From: a bacterium
Lineage (GTDB): Bacteria; UBA8248
Reading direction: 5' to 3'
Length of the DNA stretch: 64,000 bases
Assembly (NCBI GenBank): GCA_965200245.1
Contig: CBDATS010000004.1
Span: forward strand, 32,001-96,000
Part shown: piece after piece, positions 1 through 64,000 of the stretch
How positions within the stretch are numbered: position 1 is the stretch's first letter
Layout: each line of letters opens with the position of its first letter
The notes under the pieces: model-generated
Told to the model about the DNA's origin: nothing
The model's database searches: none
The model's input: only the letters and a program-made list of their open reading frames with translations
Program-made: the position numbers and the translations under genes

Positions 1-1105
1 CGAACCAGAGGGAGAGGTTGAGAATGACGCCCACTACCGCCGCCGTAATCGACTCCAGCGCGCCCCTGAGCCTCGGCTGCGCCGTTAGCTGTTCGATATA
101 GGGCGAGCCTGCGAATATCCACAGGAAACAGGGCGCGAACGTGGACCAGAGCGTCACCAGCGCGCCCGCGATTCCCATGCCCACGCCGCCTGCGCGATAT
201 CCGGCGACGTAGCCGACGAATTCCGTGACCAGAATCAGCGGCCCCGGCGTGGTTTCTGCAAGCCCCAGGGCATCCATCATTTCACCGGCATTCATCCAAC
301 CCTTGTCGGCCACCACGTCCTGCGCCAGGTAGGCGAGCCCCGCATAGGCGCCACCGAACGAGACCATCGCGAGGCGGGAGAAGAAATGGCTGATCTGCAC
401 CAAGGCGTCGTAACCGCCCAAAGCTGCCAACAAGAGAATCGGCGCCCACCAAACAGCCATCCACAGCGCGACCGTCCGCACCGTGGCGGAGGTCGACACA
501 CCGCCCCGCACGCTTGTGGATTTTTCGGCGTTCCCGCTGCCCAGGAGGAAGAATCCGATGAGGCCGGACGCCAGGATGATAAGGGGAAACGGGACCGAGA
601 GAAAGAAAATCGCCACGAAGGCCAGACCGGCGACGACCCAGTGAACCACAGAGTGGAGTGCCTTGTTCGACACCCGCAGCAAGGCTTCCAGCACGATGAC
701 GAGAACCGCGCCCTTGATCCCCAGAAACAGCGCGGCCATCAGCGGCAGGTGGCCAAAGTCCATGTAGACCGCTGCCAGCACGAGCACCACCATGGCGCCC
801 GGGACCACGAACAACATGCCCGCCAGCAACCCGCCGGGCACGCCGCGAAGCCGCCAGCCCGCATAGGTGGCAAGTTGCATTGCCTCGGGGCCAGGCAACA
901 GCATACAGAAGCTGAGCGCACTCAGGAATCTCGATTCCTCGAGCCAGCGCTCTTCCTCCACGAGGACGCGGTGCATGAGCGCTATCTGCGCCGCCGGGCC
1001 GCCAAAAGAGAGGATTCCGATGCGCCAGAACACGGCGAACATACGCCGCCAGGGAATCTCCGGTTCACGGTGCGCATGTTCGCCGCCGGAGTCTGCGGCG
1101 TCCAT
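1..1105 (-). CDS. chrA: Chromate efflux transporter (CHR family), 3' end outside window
   Basis: Manual translation from ATG 1105: IGILSFGGPAAQIALM...LLPGPEAMQLATYAGW, second repeat FGGAYA...AETTPGPLILV...ALESITAAVVGVILNL. Absent from the ORF track because no stop lies in the window. Confidence 0.9.
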   Translation of the reverse strand, partial: MDAADSGGEHAHREPEIPWRRMFAVFWRIGILSFGGPAAQIALMHRVLVEEERWLEESRFLSALSFCMLLPGPEAMQLATYAGWRLRGVPGGLLAGMLFVVPGAMVVLVLAAVYMDFGHLPLMAALFLGIKGAVLVIVLEALLRVSNKALHSVVHWVVAGLAFVAIFFLSVPFPLIILASGLIGFFLLGSGNAEKSTSVRGGVSTSATVRTVALWMAVWWAPILLLAALGGYDALVQISHFFSRLAMVSFGGAYAGLAYLAQDVVADKGWMNAGEMMDALGLAETTPGPLILVTEFVGYVAGYRAGGVGMGIAGALVTLWSTFAPCFLWIFAGSPYIEQLTAQPRLRGALESITAAVVGVILNLSLWF

Positions 1106-1177
1106 CAAGGCCCTCCCTCCCTGTATCCCTTTAGCGGACTGGCACGCGAGTCTTTCCTCCGGTGGCCTGCGCTTCCC

Positions 1178-1621
1178 TTAGGGCAACACCTTGATGGAGA
1201 TGGTCGCCGCCCACCTCTTTCCGTAGGAACGGTGCAAACCGTCTGCGAACTGCATCGTGAGGTTGTAATCCCCCGGTGCGAGCTTGACGGAGGCTTCCGT
1301 CTGTCCCTTGCCGTAGTGCAAATGCGTGGCGTCGGTGGGGATTACCTTGCCCTTGCGAAAGGGCCCCTGATTTAGGAGTACATGGTGATGCCCGGTGCCT
1401 TTCACCACCTTGCCCGAGGGCTTGATGATCATGCCCTTCATGCCCATCACGACCTTGACGGGGCTTTTCACCTGTGCGCCGTCTTTGGGTTCGATGAACC
1501 AGACGCCGTTTTTCATCTCTTTTTTCATTCCTTTTTTCTCAGCCCCTTGCGCATATCCTGCAAACGACAGAGACACCGCCATGACGAAAGCGAACAACCC
1601 GAAGAACACCCGTCTGCTCAT
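1178..1621 (-). CDS. Secreted DUF4399-family protein
   Basis: Signal peptide, then WFIEPKDGAQVKSPV, GTGHHHVL, HLHYGKGQTE, LAPGDYNLTMQFADGLH. Start moved to ATG 1621 behind a GGAG RBS. Confidence 0.75.
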   Translation of the reverse strand: MSRRVFFGLFAFVMAVSLSFAGYAQGAEKKGMKKEMKNGVWFIEPKDGAQVKSPVKVVMGMKGMIIKPSGKVVKGTGHHHVLLNQGPFRKGKVIPTDATHLHYGKGQTEASVKLAPGDYNLTMQFADGLHRSYGKRWAATISIKVLP

Positions 1622-1779
1622 TTCGGACTCCTTTCCGGCTCCCGCCCGGAGAGCCTGCAAGAGATATGTGGAAGACACGACGTACGAAAATGATTGGAAC
1701 TATTCCCCCGCAATATACCGCATACGGCAATGAAAATTCGAGTCCACGAAAAACGAGGGGATTATAATCTATTCATCTT

Positions 1780-1836
1780 TCGCTATTATCGAAATAATGC
1801 GATTTGATTGCGCAAAGGATCATAATATGTTACTTT
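1780..1836 (+). promoter_or_regulatory. Putative abiE promoter with upstream inverted repeat
   Basis: TCGCTATTAT-CGAA-ATAATGCGA near-palindrome (1780-1802); TTGCGC-17 nt-TACTTT (1808-1836) just before ATG 1843. Confidence 0.45.
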
Positions 1837-1842
1837 TTGCAC

Positions 1843-2646
1843 ATGAAAAAGAATTTTCGTCGACTAAGCGCCAGTAACTACATTGGCAATCTTGCTTCTG
1901 CTGGAAGATATCACTTTACATCAAGTGACGCCCTTGAGGCGCTTGGTGTGTCCGCCAACGCCACCAAGGTTGCCTTGAGACGGCTGGCTCGGCAAAATCT
2001 CATCGCACAGCCCGGGCGTGGCTTTTATGTAATTGTCCCGCCCGAATACCGCTCTCTTGGGTGTCTGCCAGGGGACCAGTTTATACCGGCGCTAATGCAA
2101 CGGAAAAAACAACTCTATTATGCGGGGCTGTTGTCAGCCGCACAATACTACGGCGCGACCCATCATCAGCCCCAGGAATTCCAGGTGTTGCTCAACAAGG
2201 CACGTAGGCCGATCCATTGCGGCCAGGTGCGCGTGACCTTTATCCTCCGCAAGTGCCTTCGGAGTGTTTCCGTGCAAACTTTCAATTCACCTCGCGGCAC
2301 GATCCTGGTGTCGACACCAGAAGCAACAGCCGTCGATCTCGTCGGTTATTACCACCACGTGGGTGGGCTCGACCAAGTGGCGACCATCCTGTCTGAACTT
2401 GCAGATCAGGTCGATCCCCAGAAACTTGTGATGGCCGCTCAGACCGCGCCAATCACGTGGGCACAAAGGCTTGGTTCCTTATTTACACTTGTCAAGGCTT
2501 CCGAGCAGGTGGCCCTCCTGAGAGCTTATATCAGGAGCGAAGCCCGGCGAACGGTTCCGATACTCCCAGGGACATCCCAAGAAGGAGCGCCTCGCGACTC
2601 GGACTGGAAACTCTTCATCAATACCGACGTGGAACCAGACCTATGA
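1843..2646 (+). CDS. abiEi: Type IV TA antitoxin, AbiEi family
   Basis: N-terminal wHTH-like region, GFYVIVPPEY, YYAGLLSAAQYYGATHHQPQEFQV, VSTPEATAVDLV. Stop overlaps the toxin start (ATGA). Confidence 0.85.
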   Translation: MKKNFRRLSASNYIGNLASAGRYHFTSSDALEALGVSANATKVALRRLARQNLIAQPGRGFYVIVPPEYRSLGCLPGDQFIPALMQRKKQLYYAGLLSAAQYYGATHHQPQEFQVLLNKARRPIHCGQVRVTFILRKCLRSVSVQTFNSPRGTILVSTPEATAVDLVGYYHHVGGLDQVATILSELADQVDPQKLVMAAQTAPITWAQRLGSLFTLVKASEQVALLRAYIRSEARRTVPILPGTSQEGAPRDSDWKLFINTDVEPDL

Positions 2647-2860
2647 TCCCGCGTGACTATATTACTGCATGACGAGCCCAAGTACCTTGCGTCCAGGATT
2701 GCCAAGTTGAACAAGACCTTGTCATCAGCCGGGCGTTGATTTCGATTTTCACTCACCCGCTTCTAGCAGAAACTCTGGCTTTCCGGGGCGGCACAGCACC
2801 CTACAAACTCCACATCCATCCCCCACGCCGGTATTCCGAAGATCTCAATCTTGTCCAAAT
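2643..2860 (+). pseudogene. abiEii: AbiEii nucleotidyltransferase toxin, nonsense mutation and truncated
   Basis: MIPRDYITA*RAQVP...QVEQDLVISRAL...LAFRGGTAPYKLH...RYSEDLNLVQ. TGA at codon 10; homology ends at the IS remnant. Confidence 0.85.
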
Positions 2861-3171
2861 CTGGTGCATAGCCGTCCTGAATCCAGCGGCCTCCCTGCCC
2901 GTTTCATTTTCGTTTAACCCATTGATGAACCTCACATCGGCGATCACGTCGGTCAGATGACGGAAGCCCCGTAGCCCGCGCCATCGTTTCCCGGCACTCA
3001 TGGCGAACTGCTGCACGAGACTGAGCGCCGTCCTTTCGCTCAAACAGCTCCTAGTCTTCGCCGTTTACAAGTGGATGGCAAGAAGGCCGACTCGATGGGA
3101 TTCATCGTCCGCAGATGTCCCCGGTGCGTCGCCCGAAAGTCGAAGTCATGGAAGGCGAGGAACTCCTCGCG
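2850..3171 (-). mobile_element. IS256-family transposase C-terminal remnant with right end
   Basis: REEFLAFHDF...HLRTMNPIESAF.../...AGKRWRGLRGFRHLTDVIADVRFING (frameshifted), followed by an end-like sequence TGCACCAGATTTGGACAA. Confidence 0.75.
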
Positions 3172-3220
3172 GAACCCCGCCTCCAGGGCCAATGAGATTT
3201 CGAATTTTCCCTTGTCTGGC

Positions 3221-4615
3221 TCATTCATGAGCGTTGGCACCCTCATTTATTACGGTTGCGGTCCCCAGACGTTTGACTTTTTCCACTGTCATTCGTTCAT
3301 TTTCCGGTTTATCAAACGTCCGCGTCATGACCCCGGCAACCTTGATCGGTCGGCGAACGGCTCCAGGATCAATACCTGCCCGAAGTGCGCAAAGAACACC
3401 CGCTGCCTCCCAGTAATTTTCAACGATATGGAGTTGGCCGGGTCGCCAAGGTAGTATCTCCAGGTTGTTCTTCATGAGGTTCGCGTTTTCGCGCACAGCG
3501 ACCACGCGAATGCCTTGCTCCAGTGCGGCCAGTGTGGGAAGTCCCACACAACCATCAGGAATCACCAAGCATGAAACGTCACGCGCCGATATGACACCGG
3601 AACCGGACGGCTTCATAACTATACGCGGGCTTTTATGCAATCCTTTCAGAACGCATTGAAAGAATGTCAGTGAAATCGCTTCTGCGGCCATGCGGGGATC
3701 CACCACTCCCGGTTCCATATTGGCAATTTCGCGCGACTCGAACATCGGGCAATGGGCTGACGGCACGTTGAACCTGTCGGATATGGCATGAGTGAGCATG
3801 GCTTCCACTCCACCCCACGGATTGACCATATCTCCGGCTGCGTCGAAATATCCCTGATGGAACTCATGGGGAACGGAAATAACCGATGATATTGCTACTG
3901 CATCATATTGCCCCTGCTGTTCCTCAAGAATTTTAAAGAGACGTTCAAGGCCAAGAATTTTTCCGCTGGCTGTACCAATGGGATTGAACCCCGCTTCCAT
4001 CACCAAGGAAGGAGAAAGTTTGACTATGCCGGTGCAAATGAAACCACATGACGCCCTTGCCGCGTTCACTGCATTTATGGCGGCGTTCACAAAGAAATCG
4101 TCACGGTGGTCATCAATAATCACCAGGAGACGATTCGCCCGCGCCGGAACGAGACCGACAGTTCCCATCATAAGCCGGGCAATAACGCTTCCCTCGACAT
4201 AGAGCGAATTTGATGGCATTTCATTGATGTCGGATGCGTTCACCACGTTGGGATGCAGAATCAATCTGTCGCAGGCCTCGGCGAGCAGTCGTGCTGCAGG
4301 CGTCGCATCTCCGGCATGGCCTCCAATCTCTGCCCCGATGCCGGTCGGAACCAGAAAAACGACATTGAATTGCTCTGTGTTCTCGTATTCGCGATGCACA
4401 AAGTTAAAGACAGACTTGTTTGGAGCACCATCTGGTGAAGCCGCTTCCAGGCCGCTGACCAAGCATTTTGCATGGCTTTCATCTGAATCAGTGATGGCAA
4501 ATCTGAGGGGCGTGATACCAAGTAACCGGACCTGGACGCTCTCCCTGATCTGCGCGAGTGGATTGGAACTGCGCAGAGATATCGGCAAATCGGTTGTATG
4601 TTCTCGCAAAATCAA
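3221..4615 (-). CDS. DUF3326-family protein with N-terminal extension
   Basis: VPTGIGAEIGGHAGDATP, ILHPNVVNAS, YVEGS, NPWGGVEAMLTH, VDPRMAAE, LKGLHKSP, VVAVREN, VENYWEAAG. TTG start placed 1 nt after the upstream stop. Confidence 0.8.
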   Translation of the reverse strand: MILREHTTDLPISLRSSNPLAQIRESVQVRLLGITPLRFAITDSDESHAKCLVSGLEAASPDGAPNKSVFNFVHREYENTEQFNVVFLVPTGIGAEIGGHAGDATPAARLLAEACDRLILHPNVVNASDINEMPSNSLYVEGSVIARLMMGTVGLVPARANRLLVIIDDHRDDFFVNAAINAVNAARASCGFICTGIVKLSPSLVMEAGFNPIGTASGKILGLERLFKILEEQQGQYDAVAISSVISVPHEFHQGYFDAAGDMVNPWGGVEAMLTHAISDRFNVPSAHCPMFESREIANMEPGVVDPRMAAEAISLTFFQCVLKGLHKSPRIVMKPSGSGVISARDVSCLVIPDGCVGLPTLAALEQGIRVVAVRENANLMKNNLEILPWRPGQLHIVENYWEAAGVLCALRAGIDPGAVRRPIKVAGVMTRTFDKPENERMTVEKVKRLGTATVINEGANAHE

Positions 4616-4616
4616 T

Positions 4617-5006
4617 TTATGTCCTTTCGACGAAGGTCTTTTTGATTGATGCCGCCGTGAAATACCGGCCTGCAAACTTCTCAGCCGTTTCCGGCTCAAA
4701 GGGTTTGCAGGAGAAGATGTTGATGTAAACGGTTCCCAGAAGATCAAGCGTATGTATGACGATGGAACTCGTCAGGATGAAGCATACGGCGGATGTGCCT
4801 TTCGTGTGTGGCGAGGTCTGCCGTTCTTCTTCCGGGACATCCAGGTCATCCCAGAAATGAACCTCACACTTTTTCATATCGATCAGATCACAAATATCGG
4901 TGAAGAACCTGTCTATGCTGTTCCGATTGAACATATCGGTATCGCATCCATGAAGGTCGAGTATGAGTTCATAGCCATATAACTGGTCTGCAGTCATGCG
5001 ATTCAT
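4617..5006 (-). CDS. S-adenosylmethionine decarboxylase-like (pyruvoyl) proenzyme, divergent
   Basis: GYELILDLHGC...GTSAVCFILTSSIVIHT...VYINIFSCKPF follows the class 1B AdoMetDC pattern; 129 aa. Confidence 0.7.
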   Translation of the reverse strand: MNRMTADQLYGYELILDLHGCDTDMFNRNSIDRFFTDICDLIDMKKCEVHFWDDLDVPEEERQTSPHTKGTSAVCFILTSSIVIHTLDLLGTVYINIFSCKPFEPETAEKFAGRYFTAASIKKTFVERT

Positions 5007-6203
5007 CTAATATCCCACAGTTTTACGAACACTCTGAAACACATTTTCCAGTCCCATGCCAGCAACTACTGCCCATAGGATGGAAAGATACACATCGCTG
5101 AAACTAGGCTCCTTCAAATTCGGGACAATGGATCCAAGTACAATCAACCCGCCTGCCAATGCCGAGAAAACCAAAATGCCAGCCAGCATACCAAGAGGAG
5201 CCCCGAGCACTATTCTCCATAGCTCCCGTTTCCCGGACATGTGACCGATCTCCACTTCTTGGGCGTTCTTCAGATTAATCAATGCGCTGGCAACCGCCCC
5301 CGCAACCCCAAGCAAACCCCAGTCCAAGATGTCCAAACGACAACAGCAGCGTGCGGAACCCTGGGTAGAACAAAGTAAAGGCAAAATGCCCATTAACATG
5401 AAAACAACGACCGCGACCGACCCGCAAACCCTTATACTTGAGACAATCGTTGAGCCTTTGGCCCAATAAAGTTCGTAATCCGCCACATGCTCGAGGAGTC
5501 CCCGGAGACTTGCACGGAGTTCTTCAGCTTTGTCATCCTTTTTCTCATCAACATTGTCCCCTTTAATCCTACCCAACTCAGATATGGCGTCCTTGATTCT
5601 CTTGGAAAAGCCGTAATAGTTATCGACATCATAAGAGAATGCATCCCCCTCCGCATACTCCTTCAGTTCGGCGAGGCCTGTTCGGGCCCGTTCTTTGAGG
5701 TCTTCTAGCTTGAGGAAGTCAATCAGAAGACATTCCAGCGGAAGAACCTGAAATTCGGTCCATCCTTGAGGACCCAGTTTCTCGAGTCGCTTCACTTCCT
5801 CATCGAGCTGGATACGCTTCTCAGTAAAGTTGGCGGGGCGATCAGAGTCAGTCAATCTAGGTTGAACATGCTTTGCTTCCTGTATACGCATCTCGATTTC
5901 ACTTCGGTCCGCTTTCCGCACCTTATGAACACGTATCTCATGCAGAATCACAAACACAGTCACCAATCCCGATAAAAATCCGATCAGGGCGAGATAAAGA
6001 CACCATGTGCACTCCAGACTGGTGGCAGGGCCCGATAGAATACTGATGCAGGCCCAAATGAGATAACCGATACTGACAGCCATTAAGACTATGGCGACCC
6101 GAAAAATGAAGCGACTCCGCGGAGTCAGCCTGGGGGGAAGTTCATCTTCCGGGTGTTCGGGTTGCGGTCGATTCATTTCAGTTTTATTGAGTTCGTCCGG
6201 CAT
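5007..6203 (-). CDS. Hypothetical multi-pass membrane protein (2 TM, helical soluble domain, about 4 TM)
   Basis: 398-aa ORF with hydrophobic segments near residues 32-87 and 260-390; stop abuts the next ATG. Confidence 0.8.
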   Translation of the reverse strand: MPDELNKTEMNRPQPEHPEDELPPRLTPRSRFIFRVAIVLMAVSIGYLIWACISILSGPATSLECTWCLYLALIGFLSGLVTVFVILHEIRVHKVRKADRSEIEMRIQEAKHVQPRLTDSDRPANFTEKRIQLDEEVKRLEKLGPQGWTEFQVLPLECLLIDFLKLEDLKERARTGLAELKEYAEGDAFSYDVDNYYGFSKRIKDAISELGRIKGDNVDEKKDDKAEELRASLRGLLEHVADYELYWAKGSTIVSSIRVCGSVAVVVFMLMGILPLLCSTQGSARCCCRLDILDWGLLGVAGAVASALINLKNAQEVEIGHMSGKRELWRIVLGAPLGMLAGILVFSALAGGLIVLGSIVPNLKEPSFSDVYLSILWAVVAGMGLENVFQSVRKTVGY

Positions 6204-6384
6204 TTATCGTCTCGGTTGAGGAATTTTCCGTCAGTTGGCAACATTCAAAAACAAAAAGCCACTGTCAGAAATCGCTTGGGAAAACAATACCCTCACGTTG
6301 CAATGTCAGTGCTCGGCAGGGGCGCTCAGACAACCCGTTGCCGGATTCTTCTGGCATACCTGCCTCCAGCTTTCTTCAAGCAAC

Positions 6385-6975
6385 TCAATACCTTTGGATG
6401 CCACTCATCACACGCTTGATAAACTCTGTGAAGGCCGAGATGTCGCTGATGTAGTGGCGCCAACGCCCCTCCTCGATGAGTTCCCATGAGTAACGTTTCT
6501 GCCACAAGATGGTGTCCTTGTCGAAGTACGCAAAAAAACCCTTCAAATTCGAAATGTCCCGGTTCGGGGGACCGGATGTCGAGGGTGAAGCCGACGCCGT
6601 GTTGATGAACGCAATCAGTTCGAAGCCGTTTGGTAGAACACTATTGCTTTCCTGATATGCAGATTCAAGCTGCTTCTGGAATTTCTCCGGAATTTTATCG
6701 TACAGATCGGTCAGCAAGTGGGAGCGCGGTATGGTGATTTTGTTGAGCAAGAGAAGCAACTTCAGCATTAACTTCAGAGACGTCGCAAGGTTGAAATGGG
6801 AAACCGTCTTCATTGACACCCACATGTCATGGTGCGTTCGGCCCTTCATGCCCGGCACGTCATCATAGCTGCCACTACGTATGCCGTGACGTTTGATCTC
6901 CGACTCGACGTGGACGGCAGTAGTCCGGAAATCGTGGATGTTGTCGTACAGAAGGCGATATGCGGTAATTTCCAT
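6385..6975 (-). CDS. Hypothetical protein, HEPN-like
   Basis: ATG 6975 after GAGGA RBS; SLKLMLK, SHLLTDLYDKIP and KRYSWE resemble HEPN hallmarks. Confidence 0.5.
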   Translation of the reverse strand: MEITAYRLLYDNIHDFRTTAVHVESEIKRHGIRSGSYDDVPGMKGRTHHDMWVSMKTVSHFNLATSLKLMLKLLLLLNKITIPRSHLLTDLYDKIPEKFQKQLESAYQESNSVLPNGFELIAFINTASASPSTSGPPNRDISNLKGFFAYFDKDTILWQKRYSWELIEEGRWRHYISDISAFTEFIKRVMSGIQRY

Positions 6976-7688
6976 GATGTTCCTCTCACCCGAACGATTC
7001 CGGGTTCGGGCTTCAGCTGGCACAACCACAACAATCGACTCTTTAGAGCAGGTGTCGGCGAGGGTGTTATTTTTCCACAGGAGTTCCCGCAACATAGAAC
7101 CGGACAGGGTCGCGTATGATCTCTTCCCTATAATCCACATTCGCCTCAGCGCCCATTGCCTACCCCTCCATCGTGCGGCCGCAACAGAGATTTTACGCAT
7201 CCCTGCCGCAGCCGGTCACTCATGTGCATATCGGGCACTAGCGTAGAAACCCTTCTATAGATGGAGGATAAAGGCATCTATTCTGTCTTGTTTTTCCTCA
7301 AAATAATCTTTGAAATCCTCTTCAAAATAGATGGGTTTGCAATCCTCAAAAAGCTCCAGAAGATAGTCTACCTTACCTTCTGAATTATTAGGAATTCCCT
7401 AATTTATAAAGACCGGACCGAATCATTGAAATCGTCACCATTACTAAGTCGAAATATTTTCAGATGGATGGCAAATGGCTTGCCTTCAGAATTTTCCCCG
7501 AACAACAAAATCAGAAATTTGCAGGGGTTGCTAATGGACGGGCAAGGTCAGCCTGAAGTGGAGAGAGGAGGCTACCGACTGGGCTACCGCCGCGATTCGT
7601 TCGAAAGGGTGTCCATGAGAGAGTAGTACGACAGACCGCGGAAAATTCGGTTACATCCGTTTTATATAAACCATATTCGCGCACATGC

Positions 7689-10826
<3,138 letters not shown>

Positions 10827-10879
10827 GCCGTCATTCCGGATGATTTCAACACGAACCGGGCCCGCTCGCGCCGCAACAT

Positions 10880-11329
10880 CTAATAAGGACTCATACAGTG
10901 GAGCCCGAGGCCAATGCAGGCATTTGGAATCTTGATTTTGCTAATGGTATCAGCGGGCACTTCGTGAGTGACGACAGTGCAGTTGTGAGCAAGCGCGTGC
11001 GCGACAAGCCAGTAGTCGGCGACCTGCAGAAAGGTCGTGACCGCGGCAGGCTGGTATTCATTGTCGCTCGCCCAATCGCTGACAGTGCGTAGCGCCAGTA
11101 CTACCGCGTTATCCGGTCTCAAGAAGAAGTCGCCACCGCGTGCCTCGGCCCAATCCGCCAGTTCGTCTCCCCCGACATGTAGCTCGTCAGCGACTTTCTC
11201 GATGCTCGCAACCTTTCCCACACGGTTCTGCTCGACCAGCCAATCCCAGAAAGCTGGACAGAAATCGAAACCATAGTGCAGATTCTTGGCCTGGATGAAA
11301 ATATTTGCGTTGAGGATATAATCGGTCAT
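10880..11329 (-). pseudogene. DUF4411 PIN-like protein, premature stop
   Basis: YILNANIFIQAKNLHYGFDFCPAFWDWL, ADYWLVAHA, IKIPNAC; continues [17 protein letters not shown]. The first acidic PIN residue appears as Asn. Confidence 0.75.
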
Positions 11330-12481
11330 TTCATCACCTCGACTTCACGCCCAAGATTGTTAAAGGTTTCGGTCCTGGAAACTCCAAGCATCCGAAAGGC
11401 GTCTCGATAGAGCGTTTGTCCTTCGAGCGTACTCACTACAAGCGCGCGGGCGAACCGGCGACTCACACGCGCCAGCGTCATGCTATAGAAATCGCCGCCT
11501 CCGCCTCCGCCTTGAGAGGAGGTTCGCAGACGTTTGATTTCTTCTGTCCAAGCATCCTCAAAACACTCGCGGGTCAGCCAGCCTGCATCAAGCAAACGTC
11601 TCAGAATGACCAACGTGCTAACCTTGAAAATCCGCGCCAGACAGGACAGGGCGTTTTGGAGCGGTTCGCCGTCGCGAAGCCTGGCGCGAAGATCCGCAAG
11701 CGGCACGAGAAGCTCCGCCGCCACGGCGTTGCACCACACCTCCTCATGTCGGAAACCCGGTCCCGGCACGGTCTCAAGGATCGACAAAGCTGATGCTCCA
11801 AGCCAGATATGCGCGAGTTCATGGGCGAGCGTGAACATCTGCGCAGCCTTCGTGTCCGTGCCGTTGACGAAAATCAGCGGCGCGAGGGGATCAGACAGCA
11901 CAAAGCCGCGAAACTCGGCGGGATCGAGACGCCGGTGGTTGTTATTCATCACAACCCCGCTCACCATGACGAGCACACCGGCCTCGTCGGCCTGGCGGAT
12001 GAACAAACGCAAAGCGTCGTTCCAGTTCGGACACTTACGGCGGGCCGCGACATCGAAGCCGAGCGTTTCGCGCATTTCTGGGGCGACGGTTTCAGGCGGC
12101 GTTTCGATCGTGGCGCTGCCGACGAAGCCCGGTTCGGGCTGACGGGTGACCCGGACGAAATTCCGATACCAATTTTGCCGCTCCTGACAGGTGTAGATCG
12201 TGTCCAGGAGGTTCGGACTCGGGCGCGTTACGGCCTGCCCGGCAAAGGTTCGGAAGTCCGGAATGGGCACGGAATTCCTCTGGTGGCTCCGAGAGGAACA
12301 GATAACCGACCGGCGCATGGACAGCGCGTGCGAACGCCTCCACCTGCTTCAGGGTGGGCTGCTCCTGGCCGGCCTCCCACACAGGCAGCTTTTTGAATTT
12401 CACCGCCATATCTCTCTGTGCAACCCCGGCGCGCTCGCGTGCCCAGCGGAGGAGTTTGGGATTGACAGGGACACGGATCAT
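11326..12481 (-). pseudogene. XRE-HTH plus ImmA/IrrE metallopeptidase, frameshifted near 12275
   Basis: MIRVPVNPKLLRWARER...PVGYLFLSEPPEE in one frame; PIPDFRT...FTLAHELAHIWLG...CNAVAAELLVP in another. Confidence 0.85.
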
Positions 12482-12986
12482 GGGCGATCACCTATTATTC
12501 GTGTTGCGAGCTGGCACCGGAGAGATTCCCATAAAGGAGCAAACCGCAACAACAAGGCACCAACCTAGAATGGTATTTCATCAATATCAATGCTCTCGAT
12601 TCGGTTTCCTTGAATGACATAATCTTTCCCTGTCGTCCTTTACAGAAATTCGTGCAGGCGCCAATGGTCATTATCCGACATATGGCATGCTCCAGAAAGC
12701 TGGCTATTCTCTGCATATCCATGCTTGATCCGATCGACTTCATCGCCCGAAAGATGATTGACGATACCATCCATAAGGTCAAAACCGGAGCTCGGTTTCA
12801 GCAAAGCTTAGCGACGCCCAAAAAGCGTCTATCAGCGCACCTTGCAGACACTCCCTACCTAGTTCTTCATACGATATCCTTGCGATTTCAGGCACGGATT
12901 TTTCTGGATTCTCAAGTTTACCTTGCACTGCTTGCAAATCCCCGATAAAACCCTTCGGGTCTTCAGTCTGTAACATTAGGGAATCA

Positions 12987-13040
12987 CGAGGTTCTCAAGC
13001 CATTCGGGCGCGGCGGTTTCAACGTCGGATTCGGCGAAGC
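12987..13040 (-). repeat. hsdR 5'-end remnant 1 (about 54 bp, nearly identical to 10763-10816)
   Basis: cgaggttctcaagccattcg(g/a)gcgcggcggtttcaacgtcggattcggcgaagc; encodes [17 protein letters not shown]. Confidence 0.9.
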
Positions 13041-13043
13041 GGG

Positions 13044-13463
13044 TCACATCGAGTCCCAGGGGTTTATGACGTCGAGTTCAAGACCGTCGAAATTCCGGAC
13101 GTTTCTCGTCGCAACCGAAAGGGCATGCGCCATGGCCGTTCCCGCGATCAGCGCATCCCCCATATCCAGGAAGCGACCCGCGCGATGCGCCCGCGCTCTC
13201 AGGGCCGCGGCCCGGGCGGCTTCGAGCCGACCCACCGGTAGCATCCGATCCCCGTATTCCGACACGAACGCAGACAACACCCCTTGGATTCTCTCACGGC
13301 GGCGTCCTCGCGGGAGCAGCTCGACACCGAAATTCAGCTCATGCAGAACGACGGCGGAGAGCCACAGATCATCGCGGGCGGCGAGAAACGCCGTCACCCG
13401 GTCATGCGGCACGTCCTTCGTCAACTCCGAGACAACGTTGGTGTCTAGGAGATATCCGCTCAT
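13044..13463 (-). CDS. vapC: Type II TA toxin, VapC PIN domain
   Basis: YLLDTNVVSE, LSAVVLHEL, DALIAGTA, ATRNVRNF, INPW. Confidence 0.92.
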   Translation of the reverse strand: MSGYLLDTNVVSELTKDVPHDRVTAFLAARDDLWLSAVVLHELNFGVELLPRGRRRERIQGVLSAFVSEYGDRMLPVGRLEAARAAALRARAHRAGRFLDMGDALIAGTAMAHALSVATRNVRNFDGLELDVINPWDSM

Positions 13464-13744
13464 TCGGACTCGTCGTCCGTGAACGGGATTTCCCTGCCGG
13501 AGCTTCTCGTACCCGGACTTTCCAGATTCACGCCACGCGGCATGTTCTCGACCAACCATCGTCCCATCGATTTACGGGGCGGTTTTTTCGCATACCACTC
13601 CCCGGCGGGCACGACCACGAAGGGCCGCCTCGTCCCGATATGTTGGGGTCCCTCCTCCTCGGCGAGACGCAGCACTTCCGACAGACGCGCCTTGGCCTCC
13701 GCGACGGTCCAGACTCGATGGGGCTTGGAATGCCGTTCCACCAT
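13460..13744 (-). CDS. Phd/YefM-family antitoxin
   Basis: WTVAEAKARLSEVLRLAEEEGPQHI; overlaps the vapC start (ATGA). Confidence 0.85.
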   Translation of the reverse strand: MVERHSKPHRVWTVAEAKARLSEVLRLAEEEGPQHIGTRRPFVVVPAGEWYAKKPPRKSMGRWLVENMPRGVNLESPGTRSSGREIPFTDDESE

Positions 13745-13765
13745 GATTCCCTCAAAGAAATAATC

Positions 13766-13782
13766 TAGTCCAATATAGACTA
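13766..13782. promoter_or_regulatory. Putative TA operator palindrome
   Basis: TAGTC-N7-GACTA about 20 nt upstream of the antitoxin start. Confidence 0.45.
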
Positions 13783-14065
13783 TGCACCAACCGACATCAA
13801 GACGTGAATGTGCCGGACGTGACACACTGCCGGAAATCGTGACTCAGATGAGGGCAACGGGGTCGACGACGATGGATGACATCCCCTCTCGATGTGAATT
13901 CATTCTTCATTCTCAAGCTCAAGGCCTGTCGATTTCGATTCTCGCCTCAGGAACCAGTTGAGGAATCGCTCTTGCATCCAGTGATGAATACCGGCCACGG
14001 TTGCCCAAAACAGAGATTAACGAGTGTGGCAACAAGCAGACTATTTAATGGCTGAAGCTCCGTAT

Positions 14066-14500
14066 ACGATATCCGGGCGGCGTTTCTGTTTGTTCTCGAC
14101 AACGGTGAACTAGTTGACCGCCAGCCAGTTACTGTTTACAGAGTCGTCGAAATCCACAGCGCGGACTTGCGTGCTGCGGACCGCGTCGTTATCGCCACGG
14201 TATTTGACCGTGACCCGGTCGACGAGAATCCGGTAGAAGGCACGGTTACGAACCTTCAGCGTCGCCTCTTCTGGACGGGTCAATTTGCGGAAGACTTCGT
14301 CGAGCATCACGGTAGGAAGAGCGGGATTGATCCGCGAAAGCGCGTCGCGCAACCGCCTCTCCAGAACGACCTCGCCATAGCCGCTTCGTTCCTCGGTCGG
14401 CGCGCCGGGGCAACCTCGGGGCCATGAGTGACTTTCCAGCCGATGGCCCCAGACACTTGAGAGCGGTTTCCTCAACATCGGATTCGGTAGTGCAGGGTAT
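14066..14500 (-). pseudogene. hsdR 5'-end remnant 2 (about 145 codons, frameshifts and a stop)
   Basis: TESDVEETAL.../[23 protein letters not shown]...FRKLTRPE...NWLAVN*FTVVENKQKRRPDI aligns to the HsdR N-terminus in this window. Confidence 0.9.
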
Positions 14501-14548
14501 GTGTTTTCCTTTCGTTCACACATTCGGGGCTGTGCTACCCGGACCAAA

Positions 14549-15199
14549 TCAAGGATGTTTCGAGCTTTGCGCCAATGTTGCAGGATCGATGCCTTCAGTT
14601 AGTGGCCAATCCGGGTCAGCCAAAGTGCCCGGATAGTTCCTGATACCCAATTCCCTAGCCACTTTCCAAAAGCACGCAAAATCGATCAACTTTATTCTTT
14701 CATAAAAGTCCGTCACAAAATCCCTGTGCAGGCATGGGAGGACTAGAATCAATGGCGAATCTGTTTCGCCCAATTTAAGTTTGTCCTGAGGAAAGCCGGT
14801 TTCTTTTATCAGTTTCTTCGTGTGATCGTTTGGCGCGAACAGAAGGCAACCCCCAAACGACGGCATGTAGGCATGCGAGAACGCATTTCTGTGAATCTCC
14901 ACTACCTTAAACGCGTGTAAAACTTCATGGTCATCACGCAACTGCGGCCACTCATCTAAAAATTTGCGTATCAACTGACCAAGGGATTGATTCGCCCCGC
15001 TCTTCATGAGCAATTCAGTATACTCACGTGACCCCTTACCGGTTTTCTGCATTTCCTCGTAAACTTCCAAGATACCCATATTGCCCTGTTTCAAAGCGCA
15101 TTTGATGCAAAGGAAATCCCGAAGTCTGCTTTCCACCCATCGAAGATACATGAAGCAGCGACCGGAGGAATGAAGATGATGACCAAACTCGCGAGACAT
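14549..15199 (-). CDS. Hypothetical protein with HEPN-type RxxxxH motif
   Basis: 216 aa, AT-rich, GAGGA RBS; WVESRLRDFL, SLGQLI, HRNAFSH. Confidence 0.6.
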   Translation of the reverse strand: MSREFGHHLHSSGRCFMYLRWVESRLRDFLCIKCALKQGNMGILEVYEEMQKTGKGSREYTELLMKSGANQSLGQLIRKFLDEWPQLRDDHEVLHAFKVVEIHRNAFSHAYMPSFGGCLLFAPNDHTKKLIKETGFPQDKLKLGETDSPLILVLPCLHRDFVTDFYERIKLIDFACFWKVARELGIRNYPGTLADPDWPLTEGIDPATLAQSSKHP

Positions 15200-15339
15200 A
15201 GTTCAATTCCTCTTCTTTATCATTCTGACCAACTTTTCTGACTGAGTACAGCACATCTCTGAGAAGCAACCCTCGGTTGTGAAGTTCGACACTATGATAA
15301 CCGATACTGAGACGGTGAAAAGAGAGCACCGCGGTTTCG

Positions 15340-15725
15340 ATATAGTGCCTGGTTTCGCAGCGTCCGGGCCATCAGATCGAGGGTTTCCTGTGCCTCGTCG
15401 AGTCGGCACTCAGCAGACCGCTTCTCGTGTAGTGTATAGCCGCACATTAGATGCTCGCGCAGGGTACGGGTGTATCACTGCCGGAAGCACACACCTCGCT
15501 TGGAATTGACCCGAAACCCGACCGAGACGATGACATCCAGATCATAGTATTTGATTGTGGGGCGGATCCGGTGCCGTCCTTCGGCTTGAACTACCGAGAA
15601 ATCCTCGGCAGTTGACTAGGTCAGCCACACCGTCTCCCGGTCGACATGCACATCGACCCACACCCCGCCGTCTGGGGTTTCGCAGACGACCACTTCGCCA
15701 CAGGGGGGCCACTCGGACGACTCAC
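15340..15725 (-). pseudogene. RhuM-family protein remnant
   Basis: GEVVVCETPDGGVWVDVHVDRETVWLT* ... FSVVQAEG...YYDLDVIVSVGFRVNSKRG ... TRTLREHL; internal deletion, stops and frameshift. Confidence 0.75.
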
Positions 15726-15799
15726 CGATCACGGGCGGTTACCGCTTCCCTTCCGATCCATCTCGCCCTCTGCAAAGCCAATCCGTGGTTGTCGGGCCG

Positions 15800-15985
15800 A
15801 AACCCGGTTTCATTCGCGCCGGCGCGTCTCGAAGACACCCTTCCAAGACAATCACACCGTGATCGGCACGTTCCGTGCCCAGTGTCTCGGGGACGATGTC
15901 GGGGCCACGGGCGATGCACTAGCCGAGGCCCTCAAGCCTTTCAAGGGCGGTGGTTTCGAACCCGGTTCCGTAAGCTGGCTAATTT
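15800..15985 (-). pseudogene. hsdR 5'-end remnant 3 (most degenerate)
   Basis: ETTALERLEGLG*CIARGPDIVPETLGTERADHGVIVLEGCLRDA versus Hsd[46 protein letters not shown]. Confidence 0.8.
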
Positions 15986-16015
15986 CGCCGCCTTTCATTT
16001 TGCTTGGCAAGCGGC

Positions 16016-17052
16016 TCAAATGTCATCGATAGATTCAACGGCCAAGACATCTTTTATCTTGTCGATTGCTTTAGGCGAATATCGGGCGTGTTTCACACGG
16101 CCGATTTTGAACTCCTTGCAGGAATCAGTATCTTCACGCAGTTCTAAGTGTTTGACGAGGGCACCAAGTTTCGGTATCGTGATATTAAGTTTTTCAGCTA
16201 ATTGTCTGGCACCGAGACTGTAGAAGTCGAGTTCGTTCACCCGCCGTACCGCAACGACCGCCCCCGCTTCTTCGCTTTCTTCCAATAAATGTACAGGCGT
16301 TCCCTCATTCTTGGTAAGGCGAAGGTTGAGTGTCGGTCCATCATGGTCCGTGGTGATGTTGATTGAGGCCACGCCGGGAAAGATAGACGACCAAACCTCT
16401 CCATCTGCAAGACGCTTGCAGACCTTCTCCAAATCTCTGTCGCTCGGCTGATCATAATCACCATTCACCGCACTCTCCAGCACTGCCAAGCTTCGCGACT
16501 TGGCGACAGCATCCATCTTCTTTCTGGTTCCAGGGATCAAGAGACCTCTTATTTCCTCGACTTCCTTGTCGAACAGGGCAGACAAGTCCTTCGGTGCTGT
16601 CGTGGATATCGGTAGGACGCGCTCCAGCAATTCGAGCACAAGTTTCTTGTCGAACACATCGTCGTGGATATCGCGAAAAAGCATTACTCCAGCCTTTGCA
16701 TAGAAATACAATTGATGTTCGGAAATATCGACAAGGTAGTGCTGGTCAGCGTTCCTTTGCCCGTTGACCGTTTGCAGCGTGAGTGCTTGCTCGTCGGTCA
16801 GAAACTTCAAATTCGTATCGGTCAAGCCCTTTCGGACGCAGGCACTGAATCCGATGGTTTTCTTCTCGCGGGCCCTTCGTATCTTTTCCTGCCGATGTCG
16901 GATCGCCGCCTTGAGAAGCATCTCGAATGAGTGGTCAAGCAAGATGAGGACGGCCTCCGTCCTGCCGCGGTCCCAGTCCTGTTGAAATGGTCAATCGAGA
17001 GCACTAGCGCGTTAACCGCCTTCTTGCGAAGCTAGCGGACTTCCTTCTTCAT
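16016..17052 (-). pseudogene. DUF3644-like protein, 5' amber stop and frameshift
   Basis: MKKEVR*LRKKAVNALVLSIDHFNR / DRGRTEAVLILLDHSFEMLLKAAI...TIGFSACV; start overlaps the hsdS stop. Confidence 0.65.
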
Positions 17053-18595
17053 GCCACCGTCTCAACCATCTTCTCCACGTCACGAATACGGATTTCGCCT
17101 GAGATGAGCTTGGGGAGGAGTGTATCTCGGGCTTAGGTGAGAGCGCGGTTTTCGTGGATATTTGTACCCAACCACTCCATCAGAGGTTGCACGACACTCT
17201 GGAAGGCGCATGTGATCCGCTCCGAGGGAAGACAACCTCTATATTGCCCCATGGTCTTCCAACTCGTGCGTGGCATTTTGGTGCCCGTCGAGGTTTGGGT
17301 AGTGTAATTCATGAGCTCGCTTGAGGATAGGCAGACAAGAGTGAAGCCAGCCCACTGAGGTGCTCTCAGGGTTACGACAATAATGTCGGTCGAGCAAATG
17401 CCATCCAGTACTGCGACACCAACTTTGTGAAAGTAGGGCCCCCAATTTTCCGAACAGGGATTCTCCCCTTTGAAAACAGTCTTGTTGCTCATAACCTTTT
17501 TTGCGCTTTCCCACTTAGCAAGCGAGATCGATCCCCGCGGCATATGCTCTAACCCGATGTAGGGTGTACCTTCGGCAACATCTGCTGGATTAACTCCGCG
17601 TCTCGGAGAGACTGCAACATCGGCAAGATTCCCTTGCTTCCAGCCTTCTGGTCTGTCCTCATCATTTAGTTTGTCAGGAAACATCCTCCAAACCTCCGGC
17701 GTCAGATAGGATTCCCGTCCTTCCATCCTGGCTTTCACCGGCCCGAAATCAACGAATCAGTCCTTGAAAATCGCCCACGCCATCGCCTCAAGCGTCTTGT
17801 TCATGCGCCGGTTCAGTTCAATCTTGTCGTCCAGCGTACCCAGGATATGCGCGATGGCGCGTTGTTCAAAGAGAGTAGGGACGGATACAGGAAGAGAATA
17901 AAATTCGTCTCGGCTAGTTGACGGAATCGCCGATCCACTATCCATTCCGTTGATATCTTGAGTTAGTAGTGTGTAGCAAGCCCACCGAAGGTCCATTTCG
18001 ATTTTAGGCCTGAGATAGAACGCTGTATCTATGACAAAAACGGGTCGGGAGAATAGTGAACACATCGATACGCTCCCTTTCGACCCACGATAACACCAGC
18101 GCACTTGCATAAAGCTTCATTATGCCAACCAATCGGTCCGTTAGTGCCGAACACGCGAAACGAACCCTGTGCAGTTTCATAACTCCGAATAGCGCACCCA
18201 TATTCAAGTGTTGCTATGCTGCCCCAGTTCGTTTCGTGCCACTCAGCATGCTCCACTTCGCGCTTCACTGGAATTAGAGCCAACACCACATGATCTCGCT
18301 CGATCACCTCCCGAAAGCTCTCGGATGTACTCGCCCAGTCCACAATGTCCACGCGAAACGGCAGGTCGGATTTGGTGAAAGAGGCTTTCAATTCCGCTAT
18401 GTGGTCGATGCACAAAGTTTCGTCTGTCATCAGTGCGAGGTCCAGATCGGATGTCGCCCGTGTAGCCCAGGATACACGCGAACCAAAGACACGCACTTCT
18501 AGGCCGGGCATGTGCTCACATAGAATGCGTCGCACCGTCTCCAGTTCAGCGGGGGCAATGTCAATCTGCCTCACGGTTGCGCTTTCCGAGTTCAT
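17049..18595 (-). pseudogene. hsdS: Minimal nucleotidyltransferase (MNT) domain fused to type I specificity subunit S; one frameshift and two stops
   Basis: VFGSRV...SDLDLAL...DLPFRVDIVDW runs in frame into TRD1; then EQRAIAHILGTLDDKIELNRRMN...IFKD*FVDF...PEGW...RALT*ARDTLLPKLISGEIR. Confidence 0.88.
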
Positions 18596-18675
18596 TTAGA
18601 AGAATATGCATGTCGCGGAGAAATCCGTCCATCGCGTCAACGGTCTGCTCCGCTTGGTCCGCGTTACACGGTTGC
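18561..18675 (-). pseudogene. C-terminal remnant of a HI0074-type HEPN (nucleotidyltransferase substrate-binding) gene
   Basis: NADQAEQTVDAMDGFLRDMHILLNELGKRN overlapping the MNT start, the usual position of the HEPN partner. Confidence 0.45.
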
Positions 18676-18762
18676 CTTTTATGTATGAACAAGAACGACA
18701 TTTGCATGACACTTTTTGCATAAAAGCGAAACGCAAACATGCTTGTGTACCACCAATGATCC

Positions 18763-19884
18763 TCAAGCCCTCTCATCCCCTTCCACAATGGCAAGTAGTT
18801 CGGGAAACGCCAGGATGGCGGCCTTGCGCCCCCGACCTTCAAAGACCGTCTCTAGGATGCCGCCCTCACGTAGGGCGGTCAGAATTCGTCTTGCCGCGGG
18901 CGGTGACTGAATAGCAGGCTGAGTCACGAAATCTGTACTACGAAAAATCGGTCGTTCGAAGATCCAGTCCAGAGCGTAGATGGCATATCGGGAACGGGTA
19001 AGTTCTACGGTGTGGCTCTTCAAAGTATCGTATAGAGAGAGAATTCCCTGCGCTTTGGTGAGATTGTCTTCGGCCTGTTGCCTGACTGCTTCAAGAAAGA
19101 ACCGGCACCAGCCTGTCCAGTCGTCGTCACGAGAGACAGCGAGCAGACCATCGTAGTAGGCTTCGCGGTTAGCTTCAAAATAAGCACTGATATAGAACAT
19201 CGGCGCCCGGATTAGGCCGGATTGCCACAGGAAAAGCGGTACAAACATGCGCCCGAGGCGTCCGTTGCCATCCAAGAACGGGTGCAAGGCTTCGAACTCG
19301 GCGTGCAGAACGGCAAGTTGCACGAGTTTGTCGGGTGCCTCGGCATGGATGTAACGCTCCCATGCGTCCATACCCGAGGGAAGCTCGTTTGCCGCGATGG
19401 GCACGAACCGGGCATCCTCGACAGTACAATGGGGAGAGCCGATCCAGTTGGGGGTGCGCCGATACACACCTGGAGATTTCCCTTGGCCCCGAACCCCGCT
19501 CATCAGGACTTGATGTGCTTCCCGTATGATACGTTGAGAGAGCGGCAACTCTTCCAGAGCTTTTTCTGCTCCGAGCATGGCAGTACGGTAGTTGAGCACC
19601 TCGTGGATATCATCACGGCGTTCAGGCCGGGCAGGTATCTGTCCAGCTTCGAACTGTAGCACCTCGCCCATTGTCGCCTGGGTTCCTTCGATGCGGGACG
19701 AGAGAACGGCTTCTCGCGTGGTCAGCGGCGTAAGCAGGAGTCGCGGATTCGGGACTGCTTCGAGCATGCCGTCATAGCGCGCCAGAGCCGCCACTGCCGG
19801 GCCAATCAACGGGATGAGTTTGGGCCATTCGAGGCGTTCCTCGGGTGGGAACCTACCGATGTGATAGTGGACGGCCGACATCAC
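18763..19884 (-). CDS. Fic-family protein
   Basis: EAVLSSRIEGT and the canonical HPFLDGNGRLGR motif; C-terminal wHTH-like region. Confidence 0.93.
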   Translation of the reverse strand: MMSAVHYHIGRFPPEERLEWPKLIPLIGPAVAALARYDGMLEAVPNPRLLLTPLTTREAVLSSRIEGTQATMGEVLQFEAGQIPARPERRDDIHEVLNYRTAMLGAEKALEELPLSQRIIREAHQVLMSGVRGQGKSPGVYRRTPNWIGSPHCTVEDARFVPIAANELPSGMDAWERYIHAEAPDKLVQLAVLHAEFEALHPFLDGNGRLGRMFVPLFLWQSGLIRAPMFYISAYFEANREAYYDGLLAVSRDDDWTGWCRFFLEAVRQQAEDNLTKAQGILSLYDTLKSHTVELTRSRYAIYALDWIFERPIFRSTDFVTQPAIQSPPAARRILTALREGGILETVFEGRGRKAAILAFPELLAIVEGDERA

Positions 19885-21431
19885 TACCGCCCGAATCCCA
19901 ATTCTTCAAAGTTCACCTTGATGACCTTGCCCAGTCTCGCGCCCTCTGCATGCTGCTCTCCAAGCTGAGTGACGAGCCGCTTCATCTTCTCCTCGAAGGA
20001 CTCATCGTCATCTTCCTGTGGCGGCGCGCCCACGTAGCGGCCGGGGGTGAGCACATAGCCGTGCTTTCGCACCTCCTCCATCGTCACGCTCCTGCAAAAA
20101 CCGGGAACGTCGGCGTCTGCGTTCTCACTGCTTCGCCATGCATGATAGGCACCGGCAATGCGGGCGATATCCTCATCCATCAACTCACGGTGGGTGCGGT
20201 CAACCATACGGCCGAACGTACGGGCGTCGATGGACAGAATCTCACCGACTCGCTTCCGGTCGCGTGCCAGGAACCACAGGCAAGTGGGAATCTGCGTCGA
20301 GTAGAAAAGCTGTCCCGGCAGGGCGACCATGCAATCCACGAGGCCCGCCTCGATCAGGTTCTTGCGAATCTCGCCCTCTCCCGACTGGGCCGAGGACATC
20401 GAACCGTTCGCCAGCACGATACCCGCCACACCACCCGGTGCCAGGTGATGAACCATGTGCTGCACCCAGGCGAAATTGGCGTTTCCCTTCGGCGGAACAC
20501 CGTATTGCCAGCGCTTGTCTTCCGTAAGCCGCTCTCCGCCCCAGTCAGAGACGTTGAAGGGAGGATTAGCGAGAATGAAATCCGCCTTGAGATCCGGGTG
20601 CCGGTCGTCGTGGAAGCTGTCTCCGTGCTCGATCCGGCCCTCGATGCCGCGTATGGCAAGGTTCATCTTCGCCAGACACCAAGTGGTGTAGTTCGATTCC
20701 TGACCCCAGATCGAGATATCACCGTACGCCCTGCCACCGTTGCCGTTGCCGTGTGCCCGGATGAACTCCACCGACTGTACGAACATGCCCGAGGAACCGC
20801 AGCAGGGGTCGTAGACCAGGCCCCGGTAGGGTTCCAGCATCTCGACGAGGAGCCTGACGACGCAGTGCGGGGTGTAGAACTCGCCGCCCTTCTTCCCCTC
20901 TGCACTTGCGAACTGCGACAGGAAATACTCGTAGACGCGGCCCAGAACGTCCCGCGAGCGCGCATCCGCATCACCTACCCGGATGTTGCCGATCATGTCG
21001 ATGAGCTGGCCAAGGCGCACCTTGTCGAGCGCCGGGCGGGCATAGTCCCTGGGCAGTACCTCCTTGACCGCGGGATTCTCGCGCTTGATAGCCGCCATGG
21101 CGTCATCGACAATTTGGCCGATGGAGGGTTGGCGCGCCTGGGCCCTGAAATGGCCCCAGCGGGCATCCGGCGGGACCCAGAAGATGTTCTCGGCGAGATA
21201 CTCGTCACGATCCTCGGCAGCCTCCGCACCCCATTCTGTCAGAACAGAAGCGTGGTGTTCCTCGAAGGCGTCGGAGATGTACTTGAGGAAAATCAGACCC
21301 AGGACGACATGCTTGTATTCCGCGACATCCATCGAGCCGCGCAGGGTGTCAGCCATCTGCCAAAGTTCGCGCTCATGACCTGTCACGGCTCCGGTGTCAG
21401 ATTTTTGGGTCTTTGATCCTCTTCGTGCCAT
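19884..21431 (-). CDS. hsdM: Type I R-M methyltransferase subunit M
   Basis: [47 protein letters not shown]; uninterrupted. Confidence 0.95.
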
Positions 21432-21860
21432 GGCTCTTTCATTCCGCTTTGGGCAAAGAATCACAGAGGGTTTTTACTTCATTGAACAATGGCCATAGCA
21501 ACTCGTCAGACATATCGATAATCGGTTCGTACTTAAATGAGTTAATATGAATATTCTCTAGCGTCATTCTTCAACTCGATCTTTACTCGGCCCATGCTAA
21601 ACTCTCTTACTATAATAATATGTCCCGAGGGGTTTGAAGAATCACATCTTGCCACTGAATTCTTGACTCACGCAAGCAATCCTCCCACGACTTTGAAACT
21701 CCAAAATTCATTCTTGAGGAAAACCGGTATGACTTGTGCCGTGCGTTATGGGGGTTGGAGTCTTACCTCCATAATTGGGCATAGTGTTGAAGAGATACCC
21801 GACCTTCAAGGGAGAAGGAACTACAACCTTCCCCATATGAAATAAATACGACTCATCTTC

Positions 21861-22235
21861 TTAAACCGGAATATACGCCCCGCGGAACTCCAGAAGGTCA
21901 TCGCGCCGGGGACTGAATATCTGGAGGTCCTGGGAGCCGTCCTCAATCGCCTTGAGCCAGTGCTCGACGTTCGACTTGCACACCACCACCTCGCCCGCGC
22001 CGACCTCACACTCGTCCTCACCCTCAACGCGGAACAAGAAGCGTCCGCGCTGGATGAAAGACATCTGCTCGTGGGGATGCCTGTGGGCGGCGACTTCCGA
22101 ACCCTCCGAGAACGTCCAGAGCGCGAGCGTCTGGTTCTCACCCACGATCATCTGCAGTTCGATAACGCTCTCGGGCGGGATATTCTCATGGATGATGCGC
22201 ATTTTCGGAATCTCGTCCCATCGCTGGAAGATCAT
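21861..22235 (-). CDS. Cupin-domain protein
   Basis: AHRHPHEQMSFIQRG...GEVVVCKSNVEH...IFSPRRDD. Confidence 0.85.
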   Translation of the reverse strand: MIFQRWDEIPKMRIIHENIPPESVIELQMIVGENQTLALWTFSEGSEVAAHRHPHEQMSFIQRGRFLFRVEGEDECEVGAGEVVVCKSNVEHWLKAIEDGSQDLQIFSPRRDDLLEFRGAYIPV

Positions 22236-22280
22236 GGTCCCCTCCTTTTTCCTGAAAGGATTGTTCGCCGTATATCGCCC

Positions 22281-23486
22281 CTACCTCACACCCTCCCCCG
22301 CCATGAAGCGAGCGATTTCATCTTCCGGCCAGCCGAGCCATTCCCCGAACACCTTGGCGGTGTGCTGGCCGAGCAGGGGCGGCGGTTTCGCTTCGGCCTG
22401 AGCACCGCTCATGATCCAGGGTGCACTCACCACGCGAATCTCCCCTGAAACGGGGTGCTCGATCTTCTTGATGAGGCCCCGGTGCGCTATCTGGGGGTCT
22501 GCGAGCGCATGCTCGTAGTCGTTCACCACGGCGAAGCCCACGCGCTCGGCTTCCAGGCGCTGCTCCCATTCAGCCATCGTGCACGAGGCGAAAATCCTGG
22601 ACACCCGCTCGTTGATGGCGTCTCTGTTCGCCACGCGCGCCCGCGCGGTGGAGAAACGCTCATCCTCCAGCCAGTCCTCCACACCCAGCGCGCGACAAAA
22701 ACCCGGCCAGAAGCCGTCGTGCTGCACGATGACGGTCACGTACTGCCCATCGCTCGTGCGGTAGGTGTTCGCGGGCACACGCATCGGATTCTCGTTGCCG
22801 TGCCGTCCCGGGGACACGCCCGCCTGGAGCGTCTCACCCATGCGAGGACCGAGAGCGGCCACCATGGCGTCCTGCATGCTTACGTCGATGCAGCGACCCT
22901 CGCCCTCCCTCCTCACCGCGTGAAGCGCGCTCACGATGGCATAGGCTGCGAACATGCCCGCCAGCACGTCGGCGAGCGGTGCGCCGATTTGGGTGGGCTC
23001 CTCCATGCCCGTAACGCTCATGACGCCCGAGACGGCCTGGAGAATCGGGTCGAGCCCTACACGGTCGCGGTAGGGGCCGCTTTGCCCGAAACCAGAGAGC
23101 GAGCAATAGACAATTTTCGGGTTCAGCGCGCGGGCGTCCTCCCAGCCCAAGCCGAGTTCGGCGAGTTTGCCGGGCGCCATGTTCTCGATGAGTGCGTCGG
23201 CCTTGCTTGCAAGGGCGCGCACGGCGGCGCGGCCCGCTTCGGTTTTCATATTGATGGCGACGCTCTTTTTCGATCGATTGTTCGCGTAGAAATAATCCTC
23301 ATGCTCCTCGCGGTCCTTGTAGCGGGTGATGCGGCGCGTATCGTCACCGAAGCCCGGGCGCTCTATCTTCACCACCTCGGCCCCCATGTCCGCCAGCATG
23401 GTGGCGCAGAAAGGTCCCGCTATGACCTGGGTGAAATCCAGAACCCGGAAACCGCTCAATGGCGCTGCGGTATGTGATTCGGACAT
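22281..23486 (-). CDS. Family III CoA-transferase (CaiB/BaiF)
   Basis: PLSGFRVLDFTQVIAGPFCATMLADMGAEVVKIE, NRSKKS, SGFGQSGPY, PPLLGQHT. Confidence 0.95.
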   Translation of the reverse strand: MSESHTAAPLSGFRVLDFTQVIAGPFCATMLADMGAEVVKIERPGFGDDTRRITRYKDREEHEDYFYANNRSKKSVAINMKTEAGRAAVRALASKADALIENMAPGKLAELGLGWEDARALNPKIVYCSLSGFGQSGPYRDRVGLDPILQAVSGVMSVTGMEEPTQIGAPLADVLAGMFAAYAIVSALHAVRREGEGRCIDVSMQDAMVAALGPRMGETLQAGVSPGRHGNENPMRVPANTYRTSDGQYVTVIVQHDGFWPGFCRALGVEDWLEDERFSTARARVANRDAINERVSRIFASCTMAEWEQRLEAERVGFAVVNDYEHALADPQIAHRGLIKKIEHPVSGEIRVVSAPWIMSGAQAEAKPPPLLGQHTAKVFGEWLGWPEDEIARFMAGEGVR

Positions 23487-23631
23487 CTCTCCCTCAACGG
23501 CCGGAAGCGGCGCAGCTTAAGTGTACACCCCCGCATCGCACAGGTTGCGGCACGAATCGACTTCCAATCCTTCGTTCACGGATCGAGGGCAAGGTCGGCA
23601 TCGCTCATGAGTGCTGTTGATAACGACGCTA

Positions 23632-26283
23632 CTAGAAACTGAGCGAGATGTCGCGGTGGTGCGACATGCAGGCCGCCACGGGTTTCGCGATCTCGCCCGG
23701 CAGATGCTTCAACTGGCGGATGCCGATAGTTCCACGTATCGCGGCTTCATAAGCGGCCAGACCGGAGTCCAACTCACGGGCGGCGCGGGAGCGCCACACT
23801 ACCTCACGCTCGAACAGGGCTACCGCATCATTCAGACGCTTCTCGGCACGTTTGAGACCGGACTTGCCTCGCCTGGAATCGGAGCGCGCCCGCGAGAGTG
23901 CAGAGCGCAAATCGTAGGTTCCGGGAACGGTCCTAAGCGCGCGCTCGGCGTTTCGGATGGCGGAACCCGCCTCTCGCGCCGTCTGCGTTTGCAGGATTTT
24001 CGGCAATTCCTTGATCTTGGCACCCGCTTCCTTGAGAACTGACACCTTCGCCAGCATCTCGCGCACCTTGTGCACGGAGGTGTATGCGTCGTCGACATTG
24101 CGCCGATAGTTGCGGCGGGCGAGAGTCTCCTTCCGCTCCAAGGTCAGGTAACGACGGCTCATCTTCTTCCCACCTTCGGGACGCCTTGCCCCCACGCGTG
24201 CCCTTTGTTTCTTCAATTCTTCGATTTCATGGCGCAATGGCACCGCCGCGTCTGAATCTCGTCCCATACGCCTGATGGTGGTGCGGATCTCGCGTATTTC
24301 GCGGTCAATACGTCTTTCATCCGCGTTTACGCGCCGAATCACGGTATGTACGGGCTTATAGGTCTCCCCGAACTTCCTTCGCTCCACACTGGCTCGGCGC
24401 ACTTCGGAAACCAGATCGAAGGTCCGGGCAGCCTTCTCCATGCCACCAACCAGTTGCCTGCGGACTTTATCGGGCAAATAGCTGGTATCGAGTTTTTGCG
24501 CGGTTTGAATGCTCGCGCGGAGTTTCTCGCCGTCCCGGTCATAGCGCTCGAAGAGATATTGCTCCAGGCAGTTCTGAAGGCGCGGGTTTCTCGGAGGTGG
24601 CGCGGTCTCTCCGGTGAGTGATGTGCGCGTCGGCAGGTAGTTCACCAGTGGGGGATAAAAGCCAACGATGCCCAGGGCCAAGAGTTGCAGCACGATGAAC
24701 GGTACCACACCCTTGTAGATGTCCGTCGTCAGCACGTTAGGCGGCGCGACGCCACGCAGATAGAACAGCGCGAAACCAAATGGCGGCGTCAGGAAGGAGG
24801 TCTGCATGTTGACGCCGATCATCACGCCCAGCCAGACCGCGGTTACGTTTGCCGCAGGGTCCGAGAGCAGGATGGGGGCCACGATAGGCACCACCACCAC
24901 TGCAATCTCAATGAAGTCGAGAAAAAACCCGAGGATGAAGATCACCGCCATAACGACGATGAACTGGCTCCAGAAACCGCCGGGCAGCGTGGTGAGAAAT
25001 TCCTTCACCAATTCCTCGCCGCCGAAGCCCCGGAATGCCGAGGTGAGCATGGCCGCGCCCAAGAGGATGATGAAGACCATCGCCGTGGTCTTGGCAGTCT
25101 CGACCATGACGCCCGCGAGCATCTGTTCGGTGCGGTAGACCCGCCAACCACTCCAGGCAACGGAGATCAGCAGACCGATGACCGCGATAGCGGCGAACGT
25201 CACGCCGATGGCATCGTAGGCACCGTGAATGGTGCGTATGTTGAGGTCGAAGGTGGCCAGCAGGAAAAACAGCGCGAGCAGGGAAAGACCCGCGATAATG
25301 GCCGGCGTATAGCACCCGCGACGGCCTTCGGCCAGACGGTATCCCGCCATGATCGTGGCTCCGACTGCGCCGATGGCACCAGCCTGGTTTACGGTAGCGA
25401 TACCCGCGATGATAGATCCGAGCACGGCCAAGATGAGCGCCAGGGGCGGAATCAGGGCCAGCAACACACGGAAGGCGAACTGGCGATCGAAGTTACCTTC
25501 CATGGGAATAGCCGGTGCACTGGCGGGTCGCATGAGCGCGACAGTGAGTATGTAGATGACGTAAAGGCCCACCAGCACCAAACCGGGCACGATGGCCCCT
25601 AGAAACATGTCGCCTGCGCTGGCCGAGGTGATGCTGAATTCTGTGGGCATGATGAACTGGCCAGTGGACGACTTGAAGTCCACCAGACGCAACGTACCCG
25701 CCTGATCGGTCGCATTCGAAAGTTGGTCCGCCAGGATGATGAGCACCACGGATGGCGGGATAATCTGCCCCAGTGTACCCGCCGCGCAAATGGTCCCTGT
25801 AGCGAGTTGGCGCGAATAGCCGTTGCGCAACATGGCCGGCAGTGAGATGAGGCCCATGGCCACCACGGTGGCGCCGAGAATACCGGTTGTGGCGGCGAGC
25901 AATGCCCCCACCAGCACCACCGAGATACCGAGACCGCCCGGAACTGGCCCGAACAGGCGCGCCATGGTCACCAGAAGGTCTTCGGCAATCTTCGAGCGCT
26001 GCAACATGATACCCATGAACACGAATAAGGGCACGGCGATGATGGTGTCTCGCTCGACTTCCCAGTAAACGCCCCGGAAATTGGTGACACCTGCGGTGAG
26101 CCACTGAACGGGGCCGTCCTGTGCGAAAAAGGCGCTAGCGTCCCCGGCGAAAATGTAGCCGGTAATCGACGCGAGTCCGATGGTCAGGATGGCCGAGCCG
26201 GGCAGCGCGAAGGCCACCGGGTAACCCGATGCCAGCGCTCCGGCCATGGCCAAGATCAGCAGTGCGAGAAAGAAAAGTTCCAC
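23632..26283 (-). CDS. dctM: TRAP large permease with long C-terminal soluble extension
   Basis: AVPLFVFMG, GTLGQIIPPS, SFLTPPFGFALFYLRG, then about 330 aa of charged helical tail. Confidence 0.9.
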   Translation of the reverse strand: MELFFLALLILAMAGALASGYPVAFALPGSAILTIGLASITGYIFAGDASAFFAQDGPVQWLTAGVTNFRGVYWEVERDTIIAVPLFVFMGIMLQRSKIAEDLLVTMARLFGPVPGGLGISVVLVGALLAATTGILGATVVAMGLISLPAMLRNGYSRQLATGTICAAGTLGQIIPPSVVLIILADQLSNATDQAGTLRLVDFKSSTGQFIMPTEFSITSASAGDMFLGAIVPGLVLVGLYVIYILTVALMRPASAPAIPMEGNFDRQFAFRVLLALIPPLALILAVLGSIIAGIATVNQAGAIGAVGATIMAGYRLAEGRRGCYTPAIIAGLSLLALFFLLATFDLNIRTIHGAYDAIGVTFAAIAVIGLLISVAWSGWRVYRTEQMLAGVMVETAKTTAMVFIILLGAAMLTSAFRGFGGEELVKEFLTTLPGGFWSQFIVVMAVIFILGFFLDFIEIAVVVVPIVAPILLSDPAANVTAVWLGVMIGVNMQTSFLTPPFGFALFYLRGVAPPNVLTTDIYKGVVPFIVLQLLALGIVGFYPPLVNYLPTRTSLTGETAPPPRNPRLQNCLEQYLFERYDRDGEKLRASIQTAQKLDTSYLPDKVRRQLVGGMEKAARTFDLVSEVRRASVERRKFGETYKPVHTVIRRVNADERRIDREIREIRTTIRRMGRDSDAAVPLRHEIEELKKQRARVGARRPEGGKKMSRRYLTLERKETLARRNYRRNVDDAYTSVHKVREMLAKVSVLKEAGAKIKELPKILQTQTAREAGSAIRNAERALRTVPGTYDLRSALSRARSDSRRGKSGLKRAEKRLNDAVALFEREVVWRSRAARELDSGLAAYEAAIRGTIGIRQLKHLPGEIAKPVAACMSHHRDISLSF

Positions 26284-26285
26284 GG

Positions 26286-27304
26286 TTAGGACGGCTCTGG
26301 TGTCGAGTGGCTTGGCAACTGTCCGCGAAGAATCGCCATGGAGTCAAGGTAGCACGCCAGAAACTGCGTCATCATGGACACGGCGTAGACAGCGAGAAAT
26401 CCCGCCATCAGGTACTTGACGTAGAGACCGAACCCGCTCTGGGACGTTTCGAAATAAAGCAGCGGGCTGTTGATGACAGACGCCTTGCCCGCCATGCCGA
26501 CGGCCAGGATCGTCCAGCACAGCGGTACACCCAGCAATATGGAGCCCCACGCGTTGACCAGGGCCTTACGCCGCTCGCTGAAATGCGTGTACAGCACGTC
26601 CACACGCACGTGGCCCTCGGCGACCAGGGTATGGGCACTGGCGAACAGGAACAGCGCGGCATACCAAAAACGCACCAGATCGCCCATGAAAGCCTGTTCA
26701 TAGGAGAAGATGAAGCGCGCGATGACGATCTGGAACTCTGCGACGACTACGAGCACCGAAAGCCAGATGAAGTCGAGCCCCCGCTTGAAGCATGCCACCA
26801 CAACCGCCGCGAGCAGTAACGGCAAATGTATGTAGACACCGCGAAAACTCGAGACGCCCAGTTTCTGGGCCAGCGTCTTGCCGAACACTGCGGGCAACAG
26901 CCCTTCCACGCGCAGGAACGATATGATCCCGTCGACGATGCCGATGAAGAACGTCGCCCAAAAGGCCGCAGTAATAATATAGGCGGTGATGGAACCCAAA
27001 AGCGCCGCGTCCGAAGCGAACGGCCTCTCCCGGTTCCTGAGTGCAATGACGGTGATGGCGACGACCGGCAGGGCGTAGCAGATGAGTTGCAGCCACGCCA
27101 AGAACATCGCTCCCCCGCCACGCGACGACTGAGAAAAAATGCTCGCGACGCCCGGCCAGCCAAGCCAGAAAACCAGATAGTTGTTAAAGAGGAAAGCGAA
27201 CATGGTAGCGGCCAGCGACAGCGCGAAAGCGCGAAAGCGCGGTAGAGCGCGTCCGCGATGCCGGGCCGACTTTCTCCCGCTTCTTCCAACAGAACTTCCG
27301 TCAC
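26286..27304 (-). pseudogene. dctQ: Extended TRAP small permease; 5' frameshift from an 8-bp tandem duplication
   Basis: EGHVRVDVLY motif. GCGCGAAA is duplicated at 27221-27236; removing one copy joins MTEVLLEE...RAFALSLAAT to MFAFLFNN. Confidence 0.75.
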
Positions 27305-27346
27305 CGTAGGAAACCGTAGCGGTCTGTCACACTATGCGCCGGACGT

Positions 27347-28461
27347 CTAACTTGAGACGCCGAGCACGCGGTTGCGCTGCGCCACGAAAGCCTGGTCGGA
27401 AAGGTTCGTCCAGTTACCGACCTCACGGCGCGTCTTGTCGAAGCTCTCATGGATGCGTTTGGCAAGTTTGCTGTGGTTCACCACACTCGCGAAGACTTCC
27501 TCGGCCGCTTTCCCAAACGCATCATAGATGTCGTCGTTGAACTTGCGTACCTGGACGCCCTGATCTCGCGTGAGCCGCGCCAGCGCCGCACCGTTCTTGG
27601 CATTGTACTCAGCCATCATCACGTCGTTCTCCATCGAGGCCGCGGCCTCGATAAGCGTTTGATCGGCCTTCGAGAGCGAATCCCAGAATTTCTTGTTGAA
27701 ACCCGCAGACAACATCGCTCCGGGCTCACGCATGCCCGGGTAGTAGTAGTACTTGGCCGCCTCGTAGAACTTCATGAATTCATCGTTCCACGGCCCCACC
27801 CATTCAGTGGCGTCGATGGCGCCCGAAACGAGGTTCTCGTAGATCTGCCCACCCGGCAAGGAAACCGGTGAGGCACCGAGCTTTGCCATGACGTCGCCGC
27901 CAAGGCCCGGGATACGCATCTTGAGGCCCTTGAGGTCGTCAGCGCTGTTGATCTCCTTGCGGAACCAGCCGCCCATCTGCACACCCGTGTTGCCACACAT
28001 GAGGCCCTTGATCCCGAAACCTGCGGCTAGCTCGTCCCAGAGTTCCTGTCCCCCACCGAAGCGGATCCAAGCGTTCAACTCGGTGTAAGTGAGGCCGAAA
28101 GGCACGGCAGTGAAGTAGGCCCAGCCCGGATGCTTGCCTTTCCAGTAGTAGTCGGCCGCATGGTAGGCCTGCGCGTTGCCGGAAGCTACCTCGTCGAATG
28201 AGTCGAAGGCACCGACGCGCTCACCAGCGGCGAAGTAGGTCACCTTGATGCGACCGTCGCTCATGTCCAAAAGACGCTTGGCGAAGCGTTGCGCTCCGGT
28301 GCCGAGACCAGGAAATCGCGTGGCCAGGTGGTGACGATGGCGATCTCGATCCGCTTCTTCATCATGGCGGGCGCCTTCTGGGCCTGTGCCAGCCCGGTGC
28401 CCGTCACGACCGCGACGGCAGTGCCGGCTGCGGCGCCGGTCATAAAGTCACGACGTTTCAT
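27347..28461 (-). pseudogene. dctP: TRAP substrate-binding protein (TakP-like, Tat signal), 1-nt frameshift near 28310
   Basis: MKRRDFM...VTTWPRDF / GLGTGAQRFAKRL...ADYYWKGK, GNTGVQMGGWF, KMRIPGLGG, DATEWVGPWND. Confidence 0.85.
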
Positions 28462-28699
28462 CTCATTCTCCTTATGTTGATAATGAAAGTTGTATGCTCT
28501 TCGTTACATGCACATTCGGCGAAATGGCCGAAACACAACATCCACCTACATTATAATCAAACCTATTCATAAATTTTCGCTGCGCTGGAAATATTACGAC
28601 AAGCGCTATAACGGCGCAACCGCCAATTTGGCGATTCCCGGTCAGGGCGAGATGTATCTGCTTCCCGTAGGCCAAAAAAAATCTGAGCGAACGCGAAAC

Positions 28700-28890
28700 G
28701 ACGTTACTGAGCGTCCTGAAAGCGCTGCAACTCGAAATTGCAAGGGAGCGCGGGGTGCCCGCCTTTATCGTGTTTCACGACCGCACATTGAACGATATGG
28801 CGCACCGATGCGGAGTTCGCAGGGATCAGCGGCGTGGGGACTGCCAAACGGAAGGTTTTTGCAGAACCGTTCTTGGCCGCAATTGACAAG
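28700..28890 (+). pseudogene. HRDC-domain remnant (RecQ-like)
   Basis: LLSVLKALQLEIARERGVPAFIVFHDRTLNDMA / EFAGISGVGTAKRKVFAEPFLAAI. Confidence 0.7.
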
Positions 28891-29169
28891 GCCCTCTTTG
28901 ATACGGACAGGAACACCGGAGTTCTCGAAGCCGGCATTATCAAGAATGGAAGTGGTTTCTCCGCTCTGGTCACAGAATCAGAAACGCCGCCCCAAGCAGA
29001 ATGAGTGATACTAGACGTGTTGGGTAACCGTGAGACTCAATTGATGGATTTCAAGCGCATCAACAATATCAACGAACCACAATGTCCGTTTGCATCGCCC
29101 CCACAATCTGATTGAAGAGAACCTAGAAACCCGGAAACCGGTTTCTCAACTTCATGGTGACCGAATGGC

Positions 29170-29290
29170 CTAGTGCCTCAAGGCGTTAACATCAGCCCCA
29201 GCGGGTTGCACAGGGCGCCTAACGCAAACGAAGGCCCAGCCGTGGTCCGCATGCTTCTCGGATACCGCGCCAACCTCAACGAGGAATTTA
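29170..29290 (+). pseudogene. Ankyrin-repeat remnant
   Basis: SGLHRAPNANEGPAVVRMLLGYRANLN resembles one ankyrin repeat. Confidence 0.45.
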
Positions 29291-29399
29291 CAGTGAAGAG
29301 AGGGAATCATCAGAGTTTCTTGCAAGTGGCTGCACACCGCCTCGCGGAACGTAAGCACTTAGACCATCATTGCCTGCTCTGAGCACTCAAATACCGTAT

Positions 29400-29932
29400 C
29401 ACCGATACCATGCGGGCCAAAGACGTGAAAGACACAATCGAACGGGACCCCGAAGCGTCAGGGTGTGGCAGCGCAGAAGTTATTCACAAACCCTAGCTGT
29501 TAAACGATAACAACTCGTTCGGCATTACCAGCGATTTCGCAAGCTAGCTTGAGGATCGGGGGATGGACCATCTCTGCAGCGCATCGAACCACCCCCCAGA
29601 CCCAGGCAAGATCGAGCGTTGGCACCAGATCCTGAAGAACCGGATCCTGCCCGAAAACTACTATCTGCCGGGTGACCTCGAAGCCGCCGTCGGCACCTTC
29701 TTCGGGCACTACAACCACCGCGACCACGAAAGCCCCAGAAACCTCACCCCCGCCGACATCTACTCCGGTCATGGTCACACCATCATTTACAGAAGGAGAA
29801 AGATCAAGAAACCTGACAATCCAAAAGGACCACCTGACCCACCAAAAGCAAGCGGCCTGACAGCAGCCAGGATGACCCAGAGCCTCCGTCAAATAACTCT
29901 CGCCATTGTCTCATTCATCCTGAAAACGGACA
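29400..29932 (+). mobile_element. IS3/IS481-type integrase-core transposase remnant
   Basis: TMRAKDVKDT...KP*LLNDN...GKIERWHQILKNRILPENYYLPGDLE...HYNHR.HES..NLTPADIY; end-like TGTCTC...CGGACA near 29930. Confidence 0.8.
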
Positions 29933-29967
29933 CGCGCCCGGTTTCCGGAGCATAAACGCAGAACCGA

Positions 29968-30225
29968 TCAGTTCCCCAACCTTTGTTCGGCCGACACTTC
30001 GTCGTCCTGCCTCTTCGCCTGCCTTTCGTACTCGTCCGCAACACCATTCAGAATATTTGCGACAAAGGGAAAACTCGGGGATCGTTGCCCCTCCCAGTTC
30101 CTGTATTGCTCCGCAAGTTCTCGTTCCTGATCTCCGCCTTCCCCAGCCGCGCGCGTCACGACACCCCGACCGTTACGGGTACCGATAGTAAAGGCATGGA
30201 CTCGGCACCTCTCCCACATATTCAC
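29968..30225 (-). pseudogene. Orphan C-terminal fragment of a large island protein
   Basis: RGVVTRAAGEGGDQERELAEQYRNW...FPFVANILNGVADEYERQA resembles C-termini I recall from large HTH/NTPase island proteins; unverified. Confidence 0.45.
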
Positions 30226-30236
30226 CGCATACTCCC

Positions 30237-31298
30237 TTACTCATCCTGTATGCACCATTTCTTATAATTCGTGCAGCCCTTTTCGATTAATTCAACAAAG
30301 TTGCTTGCATCTGAAAAATAGTTCTTGAACGCTTCACGGATGTCCTCTCCCGTTTCACCTTTCACTAAGACGATATCGATGTCTTGCTTAGAGCTTTCAT
30401 TTTCAAGCTGAAACAATTTTTTCAAGGCATCCGTTGCATGCCGAAAAGTTAGAATGTTAGGTGGGAGTTCCCCATCTTCTCCAAAAATCAGAATGAAATT
30501 TTTGTAGTTGGAATCCGATTGATCTTTAGCATCCAGCGATACCAACGTTTTCATAAATTCTAGTTCGTCATCGAGTTCTGAAAACCGATGCACTACCTCT
30601 TTATTACTTAGGTCAGGTAAGCTTGCTCTCATCCCTTCCTCAGAACGAGAAATGATTTCACTTGCAAAGCGAAGGATATCCAGGTACCGCTTATCTCCCC
30701 GATTAAACTTTGGCTGGCTCTTGGTTAGGAATCCGACTAGTTCTACACATGTCGCCCACGCGTGTTGTGGAAACGTTCGATACTACAACTCAATCAACAA
30801 TCCTTTGTGAGCTTGACCAGACACGGAGTTTACATTGTATTCATAAACATCGTGAACTCCGCGATATCCGCTTGATTTTGGCTTTTTTATATAATCATAT
30901 TTGTCAGTTTCATTTTTTAATATGTGATTAAATTTTGCCTCGTGGATATTTCCCCGGAACTCGTACAATTGTTCGATAGTGTGAAATATCAAGCGACATC
31001 CAGCCACATCATCCATGCGACCTAATTGCATTTTGGGAAATCGTTTAAGCTTATCTATGATCGTGTGATTTCGTTTGTGCCTTTGTGCCACAATGATCTT
31101 AGTTCCAGAGCTAAATTTTCGTGTGCGATTTCGAAGAAGGGCTTGGAACGTATTGATTACACGGCGGTGAGAAGCTCTCCATCTCTCTATCACTTCAAAA
31201 TCTTCAATTGTCGCAAGGCCATTCCGAACCCGGTCCCCAGCTCTATTAACACGTTGTCTCGAACCACCAGGGAACTTCCCTGCCTGCCTATTTTTCAC
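30237..31298 (-). pseudogene. RelA/SpoT-domain (small alarmone synthetase-like) protein with one in-frame amber stop at 30783-30785
   Basis: AQRHKR, MDDVAGCRLI, DYIKKPKSSGYRGVH, LIEL*YRTFPQHAWATCVE; both ORF-track pieces are in the same frame. Confidence 0.88.
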
Positions 31299-32094
31299 TT
31301 TAGTTCCCCTAAGAAGCCTTAATTATCTTCGGAGTTACTGTCCCTGCAATGAACCAACCGCAAAATATTGCACCAAAACCCAACCCATAGGAAAACACAA
31401 GGGGTTGTATCCCAAACCTAAAAAAGAGGGATGCCCAATAAAAAGATTTCATGGACAAGAACCCTTTCTTAAGGGCAGGTCGCTGACATCCGAATTATGT
31501 AACCCCCCAACTTCTTGCATTCCCTTATAGGTTGGGCACCTCATACAAGATATTTCGTCCATTTTGTCAATGAGGATGCTCACTATTTATTACAGTGTTG
31601 AGAAAGCAAGCTATAAGATAACACCACCTTGGGCTCATTGAGACCTTCGTTGAGACGCCCCTACACACTGGCGCCGTGTACAGGGCACTAGGATGGATCT
31701 AGGTCCATGCCACACGGGAACGCGGACGCTACGACAAGCCCGAAAAAGACCTCCGGCTGTGACCACCTCCGCAGAAACTGCAGACAAGGCCTCAACCGTT
31801 AAAACACGCGCTGTCATCCCACAACCCAATGGTTATACCGACCTAGACGCGACATGTTGCGCGACAGTTGTAATCCATCCGCTTTCAGTTTGATTACATT
31901 TTGAGAATGACAGATTACAGGCGTGGTCGAATATCACCTGACTCAATCAATTACAAAATCTTTTATCGAATTTCATAACCACGAAAAACTGCAATGCCTC
32001 TAATGACGATCAAAATGAAAAAGCGACGTTTGGCGATCTGACAGGCGATGGGCTGAACGTCCAGATCCTGGATGCTGTTCAGGATAAGATATAA

Positions 32095-32181
32095 TGGTGC
32101 CCGGGGCCGGACTCGAACCGGCACGGCCTCCCGGCCAAGGGATTTTAAGTCCCTGGTGTCTACCTATTCCACCACCCGGGC
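32095..32181 (-). tRNA. tRNA-Leu(TAA)
   Basis: GCCCGGGTGGTGGAATAGGTAGACACCAGGGAC-TTAAAA-TCCCT, long variable arm, GGTTCGAGTCC, ends ACCA. Confidence 0.97.
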
Positions 32182-32299
32182 AGGTGCGGGGAAGAATATC
32201 CCACTAAACGGCGTTCGCGCCACATTCACATTTCCAGTGAGTGGCGAAACCAAGATTGAGAACGGGAGCAAGGACAAGCGTGTCTTATCCAGGGAAACG

Positions 32300-32346
32300 A
32301 AAGGGCCGCGGGCGCGAGAGAAAACCCCGCGCGACACGGCCCTTTA
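32300..32346 (-). terminator. Hairpin downstream of the LVIVD gene
   Basis: AAAGGGCCG...CGCG-loop-CGCG...CGGCCCTTT inverted repeat. Confidence 0.55.
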
Positions 32347-32365
32347 CGGAAAAACCGGTTCAATC

Positions 32366-33640
32366 CTAGCCTGTGAACTCCATGATGTGGAGGCCCAGCC
32401 CCCAGCGGTCAGCCATGTAGATGAGGCCGGTATCCTTGTCCACCTGCACGTCGTTGCTTTGCGGGCAGCAGCGCTCCTTCGTGCCTGCGGGGATGTAGTA
32501 GCCCACCTCCCTGGGTCGGAAGGGGTTCGACCAGTCCACCACGCGAAGGCCTGCGTTGAACCAGCATATGTACATCAGGTCGTCCTTCGTCATGTCGAGC
32601 CAGATGTTGTGCGCGCCGTGGCGCGAACCTGTCTTGCTCCATTTCTCATCGAGGGGACGCATCTCGATCGGATCGATCTCATAGGGCATGAACGTGCTCA
32701 CCGGCAGGGGTTCGTTGATGTTCCTCAGGTCGTAGAAAGTCACGAACGCAGGGGGATGATCACAGTTCACCGTTGTGGTCTCCTGCGTCACGATGCCGAA
32801 CTCGGAACCCTCCGGCACCAGGAAACTGTGGTAACAACCCGCCCAGCCGTGCGTCTCGTGCGGGTTGTGGCGCCACATGAGTTCGGGCTTGGTCGGATCG
32901 GTCAAATCGAAGAGCGCGATGCCTGCGTCCCAGTAGCCCGCCGTCACGTAGTTGCCCCAGGGATTGCCCTCATGAATCCACGCTCCGTTTCCCACGATCT
33001 CGGGATCCCAGGAAGGCTCCTCACCATCTTTCTGACCGGGGACGTGGCCCAAGCCGATGAACTCGGGCGCCCAGGGGTCCTTCATGTCGTGGACGAGGAG
33101 CACCTTCCCCTCATAGCCGTCCTTGAAACCCGAACTGTAGAGAAGTTGGCGCTTTCTGTCATAAATCGGCCGGTGAATGCCGAAACCGTCCACCTCCACG
33201 TAGTTCACGAACTTGGGGTTGAACGGGTCGCGGTTGTCGAAGATACGCAAGCCGCCGACGGCGTCGGGGTACTGCTCCCGCAGGGAGGGCCTGAGTTCCG
33301 AGTTCGTGAGCAACACCTCGTCGTTGATGCGCAGCACCTTGTGCGTGCGCGCCGCCGGGCTGTCGATGAGCTGGTTGATGATCTTCGGGTTGGCCGGGTC
33401 CTTGACGTCCAGAATCGTCATGCCGTCATGGCCGTTCACGCCAGAGGCTGCGACGTAGCAGATGCCGCCTCCGACCTGAATCTGGAAGGCGTCGCCCCAG
33501 CCGTTCAAGTCCGAATGGGCAACGAGGCGAACGTTGTGCGCCTCCTCTTTCCAGGGTTCTGTGAGCACGTGGTCCACACCGATATAGGCGTCGTTGCCGC
33601 CTCCGCGAATGGGGTTTGGATGATACCAGGGTCTGGGCAT
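32366..33640 (-). CDS. LVIVD-repeat beta-propeller protein
   Basis: Repeats MTILDVKDPANPK, LRIFDNRDPFNPK, IALFDLTDPTKP, LRVVDWSNPFRPREVG. Confidence 0.85.
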   Translation of the reverse strand: MPRPWYHPNPIRGGGNDAYIGVDHVLTEPWKEEAHNVRLVAHSDLNGWGDAFQIQVGGGICYVAASGVNGHDGMTILDVKDPANPKIINQLIDSPAARTHKVLRINDEVLLTNSELRPSLREQYPDAVGGLRIFDNRDPFNPKFVNYVEVDGFGIHRPIYDRKRQLLYSSGFKDGYEGKVLLVHDMKDPWAPEFIGLGHVPGQKDGEEPSWDPEIVGNGAWIHEGNPWGNYVTAGYWDAGIALFDLTDPTKPELMWRHNPHETHGWAGCYHSFLVPEGSEFGIVTQETTTVNCDHPPAFVTFYDLRNINEPLPVSTFMPYEIDPIEMRPLDEKWSKTGSRHGAHNIWLDMTKDDLMYICWFNAGLRVVDWSNPFRPREVGYYIPAGTKERCCPQSNDVQVDKDTGLIYMADRWGLGLHIMEFTG

Positions 33641-33738
33641 GTTTCCTCCATCTGGAATGAATGTTGTCGAGAATCGCCGCGCATTCTAGGGGAAAAAAGC
33701 GAGTCTGGAAAAGCGCCCAAAGGAGTTTTTTCCGAAAA

Positions 33739-34860
33739 TCATCCTTCGCGGAACAGACGGATGAAATCCTCGAACCGGGCGGGTGGAGACTTGGCGACTT
33801 CGAGGTTTTCGGCGACATGGGCCGTCTGCCGCATCCCCACCAGGGCGACGGCCACCCCGGGTGTGCTGCGTGTGAACTGGATCGCGCGCTGCCCGTCTGT
33901 CGAAAATCCCGGAAACACATCTCCAACCACGGGAGGGAGTCCCTAGGCGGCGCGTCCCTGGAGAATGGAACCGCTCGTCATGGTGGTGATCCCGCTTTTC
34001 GCTGCCGCGGCGAGAAAACACGTCCTCTCCGCACCCAGCGTCTGGTTGGGCTTGGAGAAAGCCTCGGGCATTCCCAGGTTGAGCGGTAACTGAACCACCC
34101 GGAAATGATGATTCTCACCGCCTGCCTGCCGCGCCACGCCCAGCACCTCTTCCAGCGAGAGATACTCCCCCTCTTCCGGTGATACGCGGTAGCCGTTCCA
34201 GGTGGCCGTGTCGTAATTCCTGATTTTCCCCTCCGCCACGGCTTCCTCGAGCGTTTCGAAGGCGTCTCTCAGACGGGCCAGGAAGACTTCGCGCGAGACT
34301 TCCTGTAGCTGTGTCTCCGGGTTGTGGACGTAGTAGATGTCGATGGTATCCAGCCCCAGGTTAACGAGGCTCGCTTCGAGTTCGTGCCTGATGTAGGCGG
34401 GCGTCATGCAGTGGCAGTTCGCGACGATATCCTGAGGAACGCAAACGCCCGGTTCGAAATAGGTTCTTCTTGTATAGTCCATGAAATCGGCCGGTCCGCT
34501 CGGGGGATGGGTATCGAAAGGGATGAACCCGCCTTTGGTGGATATCACCAGCGCCTCCCGGCCGACTTCGCCGCTCGCGAATAAATCATCAAGTGCCGCG
34601 CGGATGCTTCTCTCACTGCGCTGGTAACGGTAGTTCACCGCCGTGTCGATGACGTTGCACCCGCCGCGAACGGCGGCGGTTACCGAGTCCCGATAGGCCG
34701 TGTCGGTCGCCTCGTCCGCTTCTCCGAGGTAGGTGCCGATGCCGATCGAGGAGAGCCAAAGACCGTTCAACTGCCTGAAATGCTCGGGGTGACAGGCCGT
34801 GGAATGGGCCTTTGCGAAGTTTTGCGTACCCTCTGTCGTGGCGAAACCTGCGTGGGCCAT
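33739..34860 (-). pseudogene. Aldo/keto reductase with in-frame amber stop at 33943-33945
   Basis: SSIGIGTYLG, IDTAVNYRYQRSE, DIYYVHNPE; continues LQGRAA*GLPP...AIQFTRSTPG...ALVGM...HVAENL. Confidence 0.85.
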
Positions 34861-34972
34861 CAATTCATATCCTGAGCGGAGTGGGAAGATGGGACATCCT
34901 ACACACATTTGCACCCGAATGCGATTCGGCGGTCCGGAACGCCAGGGCGCGGGCACTCAAGATTTGCCCCTC

Positions 34973-35001
34973 TTGACGCGCCCAGACCGATCCATCATAG
35001 T
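34973..35001 (+). promoter_or_regulatory. Putative sigma70 promoter for the cox-like operon
   Basis: TTGACG-17 nt-CATAGT. Confidence 0.45.
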
Positions 35002-35111
35002 GCCATCACTCGATAATTTCATGGAGGAACGCGCTATTCTTCGGTGATGGAGATATTCCCCGTTGAGGGGATATGTTTCGTACTTTTTTCTTTCGTGGGG
35101 GCCCGAAGACC

Positions 35112-35576
35112 TTGGAAATAAATATCAGTATCAACGGCGAGAGCCGGGCGTTCGACGTGGAACCCAGAACCCTCCTTGTTCACCTGCTGCGTGACGACGC
35201 AGGCCTGACAGGCACGCACGTCGCGTGTGAAACCTCGATATGCGGCGCATGTACCGTTCTCGTTGACGGCCAGGCAGTGAAAAGCTGCACGGTCCTTGCC
35301 GCGCAGGCGCAAGGCTGCGAGGTCACGACCATCGAGGGACTGGCCAATGGAGATCAGCTCCACCCGCTTCAGGAACAGTTCTGGGAAAAACACGGCCTGC
35401 AGTGCGGTTTTTGCACGCCGGGCATGATCCTGACAGCGAACCAACTCATTGCATCCAACTCCGATCCGACGGACGAGGAAATCAGGCACGGCATAGAAGG
35501 TAACATTTGCCGCTGCACGGGTTATCAACACATCGTCGACGCCATTTCCGCGGCGGCGGCTCAGATGAGGGAATAA
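35112..35576 (+). CDS. coxS: (2Fe-2S) small subunit, CoxS-like
   Basis: [27 protein letters not shown]; TTG start assumed. Confidence 0.92.
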
Positions 35577-35579
35577 GAG

Positions 35580-37907
35580 ATGGCCCAAGCACCCAAATTC
35601 ATAGGCGCACCCATCAAAAGACGAGACGACCCGCGGCTCATTCAGGGCCTCGCCCACTACGTGGACGATTTCAACCTATCCGGTACCCTGCACATGGCGT
35701 TGGTGAGAAGCCCGTACGGCAAAGCCAACATACGTTCGGTCGATACATCCGGAGCGGCCGGGGCAGAAGGCGTCGTCGCCATCTACACACACGAAGAGAC
35801 CAAGGGCATCGGCCCCGTTCCCGTGGGCGGCCTCGTACCCGATGCCAAGGTGCCTGAACAGCCGATTCTGGCCGACAAGCAGGTTCTCTTCGCAGGCGAA
35901 CCCGTTGTCGCAGTGATCGCCGAGACGCGCTACGGGGCCCGCGACGCGGCGGAACTGGTCGATATCGACTACGAGCCGCTCGACGCCGTGGTGGACCTGG
36001 AAGCCGCTCTTGAACCCGGCGCCCCCCAGGTACACGACGACTATGAGAGCAACCAGGCCTTCACGTGGGGCATCGCGGGCGGCGACGTAGAAGCCGGCAT
36101 GAAAGAGGCGGACGTCATCGTCAAGGAGAAGATGACCAACGCACGCGTCGCTCCGCTGGCCCTGGAACCAAGGGGCGTTCTGGCGCACTACCTCCCCGGC
36201 GAAGACAAGATGACTTTATGGACCTCCACCCAGGTTCCGCACAAGGTGCGCACACTGGTGGCGGGCCAGATCGGCATGCCGGAGAACCGCATGCGCGTCA
36301 TCGCTCCCGAAGTTGGCGGTGGCTTCGGCAGCAAGCTCAACATCTACCGCGAAGAGGCCCTGGCCGCTTTCGTCTCGCGCGAACTCGGCGTACCGATCAA
36401 ATGGGTGGAGAGCCGTTCGGAAAACTTCATGACCACCATCCACGGGCGCGGCCAAGTGGGCGAGATCGAGATGGGCCTCAAGAACGACGGCACCATTACC
36501 GCGTTCCGCTACAACGTGCTCGCCGACTGCGGAGCCTACTACCAGTTGCTCACCGTCGCTATCTTCACCCTGACAGGCCTCATGCTTCCCGGCCCCTACA
36601 AGATTGCGAACATCGAGATGAACGCTACCGGCGTGTTCACCAACAAGGTGGCGACCGACGCCTACCGGGGCGCAGGTCGTCCCGAGGCAACCTATATCCT
36701 GGAACGCATGATGGACATCGCGGCGATTGAACTCGGTATGGATCCCGTGGAGATCAGGCGCAAGAACTTCCCGGACAAATCCGAGTTCCCCTTCGACACT
36801 TCCGCGGGCCTCAGCTACGACAGCGGGGACTACCACGCCGCGCTCGACCGCGCACTCGAAGCGGCGGACTACCCCGCCATGCGCGCCCAGCAGGAAGAGG
36901 CCAGGAAAGATGGCAGGTATCTGGGAATCGGCTTTTCCACCTACGTCGAGATTTGCGGCATGGGTCCCTCCGCAGCACTGGGCGGCCAGGGCTGGGAGAG
37001 CGCGCGCGTACGTGTGGAACCCACGGGCAAAGCCACCGTGTTCTCGGGCGCATCGCCCCATGGACAGGGCCAGCAGACTTCTTTCGCACAAATCGTTGCG
37101 GACGGCCTCGGCATCGACCCGAACGACGTGACCGTCATCCATGGGGACACCGACGTGGTGCCCTATGGCGTGGGCACCTTCGGCAGCCGTGGCACCGTAG
37201 TGGGTGGCTCAGCGGTCGTCTACGCGCGTGACAAGGTGCGCGCCAAGATGGCCAAGTTCGCGGCCCTGGAGTTCGAGGCGGATGCGAACGACATCGAGTT
37301 CGAGGACGGCAAGGTCTTCGTGAAGAGCGCACCTGAGAAATCGGCAGGCTTCTCAGACATCGCGATGCTCGCCTACAGTGCCATTGCGCTTCCTGAAGAC
37401 ACGGAACCGGGCCTCGAGGAGACGCATTTCTTCGAACCGGGCAACTTCACATTCCCCTTCGGGACGCACATCGTTCTGGTCGAGGTCGACCCGGAGACAG
37501 GCGAGGTGGAGATTCTCCGCTACGTGGCGGTCGACGACGTGGGCAACATGATCAATCCACTGCTCGTTCACGGGCAGATCCACGGTGGCATAGCCCAGGG
37601 GGCGGGACAGGCCCTGGAGGAGGAGATGCTCTACGGCGAGGGCGGACAACCGCTCAACGCGTCGTTCATGCACTATGCGCTCCCCAAGGCGAACCGCCTG
37701 CCCCGCTTCGAGCTTTTGCATACCACCACGCCGACGGACGTGAACCCGCTCGGTGCGAAAGGCGTGGGCGAGGCCGGCACCATCGGCTCCACGCCTGCCG
37801 TCGTGAACGCCGTTATCGACGCGCTTTCGCCTTTTGGCATCACGCATATCGACATGCCGCTGCGCCCCGAGAGGCTGTGGCGCGCCATCGCCGAGAAGAG
37901 GGCTTGA
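35580..37907 (+). CDS. coxL: Molybdopterin-binding subunit, form II CoxL-like
   Basis: GGGFGSK, AYRGAGRPE (form II loop), GQIHGG, KGVGEAG. Confidence 0.9.
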   Translation: MAQAPKFIGAPIKRRDDPRLIQGLAHYVDDFNLSGTLHMALVRSPYGKANIRSVDTSGAAGAEGVVAIYTHEETKGIGPVPVGGLVPDAKVPEQPILADKQVLFAGEPVVAVIAETRYGARDAAELVDIDYEPLDAVVDLEAALEPGAPQVHDDYESNQAFTWGIAGGDVEAGMKEADVIVKEKMTNARVAPLALEPRGVLAHYLPGEDKMTLWTSTQVPHKVRTLVAGQIGMPENRMRVIAPEVGGGFGSKLNIYREEALAAFVSRELGVPIKWVESRSENFMTTIHGRGQVGEIEMGLKNDGTITAFRYNVLADCGAYYQLLTVAIFTLTGLMLPGPYKIANIEMNATGVFTNKVATDAYRGAGRPEATYILERMMDIAAIELGMDPVEIRRKNFPDKSEFPFDTSAGLSYDSGDYHAALDRALEAADYPAMRAQQEEARKDGRYLGIGFSTYVEICGMGPSAALGGQGWESARVRVEPTGKATVFSGASPHGQGQQTSFAQIVADGLGIDPNDVTVIHGDTDVVPYGVGTFGSRGTVVGGSAVVYARDKVRAKMAKFAALEFEADANDIEFEDGKVFVKSAPEKSAGFSDIAMLAYSAIALPEDTEPGLEETHFFEPGNFTFPFGTHIVLVEVDPETGEVEILRYVAVDDVGNMINPLLVHGQIHGGIAQGAGQALEEEMLYGEGGQPLNASFMHYALPKANRLPRFELLHTTTPTDVNPLGAKGVGEAGTIGSTPAVVNAVIDALSPFGITHIDMPLRPERLWRAIAEKRA

Positions 37908-37910
37908 GAA

Positions 37911-38783
37911 ATGATTCCAGCTTCTTTCGACTACGTTCGACCACAATCGCTAGAAGACGCTCTTGCGCAACTCAGGGAACATGGAGACGACGCGCGGGTC
38001 CTCGCCGGAGGCCATAGCCTCCTGCCCGTGATGAAGGCGCGGCTCGCTGCTCCGGGCGTCCTCGTCGACATTGCGCACATCGAGGGTCTCTCGGGCATCA
38101 GTGAATCAGAAGGCGGCTTCAGCATCGGCGCGATGACGACACACGCCGAAATCGAGGCGTCCGATCTGGTTCAGGAAAAATGCCGGGCACTCGCCGAGGC
38201 GGCGGGCTCCATTGGTGACTTGCAGGTCAGAAACCGCGGTACGATAGGTGGCTCCCTCGCCCATGCCGACCCCGCCGCTGACTACCCGGCGGCCGTTCTG
38301 GCGGCGGGAGCGGAAATCACCGTTGCCGGCGTGAACGGGGAGCGCGTCATCGGTATTGACGATTTCTTTACCAGAACCTACGAGACATCCCTGGACGACG
38401 GCGAGATAATCACCTCCGTCCGCATACCGGCTCCGGCCGCGCGGGGCGGAAGTGCCTATCTCAAGGCAGCCCAGCAGGCCAGTGGTTTCGCGGTATGCGG
38501 CGTGGCTGCACAACTCGCCCTGGATGAAAACGGGTCGGTCGAGTCCATCCGCGTGGGTGTGACGGGCGTGGCCGCTCCCGCCTATCGGGCCACGAACGTC
38601 GAAGACACCCTCATGGGCAGCGCGCCGAGCGCCGAGTCGATTCGCAAGGCGGCTATGGCGGCCGGTGAAGGTGTCGATGCACTGGATGATTTTTACGCCG
38701 GGGCGGACTTCAGACGTCACCTCGCGGGCGTATACGCCGCACGTGCCATCGGCAAGGCCTGGATTCGCGCTTCCGGCAATTAG
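37911..38783 (+). CDS. coxM: FAD-binding subunit, CoxM-like
   Basis: LAGGHSLLP, QVRNRGTIGGSLAHADPAAD. Confidence 0.92.
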   Translation: MIPASFDYVRPQSLEDALAQLREHGDDARVLAGGHSLLPVMKARLAAPGVLVDIAHIEGLSGISESEGGFSIGAMTTHAEIEASDLVQEKCRALAEAAGSIGDLQVRNRGTIGGSLAHADPAADYPAAVLAAGAEITVAGVNGERVIGIDDFFTRTYETSLDDGEIITSVRIPAPAARGGSAYLKAAQQASGFAVCGVAAQLALDENGSVESIRVGVTGVAAPAYRATNVEDTLMGSAPSAESIRKAAMAAGEGVDALDDFYAGADFRRHLAGVYAARAIGKAWIRASGN

Positions 38784-38834
38784 TTTTCTTGCCGCAAGCG
38801 CGTAAGCGTTCACCCATAAAACCTGTACTCCCAT

Positions 38835-38859
38835 ATCGCCCCCACTCGCTGGGGGCGAT
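38835..38859 (+). terminator. Hairpin after coxM
   Basis: ATCGCCCCCA-CTCGC-TGGGGGCGAT perfect 10-bp stem. Confidence 0.55.
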
Positions 38860-38883
38860 CTTCTTCAGCCCGGTGATTTCGAA

Positions 38884-39708
38884 TTGAACGATGATCCACT
38901 TCTTCCATCCATCCCTTGGCTCGCGCACGAGAACGCGTGTTTCATCAGGCAGCTTCGTGCGATGCCTGACGCTGATTGGACGAAACCTACCTTCTGCCCG
39001 GAGTGGAATGCGGCCCGACTCATCGGCCACATGACGGGTGGTGCCATCTCCTACACCGAGCGCATGCGGGCGGCGCGCCGATGCGAGGTCATCATTTCGC
39101 TCGGTGCGGAAACACCCGAGGAATTTCAAGCGGCGCGCGATGAGATTATGCGACAATCCATCGCCATGTCCCCCAAAAAGCGCATCGACTGGCTCGAACA
39201 CAGCCAGGACGAACTCCAGGTCGAAATCGAGCGCCTGGAACCGGGCGACCTAGACCGCGACCTCTGGCACCGCAAGGGAAACACGAAGGTGCGCACCTTC
39301 CCCGCTCAAAGATTATATGAGGTGGCACTCCACGGCTGGGACCTAACTAACGATCCGGACGCCCCGATCAACACCGAATCGCTGAGCGCGCTGGTCGAGA
39401 TTCTCGAATCAAGGATTCCCCTTTACTTCAACCGCTCGGGCGCAACCGGCCCTGCCGGCACCTTCCGTTTCCAGACGAATCAGCCTGTGGCCACATGGGA
39501 GATGGTGATAGCAGACGGCGAGGCGTCGGCCCTGCAAGGTCTTTCCTCCTCTCCTGATACGGTTTTTTTGGCATTTGCAAGCGACATGGTGCTCCTGTGT
39601 GCGGGCCGGGCGAATCGCGCCGAAAAAATCGCGGGAGACTCCCTCACTATCGAAGGGGACGCGTACAAGGCTGCCACGCTCATGGATGTCCTCTTCCAGC
39701 CCTTTTAG
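38884..39708 (+). CDS. Maleylpyruvate isomerase (MDMPI/DinB) family protein with SCP2-like C-terminus
   Basis: WTKPTFCPEWNAARLIGHM, RLYEVALHGWDL, LTIEGD. Confidence 0.8.
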   Translation: MNDDPLLPSIPWLAHENACFIRQLRAMPDADWTKPTFCPEWNAARLIGHMTGGAISYTERMRAARRCEVIISLGAETPEEFQAARDEIMRQSIAMSPKKRIDWLEHSQDELQVEIERLEPGDLDRDLWHRKGNTKVRTFPAQRLYEVALHGWDLTNDPDAPINTESLSALVEILESRIPLYFNRSGATGPAGTFRFQTNQPVATWEMVIADGEASALQGLSSSPDTVFLAFASDMVLLCAGRANRAEKIAGDSLTIEGDAYKAATLMDVLFQPF

Positions 39709-39726
39709 ACAGATGCAAGTCTAGGC

Positions 39727-40242
39727 ATGCGCATCGTCATCGACGGATACAACCTCATCCCCGCCATCCCCGAACTCAGGCGCGTGCTCCATCAGGACCT
39801 CGAAGCCGGACGCGAAGGATTGGTCGGGATGCTCGGGAACTATCGCCGAAATTCCAGCGGCAATCCCCGAATCACCGTCGTTTTCGACGGCAAACCCCAT
39901 CACGATCACGGGGGCAGTAAAAACGCGGGCGGCATCGAAGTGCTGTTCTCAAGGCACGAAATCGCGGATGTCCTTATCCTTCGCCTCCTTAAGGACCGCT
40001 ACAAGGGCACCGTTCTCGTCACTTCAGACAGGATGCTCGGCGAGGCGGCTGCTCCCTTCGCCTCGGCCGTTGTGAAAACGGGAGAGTTCCGGGACCGGCT
40101 CTACCAAGCGGCCTTCATGGAGGAAGATGACCAGGAGGATGAACCACCCAGGACACCAAGGCGCGATACGAAAAAGAAGGGCAACCCCAGACGCGCACCC
40201 AGAAAAAAGCGCAGGCGGAACCAGCAACTCAAGAATCTTTGA
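39727..40242 (+). CDS. YacP-like NYN-domain protein
   Basis: IVIDGYNLI, VVFDG, ADVLI, LVTSDR, basic tail KKGNPRR. Confidence 0.88.
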   Translation: MRIVIDGYNLIPAIPELRRVLHQDLEAGREGLVGMLGNYRRNSSGNPRITVVFDGKPHHDHGGSKNAGGIEVLFSRHEIADVLILRLLKDRYKGTVLVTSDRMLGEAAAPFASAVVKTGEFRDRLYQAAFMEEDDQEDEPPRTPRRDTKKKGNPRRAPRKKRRRNQQLKNL

Positions 40243-40367
40243 GGCAGATTAGCCTCAGACGCACCTCCTCTGTCATCTCAAACAATATCCAACCAGTAGA
40301 AATTATCGGGATTATCTGAGGGATGATGATCTGATGAGCAATCGGGACTTATGGGATGAAATAACAG

Positions 40368-41059
40368 GGGAGTTATCTACTTGAATCCGCAAGTCTTCAT
40401 ATCTTGATTTTTGCGTTTCCGGGTGTATCGTTTACGTCACAGGCGGAATTGCTGCCAGAACCGGTGCATGGGCCGCCTTCCTCCAATCAGGCCATACACC
40501 GGATCTGACTGTAACTCAGTGGGGCACTTTCGTACATAATTTCCTTTTTAGAAAGCATCATCCCAATCATAGTATGCGCCACTAGCGGCTTCCAACTGTT
40601 CCTCGGTGAGCCGGGACGGGGGCGGAAGGACGAGATAGCTGTTCTCGGCGTCGTCTTCCATCACATGCAGGTTGAAATTCTCCGGCATCGTTACCCCGAA
40701 CTCCTCCGATATCACGGCCTTCGGTTCAGAAATCAGACGGGCGCGGAACTCCTCACTGTCGCCTGCCTTCTCGATCAGGTGCTCGCGCATCTCGGTGACG
40801 GATTTCATTCTGGTCTCCTTTCCATGAGGAAATGAGCATGAGTGGATACCCCCGATGCCTTTTTTGCATCGTTGCCATGAACAGGGTATGGGACATTCCG
40901 GTGGGAAAGCAAGAAATTTTTGACGTTTACTGGTGAGAAACAGGGTTCCGCCCGGAAGCCCGTCCGTGTGTCCCCTGCTCTCCCGGGAAACCGGCGGCCG
41001 AAGGCTTCGTTTTTCCAAATTCAGGTATTCAGACTTGTGGAATGAAGTATGTAATTCCC
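40368..41059. mobile_element. 692-bp non-autonomous element, copy 1 (no target duplication)
   Basis: Appears identical to 52522-53213; terminal inverted repeats match 23/29; no transposase. Confidence 0.88.
40548..40808 (-). CDS. NHLP (nitrile-hydratase-like leader) RiPP precursor, copy 1
   Basis: 86 aa: LIEKAGDSEEFRARLISEPKAVISEEFG...LHVMEDDAENSYLVLPPP...LTEEQLEAASG-AYYDWDDAF; AAGGAG RBS. Confidence 0.88.
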   Translation of the reverse strand: MKSVTEMREHLIEKAGDSEEFRARLISEPKAVISEEFGVTMPENFNLHVMEDDAENSYLVLPPPSRLTEEQLEAASGAYYDWDDAF

Positions 41060-41062
41060 AAA

Positions 41063-41932
41063 TTATTCGGAGCGCAGTCTGGGGTCGAGTGTATCGCGCA
41101 CGGCGTCGCCGAAGAGGTTGAAGGCGAACACCGCGGCAGTGATGGCGAGTCCCGGAAAAACGGGAATCCACGGTGCGCTTTCGGCATATTCCTCCGCACC
41201 TCCCTGAAGCATCAGCCCCCAAGCGGGAGTGGGTTCCTGGACGCCCAGCCCGAGATAGGAGAGCGAGGCTTCGAGCAAGATGGCCCGACCGAGAAACGAA
41301 GTGAGCATGATCAGATACGGAGCCATGACGTTGGGAATCATGTGCCGACAGATGATGCGAACGTGCGCGAAACCCAGTGCGCGTGCGGCGTCCACGTAGG
41401 GAATTTCGCGAATCGCCAGCGCGCTCGATCGTACCACGCGGGCGCACCGAGGGATGAGCGGAATCGTGATTGCCAGGATCACGTTCTGCGTCCCCGTGCC
41501 GAATATGGAAACCACCGAGAGCGCCATGATGATGAGCGGAAACGAGATGAAAATATCCATGAAACGCTGGAAGATGAGGTCGAAGCGTCCACCGAAATAA
41601 GCGCTCCCCACGCCCAGGATGAGGCCTGCGGTGGAACCCAGGACGGAGGCCGAAAACCCCACGAAGAGCGCTGTTCTGGCACCGTAGACGATACGCGTAA
41701 AGATGTCGCGCCCGAACTGATCCGTCCCGAACCAGTGCGCGGCACCTGGTGCGAAGTGCATACTGTCAAAAGAATTCTGTACCGGGTCATAGAAGGTGAT
41801 GATCTCGGCAAAGGCGGCCAGAAGTATCATCACCAGGACGGAGCAGGCACTCACGGCACCCAGCGGTTTTTTCCGCGCCGTATCCTTGATCCTGTCAACC
41901 CATGAGCGTTCGGGAAGATTGTCGAAATCCAT
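41063..41932 (-). CDS. Peptide/nickel ABC permease (DppC-like)
   Basis: HWFGTDQFGRDIFTR, YVDAARALG, EASLSYLGLG, FNLFGDAVRDTLDPR; start uncertain. Confidence 0.92.
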   Translation of the reverse strand: MDFDNLPERSWVDRIKDTARKKPLGAVSACSVLVMILLAAFAEIITFYDPVQNSFDSMHFAPGAAHWFGTDQFGRDIFTRIVYGARTALFVGFSASVLGSTAGLILGVGSAYFGGRFDLIFQRFMDIFISFPLIIMALSVVSIFGTGTQNVILAITIPLIPRCARVVRSSALAIREIPYVDAARALGFAHVRIICRHMIPNVMAPYLIMLTSFLGRAILLEASLSYLGLGVQEPTPAWGLMLQGGAEEYAESAPWIPVFPGLAITAAVFAFNLFGDAVRDTLDPRLRSE

Positions 41933-41975
41933 TTCGGAGACGGCGAGGTTGCCCGGAGACGCGATGATCGATCTC

Positions 41976-42947
41976 CTAGCTGTAGCGTATGCGCGGGTCA
42001 AGCCACGCATAGAGAATATCGATGAACAGGTTCGTCAAGATGAAGACGACGGCCACGAGCATGACGAGGGATTGCGTCATGGTGTAGTCATGGTTCGTCA
42101 CCGATTCGACGAAGAGTTTTCCCAGGCCGTTGAGGTTGAAGACCTGCTCGGTCACCACCAGCCCGCCCATCAGGAAGGCGAATTCCAGGCCGATAATCGT
42201 CGCCACGGGCAAGAGCGAATTCTTGAGCGCATGGCGGTTGATGATGAGTTTCTCCAAAAGTCCCTTGGCGCGGGCGGTACGTACGTAATCCTCTCGCAGG
42301 ACTTCCAGCAGGGCCGAGCGCGTCATGCGCGTTGCGACGGCAGAATAGCGGTAGCCCGTCGCGACGGCCGGCCAGATGAGTTGGGAAATATTCGCCACCG
42401 GATCTTCCCATATCGGCGTGTAGTGAATCGGCGGCATCCAGGGGTTTCCAAAGAATTTCTGCGTCATGATCAAGAGGCCGAGGATAATCAGGATGCCCAG
42501 CCAGAAGGATGGCATGGCGATGCCTGCGATGCTGAACGAACGCACAACGTAGTCGATCCAGGTATCCTGTTTGATGGCGGAGATCGTGCCCAGCGGAATG
42601 GCAATGATGGTAGCCGTGAGCGTCGCCATGATGGCGACCTGAAGCGAAAGTTCGAAGCGCAGACCGATCTCATGCAGTATCGGTTTGCCCGTCCACATGG
42701 ATTTTCCCAAGTCGAACGTGAAGAATCCGGTAATGAAATCGATGAACTGCACGAAGATGGGTGCGTCTATCCCCAGATTCTTCTGGCACGTCGCTATCGC
42801 TTCCTTGTCCACGTACATGCCCGTGCCAGCCATGCGGAGTTCACACACGTCGCCGGGAATCAGGCGAAGCATGAAGAATACCAGCACCGCCGCTCCCAGC
42901 AGCGTAGGGAACATCAGCAGGATTCTCTTGATTGTGTACTTATACAC
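41976..42947 (-). CDS. Peptide/nickel ABC permease (DppB-like)
   Basis: RLIPGD, DLGKS, EDYVRTARAKGL, DILYAWLDPRI. Confidence 0.93.
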   Translation of the reverse strand: MYKYTIKRILLMFPTLLGAAVLVFFMLRLIPGDVCELRMAGTGMYVDKEAIATCQKNLGIDAPIFVQFIDFITGFFTFDLGKSMWTGKPILHEIGLRFELSLQVAIMATLTATIIAIPLGTISAIKQDTWIDYVVRSFSIAGIAMPSFWLGILIILGLLIMTQKFFGNPWMPPIHYTPIWEDPVANISQLIWPAVATGYRYSAVATRMTRSALLEVLREDYVRTARAKGLLEKLIINRHALKNSLLPVATIIGLEFAFLMGGLVVTEQVFNLNGLGKLFVESVTNHDYTMTQSLVMLVAVVFILTNLFIDILYAWLDPRIRYS

Positions 42948-43010
42948 CTTTCGCGCCCTTGCATTTCAAACGATTGGCAACTCCCGGAACCGAAAACCCC
43001 AGGAAGCGTC

Positions 43011-43043
43011 TCCACCGTCGCCTGGTGTCCAGGCGACGGTGGA
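43011..43043. terminator. Perfect 15-bp hairpin after the SBP gene (stabiliser or attenuator)
   Basis: TCCACCGTCGCCTGG-TGT-CCAGGCGACGGTGGA. Confidence 0.7.
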
Positions 43044-43054
43044 AGTGATGCAGC

Positions 43055-44677
43055 CTATTTTTCGATCCAGACGTTGTCCAGGTGCTGGTTCAGGTAGTGG
43101 CTCGGCGCTATCTTCCAACCTTTCACATAGCTACGGTGTGGGTTGATCTTGTACCACCAGAGCGTCACGAATTGATGGGCCATCTCATCGAGTGCGCGCT
43201 TTTCGTACTTGCGCATGATGGCGCGCTGCTTGTTCACGTCGGGCTCGCGGTTCATCTGATCGTACCATTTGTCGAGCTGGCGATCGTGGTACTGCGCGTA
43301 CTGGTTGCCCGCCCTGTCGTCGGAGATGAATTTCGATACATCCACGAGCGGGTTAATGACCGACTGGCAGTTGAAGTCGATGGACACGTCGAAGTTCTTC
43401 TTCTTACGCAGCGTGGCATAGAAAGGTCCGGAGGGCTGCACCCACTGCTTGACCTTCAGGCCAATTTTGCGCCACTGGTCGATGACCCAGGTGCCCACAA
43501 CCTTATAGGGCTGGTCCACACCCCGGTTGTGCAAGGAGAACTCGAAGCCGCTCGGATAGCCAGCTTCTTTCAGCAGCCTTTTCGCCTCGGCGCGGGATTT
43601 GTTGATGTCCGGCCAGTAGCCGGCGATCTTGGTCAACTCCTCTTTCGTCGCCGCCAGAGGGTGTTTCGGGAAAACCACGCCGCCCACGGTCTTCACGATA
43701 GCGATGCGCGAGAGGTACTTCGATCCGCCCCAGCGATCGATTGCAAGCGTCAGTGCCCGGCGCACGCGTGCGTCGTCGAAGGGTTTGCGCTTGTGGTTGG
43801 GCGTCACCATGAGGTTGCAGTTCCAGTCGCTCTCCTGAACGGTGAGCTTGTCGCCCAGCGCTTTTTTCAGGTCGTCACGCGCCTTGGGCGGAAATCCGCG
43901 GAATTCGATGGCCGCGCGGTCGCCGCGGATGGCCTGGAGGCGGATCGCCATCTTGGGCGCAGAGATCGCTCGGTAGCCGTCGAGATAGGGTTTGCCCTTG
44001 TGGTGATATTTCTCATAGCGTTTGCCCTCGACGAATGCGCCCGGCTGGTGCTGCACGAAGCGGAACGCGCCCGTGCCGTTCACGTTCTTCTGGTGCCATT
44101 TGTAACCGTGCTTGTCGAGGTCAGCCTTCGAGTAGATGAAGTTGTAGGGCAGCGCCAGCGCAGGGACGAAGGCACCTGTGGGATATTTCAGCTTGAACAC
44201 CAGCGTCCGGGCGTCGGGTGCGGTGACTGATTTCACCATGCTGAAGAAAGCCTTGCGGTTGCTCTCAATGCCTTTCGGCGGATTGACAATCTTGTCATAC
44301 GTCGCCTTCACGTCCGCCGAGGTGAGTTTCTGGCCGTTGTGGAACGAGATGTCGTCGCGGATCTTGAAGGTGTACTTCGTGTGTCCTTCGGTCGGCTTCG
44401 GTACGCCACCTTCACACACATCGCAGACGAAATCCGTCGGTGATGCAGGGTTGTCGGGATTCACTCGAATTAAAAGGCTGTAAAAGGGACGAATGGGGTG
44501 AATCATCCCGAAAGTGGATTCGATATGGCCGTCGTAAGAGGGAATCTTGCTTCCGACGACAAACTTGAGCGTGCCACCCTTCTTGGGAGCCGCTCCGGCG
44601 GGCGGGGCAAAGCTCCACGCCGCCAGGGCGAGCAGTGACGCCCCTACAACCAGGAATACAAAACGAGTCTTCCACAT
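43055..44677 (-). CDS. ABC substrate-binding protein, family 5
   Basis: Signal peptide, FHNGQKLTSADVKAT, GTGAFRF, PFDDARVRRALTLAIDR. Confidence 0.92.
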   Translation of the reverse strand: MWKTRFVFLVVGASLLALAAWSFAPPAGAAPKKGGTLKFVVGSKIPSYDGHIESTFGMIHPIRPFYSLLIRVNPDNPASPTDFVCDVCEGGVPKPTEGHTKYTFKIRDDISFHNGQKLTSADVKATYDKIVNPPKGIESNRKAFFSMVKSVTAPDARTLVFKLKYPTGAFVPALALPYNFIYSKADLDKHGYKWHQKNVNGTGAFRFVQHQPGAFVEGKRYEKYHHKGKPYLDGYRAISAPKMAIRLQAIRGDRAAIEFRGFPPKARDDLKKALGDKLTVQESDWNCNLMVTPNHKRKPFDDARVRRALTLAIDRWGGSKYLSRIAIVKTVGGVVFPKHPLAATKEELTKIAGYWPDINKSRAEAKRLLKEAGYPSGFEFSLHNRGVDQPYKVVGTWVIDQWRKIGLKVKQWVQPSGPFYATLRKKKNFDVSIDFNCQSVINPLVDVSKFISDDRAGNQYAQYHDRQLDKWYDQMNREPDVNKQRAIMRKYEKRALDEMAHQFVTLWWYKINPHRSYVKGWKIAPSHYLNQHLDNVWIEK

Positions 44678-44752
44678 AAGAAATCTCCTTTAGGTGCTCC
44701 GTAGAAATAAATACACCTCGAATCGCAGAACGAAACAGCGTCTTCAAGAATC

Positions 44753-45787
44753 TCATACTTCCGTACAGGCCACCCAATGGCCTGGTTTTATCTCCCGTAA
44801 TACAGGAATTTCCCTCGAACAATTCTCCACGGCGACCGGGCATCGGGGATGAAACACGCAGCCCGAAGGCGGATTTATCGGGCTCGGTACCTCTCCCGTG
44901 ACAATTCTGATGTCCCGTCCCTGCTCGACCTCCGGATCCGGCACCGGAACGGCTGAAAGCAAAGCCCTCGTATAGGGATGCATGGGATTATCGTACAACT
45001 CATCGCAATCCGCCAACTCCACGATTCGGCCCAGGTACATCACAGCCACGCGGTGGCAGAGGTGTCGAACCACACTCAAATCGTGCGCAATGAACAGATA
45101 GGTGAGGTTGTACTCGCCCCTCAAATCCTCGAGCAAATTGATGATCTGGGCCTGGATGGAAACGTCGAGGGCAGAGACGGGCTCGTCGCAGATGATGAAT
45201 TCGGGCTTGAGGCTCAAAGCGCGGGCGATTCCCACGCGCTGGCGCTGTCCGCCGCTCATCTCGTGGGGATACCTGTCCGCCATCTTGGGGTTGAGGCCAC
45301 ATACGCTGAGCAGTTCGTTGATTCTTTGTTTTCTCTTCCTGGCGTCGGGTTCTATGCCATGGACGTACATGGGCTCGTCAATCATTTCGCCGATCTTCAT
45401 GCGCGGGTTCAGCGAACTGCAGGGATCCTGGAAGATGACCTGAATTCTCTGCCGGTATTCACGCAGCGCCACGTGATCGAGTTTCGCAAGGTCCACGCCC
45501 TCGAAAAAAATCTCGCCTTCCGTGGGGCGTTCGAGCTGGAGGATGCACCTGCCCGTCGTCGTCTTGCCGCAGCCGCTCTCGCCCACGAGACCGAGCGTCT
45601 CGCCACGTCTGATGTGTAAATCCACGCCGTCGACTGCCTTCACGAGGCCGACGACCTTGTTGAATACAATCCCCTCGGTGATGGGAAAGTACATCTTGAG
45701 TCCCTTGACTTCCACGAGCACCTTCCCCGCCTCTCCGTTGCGGGAGAGTCGGGTGTGGCTTTCCAAGACGGGCGCGTCGGGAGTCAT
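44753..45787 (-). CDS. Peptide ABC ATPase (DppF-like)
   Basis: [42 protein letters not shown]. Confidence 0.95.
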
Positions 45788-45791
45788 CCTC

Positions 45792-46781
45792 TTATCCTCT
45801 CATCGTTTCGAGGTTTTCTTTTTCCCAGCAAGCCGATAGATGGCCGTTTCCCACCATCTCAAGCGGCGGAATCTCACTCGCGCACCTGTCCACGACGAAC
45901 TTGCACCGGGGCAGAAAAGAACAGCCCCCGCCCAGCCGCGTGAGGTCGGGCGGCTGTCCGTCGATGGGGTCAAGGCGCTTTTGTCTGGGCTGATCGAGTC
46001 TCGGCACCGAACTCAGCAACCCCAAGGTGTATGGATGCCTCGGTTCACGGTAAATGTCAGCCGCCAGACCGCGTTCAATGATCTTTCCGGCGTACATGAC
46101 GTTCACGCGATCCGCGTAGCGGGCCACCACGCCGAGGTTGTGTGTAATGATGATGAGCGCGACGCCCATGCGTTTGGTGAGGTCTTTCATCAACTCCAGA
46201 ATCTGAGCCTGAATGGTGACGTCCAGGGCCGTCGTCGGCTCATCAGCGATGATGAGCTTGGGCTCGCAGCAAAGCGCCATCGCTATCATCACTCTCTGGC
46301 GCATCCCACCGCTCAGGTGGTGCGGGTATTGCCGGAGGCGCCGCTCGGGCTCGGAGATACCCACCAAGCGAAGATATTCGACTGCTTTTTTCTCCGCATC
46401 GGCCCTATCCATGCCGAGATGGTGTTCCATGGTCTCGGTAAGTTGCAGCCCGATGGTCAGAACGGGGTTCAGGGAAGTCATGGGTTCCTGGAAAATCATG
46501 CCAATCTGTCGACCCCGGATGTCTCTGATCTGCATGTCGTCGAACTGAAGCAGATCGTGATCCTGAAAACGTATTGCTCCGCCCACGATGCGGCCAGGTG
46601 GATTGGGGATGAGACCCAGAATGGAGAGTGCACTGACGGATTTCCCACAGCCCGACTCGCCGACTATCGCCACCGTCTCGCCTTCCTCCACGTCATAGGA
46701 GATGCCGTTGACAGCTTTAACGATGCCGGAGGAGGTGAAAAAATGCGTTCTCAAGTCTTCGATTTCAAGAAGCGCGCTCAA
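45792..46781 (-). CDS. Peptide ABC ATPase (DppD-like)
   Basis: [32 protein letters not shown]. Confidence 0.95.
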
Positions 46782-46963
46782 AAATCCCTACCCTTCCAAA
46801 ACCAACCGATACAAATCGCAAAAATGTTATTTATTCTCGGGGGAATCCAAAGTGCCGAGAACCCTAAATATTGTTGAATGCAAAGTCAAACGCCAATTTT
46901 TATCTTTTGTGAGACCTTTCTCCGGAATTGCATGGATACCCGAAACGCTGCGCAAGCATCGTT

Positions 46964-49060
46964 TCAGGTGATGATGAGGGCATCGGCCACCAGGCATCCC
47001 CTACCCTTCTCGCGCAAGAAAACGGGGTTCAAATCCATTTCCTTGATTTGCTTGCGATAGGCGAAAGTGGCGTCTCCCAAGAGGCAGATGATCTCGCCGA
47101 GGGCTTTGACATCCAGTGGCCTGCGGCTACGGTGGCACCTGAAAATATCCCTGCACCGGAGTTCGTCAATCATATCGCAGGCGTCATCGAGCAAAAGAGG
47201 TGCCGTTCGCGCGCTCACGTCTCCCAGGAGTTCCACGTCTCTCCCGCCGAGACCGACTGTCACTATCGGGCCGAACTGTGGATCTCGCTTTACCCCAAGG
47301 ATGAACTCGACACCGTCCATCACTTGCTCCTGAAGCAGATAACCTTCCAGCGCACACTCCTCCCGGAGACTCGCGATCTCTGCGAGCGCGCCTTCGAGAG
47401 ACACCTCATCGCCGAGACCTGTTTTGACCAGCCCCCATTCCGACTTGTGGTGAATCGTCGAGGACACACCCTTCAATACCAGCGGAAAGTGCAGGTCGTG
47501 GGCCGCAAACCGTGCTTCCTCGATCGTCCGGCAGAATCGATGGGCCACAACAGGCAATCCGAAATCAAGAGCGAGCGCCAGAGATTTCGCCTCGTTCAGC
47601 GCCCCTGCGTCAGACAGTCTTTCCGCAATCGAGGGAGACGGCACAACACTGGCAGGAGGCGCGCCCTTCGCTTTTCTCCTCAGAATTTTTGCATACCGCA
47701 CTAGGGCCTCCGCCGCGCGGGCACAGCCGGAAATCGATTGAAAAGAAGCGATTCCCTCTCTGGCCAGAAGCCTGTGCGCATCCTCGGCATGGGGATTGAA
47801 ATAGGTCAGCATGGAAACGCCGGGATTCGTCGGCTTGAGTCTTACGATGGGTTCCACCCCCATCTCGGGCTTGAACTGCGCGCTTGAACCCACAATGGAG
47901 ATCACTGTATCGAACGATCCGCTACCCAGAAAAGATTCGAGAAAATCCGAATAGAGATGAATGTCCGCGATGGTGGTATCGAGCGGATTCACTATCCGCC
48001 CGAATCCGGGGTATTTTGCCTTGAGCCGGGCATGGAGAGCCTCATCCACCTCGGCGACTTCCAAGCCGAGTGCACCGCATTTATCGGCCATCAAGGCGCC
48101 CGCCCCGCCCGTCGTCGTAACGATTCCTACCCTTTCCCCTTCCGGGAGCTTCGAGACGCAGAACATATGGGCAACCTCGAAAAGTGCCTCCAGATCATCC
48201 ACCTGTGTGACGCCCCATCCCCGAAAGAGCGCCTTGTACACCCTGTTCTCCCCCACCATGGCCCCCGTGTGGCTCAAGGCCGCCTTCGCGCCCTCGCGCG
48301 CCTCACCCAGTTTGAGAACAACCAGAGGCTTTTCTCGCTGCAGGGCCTTTGTGAGAACTTTTTTGAGTTTCTCACCTTCGCGCACCCCCTCGAGATAAAC
48401 TGCAATGGCGCGGGTCTGGGGGTCGTCGATCAGATAGTCGAGGTAATCAGAAACTTCCAGATCCATTTCGTTCCCGCAGGAGATGAGATGGCTGAACCCG
48501 ATGCCGCGCTGTGTTGCGCGCGAAAGCAGCGCGCCGCCGATACTTCCGCTTTGACAGACCACGCCAATGTTGCCGGGCAACATCTCCTCAACGTCGAGCG
48601 CGATCAGGCCCGCGAGGTGGAAGTTGTGATGAAAGTTGTGCACGCCCGCCGTGTTTGGCCCGCATACGCGGATTCCGGAATCCCGTGCGATGCGCTGAAT
48701 TTCGGCTTCCAGACGCGTGCCCGTCTCATCCGATTCGGAAAATCCTCCTGTGTAGATGATGGCTGCTCCCACCCCTGCACCGGAGCATTCGGCCAACACG
48801 CCCGCCACACGCTCTCGTCCCACGGTGATGAAGGCGACATCCGGTATCTCGGGCAGCGCATCAAGACTCGGCGAACAGCACAGACCAGCCACATTTTCAT
48901 ATTTGGGGTTTACGGGATAGACCCGGCCCGCAAAGCCATGGCGCAGGAGATTCTTCACCACGCGGCCATTGAATTGCTCCAGGTTCGCCGACGCCCCGAC
49001 GATGGCTATTGATTCAGGTTTCAGAAGGCGCGCAAGGCTCTCTGCGGTTGTGGTCTGCAT
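46964..49060 (-). CDS. ADP-forming acyl-CoA ligase family protein
   Basis: SIAIVGAS, GPNTAG, QSGS, SHTGAM, HKSEWGLV, DPQFGP, EMDLNP. Confidence 0.9.
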   Translation of the reverse strand: MQTTTAESLARLLKPESIAIVGASANLEQFNGRVVKNLLRHGFAGRVYPVNPKYENVAGLCCSPSLDALPEIPDVAFITVGRERVAGVLAECSGAGVGAAIIYTGGFSESDETGTRLEAEIQRIARDSGIRVCGPNTAGVHNFHHNFHLAGLIALDVEEMLPGNIGVVCQSGSIGGALLSRATQRGIGFSHLISCGNEMDLEVSDYLDYLIDDPQTRAIAVYLEGVREGEKLKKVLTKALQREKPLVVLKLGEAREGAKAALSHTGAMVGENRVYKALFRGWGVTQVDDLEALFEVAHMFCVSKLPEGERVGIVTTTGGAGALMADKCGALGLEVAEVDEALHARLKAKYPGFGRIVNPLDTTIADIHLYSDFLESFLGSGSFDTVISIVGSSAQFKPEMGVEPIVRLKPTNPGVSMLTYFNPHAEDAHRLLAREGIASFQSISGCARAAEALVRYAKILRRKAKGAPPASVVPSPSIAERLSDAGALNEAKSLALALDFGLPVVAHRFCRTIEEARFAAHDLHFPLVLKGVSSTIHHKSEWGLVKTGLGDEVSLEGALAEIASLREECALEGYLLQEQVMDGVEFILGVKRDPQFGPIVTVGLGGRDVELLGDVSARTAPLLLDDACDMIDELRCRDIFRCHRSRRPLDVKALGEIICLLGDATFAYRKQIKEMDLNPVFLREKGRGCLVADALIIT

Positions 49061-49097
49061 GGTCAGGAAAATTCCCTAAAACTCATGGCGGATAAAA

Positions 49098-50249
49098 TTA
49101 CGCTTTCGGCGGACGCTGGCTGAAAGGGCGCTCGTAGATGAGGGAGGCCAGGCGGTTTCTCAGAATCTCTGTGGACCCCCCCGCGATGGACCATCCGCGA
49201 ATCTTGCGGTAGAGAAACTCCAGTGGCATTCCGGTCGAAAAGCCATATCCACCGTGAAGCTGAATGGCGTCATCCGCCACTTGGCGCGCCATTTCGTTGC
49301 AGTAGAGTTTGGCGCTCGTCGTCTCCATTGCCGAGGGCAAGCCCGCGCGCGCGTTCGAGAGCGCCCGATAAAGAAGCAGGCGCGCCGCTTCGAGCTTCAC
49401 CCGCATGTCCGCCACCATCCATTGCACTCCCTGAAACTCGCAAAGGGGGCGGCCGAACTGGCGCCTCTCGCTGGTGTGGGCGACCGTCATATCGTAGGCC
49501 GCCTGCGCCAGGGCGAGACAGCGCGTGGCGTTTCCAAGACGCTCCACGTTGAACACGGGCATGAGCACCCGGAAACCCTCCTTATCGACCAGCACGTTCT
49601 CTATCGGCACGCGCGCGTTCTCGAAGTGAAGTGCGCAGTGCGCCTCCCCGCTCATGTAGTGTTCGGTCATTCCCTTCGTGAAGCCAGGCGTTCCCGTTTC
49701 CACCACGACGGCTCCGCAATCGCGCGTCCTGGGGCCGAAGCGGACGTAGACGACGAACAAGTCCGCGTGCGGGGCGTTTGAACTGAAGCATTTCTGGCCG
49801 TTGATGAGCACGCTCTCGCCGTCATATTCCGCCGTCGTTTGCAAGTCCGTGGCCGCCGAACCGGCGTCCGGCTCCGTCATGCTGATGGAAATGATTTTCT
49901 CCCCCCGACAAATCGGTGGCAGGAAGCGTTCTTTTTGTTCGGCAGAGCCCAACTCGTCAATCACACGGATGGGCCCCATATTCCCCATCTGCACTACATC
50001 GCCGCTGTGGGGACACACTTGAGAAACCGCCTCCATGACCAGGCAAGCCTCGAAAATCGATTGCCCTCCTCCATGTGGCTCGGCCACCGTCATCCCCATC
50101 ATCCCGTGCTCGGCCAGCACCTTCATCGAGCGTCTGGGATATTCGCCCGTTCTCGCATAGGAGAAGGCATCCGCAGCAAACTCTCTCAAGGCGAGTTCCC
50201 GGGCCGTCTGCCGGAACAGTCGGTCCGATTCTTCGAGCCTGAAATCCAC
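49098..50249 (-). CDS. Acyl-CoA dehydrogenase family protein
   Basis: SMTEPDAGS, NGQKCF, RRQFGRPL, AIQLHGGYG, IAGGSTEI. Confidence 0.92.
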   Translation of the reverse strand: MDFRLEESDRLFRQTARELALREFAADAFSYARTGEYPRRSMKVLAEHGMMGMTVAEPHGGGQSIFEACLVMEAVSQVCPHSGDVVQMGNMGPIRVIDELGSAEQKERFLPPICRGEKIISISMTEPDAGSAATDLQTTAEYDGESVLINGQKCFSSNAPHADLFVVYVRFGPRTRDCGAVVVETGTPGFTKGMTEHYMSGEAHCALHFENARVPIENVLVDKEGFRVLMPVFNVERLGNATRCLALAQAAYDMTVAHTSERRQFGRPLCEFQGVQWMVADMRVKLEAARLLLYRALSNARAGLPSAMETTSAKLYCNEMARQVADDAIQLHGGYGFSTGMPLEFLYRKIRGWSIAGGSTEILRNRLASLIYERPFSQRPPKA

Positions 50250-51203
50250 GTAACTTCCCCTTCAGTCCATTCAGATGATACCGCGGCGAAATTCCAAATG
50301 CGTCCCCCGACCAGGCGGAGCATTCCTCCAAGACACGCGCGACGGCCCCAAGTTTTACAACACTTTCGATTTTAGGGCGAGGCGACATGCATGCCGGCAC
50401 AGTAGCTCTGGTACGGCAGCATCCCCGCTGATTCCGCTTTGACCGCCACCTGAATCGCTCGACAACTCCCGGATCCATCACCTGCCCAAGAGTCTGTGAT
50501 GACAGCACAAAAGAAGCCTGATTCCACGTCGGTTTCCTAGCTCCCTCATCCAATACTCCACATGTGGACGCCACGGTTGATGCAGGAATGTCGTTTGAAC
50601 GGTTCTGGGTCTTTTCTTTGGCCAGGGGCCGTGTCGTGTGTCCGGCCTCCTGATGCGGCGAGTCACAAGCCGCTGGCCCGGCGCGCAGCTGGTCCGGCTT
50701 GATGATGCGAACCGGAAAGCTCTCCGTCGCATCCGGGTTTTCCCGCTCCCGTCCCGTTGATCGTTTCCCTTTCCCGCTCTTCCGACCCGCTTACATTCCC
50801 GGATGTATCCATATACCAGCGGTTTGGACAGTGGGCACCGGCTTCTTTCTCCCCCGAATGAGCGAGGTGCGCATGATATTCCTCAGAATGACGACTATCG
50901 TGCCGGACGCGCGCTGTCTCAGACTCATCTGGACCATGACGGCAGGGCTCTCTGCGGCACTGAACAATCATCCGACGCCCGACCTCGCCTGGTGATCTGT
51001 ACCTATACTGATTCCACCATGTCTACACGAAATGCATAAGCTCGCTGGCCATTCTCCGAACGGAAAAACGACTCTGCCATCACGACTCAGAGATTTGTAA
51101 TCACGAAATTCATTCCCCCCTGAACTCTTTTTCTTTGAATATTCACCGACTTTCAGATATTTTGGAAAAAGCAAACGAACACTAGGAAAGAGGAGAACGG
51201 ACA

Positions 51204-51704
51204 ATGAATAAACCGTTTGTCGGAATTGTCCTTGCCTTGATGATTCTCGCTTGTTTCGCGCATGTCGCAGAAACGGCAGAGAGCGGAAGCTTCCGCCTCA
51301 TCGAAAACCACAGGCACGAGTTCAGCGTGATGGAACACGCTGACGCCAAGGTCACTGCAGGTCCGATGCACGGAACCGCCACTGTCGTCAAAAGCAGTGG
51401 AGGCCTCTTCGAAGAGGGTGAACACTATATTTCCACTTGCCTGGTCTACGCGCGACGCTCTCGGTTGGGTCTCGACCTGGAATCGGCTTGCAAGTTCACC
51501 AACAATGAAAAAGAGACATTCTACGCCCTGGCCCGGAGGCGAGCGGGCGACACAAAATCGGGTGGTGGCGGCAAGGGCGTCCAGAAACTCATTGGCGGTA
51601 CAGGGAAATACTCAGGCCTGGCCGGAGAATGTCCCTACACCAGCAAGTATCTGCCAGGCAAATGGATTGTTTCTACGGGAGATTGCACATGGAGCAAGCA
51701 ATGA
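51204..51704 (+). CDS. Secreted beta-barrel-like hypothetical protein, paralog 1
   Basis: Signal peptide, GAGGAG RBS, LIGGTGKYSGLAGECPY, four conserved Cys. Confidence 0.75.
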   Translation: MNKPFVGIVLALMILACFAHVAETAESGSFRLIENHRHEFSVMEHADAKVTAGPMHGTATVVKSSGGLFEEGEHYISTCLVYARRSRLGLDLESACKFTNNEKETFYALARRRAGDTKSGGGGKGVQKLIGGTGKYSGLAGECPYTSKYLPGKWIVSTGDCTWSKQ

Positions 51705-51772
51705 TGCCCTGGAGGCTGCGTGGTACTGCCATCTTTCGGACAATGAATCGCATATAACCGGAGATTGCGAAA

Positions 51773-52282
51773 ATGAAAAAACTTGTCCACAGAACCTTCC
51801 TCGCGCTGGTTGTCGCGACCGCCATCGTTTGCGCCGTACCGCTGGCCTCGGCTGCCGAAAGCGGCACGTTCAAACTTCAAGGGTCATACCAACACAATTA
51901 CACTGTGCTGGACTTCGCCGGGTCGAAGATCACCTCGGGTTCGATAGCCGGAACGAGCACCATCATCATGAGTAGAGGCGGCCCATTCACAAAGGGAGAA
52001 CATTACAATGCCGCTTGCGCGGTTTACTCAAAACGCTCCGCCACAGAATTTGATCTCGAAGCTCCCTGCATCCTGTCCAGCAAAGCGGGCGACAAGATAT
52101 ATTTGATGGCGAAGAGACGCAGCGGCAACCTCAAGACGGGCGGCGGCGGCAAGGGCACCCACAAGATAATGGGTGGTACGGGGAAATACGCGGGCATGAC
52201 CGGAACCTGCTCCTACACAACCGCTTATCTGCCAGACCGATGGCTGGTCGTGTCTTCCGACTGTAAGTGGAGCAAGCCCTGA
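51773..52282 (+). CDS. Secreted beta-barrel-like hypothetical protein, paralog 2
   Basis: Signal peptide, IMGGTGKYAGMTGTCSY; colinear with paralog 1. Confidence 0.75.
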   Translation: MKKLVHRTFLALVVATAIVCAVPLASAAESGTFKLQGSYQHNYTVLDFAGSKITSGSIAGTSTIIMSRGGPFTKGEHYNAACAVYSKRSATEFDLEAPCILSSKAGDKIYLMAKRRSGNLKTGGGGKGTHKIMGGTGKYAGMTGTCSYTTAYLPDRWLVVSSDCKWSKP

Positions 52283-52521
52283 CACTCCAGTGACGCGACG
52301 AGAGTCTTATGGAAAAACTGGATGCGCCCGGCGGTCAGGTTGCAGATTAATATTTGGCTTATCGGCACAAGACCTCTCGCCTGCCGGCCCGGATGCAATC
52401 AGCCGAATCGTACCTCCATTCCCCCCTATGGTTTTCAACCTCTCGTTTTCATGCAGATTTGGCGGGCCGCAGCTTAATGAATCTATCAAGCGGCGCGTTC
52501 GAATAAATCACTGAAAATTCA

Positions 52522-53213
52522 GGGAGTTATCTACTTGAATCCGCAAGTCTTCATATCTTGATTTTTGCGTTTCCGGGTGTATCGTTTACGTCACAGGCGG
52601 AATTGCTGCCAGAACCGGTGCATGGGCCGCCTTCCTCCAATCAGGCCATACACCGGATCTGACTGTAACTCAGTGGGGCACTTTCGTACATAATTTCCTT
52701 TTTAGAAAGCATCATCCCAATCATAGTATGCGCCACTAGCGGCTTCCAACTGTTCCTCGGTGAGCCGGGACGGGGGCGGAAGGACGAGATAGCTGTTCTC
52801 GGCGTCGTCTTCCATCACATGCAGGTTGAAATTCTCCGGCATCGTTACCCCGAACTCCTCCGATATCACGGCCTTCGGTTCAGAAATCAGACGGGCGCGG
52901 AACTCCTCACTGTCGCCTGCCTTCTCGATCAGGTGCTCGCGCATCTCGGTGACGGATTTCATTCTGGTCTCCTTTCCATGAGGAAATGAGCATGAGTGGA
53001 TACCCCCGATGCCTTTTTTGCATCGTTGCCATGAACAGGGTATGGGACATTCCGGTGGGAAAGCAAGAAATTTTTGACGTTTACTGGTGAGAAACAGGGT
53101 TCCGCCCGGAAGCCCGTCCGTGTGTCCCCTGCTCTCCCGGGAAACCGGCGGCCGAAGGCTTCGTTTTTCCAAATTCAGGTATTCAGACTTGTGGAATGAA
53201 GTATGTAATTCCC
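52522..53213. mobile_element. 692-bp non-autonomous element, copy 2, with 8-bp target site duplication
   Basis: AAAATTCA at 52514-52521 and at 53214-53221 flanking GGGAGTTA...TAATTCCC. Confidence 0.92.
52702..52962 (-). CDS. NHLP RiPP precursor, copy 2
   Basis: Same 86-aa translation as 40548-40808. Confidence 0.88.
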   Translation of the reverse strand: MKSVTEMREHLIEKAGDSEEFRARLISEPKAVISEEFGVTMPENFNLHVMEDDAENSYLVLPPPSRLTEEQLEAASGAYYDWDDAF

Positions 53214-53249
53214 AAAATTCAGGGTTCCAGTAGCTGAAAATCAAAAGGT

Positions 53250-54887
53250 TCATGGGTTTTCCCACGAAATCGACCCTACAGGAATAGGGCGCGCCCAAAA
53301 ACCATCTTCAGCTTTTTTGACGAAAACATTCACCCGCCAGTTCGCGTCGTCAGATTCTGGATAATCCACCCGAAAATGCGCGCCCCGGCTCTCTGTCCGC
53401 GTAAGGGCGGCCTCCACCACTGCTTGTGCGCTTAAACACATGTTCTCCGCCTCCAGGGCCTCCACCAGCCTCGCTGGTTCGCTGCCCCCGCAACCGGCCA
53501 AGCCGCTCTGGACATCTGCGAGTTCGTCCCTCGCCTCTGCGAGCAGGCCCTCCTCGCGCACGATGCCTGCGTTCTCCCAGCAGATTCGCTTGATCTCACG
53601 GGTAAACCCTACGGCACGGCTCATATTGCCAGAGCGCGCCGCGAGGGCATCGGCATGGCTTCGGGCGAGTGCGGGGTCGAGTTTTCCGCTCGTCTGACGC
53701 GCGTATTCGCTCGCGGCCTTCGCCGCGCGCCAGCCCAGCGTGTGAGCCTCCGTGAAGGCGTTGTTCGAGAGACGGTTTGCCCCGTGCGCGCCGGCACTCG
53801 CCTCCCCCGCCGCGTAAAGGCCGGGCATGGCAGTGGCGCCCGAGCCTTCTATCGGCACCCCGCCCATGAAGAAATGGGCCTTTGGCGTGACAAATATCTC
53901 GCTGCTATGGGGCGAAATGCCCCTCCTGGCGAAGAGTTTCAAGTTGTCCGGCGCAAAATGCTCCAGATACTCAAGCGAGATGCCGGACAGATCCATCTGC
54001 ACGGCACCCTCCACGCCGCCGCCCTGCATGAGTTCGAGATAGACCGCCCGCGCCATCAGATCGCGCGTGGCGGCACCTCCACCGGGCACGTCGCGCAGGA
54101 TGTCCTTTCCATCCCGGTTCAGGAACCGCGCCCCGAGCGGGAACAGCGTGGGCGCCACGACCATATTGCTCTCGGGCCGCTTGATGACGGCCGGATAGAA
54201 CTGCACGAATTCCATATCCGAGAGCGCGAGGCCAGCCCTCAGCACCATGCCGAAGGCATCTCCCGTGATGCCGCCCGCGTTGGTGTTCTCCGCAAAAATC
54301 TGCCCCGCCCCGCCCGTGGCCAGAATGGTGGCAGGGGCGGAAATGGCGTAAATCTCCCCGCTTCTCGTGTGAAAACCCAGGATGCCCCGGCAGACATCCT
54401 CATCCACGAGCAAATCGACGGCCATGATGTTCTCGAGAATGCGCGCCGAATCGGCGTCGAGTTTCCTGCGCAGCGGCCTCGCCACCTCCACGCCCCAGTT
54501 CCTGACCGGGTAGATGCCGCGATCGCGATTGTGACCGCCCTGGGGGTGCAAGTCGAACGAGCCGTCCTCGCGCGTGAGAAAGGGGATTCCCCACTCATAC
54601 AGATCGCGAATCCGCGCGGCGGAATCGGCGCACATGGCATGGGCGACGTCCGGGTGATTGAGGTGGGCACCGCCTTCCAGGGTGTCTTCCAGGAACAGGG
54701 CCGGGCTGTCGTCTGGAGCGAAATTCGCCGAATGTCCCGCCCGGGCCATCACGATGTTGCCCGAATTCCCCGGGAACTGCTTGCAGACCAACAGCGCGTC
54801 CACGCCACTCTCCATGGCGGCGACTGCGGCCGTCATGGCGGCGGGTCCGCCGCCGAGAATCAACACGTCACAGGAGAGGGTTTGCAT
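53250..54887 (-). CDS. Flavoprotein of the fumarate reductase/L-aspartate oxidase family
   Basis: GGGPAA, LATGGAG, DMEFVQFYP, HFFMGG, HGANRL, RTESRGAHFR. Confidence 0.88.
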   Translation of the reverse strand: MQTLSCDVLILGGGPAAMTAAVAAMESGVDALLVCKQFPGNSGNIVMARAGHSANFAPDDSPALFLEDTLEGGAHLNHPDVAHAMCADSAARIRDLYEWGIPFLTREDGSFDLHPQGGHNRDRGIYPVRNWGVEVARPLRRKLDADSARILENIMAVDLLVDEDVCRGILGFHTRSGEIYAISAPATILATGGAGQIFAENTNAGGITGDAFGMVLRAGLALSDMEFVQFYPAVIKRPESNMVVAPTLFPLGARFLNRDGKDILRDVPGGGAATRDLMARAVYLELMQGGGVEGAVQMDLSGISLEYLEHFAPDNLKLFARRGISPHSSEIFVTPKAHFFMGGVPIEGSGATAMPGLYAAGEASAGAHGANRLSNNAFTEAHTLGWRAAKAASEYARQTSGKLDPALARSHADALAARSGNMSRAVGFTREIKRICWENAGIVREEGLLAEARDELADVQSGLAGCGGSEPARLVEALEAENMCLSAQAVVEAALTRTESRGAHFRVDYPESDDANWRVNVFVKKAEDGFWARPIPVGSISWENP

Positions 54888-54936
54888 GAGATCACCTGGG
54901 AAACCGGGCGAATTTTCGTGAAGACGGGATGGTAAT

Positions 54937-57207
54937 TTACTGCCTGGCTTCTTCTATCGCCTCAAGTACGCGCTCCGGGCTGATGGGCAGGGATCGTATC
55001 CGCGCGCCGCCCGTAGCGTGATAGATGGCGTTGCAAATCGCCGCCGTTATCGGGTTTATCGCCACCTCGGCCAGTCCCTTCGCTCCATAGGGACCGTAGG
55101 GGTCCATGGATTCGAAGAAATCGTGCTCTATCGGCGGGGCGTCCATCGAAGTGGCAATCAGGTAGTCGTGAAAATTTTTCCCGCGCAGATGCCCTTCCAG
55201 CGGTGCCAGACCCTCCATCATCCCGTAACTCATGCCCTGAACAGCACCGCCCTCGACTTGCCCCTCGGCGCCCAGCCTGTTGATCACCCGGCCCGGATCG
55301 TGACCGCAACAAATCCGCAAGACGGTGACGACTCCCGTCTCCATGTCCACTTCCACCTCTGCCGCGTGGGTGCTGAAGGAATACGTGGTCGAGGGATTCC
55401 CGTATTTTTCCTTATCGAGAACCTCTCCTCCGGCCAGCCACTTTCCGTTGCCCTCGATCACACTCCCCGCACGCCTGACAACCTCGCCTACCGTCATCTT
55501 CCGTTCGGGGAGAGCCTTCGCCCGGACTTCTCCCTCGATGATTTCAAGCTCATCCGCAGGGATTTCCATACATTCCGACGCCGCATCCAGAAGGTTCTTG
55601 CGCGCGTCTTCCGCAGCGAGCTTCACGGCGTTGCCGCCAATCAGGGTGATGCGGCTCGCGAACGCTCCCATACCGAAAGGCATGTAACCCGTATCCGTGG
55701 GAGGCACTTTGAACTGGCCCACGGGAATTCCCATGACTTCGGAGGCAATAAAGGCCAATACGCTCGTCGCCCCCTGGCCCAAATCCGACTCGCCCGACCA
55801 TATCTCGACCTTGCCTTCCGTATCTACACGCACCACGCCACTCGACGGGTCGGTGTCATCAGGCCCCAATTCCACGGAAAAGCCTTTGTTCCCCGATACA
55901 TGAATGCAACTGGCGAGACCCACGCCGCGCCCCTTTCCTCCCTGTGCACGCTTCGCTTTCCAGTCCATCTCCTCAACCACGTATCTGGTGGCGTCCGCTA
56001 CAGCGCAACTTGCGATTTTCCAGCCGTGGATCGAGACATCGCCCGTTTTTGTATAGTTTTTGAGGCGTAGATCGGCCGGATCCAGACCCAAACTGTCGGC
56101 TACGTTGTCCAGATGGCTCTCCCAGGCGTAGGTCGCCTGCACGTTGCCGAACCCCCGCATCTGACCCGAGGGGATGATGTTCGTATAGACGAGTTTTCCC
56201 TGGATTTCGGCGGCGGGCGTCTTGTAGAGATTGTCCGTCCTGAGCGCGATGGAACTCATGATGGCCGGGGAGAGCGAACTGTAGGCTCCGTTTTCCGCCA
56301 CGATCCTGACGCGCTTGCCCGCGAGCGTCCCATCGCGTTTCCACGCAGACTCCAGGGAGATATGTACCGGCATCCTCGGACGCATGGCGATCAAGTCTTC
56401 TTCGAGGCTCATTATGAACCTGACCGGTTTTTCCGTCGCCCGGCTCAGCATTGCCGCCATGAGAGCTGCCTTTACGTCCAGTTTTCCGCCGAAGGCGCCG
56501 CCGGGTTTGGTTTGCGTCACGCGAAAATCATCGAAGGACATGCCCATGACGGGCGCCAGCATGAAGGTGCGAATCAGGAAAACCGACTGCAGACATCCCC
56601 ATATGGAGATTTTCCCGTCCGGATGCCACTTTGCGGCGCAACCCGTGGGTTCGATATAGGCCTGATGGGCAAGATGGGTATGAAATTCATCCGCGAACGC
56701 AGCATCCGCCGTATGAAACGCGTTGTCTATTTCACCTCGTTTGAGGTGAAACTCGTTCGCAATGTTGCCGGCAACGGATGCATGGACAAGAGGCGCGTCA
56801 GGCTCCATCGCGACGAAAGGATCCGCGACCGTGGGCAGCAGTTCATAATCCACGCGAATCAGCGAAAGCGCCTCGCGCGCCGTATCCTCGTCGACGGCCG
56901 CCACGGCGGCGACCTCGTCTCCCACATAACGGACCTTCTCACGGCAGAACGCGGTTTCATCCTTTTGATTGATGCCGAATGGCGCGTCGGGCGTGTTGTT
57001 CCTCGAAAGAACGGCGGCGACACCCGGCAAGCGTTCCGCATCCGAGGCGTCGATGTTCAATATCCTGGCGTGAGGATGGGGACTTCGCAGGGCCATACCG
57101 GTGAGGGCATCCGGAAGATCCAGATCGTTGATGAATATCGTCGCACCCGAGACTTTCTCCACGGCGTCGATAATGGGATGAGGCCGGCCGACGACGCGCG
57201 TGCTCAT
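54937..57207 (-). CDS. Xanthine dehydrogenase-family molybdopterin subunit
   Basis: LRSPHPHARI, GGAFGGK, QMRGFG, GQVEGG, PYGAKGLAE. Confidence 0.92.
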   Translation of the reverse strand: MSTRVVGRPHPIIDAVEKVSGATIFINDLDLPDALTGMALRSPHPHARILNIDASDAERLPGVAAVLSRNNTPDAPFGINQKDETAFCREKVRYVGDEVAAVAAVDEDTAREALSLIRVDYELLPTVADPFVAMEPDAPLVHASVAGNIANEFHLKRGEIDNAFHTADAAFADEFHTHLAHQAYIEPTGCAAKWHPDGKISIWGCLQSVFLIRTFMLAPVMGMSFDDFRVTQTKPGGAFGGKLDVKAALMAAMLSRATEKPVRFIMSLEEDLIAMRPRMPVHISLESAWKRDGTLAGKRVRIVAENGAYSSLSPAIMSSIALRTDNLYKTPAAEIQGKLVYTNIIPSGQMRGFGNVQATYAWESHLDNVADSLGLDPADLRLKNYTKTGDVSIHGWKIASCAVADATRYVVEEMDWKAKRAQGGKGRGVGLASCIHVSGNKGFSVELGPDDTDPSSGVVRVDTEGKVEIWSGESDLGQGATSVLAFIASEVMGIPVGQFKVPPTDTGYMPFGMGAFASRITLIGGNAVKLAAEDARKNLLDAASECMEIPADELEIIEGEVRAKALPERKMTVGEVVRRAGSVIEGNGKWLAGGEVLDKEKYGNPSTTYSFSTHAAEVEVDMETGVVTVLRICCGHDPGRVINRLGAEGQVEGGAVQGMSYGMMEGLAPLEGHLRGKNFHDYLIATSMDAPPIEHDFFESMDPYGPYGAKGLAEVAINPITAAICNAIYHATGGARIRSLPISPERVLEAIEEARQ

Positions 57208-57701
57208 AAGTCGCCTCCCTGGTTCATCTGCCGGGCGGCGGCTGAGACCGCCTCGAAAATCTTTTTGTATCCCGTGCAGCGGCAAAGATTTCCCGCGAGG
57301 CCGCGCTGTATATCCTCGCGTGTTGGCGCGGGGTTTTCATCCAAGAGCGCCTTCGCGGATACGACTATCCCGGGCGTGCAAAAACCACACTGCACGCCTC
57401 CTTTCTCGATGAGCTGCTCCTGAATCGAATGGAGGTTATCCTCTGTTCCGATGCCGCGTACGGTGGTGATCTCGGAACCATCCGCCTGCGCGGCGAACAT
57501 GAGACAGGCGTTCACCGCTACGTCGTCGAGCAATATTGCGCAGGCACCACAATCGCCGCCCTCGCAGCTTAGCTTCACCTCTACATAGCCAATGCGTCTT
57601 AACGCGCGCAGGAGCGTTTCATCTCCTCGCACAGAGAGGGATTCCTCTTTCCCGTTCACGCGCAACCTTATTTCATACTTGCCCATCGTCTTCTCTGCCA
57701 A
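57204..57701 (-). CDS. (2Fe-2S) subunit of molybdo-hydroxylase
   Basis: [25 protein letters not shown]. Confidence 0.93.
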   Translation of the reverse strand: MAEKTMGKYEIRLRVNGKEESLSVRGDETLLRALRRIGYVEVKLSCEGGDCGACAILLDDVAVNACLMFAAQADGSEITTVRGIGTEDNLHSIQEQLIEKGGVQCGFCTPGIVVSAKALLDENPAPTREDIQRGLAGNLCRCTGYKKIFEAVSAAARQMNQGGDL

Positions 57702-57716
57702 AATGAAAAACTCCCA

Positions 57717-58571
57717 TCACACGACAGCAGTCTCCGGGATACCCAGCGCTTTCTTCAACAAGCGGCGAACCAGAACGCCGCACATCTTCTTTCGATACGC
57801 CGCACTCGCCCTTACGTCGTCGATGGGCCGAGCGCTTTCTGCCGCTGCTGCCGCCGCTGCCTCGATTTCCGCCTCTCCGATTTCCCTGCTGCGTAGATGT
57901 GCCTCTGCGTCGTGCGCGCGATATGGAATCGCGGCCACAGACCCAAGACCGATGGCAGCCTCAGCGCAAACGTCTCCTTTCATGCGAAGGGTGATCGCCA
58001 CACCCAAAACGGCGATGGCCATCGCACGCCTGAGCTGAAGTTTGTAATACGCACAACGATCTTCCGGCCCCAGGGGTGGAACGACGATGGCCGTAACGAG
58101 TTCATCCGGTCGTGCAGCCGTTTTTCGGTAGTCCAGGAAGAATTCCGAAAGTGCCATGGCGCGTTCCCCCTCCACCGAGGCCAATTCGACGACGGCGTCT
58201 TGCGCCAACAGGGGGGGAGCCAAATCGGCTGCGGGAGATGCGTCCATGAGATTGCCCGCCACGCTCGCCCGGTTTCTGACCAATGGACCTGCGAATTCGA
58301 GAGCGCTCTCGTACAAAGGGGAGGCCGCCGTGCGGATCAAATCGGATTCCAGTAAATCCGTGACCGTCGCCAGCGCCCCGATCCTGATTTTTCCGTTCGC
58401 CTCTTCAATGAAACGGAGTTCATCCAGGCGGCTGATGTCCACCGCGCGACTTATTTTCTTGCGCCTGAAAAGCACGTCCGGCACGAGGTTTGTGCCGCCC
58501 GCAACGAAAGTAGCCCCATCGCGCGCAGCGGCCAGCGCTTCCTCCACACTTTTTGCGCGTACAAATTCCAT
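57717..58571 (-). CDS. FAD-binding subunit of molybdo-hydroxylase
   Basis: VAGGTNL, VRNRASVAGNLMDASPAAD, PIDDVRASAAYR. Confidence 0.92.
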   Translation of the reverse strand: MEFVRAKSVEEALAAARDGATFVAGGTNLVPDVLFRRKKISRAVDISRLDELRFIEEANGKIRIGALATVTDLLESDLIRTAASPLYESALEFAGPLVRNRASVAGNLMDASPAADLAPPLLAQDAVVELASVEGERAMALSEFFLDYRKTAARPDELVTAIVVPPLGPEDRCAYYKLQLRRAMAIAVLGVAITLRMKGDVCAEAAIGLGSVAAIPYRAHDAEAHLRSREIGEAEIEAAAAAAAESARPIDDVRASAAYRKKMCGVLVRRLLKKALGIPETAVV

Positions 58572-58647
58572 TACCGACCCTGCTCTGAAAATTCCGTCTT
58601 GCCGGGTGCTGCTTTCACCCGGCACTCACCCGAAAGCGCTTCGCGAA

Positions 58648-59445
58648 TCATGGCCGGATGTCCGATTCAATCTGCATTCCCGTCGCCAGGGCGTTGAAAC
58701 TGTTGTAGTGATCCACCACCCCGAGAATCTCAAGGATTCGCCCGGGATCCCAGCCCAGATTCACCAGATAAGTATGAAAATACCGTATGAAATACTTCGA
58801 TCCATTCGTGGCACTCACGCCGAAACCAACCGCTGCTTTGGCCTGAATCTCGAGAACGCCCCCATCGAGCATGAGCTTGTGCTTGTTCCAGGTCGATTCG
58901 AAATAATGCCGATTTCGTGCCAGTAAACGCCAGTAGATCGGAACGCCTCCTGATCCACGACGCGCAGATTCCACCTCCGCCACGTCATTCAACAACTCTT
59001 GCACGACCGGGTCGGAATCCGCCTCTTCCGGATAGGGGAGAAGGGGGGGTGTATCCTCATCGTCCAGTAACAGTCCAGAGGCGACCTTGTTCATCCCCGT
59101 GACATGATCCGTCAAACCGATCAATTCCGTGATCCCCACCTCTTCGACTCCCATCCGCATGACCGCGGCGATGTGCGAATCAATTCAGTATTCACACGCA
59201 TTGACGATGGAAACCGCCGAGGCAACCATCTCCTTCACCAGGGGAGGGACATCCCCGCGCTGCATCGTGGCTCGTGAGCGCTCCCAACTCGCCCTGATGT
59301 ACTCGGGGTGATGTGTCATGGAGCGCCAAATGTTCGATAGCGTATCGATGCCAAAAACACGCTTCTCGCGCATTTTGACACGCTCTACGATTTCGCGTGC
59401 CGCTTCGGGCACCTCGTTATCGGCCAACAGGCGGATTGTCGTCAT
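58648..59445 (-). CDS. Two-domain AhpD/CMD-family selenoprotein (Sec at TGA 59185-59187)
   Basis: KEMVASAVSIVNACEY[TGA]IDSH matches the AhpD CxxC..H motif; the downstream ORF is in the same frame; SECIS-like hairpin follows. Confidence 0.85.
59144..59184 (-). promoter_or_regulatory. Bacterial SECIS-like element
   Basis: After UGA: lower stem UUGAUUC/GAGUCGA, upper stem CAU..CCGC/GCGG-AUG, apical loop GGUCAU starting 20 nt after the UGA. Confidence 0.75.
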
Positions 59446-59473
59446 ACAACCCCCAACAGCCTGGGTCAGGAAA

Positions 59474-60682
59474 CTATCTCGGATACCTGAACTTCGCGTT
59501 CGCCACGCTCTTCGGCCCCACCGTCTTGCGTTTTCCGTCCTGCACCTGGAACAAGACGATGGCGCTCGCTGCATTCATGTTGCGCTTGTCGAACTTAACG
59601 GGACCGAAGAAAGTCTGCAGATTGATGTTCGCAATCGCGTCGCGGACCTTCTTCTTGTCCAGCGTTCCCGCCTTCTCGATGGCCTTCTGTGCGACGATAC
59701 CCGCGGCCGTCGAAGCCGCGGCGACGTAATCAGGCTCCTGTTTGAACTTGACACGCCAGATCTTGCCGAAATCGCGCGCCGTGCCGATGAATTCGCCCTT
59801 GTAATCGAGTGCCTCTCCCCACCAGGCGGCGGTCAGGATATTATTGGCCGTGGCGCCGAGCGATTCGGTGAACTGCGCATAGACCGGACCCACCATGGTG
59901 AACAGGATTTTGGGCTTCACTCCCAACTCGTTCGCCTGCTTGGTGGCGAGCAGCGTGTCGGGAAGGTAGCCGGCCACCATGAGCACATCCGGATTCTTGC
60001 CCTTCACGATCGTGAGCCAGGTGGACATGTCCTTCGAGTCTTTCGGAAATTCGGCGTAGTACACATCCGAGAAACCTTGCTTTTTCGCCGCTGCCCTGAC
60101 CATCTTCGTGACGGCGCGCGGAAAGAAGTCGTTTCGCGTCACGAAAGCGATGGTCTTCGGCATTGGTTTTTGCTCTTTCAGGAGCGTAAGGAAGTTGTTC
60201 GGCAAATACGCATTCGGTGCAAGAAGACCGAAGAGGTATTTGTAACCCTGGTCGAAGATCGGCTCCGAACTCGCCACGGGCGCAATGAGGGGCACCTGAT
60301 AACGCTCCGTGATCGCGGCGACGGATTTCGTCGCCCCGCTTCCGAACGGGCCTAGCAGGAGGTCCACCTTTTCCTTGGTAATGAGCCGCTGGGCGAGCTT
60401 GGTGGCCGTCGGCGTCTTGCTCTCGTAGTCGTAGTAGACGATCTTCACCTTCATCTTCTTGCCGCCTACGTTGATGCCACCCGCCTTGTTCACGCGCTCG
60501 CGCCAGATTTCATAGCCTGCCTGCTGTTTTTTCCCCTCGGTGGCGAGGGGCCCGGTGAGCGGTAAGGCGGCACCGAACTTGATCTCCGCTGCCTGGACGC
60601 CTTCCAGCCCCTGCAGGCCCGTCACGCCGAAAGAAACAAACAAGACTACTGCGAAGAGAAACAACAAATTCCGTCTTCTCAT
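59474..60682 (-). CDS. Branched-chain amino acid-type ABC substrate-binding protein
   Basis: Signal peptide, FGAALPLTGPLA, VNKAGGI, LLGPFGSG, TFFGPVKFD. Confidence 0.9.
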   Translation of the reverse strand: MRRRNLLFLFAVVLFVSFGVTGLQGLEGVQAAEIKFGAALPLTGPLATEGKKQQAGYEIWRERVNKAGGINVGGKKMKVKIVYYDYESKTPTATKLAQRLITKEKVDLLLGPFGSGATKSVAAITERYQVPLIAPVASSEPIFDQGYKYLFGLLAPNAYLPNNFLTLLKEQKPMPKTIAFVTRNDFFPRAVTKMVRAAAKKQGFSDVYYAEFPKDSKDMSTWLTIVKGKNPDVLMVAGYLPDTLLATKQANELGVKPKILFTMVGPVYAQFTESLGATANNILTAAWWGEALDYKGEFIGTARDFGKIWRVKFKQEPDYVAAASTAAGIVAQKAIEKAGTLDKKKVRDAIANINLQTFFGPVKFDKRNMNAASAIVLFQVQDGKRKTVGPKSVANAKFRYPR

Positions 60683-60778
60683 GACCTGCCTCCTCAGTGG
60701 TTGAGTGTTACCCTTCCGTTGCCGATTCTCTCACGATATTCACACAAATTGGTTACAGACAGATTAAACGAAACCGCG

Positions 60779-61519
60779 CTAAATGCCCAGGTACGCCTTT
60801 TTCACCTGCGGATTCGCCAGAAGCTCATCCGAGGTGCCGGAGATCGTCACGCGACCGGTTTCAAAAACGTACGCCCGGTTCGCGAGTTCGAATGCCGTGA
60901 GCACGTCCTGTTCCACCAGGATAACGGCGACACCCTCCTCGTTGATCTGCCTTACGAAACCGCACAACTCCTCCACCAGCCTGGGCGCGAGGCCCAGGGA
61001 GAGTTCGTCGATCAAGAGCAGCCTGGGACGCGCCATCAGACCCCGGGCTATCGCGCACATCTGCTGCTCGCCGCCGGACATGCTTCCTGCAAGCTGCGAT
61101 TTTCTCTCCGCCAATCGCGGAAAAAATCCGTATACCCTCTCTAAATCCGCCGCCAGTTCCTGGTCGGCCATTTTCCGGGCGTAGGCGCCCATCAGAAGGT
61201 TCTCCTCCACGCTCATTGCGGCGAACAGCCTGCGGCCCTCGGGCACATGGGAAATCCCTTTGGAGACGATACCCTCAGGCGCCATTCCTCCAATGGATTC
61301 GCCATCGAGTTTCACCTCGCCCTCCTGGTGGGGCAGCACCCCCGAAAGCATTCGCAGGAACGTGGATTTTCCCACACCGTTGCTGCCGACGATGGCGACA
61401 ATCTCCCCTTTGCGTACGTTCAGATCGATGCCCCAAAGAACCTGCACATCGCCATAACCTCCCGCCAGGCCGCGCACTTCGAGGAAGCTCGCATCGCTGC
61501 GGGATTCACCTGTCGTCAC
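60779..61519 (-). CDS. livF: Liv-type ABC ATPase
   Basis: GSNGVGKST, VPEGRRLF, MSGGEQQM, DELSLGLAP. Confidence 0.92.
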   Translation of the reverse strand: MTTGESRSDASFLEVRGLAGGYGDVQVLWGIDLNVRKGEIVAIVGSNGVGKSTFLRMLSGVLPHQEGEVKLDGESIGGMAPEGIVSKGISHVPEGRRLFAAMSVEENLLMGAYARKMADQELAADLERVYGFFPRLAERKSQLAGSMSGGEQQMCAIARGLMARPRLLLIDELSLGLAPRLVEELCGFVRQINEEGVAVILVEQDVLTAFELANRAYVFETGRVTISGTSDELLANPQVKKAYLGI

Positions 61520-62289
61520 GCCTGGGACTCCTTATCCAGCTTTTTCATCATCGTAACGTATTTTTCGCCCAAATATGCCTTGATTACCTGCTCGTCGCTT
61601 GTCACCTCGCGCGGCGGACCTTCCGCAATCTTCTCCCCGTGGTGCAGGACGACGACACGATCCGAGAGGTCTGTAATCACCTTCATCAAATGTTCGATCA
61701 CCAGTATGGTGACGCCCTGCTCTCTCACCTTGTAGATGAGGGAGATGGCATTCTCAATTTCCTTCGTGTTGAGACCCGCATTCACCTCATCGAGAAGCAG
61801 CACCTCCGGTTCCGTGGCCAGGGATTTGGCGAATTCGAGGCGTTTTCTCTCGGCAAGCGTGAGTTGGGAAGCGAGTTGCGCGGCCTTATTGCTCAACCCC
61901 ACGAACGCCAGCATCTCATCGGCGAGTTCCTGGGCACGCCTCACCTCCTTTTTCGACTGTTGGGAGCCGAACAGCGCGCCCATCACGACGTTCTCGCGTA
62001 CCGCGAGGCCGGCGAAAGGCTGGACGATCTGAAATGTCCGGGCGATTCCCTTGCGCGTGATGGTATGTGGCTTCAAGGTTTCGATGCGTTCGCCCCGAAA
62101 GAGAATTTCGCCCTCGTTCGCCGGATCGAGGCCCGTAATGCAATTGAGCAGAGTCGTCTTTCCCGCGCCGTTGGGGCCGATGACGCCCAGGATTTCCCCC
62201 TTGCGGACGGTGAAATCCACCGCCGATACGGCGGTGAGACCGCCGAAGCGCTTCGTGACGCGCCTGCCTTCCAGAAGTGTTTCGCTCAC
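61516..62289 (-). CDS. livG: Liv-type ABC ATPase
   Basis: GPNGAGKTT, GIARTFQ, LLLDE, VIKAYLG. Confidence 0.92.
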   Translation of the reverse strand: MSETLLEGRRVTKRFGGLTAVSAVDFTVRKGEILGVIGPNGAGKTTLLNCITGLDPANEGEILFRGERIETLKPHTITRKGIARTFQIVQPFAGLAVRENVVMGALFGSQQSKKEVRRAQELADEMLAFVGLSNKAAQLASQLTLAERKRLEFAKSLATEPEVLLLDEVNAGLNTKEIENAISLIYKVREQGVTILVIEHLMKVITDLSDRVVVLHHGEKIAEGPPREVTSDEQVIKAYLGEKYVTMMKKLDKESQA

Positions 62290-63269
62290 ACCCTGAACCT
62301 CTGTATGTTGCTCTTAAGAATCACTCCCAACGACCCCCAGCCGCGGCTCTTCACCTCCTGGGCGAGGGTCATCAGGCCGCGCGGGATGAACAAGACGACC
62401 AGTACGATGATGATCCCGAGAAACGCGCTATGAAATTCCGTGAACGCCCCCCACAGGTAATCCGACAGGTATTCCATCATCAACGCGCCCACGAGCGGAC
62501 CCATCACCGTCCCCACGCCGCCAAGCATCGACATCACAATCGCCTTGATGGAATACAAGACGTCAAAAACGTCGATGGGCTCCAGAAACGCAGCCTGGTA
62601 GGCGTACACGCCACCGGCCATCGCAGGGAAAATGGATGAGAGCACGAAGGCGATAATTTTGTACTTCGTCGTATCCACGCCCGTCATGGCAGCCGCGTCC
62701 TCGTTCTCCCGGATGGCGACGAGTCCATAGCCCAGGCGGTGTCTGGTGACGAAGTACTGCGTCAGGATGGCCAACACGGCCACACCGAGCATGGAGAAAT
62801 AGAAAAAGCGCGTGAAGTAATCCGGCCCGCCGGTTATCTGGGGAAGATTGATGCCGTCTCCCCCGCCGGTAATGCGCAGGTTATCCGCCAGTTCGCGAAA
62901 GAATTCCGCCACGCCAAAAGTGGCAATGGCGAAGTAGTGACCCCGCAATCTCAATATGGGAACGCCCAGGGCGAGCGCAACGAGAGCACCCAGGCATGCG
63001 CCGACCCCCAGGGTAAGGAAGAAATTGAAGCCCGCGTTCATCAGGATGGCCGTTGTGTACGCCCCCAGCCCGAAAAAAGCGGCCGGCGCGAAGGAAGGAT
63101 AGCCCGTAAGGCCGCCGATGAAATTCCAGCTCGTCGCCAGGATGGCCACCATCAGAATGTCCATCCACTTTCTGATCTCGTCGTTCTCCACGAAAGAGGG
63201 CAAGAGGATGAGGGCGAACACGCCCACCCCCATGCCGAACCATTGAACGTGGGACCAGGGTCTGAACAT
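62286..63269 (-). CDS. livM: Liv-type ABC permease
   Basis: AFFGLGAY, LRLRGHYFAIAT, AIRENEDAA, LGGVGT. Confidence 0.92.
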   Translation of the reverse strand: MFRPWSHVQWFGMGVGVFALILLPSFVENDEIRKWMDILMVAILATSWNFIGGLTGYPSFAPAAFFGLGAYTTAILMNAGFNFFLTLGVGACLGALVALALGVPILRLRGHYFAIATFGVAEFFRELADNLRITGGGDGINLPQITGGPDYFTRFFYFSMLGVAVLAILTQYFVTRHRLGYGLVAIRENEDAAAMTGVDTTKYKIIAFVLSSIFPAMAGGVYAYQAAFLEPIDVFDVLYSIKAIVMSMLGGVGTVMGPLVGALMMEYLSDYLWGAFTEFHSAFLGIIIVLVVLFIPRGLMTLAQEVKSRGWGSLGVILKSNIQRFRV

Positions 63270-63270
63270 G

Positions 63271-64000
63271 TTATTCGAAACCCTTTCTGCCCAGCAGGCC
63301 CGACGGCTTGATGAAGAGCACGAGAATCAACAGCACGTAGCCGATGGCGTTCTGCAGTCCGGGACCGAGGTAAAGGGCGCCGAAATTCTCGGCAAGCCCC
63401 AGGAGCAGCCCCCCTGCGAGCGCACCCGTGATGTTCCCCAGGCCCCCGATGGTGCAAATGATGAAGGATTTCGAGAGGAATTCCACATCGCTTACCGGCG
63501 ATATGGCGAAACCCACGCTGACCAGAGAACCCGACGTGGCGGCTGCCGCCGCGCCAATTCCATAGGTGATGGCGTAGATTCTGCCGATGTCGACGCCCAT
63601 CAACTGAGCGGAATCCAGATCCATTCTTGTGGCGCGTATCGCCCGACCCGTGCGCGTACGCCCCATGAACCAGAAGAGAATACTCGTGAGAATGACGCCC
63701 AGCACGAATATGGAAATCCGGACGAAGGGAACAGAAAGACCCATGAAGGGGATGGAAAACCCCGCATAGGAGGGCTGTACCGACCTGAAATCGCCGGTGA
63801 AGAAATAGATCGCGAGCCTCACGATGAGCAACTGAAGTCCGAAGGTGAGAATCAGGGACATGAACATGGGCGCACGCACGATCTTGTTGATCAACCCGCG
63901 CTGCACCACGTAGCCCGCACAGAACATGGAGACGGCGGACAATGGAAGGGACAGGAACGGATCCAGTCCGTAGAGCTTGAACATCCAGTATGTGACGTAA
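63271..64000 (-). CDS. livH: Liv-type ABC permease, 5' end outside window
   Basis: TRTGRAIRAT, AQLMGVD, IGGLGNITGA, KPSGLLG. Confidence 0.9.
   Translation of the reverse strand, partial: YVTYWMFKLYGLDPFLSLPLSAVSMFCAGYVVQRGLINKIVRAPMFMSLILTFGLQLLIVRLAIYFFTGDFRSVQPSYAGFSIPFMGLSVPFVRISIFVLGVILTSILFWFMGRTRTGRAIRATRMDLDSAQLMGVDIGRIYAITYGIGAAAAATSGSLVSVGFAISPVSDVEFLSKSFIICTIGGLGNITGALAGGLLLGLAENFGALYLGPGLQNAIGYVLLILVLFIKPSGLLGRKGFE

Follow-up and report, generated by a model that had tools for sequence, protein, structure and literature searches.

Mobile insertion cassettes (MICs) by definition carry one or more passenger genes (PMC3129680, PMC5444012). Those described in these sources, such as the IS231-derived MIC231 of Bacillus cereus and the qnrS2 MIC of Aeromonas, resemble MITEs and the cassette presented here in having IS-type terminal inverted repeats (TIRs) and target-site duplications (TSDs); all are transposase-free inside, so mobilization must occur in trans. 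While the MICs covered there have resistance or metabolic cargo in one or few copies, the present cassette carries a RiPP precursor gene and has one short cargo segment, the core, that differs in every lineage. A single genome of 3.7 Mb contains 11 complete and ~11 partial copies of it.

The IS1595 family is said to include "transporter IS" with passenger genes, and the ends of its ISNwi1 group have the form ggnnatTAT. The cassette is similar in that its TIR begins GGGAATTAT and its TSDs are AT-rich and 8 bp long. The same TIR is present on elements encoding Zn_ribbon_IS1595 and DDE_Tnp_IS1595 domains, one of them with passengers (a methylase and a second ORF). It differs in being transposase-free, and its genome yielded no autonomous copy that shares the inner part of the TIR.

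The nearest described case is the association of the prochlorosins of marine picocyanobacteria with TnpA_REP transposases (bioRxiv 10.1101/2020.03.09.984088). As described there, the two systems have in common tens of precursor genes per genome, a conserved long leader of the Nif11/NHLP class, hypervariable cores, many precursors far from the enzyme, and transposition machinery as the proposed driver of expansion. The prochlorosin study, however, concerns co-localization with the gene for a single-strand (HUH) transposase; a later note by its authors leaves causality open. Here, the precursor gene is inside a TIR-bounded, DDE-type cassette with TSDs, and the likely enzymes are prenyltransferase-fold proteins or a P450 instead of ProcM. 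The preliminary description knew of no example of a precursor-carrying cassette like this one and none was found in the literature, although the general kind (MIC) and the prochlorosin–transposase association were already known.

Two further systems touch on the cargo. The srp ("sponge-derived RiPP proteusin") clusters combine an NHLP precursor with an LCCCW core, a YcaO and a brominase, and their ~252-bp precursor genes are highly transcribed in sponges (bioRxiv 10.1101/2023.06.09.544420, which cites Nguyen et al. 2021 on these clusters). Sponge-associated bacteria and NHLP leaders are shared features, and the same-genus genome G010 holds a cluster in which YcaO and an NHLP-type exporter accompany an LCCCW precursor. 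In contrast to the srp clusters as described, the precursor genes here are on mobile cassettes and encode cores that are nearly Cys-free. Among prenylated RiPPs, the cyanobactin ABBA prenyltransferases PagF, LimF and KgpF and the NHLP precursor/prenyltransferase pair PalX/PalQ have been described, PalX being evidence that a prenyltransferase can work with an NHLP leader (PMC10853753). The likeness here is a predicted ABBA prenyltransferase-fold protein whose gene immediately follows those of NHLP precursors that have short aromatic cores. This family lacks a Pfam model, and its predicted fold differs from the one described for PalQ.

With a probability of about 0.75, the 692-bp repeat is a non-autonomous, IS1595-derived MIC that carries an NHLP precursor expression unit and gives rise to a transposon-driven library of one leader and many cores.

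Anatomy of the 692-bp cassette

The window (the whole 64,000-nt stretch of DNA that was analysed) belongs to a sponge-associated bacterium. Within it, 695 nt (40368–41062 and 52522–53216) are repeated base for base. The element proper is 692 nt long (GGGAGTT...AATTCCC) with 100% identity between copies, and 23 of the first 29 positions match between its inverted ends (Table 1). Sequence homology between copies breaks off exactly at GGG/CCC. The preliminary description had reported both copies, the inverted ends, a perfect duplication at copy 2, and an internal ribosome-binding site, 86-aa NHLP precursor and hairpin, all of which were reproduced.

The precursor is the sole supported ORF; no transposase gene was found inside the element. 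It scores 69.1 bits against TIGR03793 (leader_NHLP, cut-off 50.9) and 38 bits against NHase_alpha. The ribosome-binding motif AAGGAGAC is kept in 7/9 aligned copies and its GGAG in all nine. The minus-strand fold of 40368–40550 reaches −56.4 kcal/mol (z −3.45); no Rfam family matched the 3' hairpin and no T-run terminator was found in the 3' arm. A sigma-70 scan returned no promoter site upstream of the precursor gene, which speaks against the favoured explanation.

Table 1. Features of the two cassette copies, in window coordinates.
Feature	Position	Strand	Remarks
Copy 1 of the 692-bp cassette	40368..41059	-	Precursor gene on minus strand; own flanks joined in X1 and X3 DNA contigs
Copy-1 TIR, L end (3' side of precursor gene)	40368..40396	.	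GGGAGTTATCTACTTGAATCCGCAAGTCT
Copy-1 TIR, R end (5' side of precursor gene)	41031..41059	.	Reverse complement GGGAATTACATACTTCATTCCACAAGTCT
Copy-1 precursor gene, 86 aa, NHLP leader	40548..40808	-	Leader 40575-40808; predicted core YYDWDDAF 40551-40574; stop 40548-40550
Ribosome-binding site GGAAAGGAGA	40814..40823	-	5 nt 5' of ATG; includes GGAGA
Upstream region, ~210 nt	40824..41030	-	Conserved over 9 aligned copies; contains GC-rich block
Candidate promoter block	TTGCTT 40907-40912, 16 nt, CATACC 40885-40890	-	Putative
Strong hairpin in 3' arm, downstream of stop codon	40454..40509	-	From fold
Copy 2 of cassette	52522..53213	-	Identical to copy 1
Copy-2 TIRs	52522-52550 and 53185-53213	.	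From sequence
Copy-2 precursor gene	52702-52962	-	Core 52705-52728
TSD AAAATTCA, left of copy 2	52514..52521	.	8/8 with right
TSD AAAATTCA, right of copy 2	53214..53221	.	8/8 with left

Insertion sites

Copy 1 is located just 3' of a minus-strand OppC-type permease gene ending at 41063, and copy 2 just 3' of a minus-strand FAD flavoprotein gene ending at 53250. The placement just 3' of same-strand operons given in the preliminary description holds for both window copies, but for only 7/11 of the two-TIR elements in the genome (crude ORF calls). No direct TSD flanks copy 1 (AATAACAG versus AAATTATT, 2/8). A TIR-like start, GGGATTATCT (40308–40317), occurs 60 nt to its left, and AAATTATC (40300–40307), just before it, matches the copy-1 right flank AAATTATT (41060–41067) at 7/8 positions. 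It is possible that 40300–40317 represents the leftover TSD and TIR start of an older insertion at this site.

Both sites are element-free in relatives. In G018 and G021, the two genes that border copy 1 are separated by only 60 nt. The copy-2 right flank is conserved in 22/22 relatives with the element there in 0/22, and TAAATTCA is present once at the orthologous spot in G010. No empty allele was found in contigs of the runs examined, a point of little weight against the favoured explanation since contigs drop rare variants.

Copy number and target-site duplications

A genome-wide check of copy number gave far more than two. The element produced 48 blastn HSPs, and the strict TIR pattern (≤2 mismatches) has 31 matches here versus 0–3 per genome in 22 same-genus genomes. 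Protein matches to the precursor number 36, versus 0–7 in each of these relatives. The genome holds ~35 NHLP precursor ORFs and 11 two-TIR elements (599–1005 bp), whose flanks are unique except for one that is 97% common with another locus; ~11 precursor loci have one TIR and ~8 have none. The cassette family is spread over about twenty sites.

Of the 11 two-TIR elements, eight have TSDs with at least 6/8 matching positions: three reach 8/8, another three 7/8 and the other two 6/8. In shifted controls (n = 1320), ~1% attain at least 6/8. Three pairs of copies at separate loci are 99.7–100% identical, so movement was recent. The family has repeatedly transposed in this genome with 8-bp duplication of AT-rich intergenic targets, which bears out the preliminary description of a transposable precursor cassette. 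Counting against the favoured explanation are the two of 11 elements that lack a TSD and the fact that about half of the precursor loci are one-TIR or TIR-less; such loci would be immobile for a DDE transposase in their present form. In two same-genus genomes, the same TIR also encloses cassettes whose cargo is unrelated.

Insertion-sequence family

Transposase genes next to this TIR were found in three other records; none with this exact TIR was found in the assembly itself. In the Nitrosomonadaceae MAG OZ252054.1, a 2753-bp element shares the first 24–26 nt of the TIR, has perfect AT-rich 8-bp TSDs in six of the eight pairs examined, and encodes a 308-aa IS1595 transposase with the methylase and second ORF mentioned above. 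The TIR also adjoins homologous transposase ORFs in WASW01070698.1 and JGIcombinedJ30088_10104136, so that all three such records carry the IS1595 domains. Since the same TIR accompanies IS1595 transposase genes, the element is considered an IS1595-derived MIC. ISApl4, which belongs to this family, likewise generates direct repeats that are 8 bp long and AT-rich (PMC12561309).

The only intact IS1595 transposase in the assembly is on contig C14 (PF12762, 134.9 bits, plus PF12760) and is 43% identical to that of OZ252054.1. The left-end TIR of the C14 element shares only its first 9 nt with the cassette (11 with one gap), the common stretch being GGGAATTAT, and no TSD was found for it. Thus, the true helper may be unassembled, lost or on another element.

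Leader and core

The leader/core boundary was set by alignment of 13–15 paralogues. The leader is 78 aa long and ends in G-G, G-A or G-S; the core is 3–15 aa. Nucleotide identity is 0.87 in the leader and 0.39 in the core (0.37 when shuffled), the latter being unrelated between copies. Homology halts exactly at the cleavage motif and never resumes in ~9 loci. Leader dN/dS is ~0.34 (104 pairs). These data show purifying selection on the leader and wholesale swapping of the core between copies. The cores are rich in Tyr, Trp, Asp and Gly, with Tyr as first or second residue in 14/15, an aromatic share of 24% (5% in the leader) and Cys at 1/164 residues.

The cargo gene appears functional. Most precursor ORFs are intact with a stop 3–15 codons past the cleavage motif; C4:570771 and C8:198493 have lost the Gly-Gly-type end and C4:1517641 the stop. 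Contigs from RNA libraries X6 and X7 extend from the left flank of copy 2 across 52522 to 52803/52804, including the copy-specific core and the junction, at depths of 18.7 and 11.6 versus 0–6.7 over the neighbouring flavoprotein gene. As contigs from two samples of one study they are strandless and may reflect DNA carry-over.

Candidate enzymes and proposed mechanism

The genome has one C39 locus (C8:219599–225625), where NHLM_micro_ABC1 scores 902 bits (cut-off 853) alongside ABC2 and HlyD matches. A 357-aa protein encoded beside an NLYY precursor gave a predicted model (pLDDT 91.5) whose top PDB fold matches are all ABBA prenyltransferases, PagF first (E 7e-6), with TM of only 0.4–0.58 and identity of 8–14%; none of 75 family members matched a Pfam prenyltransferase family. 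Eight full-length matches, one cut by a contig end, and 3 short fragments make up its paralogues, most of which adjoin precursors. A P450 gene has both a precursor and a MIC as neighbours. A search of the genome for a SPASM radical-SAM gene gave none. The trans-acting enzymes of the preliminary description are plausible, with this exporter, the prenyltransferase-fold paralogues and the P450 as candidates.

In the proposed mechanism, two ~30-nt TIRs bound a passenger gene and no transposase, and the passenger is a complete expression unit of ~210 nt upstream sequence, ribosome-binding site, leader, core and 3' hairpin. An IS1595-family transposase may bind the TIRs in trans and move the cassette. 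Transcription of each copy may start in its own upstream region or reach it by read-through. Enzymes shared between copies and encoded at other loci would receive the variable cores by way of the common leader. The Tyr/Trp-rich cores may be modified first by one or more of at least eight ABBA prenyltransferase-fold paralogues and/or the cytochrome P450, after which the C39 peptidase domain of the single NHLP-type ABC exporter would cut behind the Gly-Gly-type motif and the peptide would be exported. If true, the net effect is a transposon-driven peptide library.

Alternative explanations

The copies are 100% identical and merely 12 kb apart, the bin has a "contamination" of 8.11% and some contig ends are duplicated, all of which would suit a single copy placed twice by assembly. 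Such an artefact is highly improbable. The flanks differ between sites and have orthologues in relatives, and all four element–flank junctions occur in DNA contigs of two runs, X1 from study P1 and X3 from study P2, one of which may itself be the source of the assembly. There, the element unitig, at 1.4–2.5x flank depth, joins both copy-2 flanks, and both copy-1 flanks are joined as loose ends. Because the junctions recur in two studies, both copies are real. It is also quite improbable that segmental duplication or recombination dispersed the paralogues, with conserved UTRs mimicking inverted repeats. The TIR-less and one-TIR loci would fit, and NHLP precursors reportedly occur far from their enzymes; however, the excess of TSDs over controls, the exact GGG/CCC edge, the unrelated cargo within the same TIR, and its presence on transposase-bearing, TSD-flanked elements in other phyla all point to transposition. 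The preliminary description had assigned the element to the Mutator-like IS256/ISKra4 families, which also have GGG ends and 8-bp duplications. That origin can hardly be maintained given the IS1595 transposase genes in all three TIR-sharing records and the related C14 homologue.

A further explanation accepts an IS1595-type MIC but regards it as selfish, with the precursor a once-acquired hitch-hiker whose peptides now undergo neither maturation nor export and whose variable "cores" are debris of imprecise events at the gene's 3' end. The two-TIR copies neither contain nor adjoin a maturase gene. Of the NHLP cluster typical of the genus, this genome retains YcaO as a 53-aa fragment, and the cluster's 798-aa partner was not found. 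Three prenyltransferase-fold paralogues have an in-frame stop, the ORF 3' end is damaged in 3/11 two-TIR copies, and the abrupt halt of homology would also be expected. Decaying cargo is nevertheless unlikely. A precursor that is still in use agrees better with the constrained leader, the mostly intact ORFs, an exporter that is intact and over its cut-off, a Tyr placement and aromatic content unlike random run-on sequence, and the coverage of the core by RNA-library contigs.

Structure and Cargo of the Cassette

The sequence at 40368-41062 recurs at 52522-53216 with complete identity across 695 nt, and the element proper accounts for 692 nt of this, bounded by GGGAGTT and AATTCCC. Its two ends match as inverted repeats at 23 of the first 29 positions, which agrees with the preliminary description of two identical copies with inverted-repeat ends. 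The perfect 8-bp target-site duplication (TSD) proposed for copy 2 was likewise found, with AAAATTCA on either side (8/8); the flanks of copy 1 carry no duplication (2/8). The only family-supported ORF inside the element is an 86-aa precursor that scores 69.1 bits on TIGR03793, the NHLP leader family (cut-off 50.9), and 38 bits on Pfam NHase_alpha. The precursor was correctly named as the sole cargo, and a passenger gene without a transposase is what defines a mobile insertion cassette (MIC).

A strong hairpin is predicted in the 183 nt 3' of the stop codon (fold z = -3.45). An Rfam scan of the element identified no family, two snoRNA matches being at chance level (E = 0.2-0.9). A scan for sigma-70 promoters and terminators detected neither a promoter 5' of the gene nor a T-run terminator, so the putative promoter is taken from conservation only. 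Part of the hairpin has matches of ~50 nt at 78-82% identity elsewhere in the same genome and also in three same-genus genomes, which suggests that it belongs to a wider small repeat or a shared RNA motif.

To the left of copy 1, at a distance of 60 nt, a start resembling the terminal inverted repeat (TIR), GGGATTATCT, directly follows AAATTATC, and the latter matches the right flank, AAATTATT, at 7 of 8 positions. This arrangement resembles a scar left by an earlier insertion; the present copy would have arrived inside or next to it, which may be why copy 1 has no TSD.

Coordinates of the cassette copies, their neighbours and related features (C-numbers are contigs of the window's genome, L-numbers examined loci)
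Feature	Location	Strand	Remarks
Cassette copy 1	window 40368-41059
Precursor ORF, copy 1	window 40548-40808	minus	86 aa, GGAGA ribosome-binding site upstream
YacP-like NYN gene beside copy 1	window 39727-40242	plus
OppC-type permease beside copy 1	window 41063-42010	minus	stop facing copy 1
YacP-like/OppC spacer	window 40243-40367		L147-L152 in relatives
Hairpin part of 3' arm	window 40468-40517		element positions 101-150
Cassette copy 2	window 52522-53213
Precursor ORF, copy 2	window 52702-52962	minus	86 aa, GGAGA ribosome-binding site upstream
FAD flavoprotein gene beside copy 2	window 53250-54887	minus	copy 2 lies 37 nt beyond its stop
Hairpin-like matches	C4:590319, 706371, 1055335; C5:733779, 817630; C8:133045
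Long cassettes	C4:570771-571728; C8:198493-199450; C2:243327-244331; C15:315994-316998		958-1005 bp
Cassette with two tandem precursor genes	C2:304598-305596
IS1595-family transposase	C14:1779-2777		locus C14:1703-3088 (L052)
Element of MAG OZ252054.1	L053 5188-7941		7 further pairs in L057-L070
Transposase-less elements of two same-genus genomes	L071 5057-5785; L087 1501-2590		729 bp; 1090 bp
C39-peptidase exporter locus	C8:219599-225625
Toroid-part homologue	C8:217754-218710		318 aa
YcaO fragment	C15:100900-101064		53 aa
srp-like cluster of G010	G010:C1:3816000-3832000, 1054-11690		L135
Cytochrome P450	C2:3839-5128
Cassette-P450-precursor-357-aa group	C2:3316-6745 (L136); C15:1-2523
Predicted ABBA-fold paralogues	C8:325434-326507; C4:1314971-1315963; C15:99069-100121; C5:367018-368022; C8:216389-217402; C2:7371-8393		three with one in-frame stop

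Reality of the Copies and Element-Free Sites

Both copies in the window are real. The alternative raised in the preliminary description, a single copy doubled as an assembly artefact, was considered by comparing the Logan contigs of four public runs with window 50800-55200; runs that contain the stretch are labelled sponge metagenome or a coded organism. All four element-flank junctions are present in the contigs of the two DNA runs X1 and X3 (studies P1 and P2). Unitigs join the copy-2 left flank to the first 30 nt of the element, and its last 27 nt to the copy-2 right flank; the loose ends of the element unitigs at 52522 and 53216 carry the letters of the copy-1 flanks, left and right respectively. 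The depth of element-specific unitigs in X1 and X3 is 1.4-2.5 times that of the single-copy flanks. Since X1 or X3 is possibly the assembly's own source, at least one of the two is independent. No joint skipping the element was observed in the contigs of the four runs, a type of data that cannot show absence.

The element DNA is absent from 22 same-genus genomes, where only three marginal matches of ~50 nt to the hairpin region were obtained. Element-free sites in relatives, an earlier suggestion for a check, exist for both copies. At the copy-1 site, the flanking genes are adjacent in most relatives with a spacer that ranges from 29 nt to 3.7 kb, and in two of them (G018 and G021) this spacer is 60 nt long and element-free. 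At the copy-2 site, the right flank is kept in 22/22 relatives, and 0/22 have the element there. In the relative G010, homology begins exactly at the duplication, with TAAATTCA present once, and the sequence to the left resembles the left flank of the window. The relatives are other species with 75-88% identity, and they do not give back the exact pre-insertion sequence.

Among the relatives, the YacP-like/OppC-type spacer of the copy-1 site is a hot spot, and several of them contain other repeats there, ending ...TTTTCAACAGCCCC. In relatives, the region 3' of the flavoprotein gene (L039-L047, upstream of the equivalent of window 53214) contains a conserved GC-rich segment (...GCGTGGCAGGATC...CATGGGCCG...) followed by four to five phased GATAAAT-like motifs at ~10-nt spacing. 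The cassette targets resemble these AT-rich motifs.

Copy Number and Movement

The window is located on contig C4 of a 3.68 Mb genome in 15 contigs (95.8% complete, 8.1% 'contamination'). Searched against this genome with blastn, the element produced 48 HSPs; a profile of its ends identified 42 sites, and the strict TIR pattern GGGAATTAYNTACTTNAWTCCRCA with up to 2 mismatches identified 31, with none for a reversed control pattern. Eleven elements of 599-1005 bp have both TIRs, and their 300-nt flanks are unique except for one that is 97% common to another locus. The 8-nt flanks of these elements match at 8/8 positions in three cases, 7/8 in three, 6/8 in two, 4/8 in two and 2/8 in one, so that 8/11 reach at least 6/8 versus ~1% of 1320 shifted controls drawn from the same flanks. 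The duplicated targets are AT-rich, for example AAAATTCA, AAAAATTC and TATTTATT. Three pairs of copies at separate loci are 100%, 99.7% and 99.9% identical and the remaining pairs 79-90%, which together indicate several lineages with recent movement in each. This genome-wide count of copies and TSDs, one of the checks that had been proposed, demonstrates that the family has transposed and supports the reading of a transposable cassette.

Approximately nine further loci have the upstream TIR only, two the downstream TIR only and approximately eight neither. In the long cassettes, an additional conserved module of ~225-290 nt separates the precursor from the 3' arm; no prenyltransferase fragments were identified in it by tblastn. 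Another cassette has two tandem precursor genes in place of this module.

Transposon Family

The preliminary description had placed the element with Mutator-like IS256/ISKra4 relatives. This assignment was discarded, as every transposase found beside this TIR is of the IS1595 family. The ends, GGGAATTAT, fit the motif ggnnatTAT expected of the ISNwi1 group, and such ends with 8-bp repeats would presumably fit this group of the IS1595 family.

A search of the TIR pattern across 185,579 species genomes identified 30 loci, most of them in one Nitrosomonadaceae MAG (OZ252054.1). There, the pattern bounds a 2753-bp element with TIRs of ~63 nt, and perfect AT-rich 8-bp duplications surround 6/8 examined pairs. 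The element encodes a 308-aa transposase, 43% identical to the one on contig C14 of the window's genome, a DNA methylase-like protein and a 242-aa protein; the latter two are possibly a restriction-modification pair. At least eight copies are present in this one MAG. Among metagenome contigs, WASW01070698.1 (E = 9e-130) and one JGI contig carry the same TIR beside homologous transposase ORFs. The autonomous IS with the same ends that had been anticipated is found in other genomes, where a DDE_Tnp_IS1595 transposase is bounded by cassette-type ends in OZ252054.1, WASW01070698.1 and the JGI contig, and not in the cassette's own: blast, a profile and nine solo TIR-like sites gave no transposase bounded by the same TIR in the 95.8%-complete assembly.

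Two same-genus genomes contain transposase-less elements with the same ends and unrelated, AT-rich cargo, consisting of small ORFs of 84-155 aa without an assigned function. Judged by its sequence, the cassette is an IS1595-derived MIC, because the same TIR is found on IS1595 transposase elements elsewhere, the TSDs are AT-rich and 8 bp long, and elements with other cargo share its ends. The AT-rich 8-bp direct repeats match what is reported for ISApl4, a member of the IS1595 family (PMC12561309). IS1595 is also the family for which IS with passenger genes are said to have been described, in the source from which the term mobile insertion cassette is taken (PMC3129680, citing Siguier 2009).

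The sole intact IS1595-family transposase of the assembly (PF12762, 134.9 bits, plus PF12760) is on the 10-kb contig C14. Its likely ends, GGGAATTATAC... and GGGAGTTAT..., have 9 nt in common with the cassette TIR, or 11 at the left end if one gap is allowed, and no duplication surrounds it. An 84-aa ORF that follows the transposase has a weak match to Cas2 (E = 2.8e-4, below the cut-off). IS1595 transposase homologues occur in 17/22 relatives; no long inverted repeats were found for these genes, two of which begin GGGAATTATATAC. The TIR start of the OZ252054.1 element was also observed in MAGs labelled Oxydemutatoraceae, Arenicellales, Gammaproteobacteria and Fibrobacteria.

Leaders, Cores and Expression

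A jackhmmer search of the window's genome recovered ~35 NHLP-like ORFs at ~28 loci along with a true nitrile hydratase alpha subunit. By protein search there are 36 matches in this genome versus 0-7 in each of the 22 same-genus genomes, 15 of which have any match. No NHLP-like ORF was found in 39 TIR-bearing loci of other genomes or in 12 metagenome loci, and the leader DNA pattern had no matches in metagenome contigs.

For 15 copies with the same leader type, the mean pairwise nucleotide identity is 0.87 over the 234-nt leader, 0.66 over the 255-nt upstream region and 0.39 over the core, which varies in length, versus 0.37 for shuffled cores. A G-A/G-G/G-S motif closes the leader in 15/15 of these (type A), and nucleotide homology ends exactly past this motif; in the two-TIR copies it restarts 20-30 nt beyond the stop codon. 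The dN/dS of the leader is ~0.34 (104 pairs). It could be argued that the cores are run-on debris, and damaged copies do exist, two nearly identical ones lacking the cleavage motif and one lacking a stop. The cores are 3-15 residues long (e.g., YYDWDDAF, YWM, EWVWH, GYLWPY and QYDPFGGRIP), with Tyr at position 1 or 2 in 14/15 and with W, Y and F contributing 24% of residues versus 5% in the leader. Cys accounts for 1/164 core residues. As a pattern, this fits selected peptides better than debris.

There is a weak hint of copy-2 transcription, which would start in the upstream region of the copy itself or result from read-through. Contigs of X6 and X7, two metatranscriptome libraries from a single study, begin in the left flank (at 51480 and 51861) and continue through the copy-2 end and the core into the leader, up to 52803/52804, where unitigs break as the leader turns multi-copy. 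The depths of these junction contigs are 18.7 and 11.6 versus 0-6.7 over the neighbouring flavoprotein gene, in contigs that carry no strand and may include DNA carry-over. A 44-nt leader unitig common to many copies reaches a depth of 140.7 in X7. Parts of the leader and the upstream region have no listed RNA contig, and such contigs cannot show absence, strand or level; this gap and the lack of skipping joints are therefore given no weight.

Comparison with Known Precursor Families

The kind of element is already known, a MIC from an IS family with passenger genes; the cargo, the copy number and the core replacement in each copy are new. Literature searches on RiPP precursors in MITEs or MICs, on transposable elements linked to NHLP, and on transposases linked to prochlorosins returned no precursor gene inside a TIR element, consistent with the earlier remark that no example was known. 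The nearest case is that of the prochlorosins, whose genes are reported to co-localise with TnpA_REP transposases, a link for which the authors' own note leaves causality open (10.1101/2020.03.09.984088). Whereas a transposase link is proposed there, here the precursor is physically inside an IS1595-type cassette with TSDs.

The origin of tens of scattered RiPP precursors with one leader and unrelated cores is an open question in the field. The cassette makes expansion by transposition testable, given the physical link, copies that are 99.7-100% identical, and 36 matches versus 0-7. More than a parasite that carries a gene, the cassette may be a vehicle for assembling and reshuffling a combinatorial peptide library in this sponge symbiont, a possibility that we would place at roughly three in ten. 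Every transposition would then plant a self-contained promoter-leader-core unit, new products would arise from core replacement at the cleavage motif, and a few promiscuous enzymes acting in trans (ABBA-fold prenyltransferases, a P450 and one C39 exporter) would process all of the cores. If this is true, the growth of RiPP repertoires with 'one leader, many cores', the prochlorosins among them, would have an explanation based on transposons. Genome mining for precursors beside their enzymes misses such libraries, and masking 'MITEs' as repeats can conceal genuine natural-product genes.

Candidate Partners Encoded Elsewhere

The sole C39-peptidase locus of the genome is an exporter, with 902 bits on NHLM_micro_ABC1 (cut-off 853), 684 versus a cut-off of 709 on ABC2, and a short HlyD-type protein. 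Together, the Gly-Gly-type motif and this dedicated C39 ABC exporter are the pairing expected of the NHLP family, and cleavage is predicted. A similar exporter in G010 shares its cluster with a YcaO/TOMM cyclodehydratase and with a precursor whose terminal LCCCW is the core given for the srp family published from sponge symbionts (10.1101/2023.06.09.544420). This srp-like cluster also encodes a 798-aa nucleotidyltransferase-like protein, which was not found in the window's genome, and a 456-aa protein that joins an NHLP-leader-like N-terminus to an alpha/alpha-toroid-like domain. The window's genome has a homologue of the toroid part (37% identity) beside its exporter, and YcaO is lost.

A proteusin or srp-type TOMM was rejected for the cassette precursors on account of a YcaO that is only a 53-aa fragment and the scarcity of Cys in the cores. 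The fragment has a one-TIR cassette precursor (core YRLDIF) on one side and a prenyltransferase-fold gene on the other, a hint that an srp-like cluster once contained cassette precursors or received them by insertion. The genome yielded no SPASM gene, and the neighbours of three precursor loci included no maturase, only transporters and housekeeping domains.

A cytochrome P450 is encoded between one cassette and an NHLP precursor (core NLYY), followed by a 357-aa protein. This trio was found elsewhere only in the relative G002 (P450 69% identical, core IYY, 342-aa protein 58%). The 357-aa family comprises 671 cluster representatives; a Pfam scan of 75 aligned members gave no prenyltransferase family, and a search of the family profile against PDB sequences returned nothing meaningful. 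The model of the 357-aa protein (pLDDT = 91.5, pTM = 0.90) has repeated alpha-alpha-beta-beta units, and its leading PDB fold matches are all ABBA aromatic prenyltransferases, PagF being first (E = 7e-6), with LimF, PirF and KgpF also present; the TM-scores are only 0.4-0.58. From the model, the family is predicted to have the ABBA (PT-barrel) fold and is a candidate prenyltransferase. Besides three short fragments, the genome has eight full-length matches, of which three contain an in-frame stop and one is truncated at a contig end. Most of these genes are directly 3' of NHLP precursors, which are non-cassette precursors rather than the window copies. A complex prediction with the cassette precursor scored 0.02, a value that counts neither for nor against binding. 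An NHLP precursor that serves a prenyltransferase of a different fold is reported for PalX/PalQ (PMC10853753).

The exporter, the P450 and the ABBA-fold proteins may thus be considered candidate trans-acting partners for the cassette-borne precursors. The cassette also points to an uncharacterised family of predicted ABBA fold that has no Pfam model and whose members directly follow NHLP precursors here. The group of cassette, P450, precursor and 357-aa gene is present twice, inverted and 100% identical, across the starts of contigs C15 and C2, which reflects a genuine inverted duplication or else an ambiguity of the assembly.
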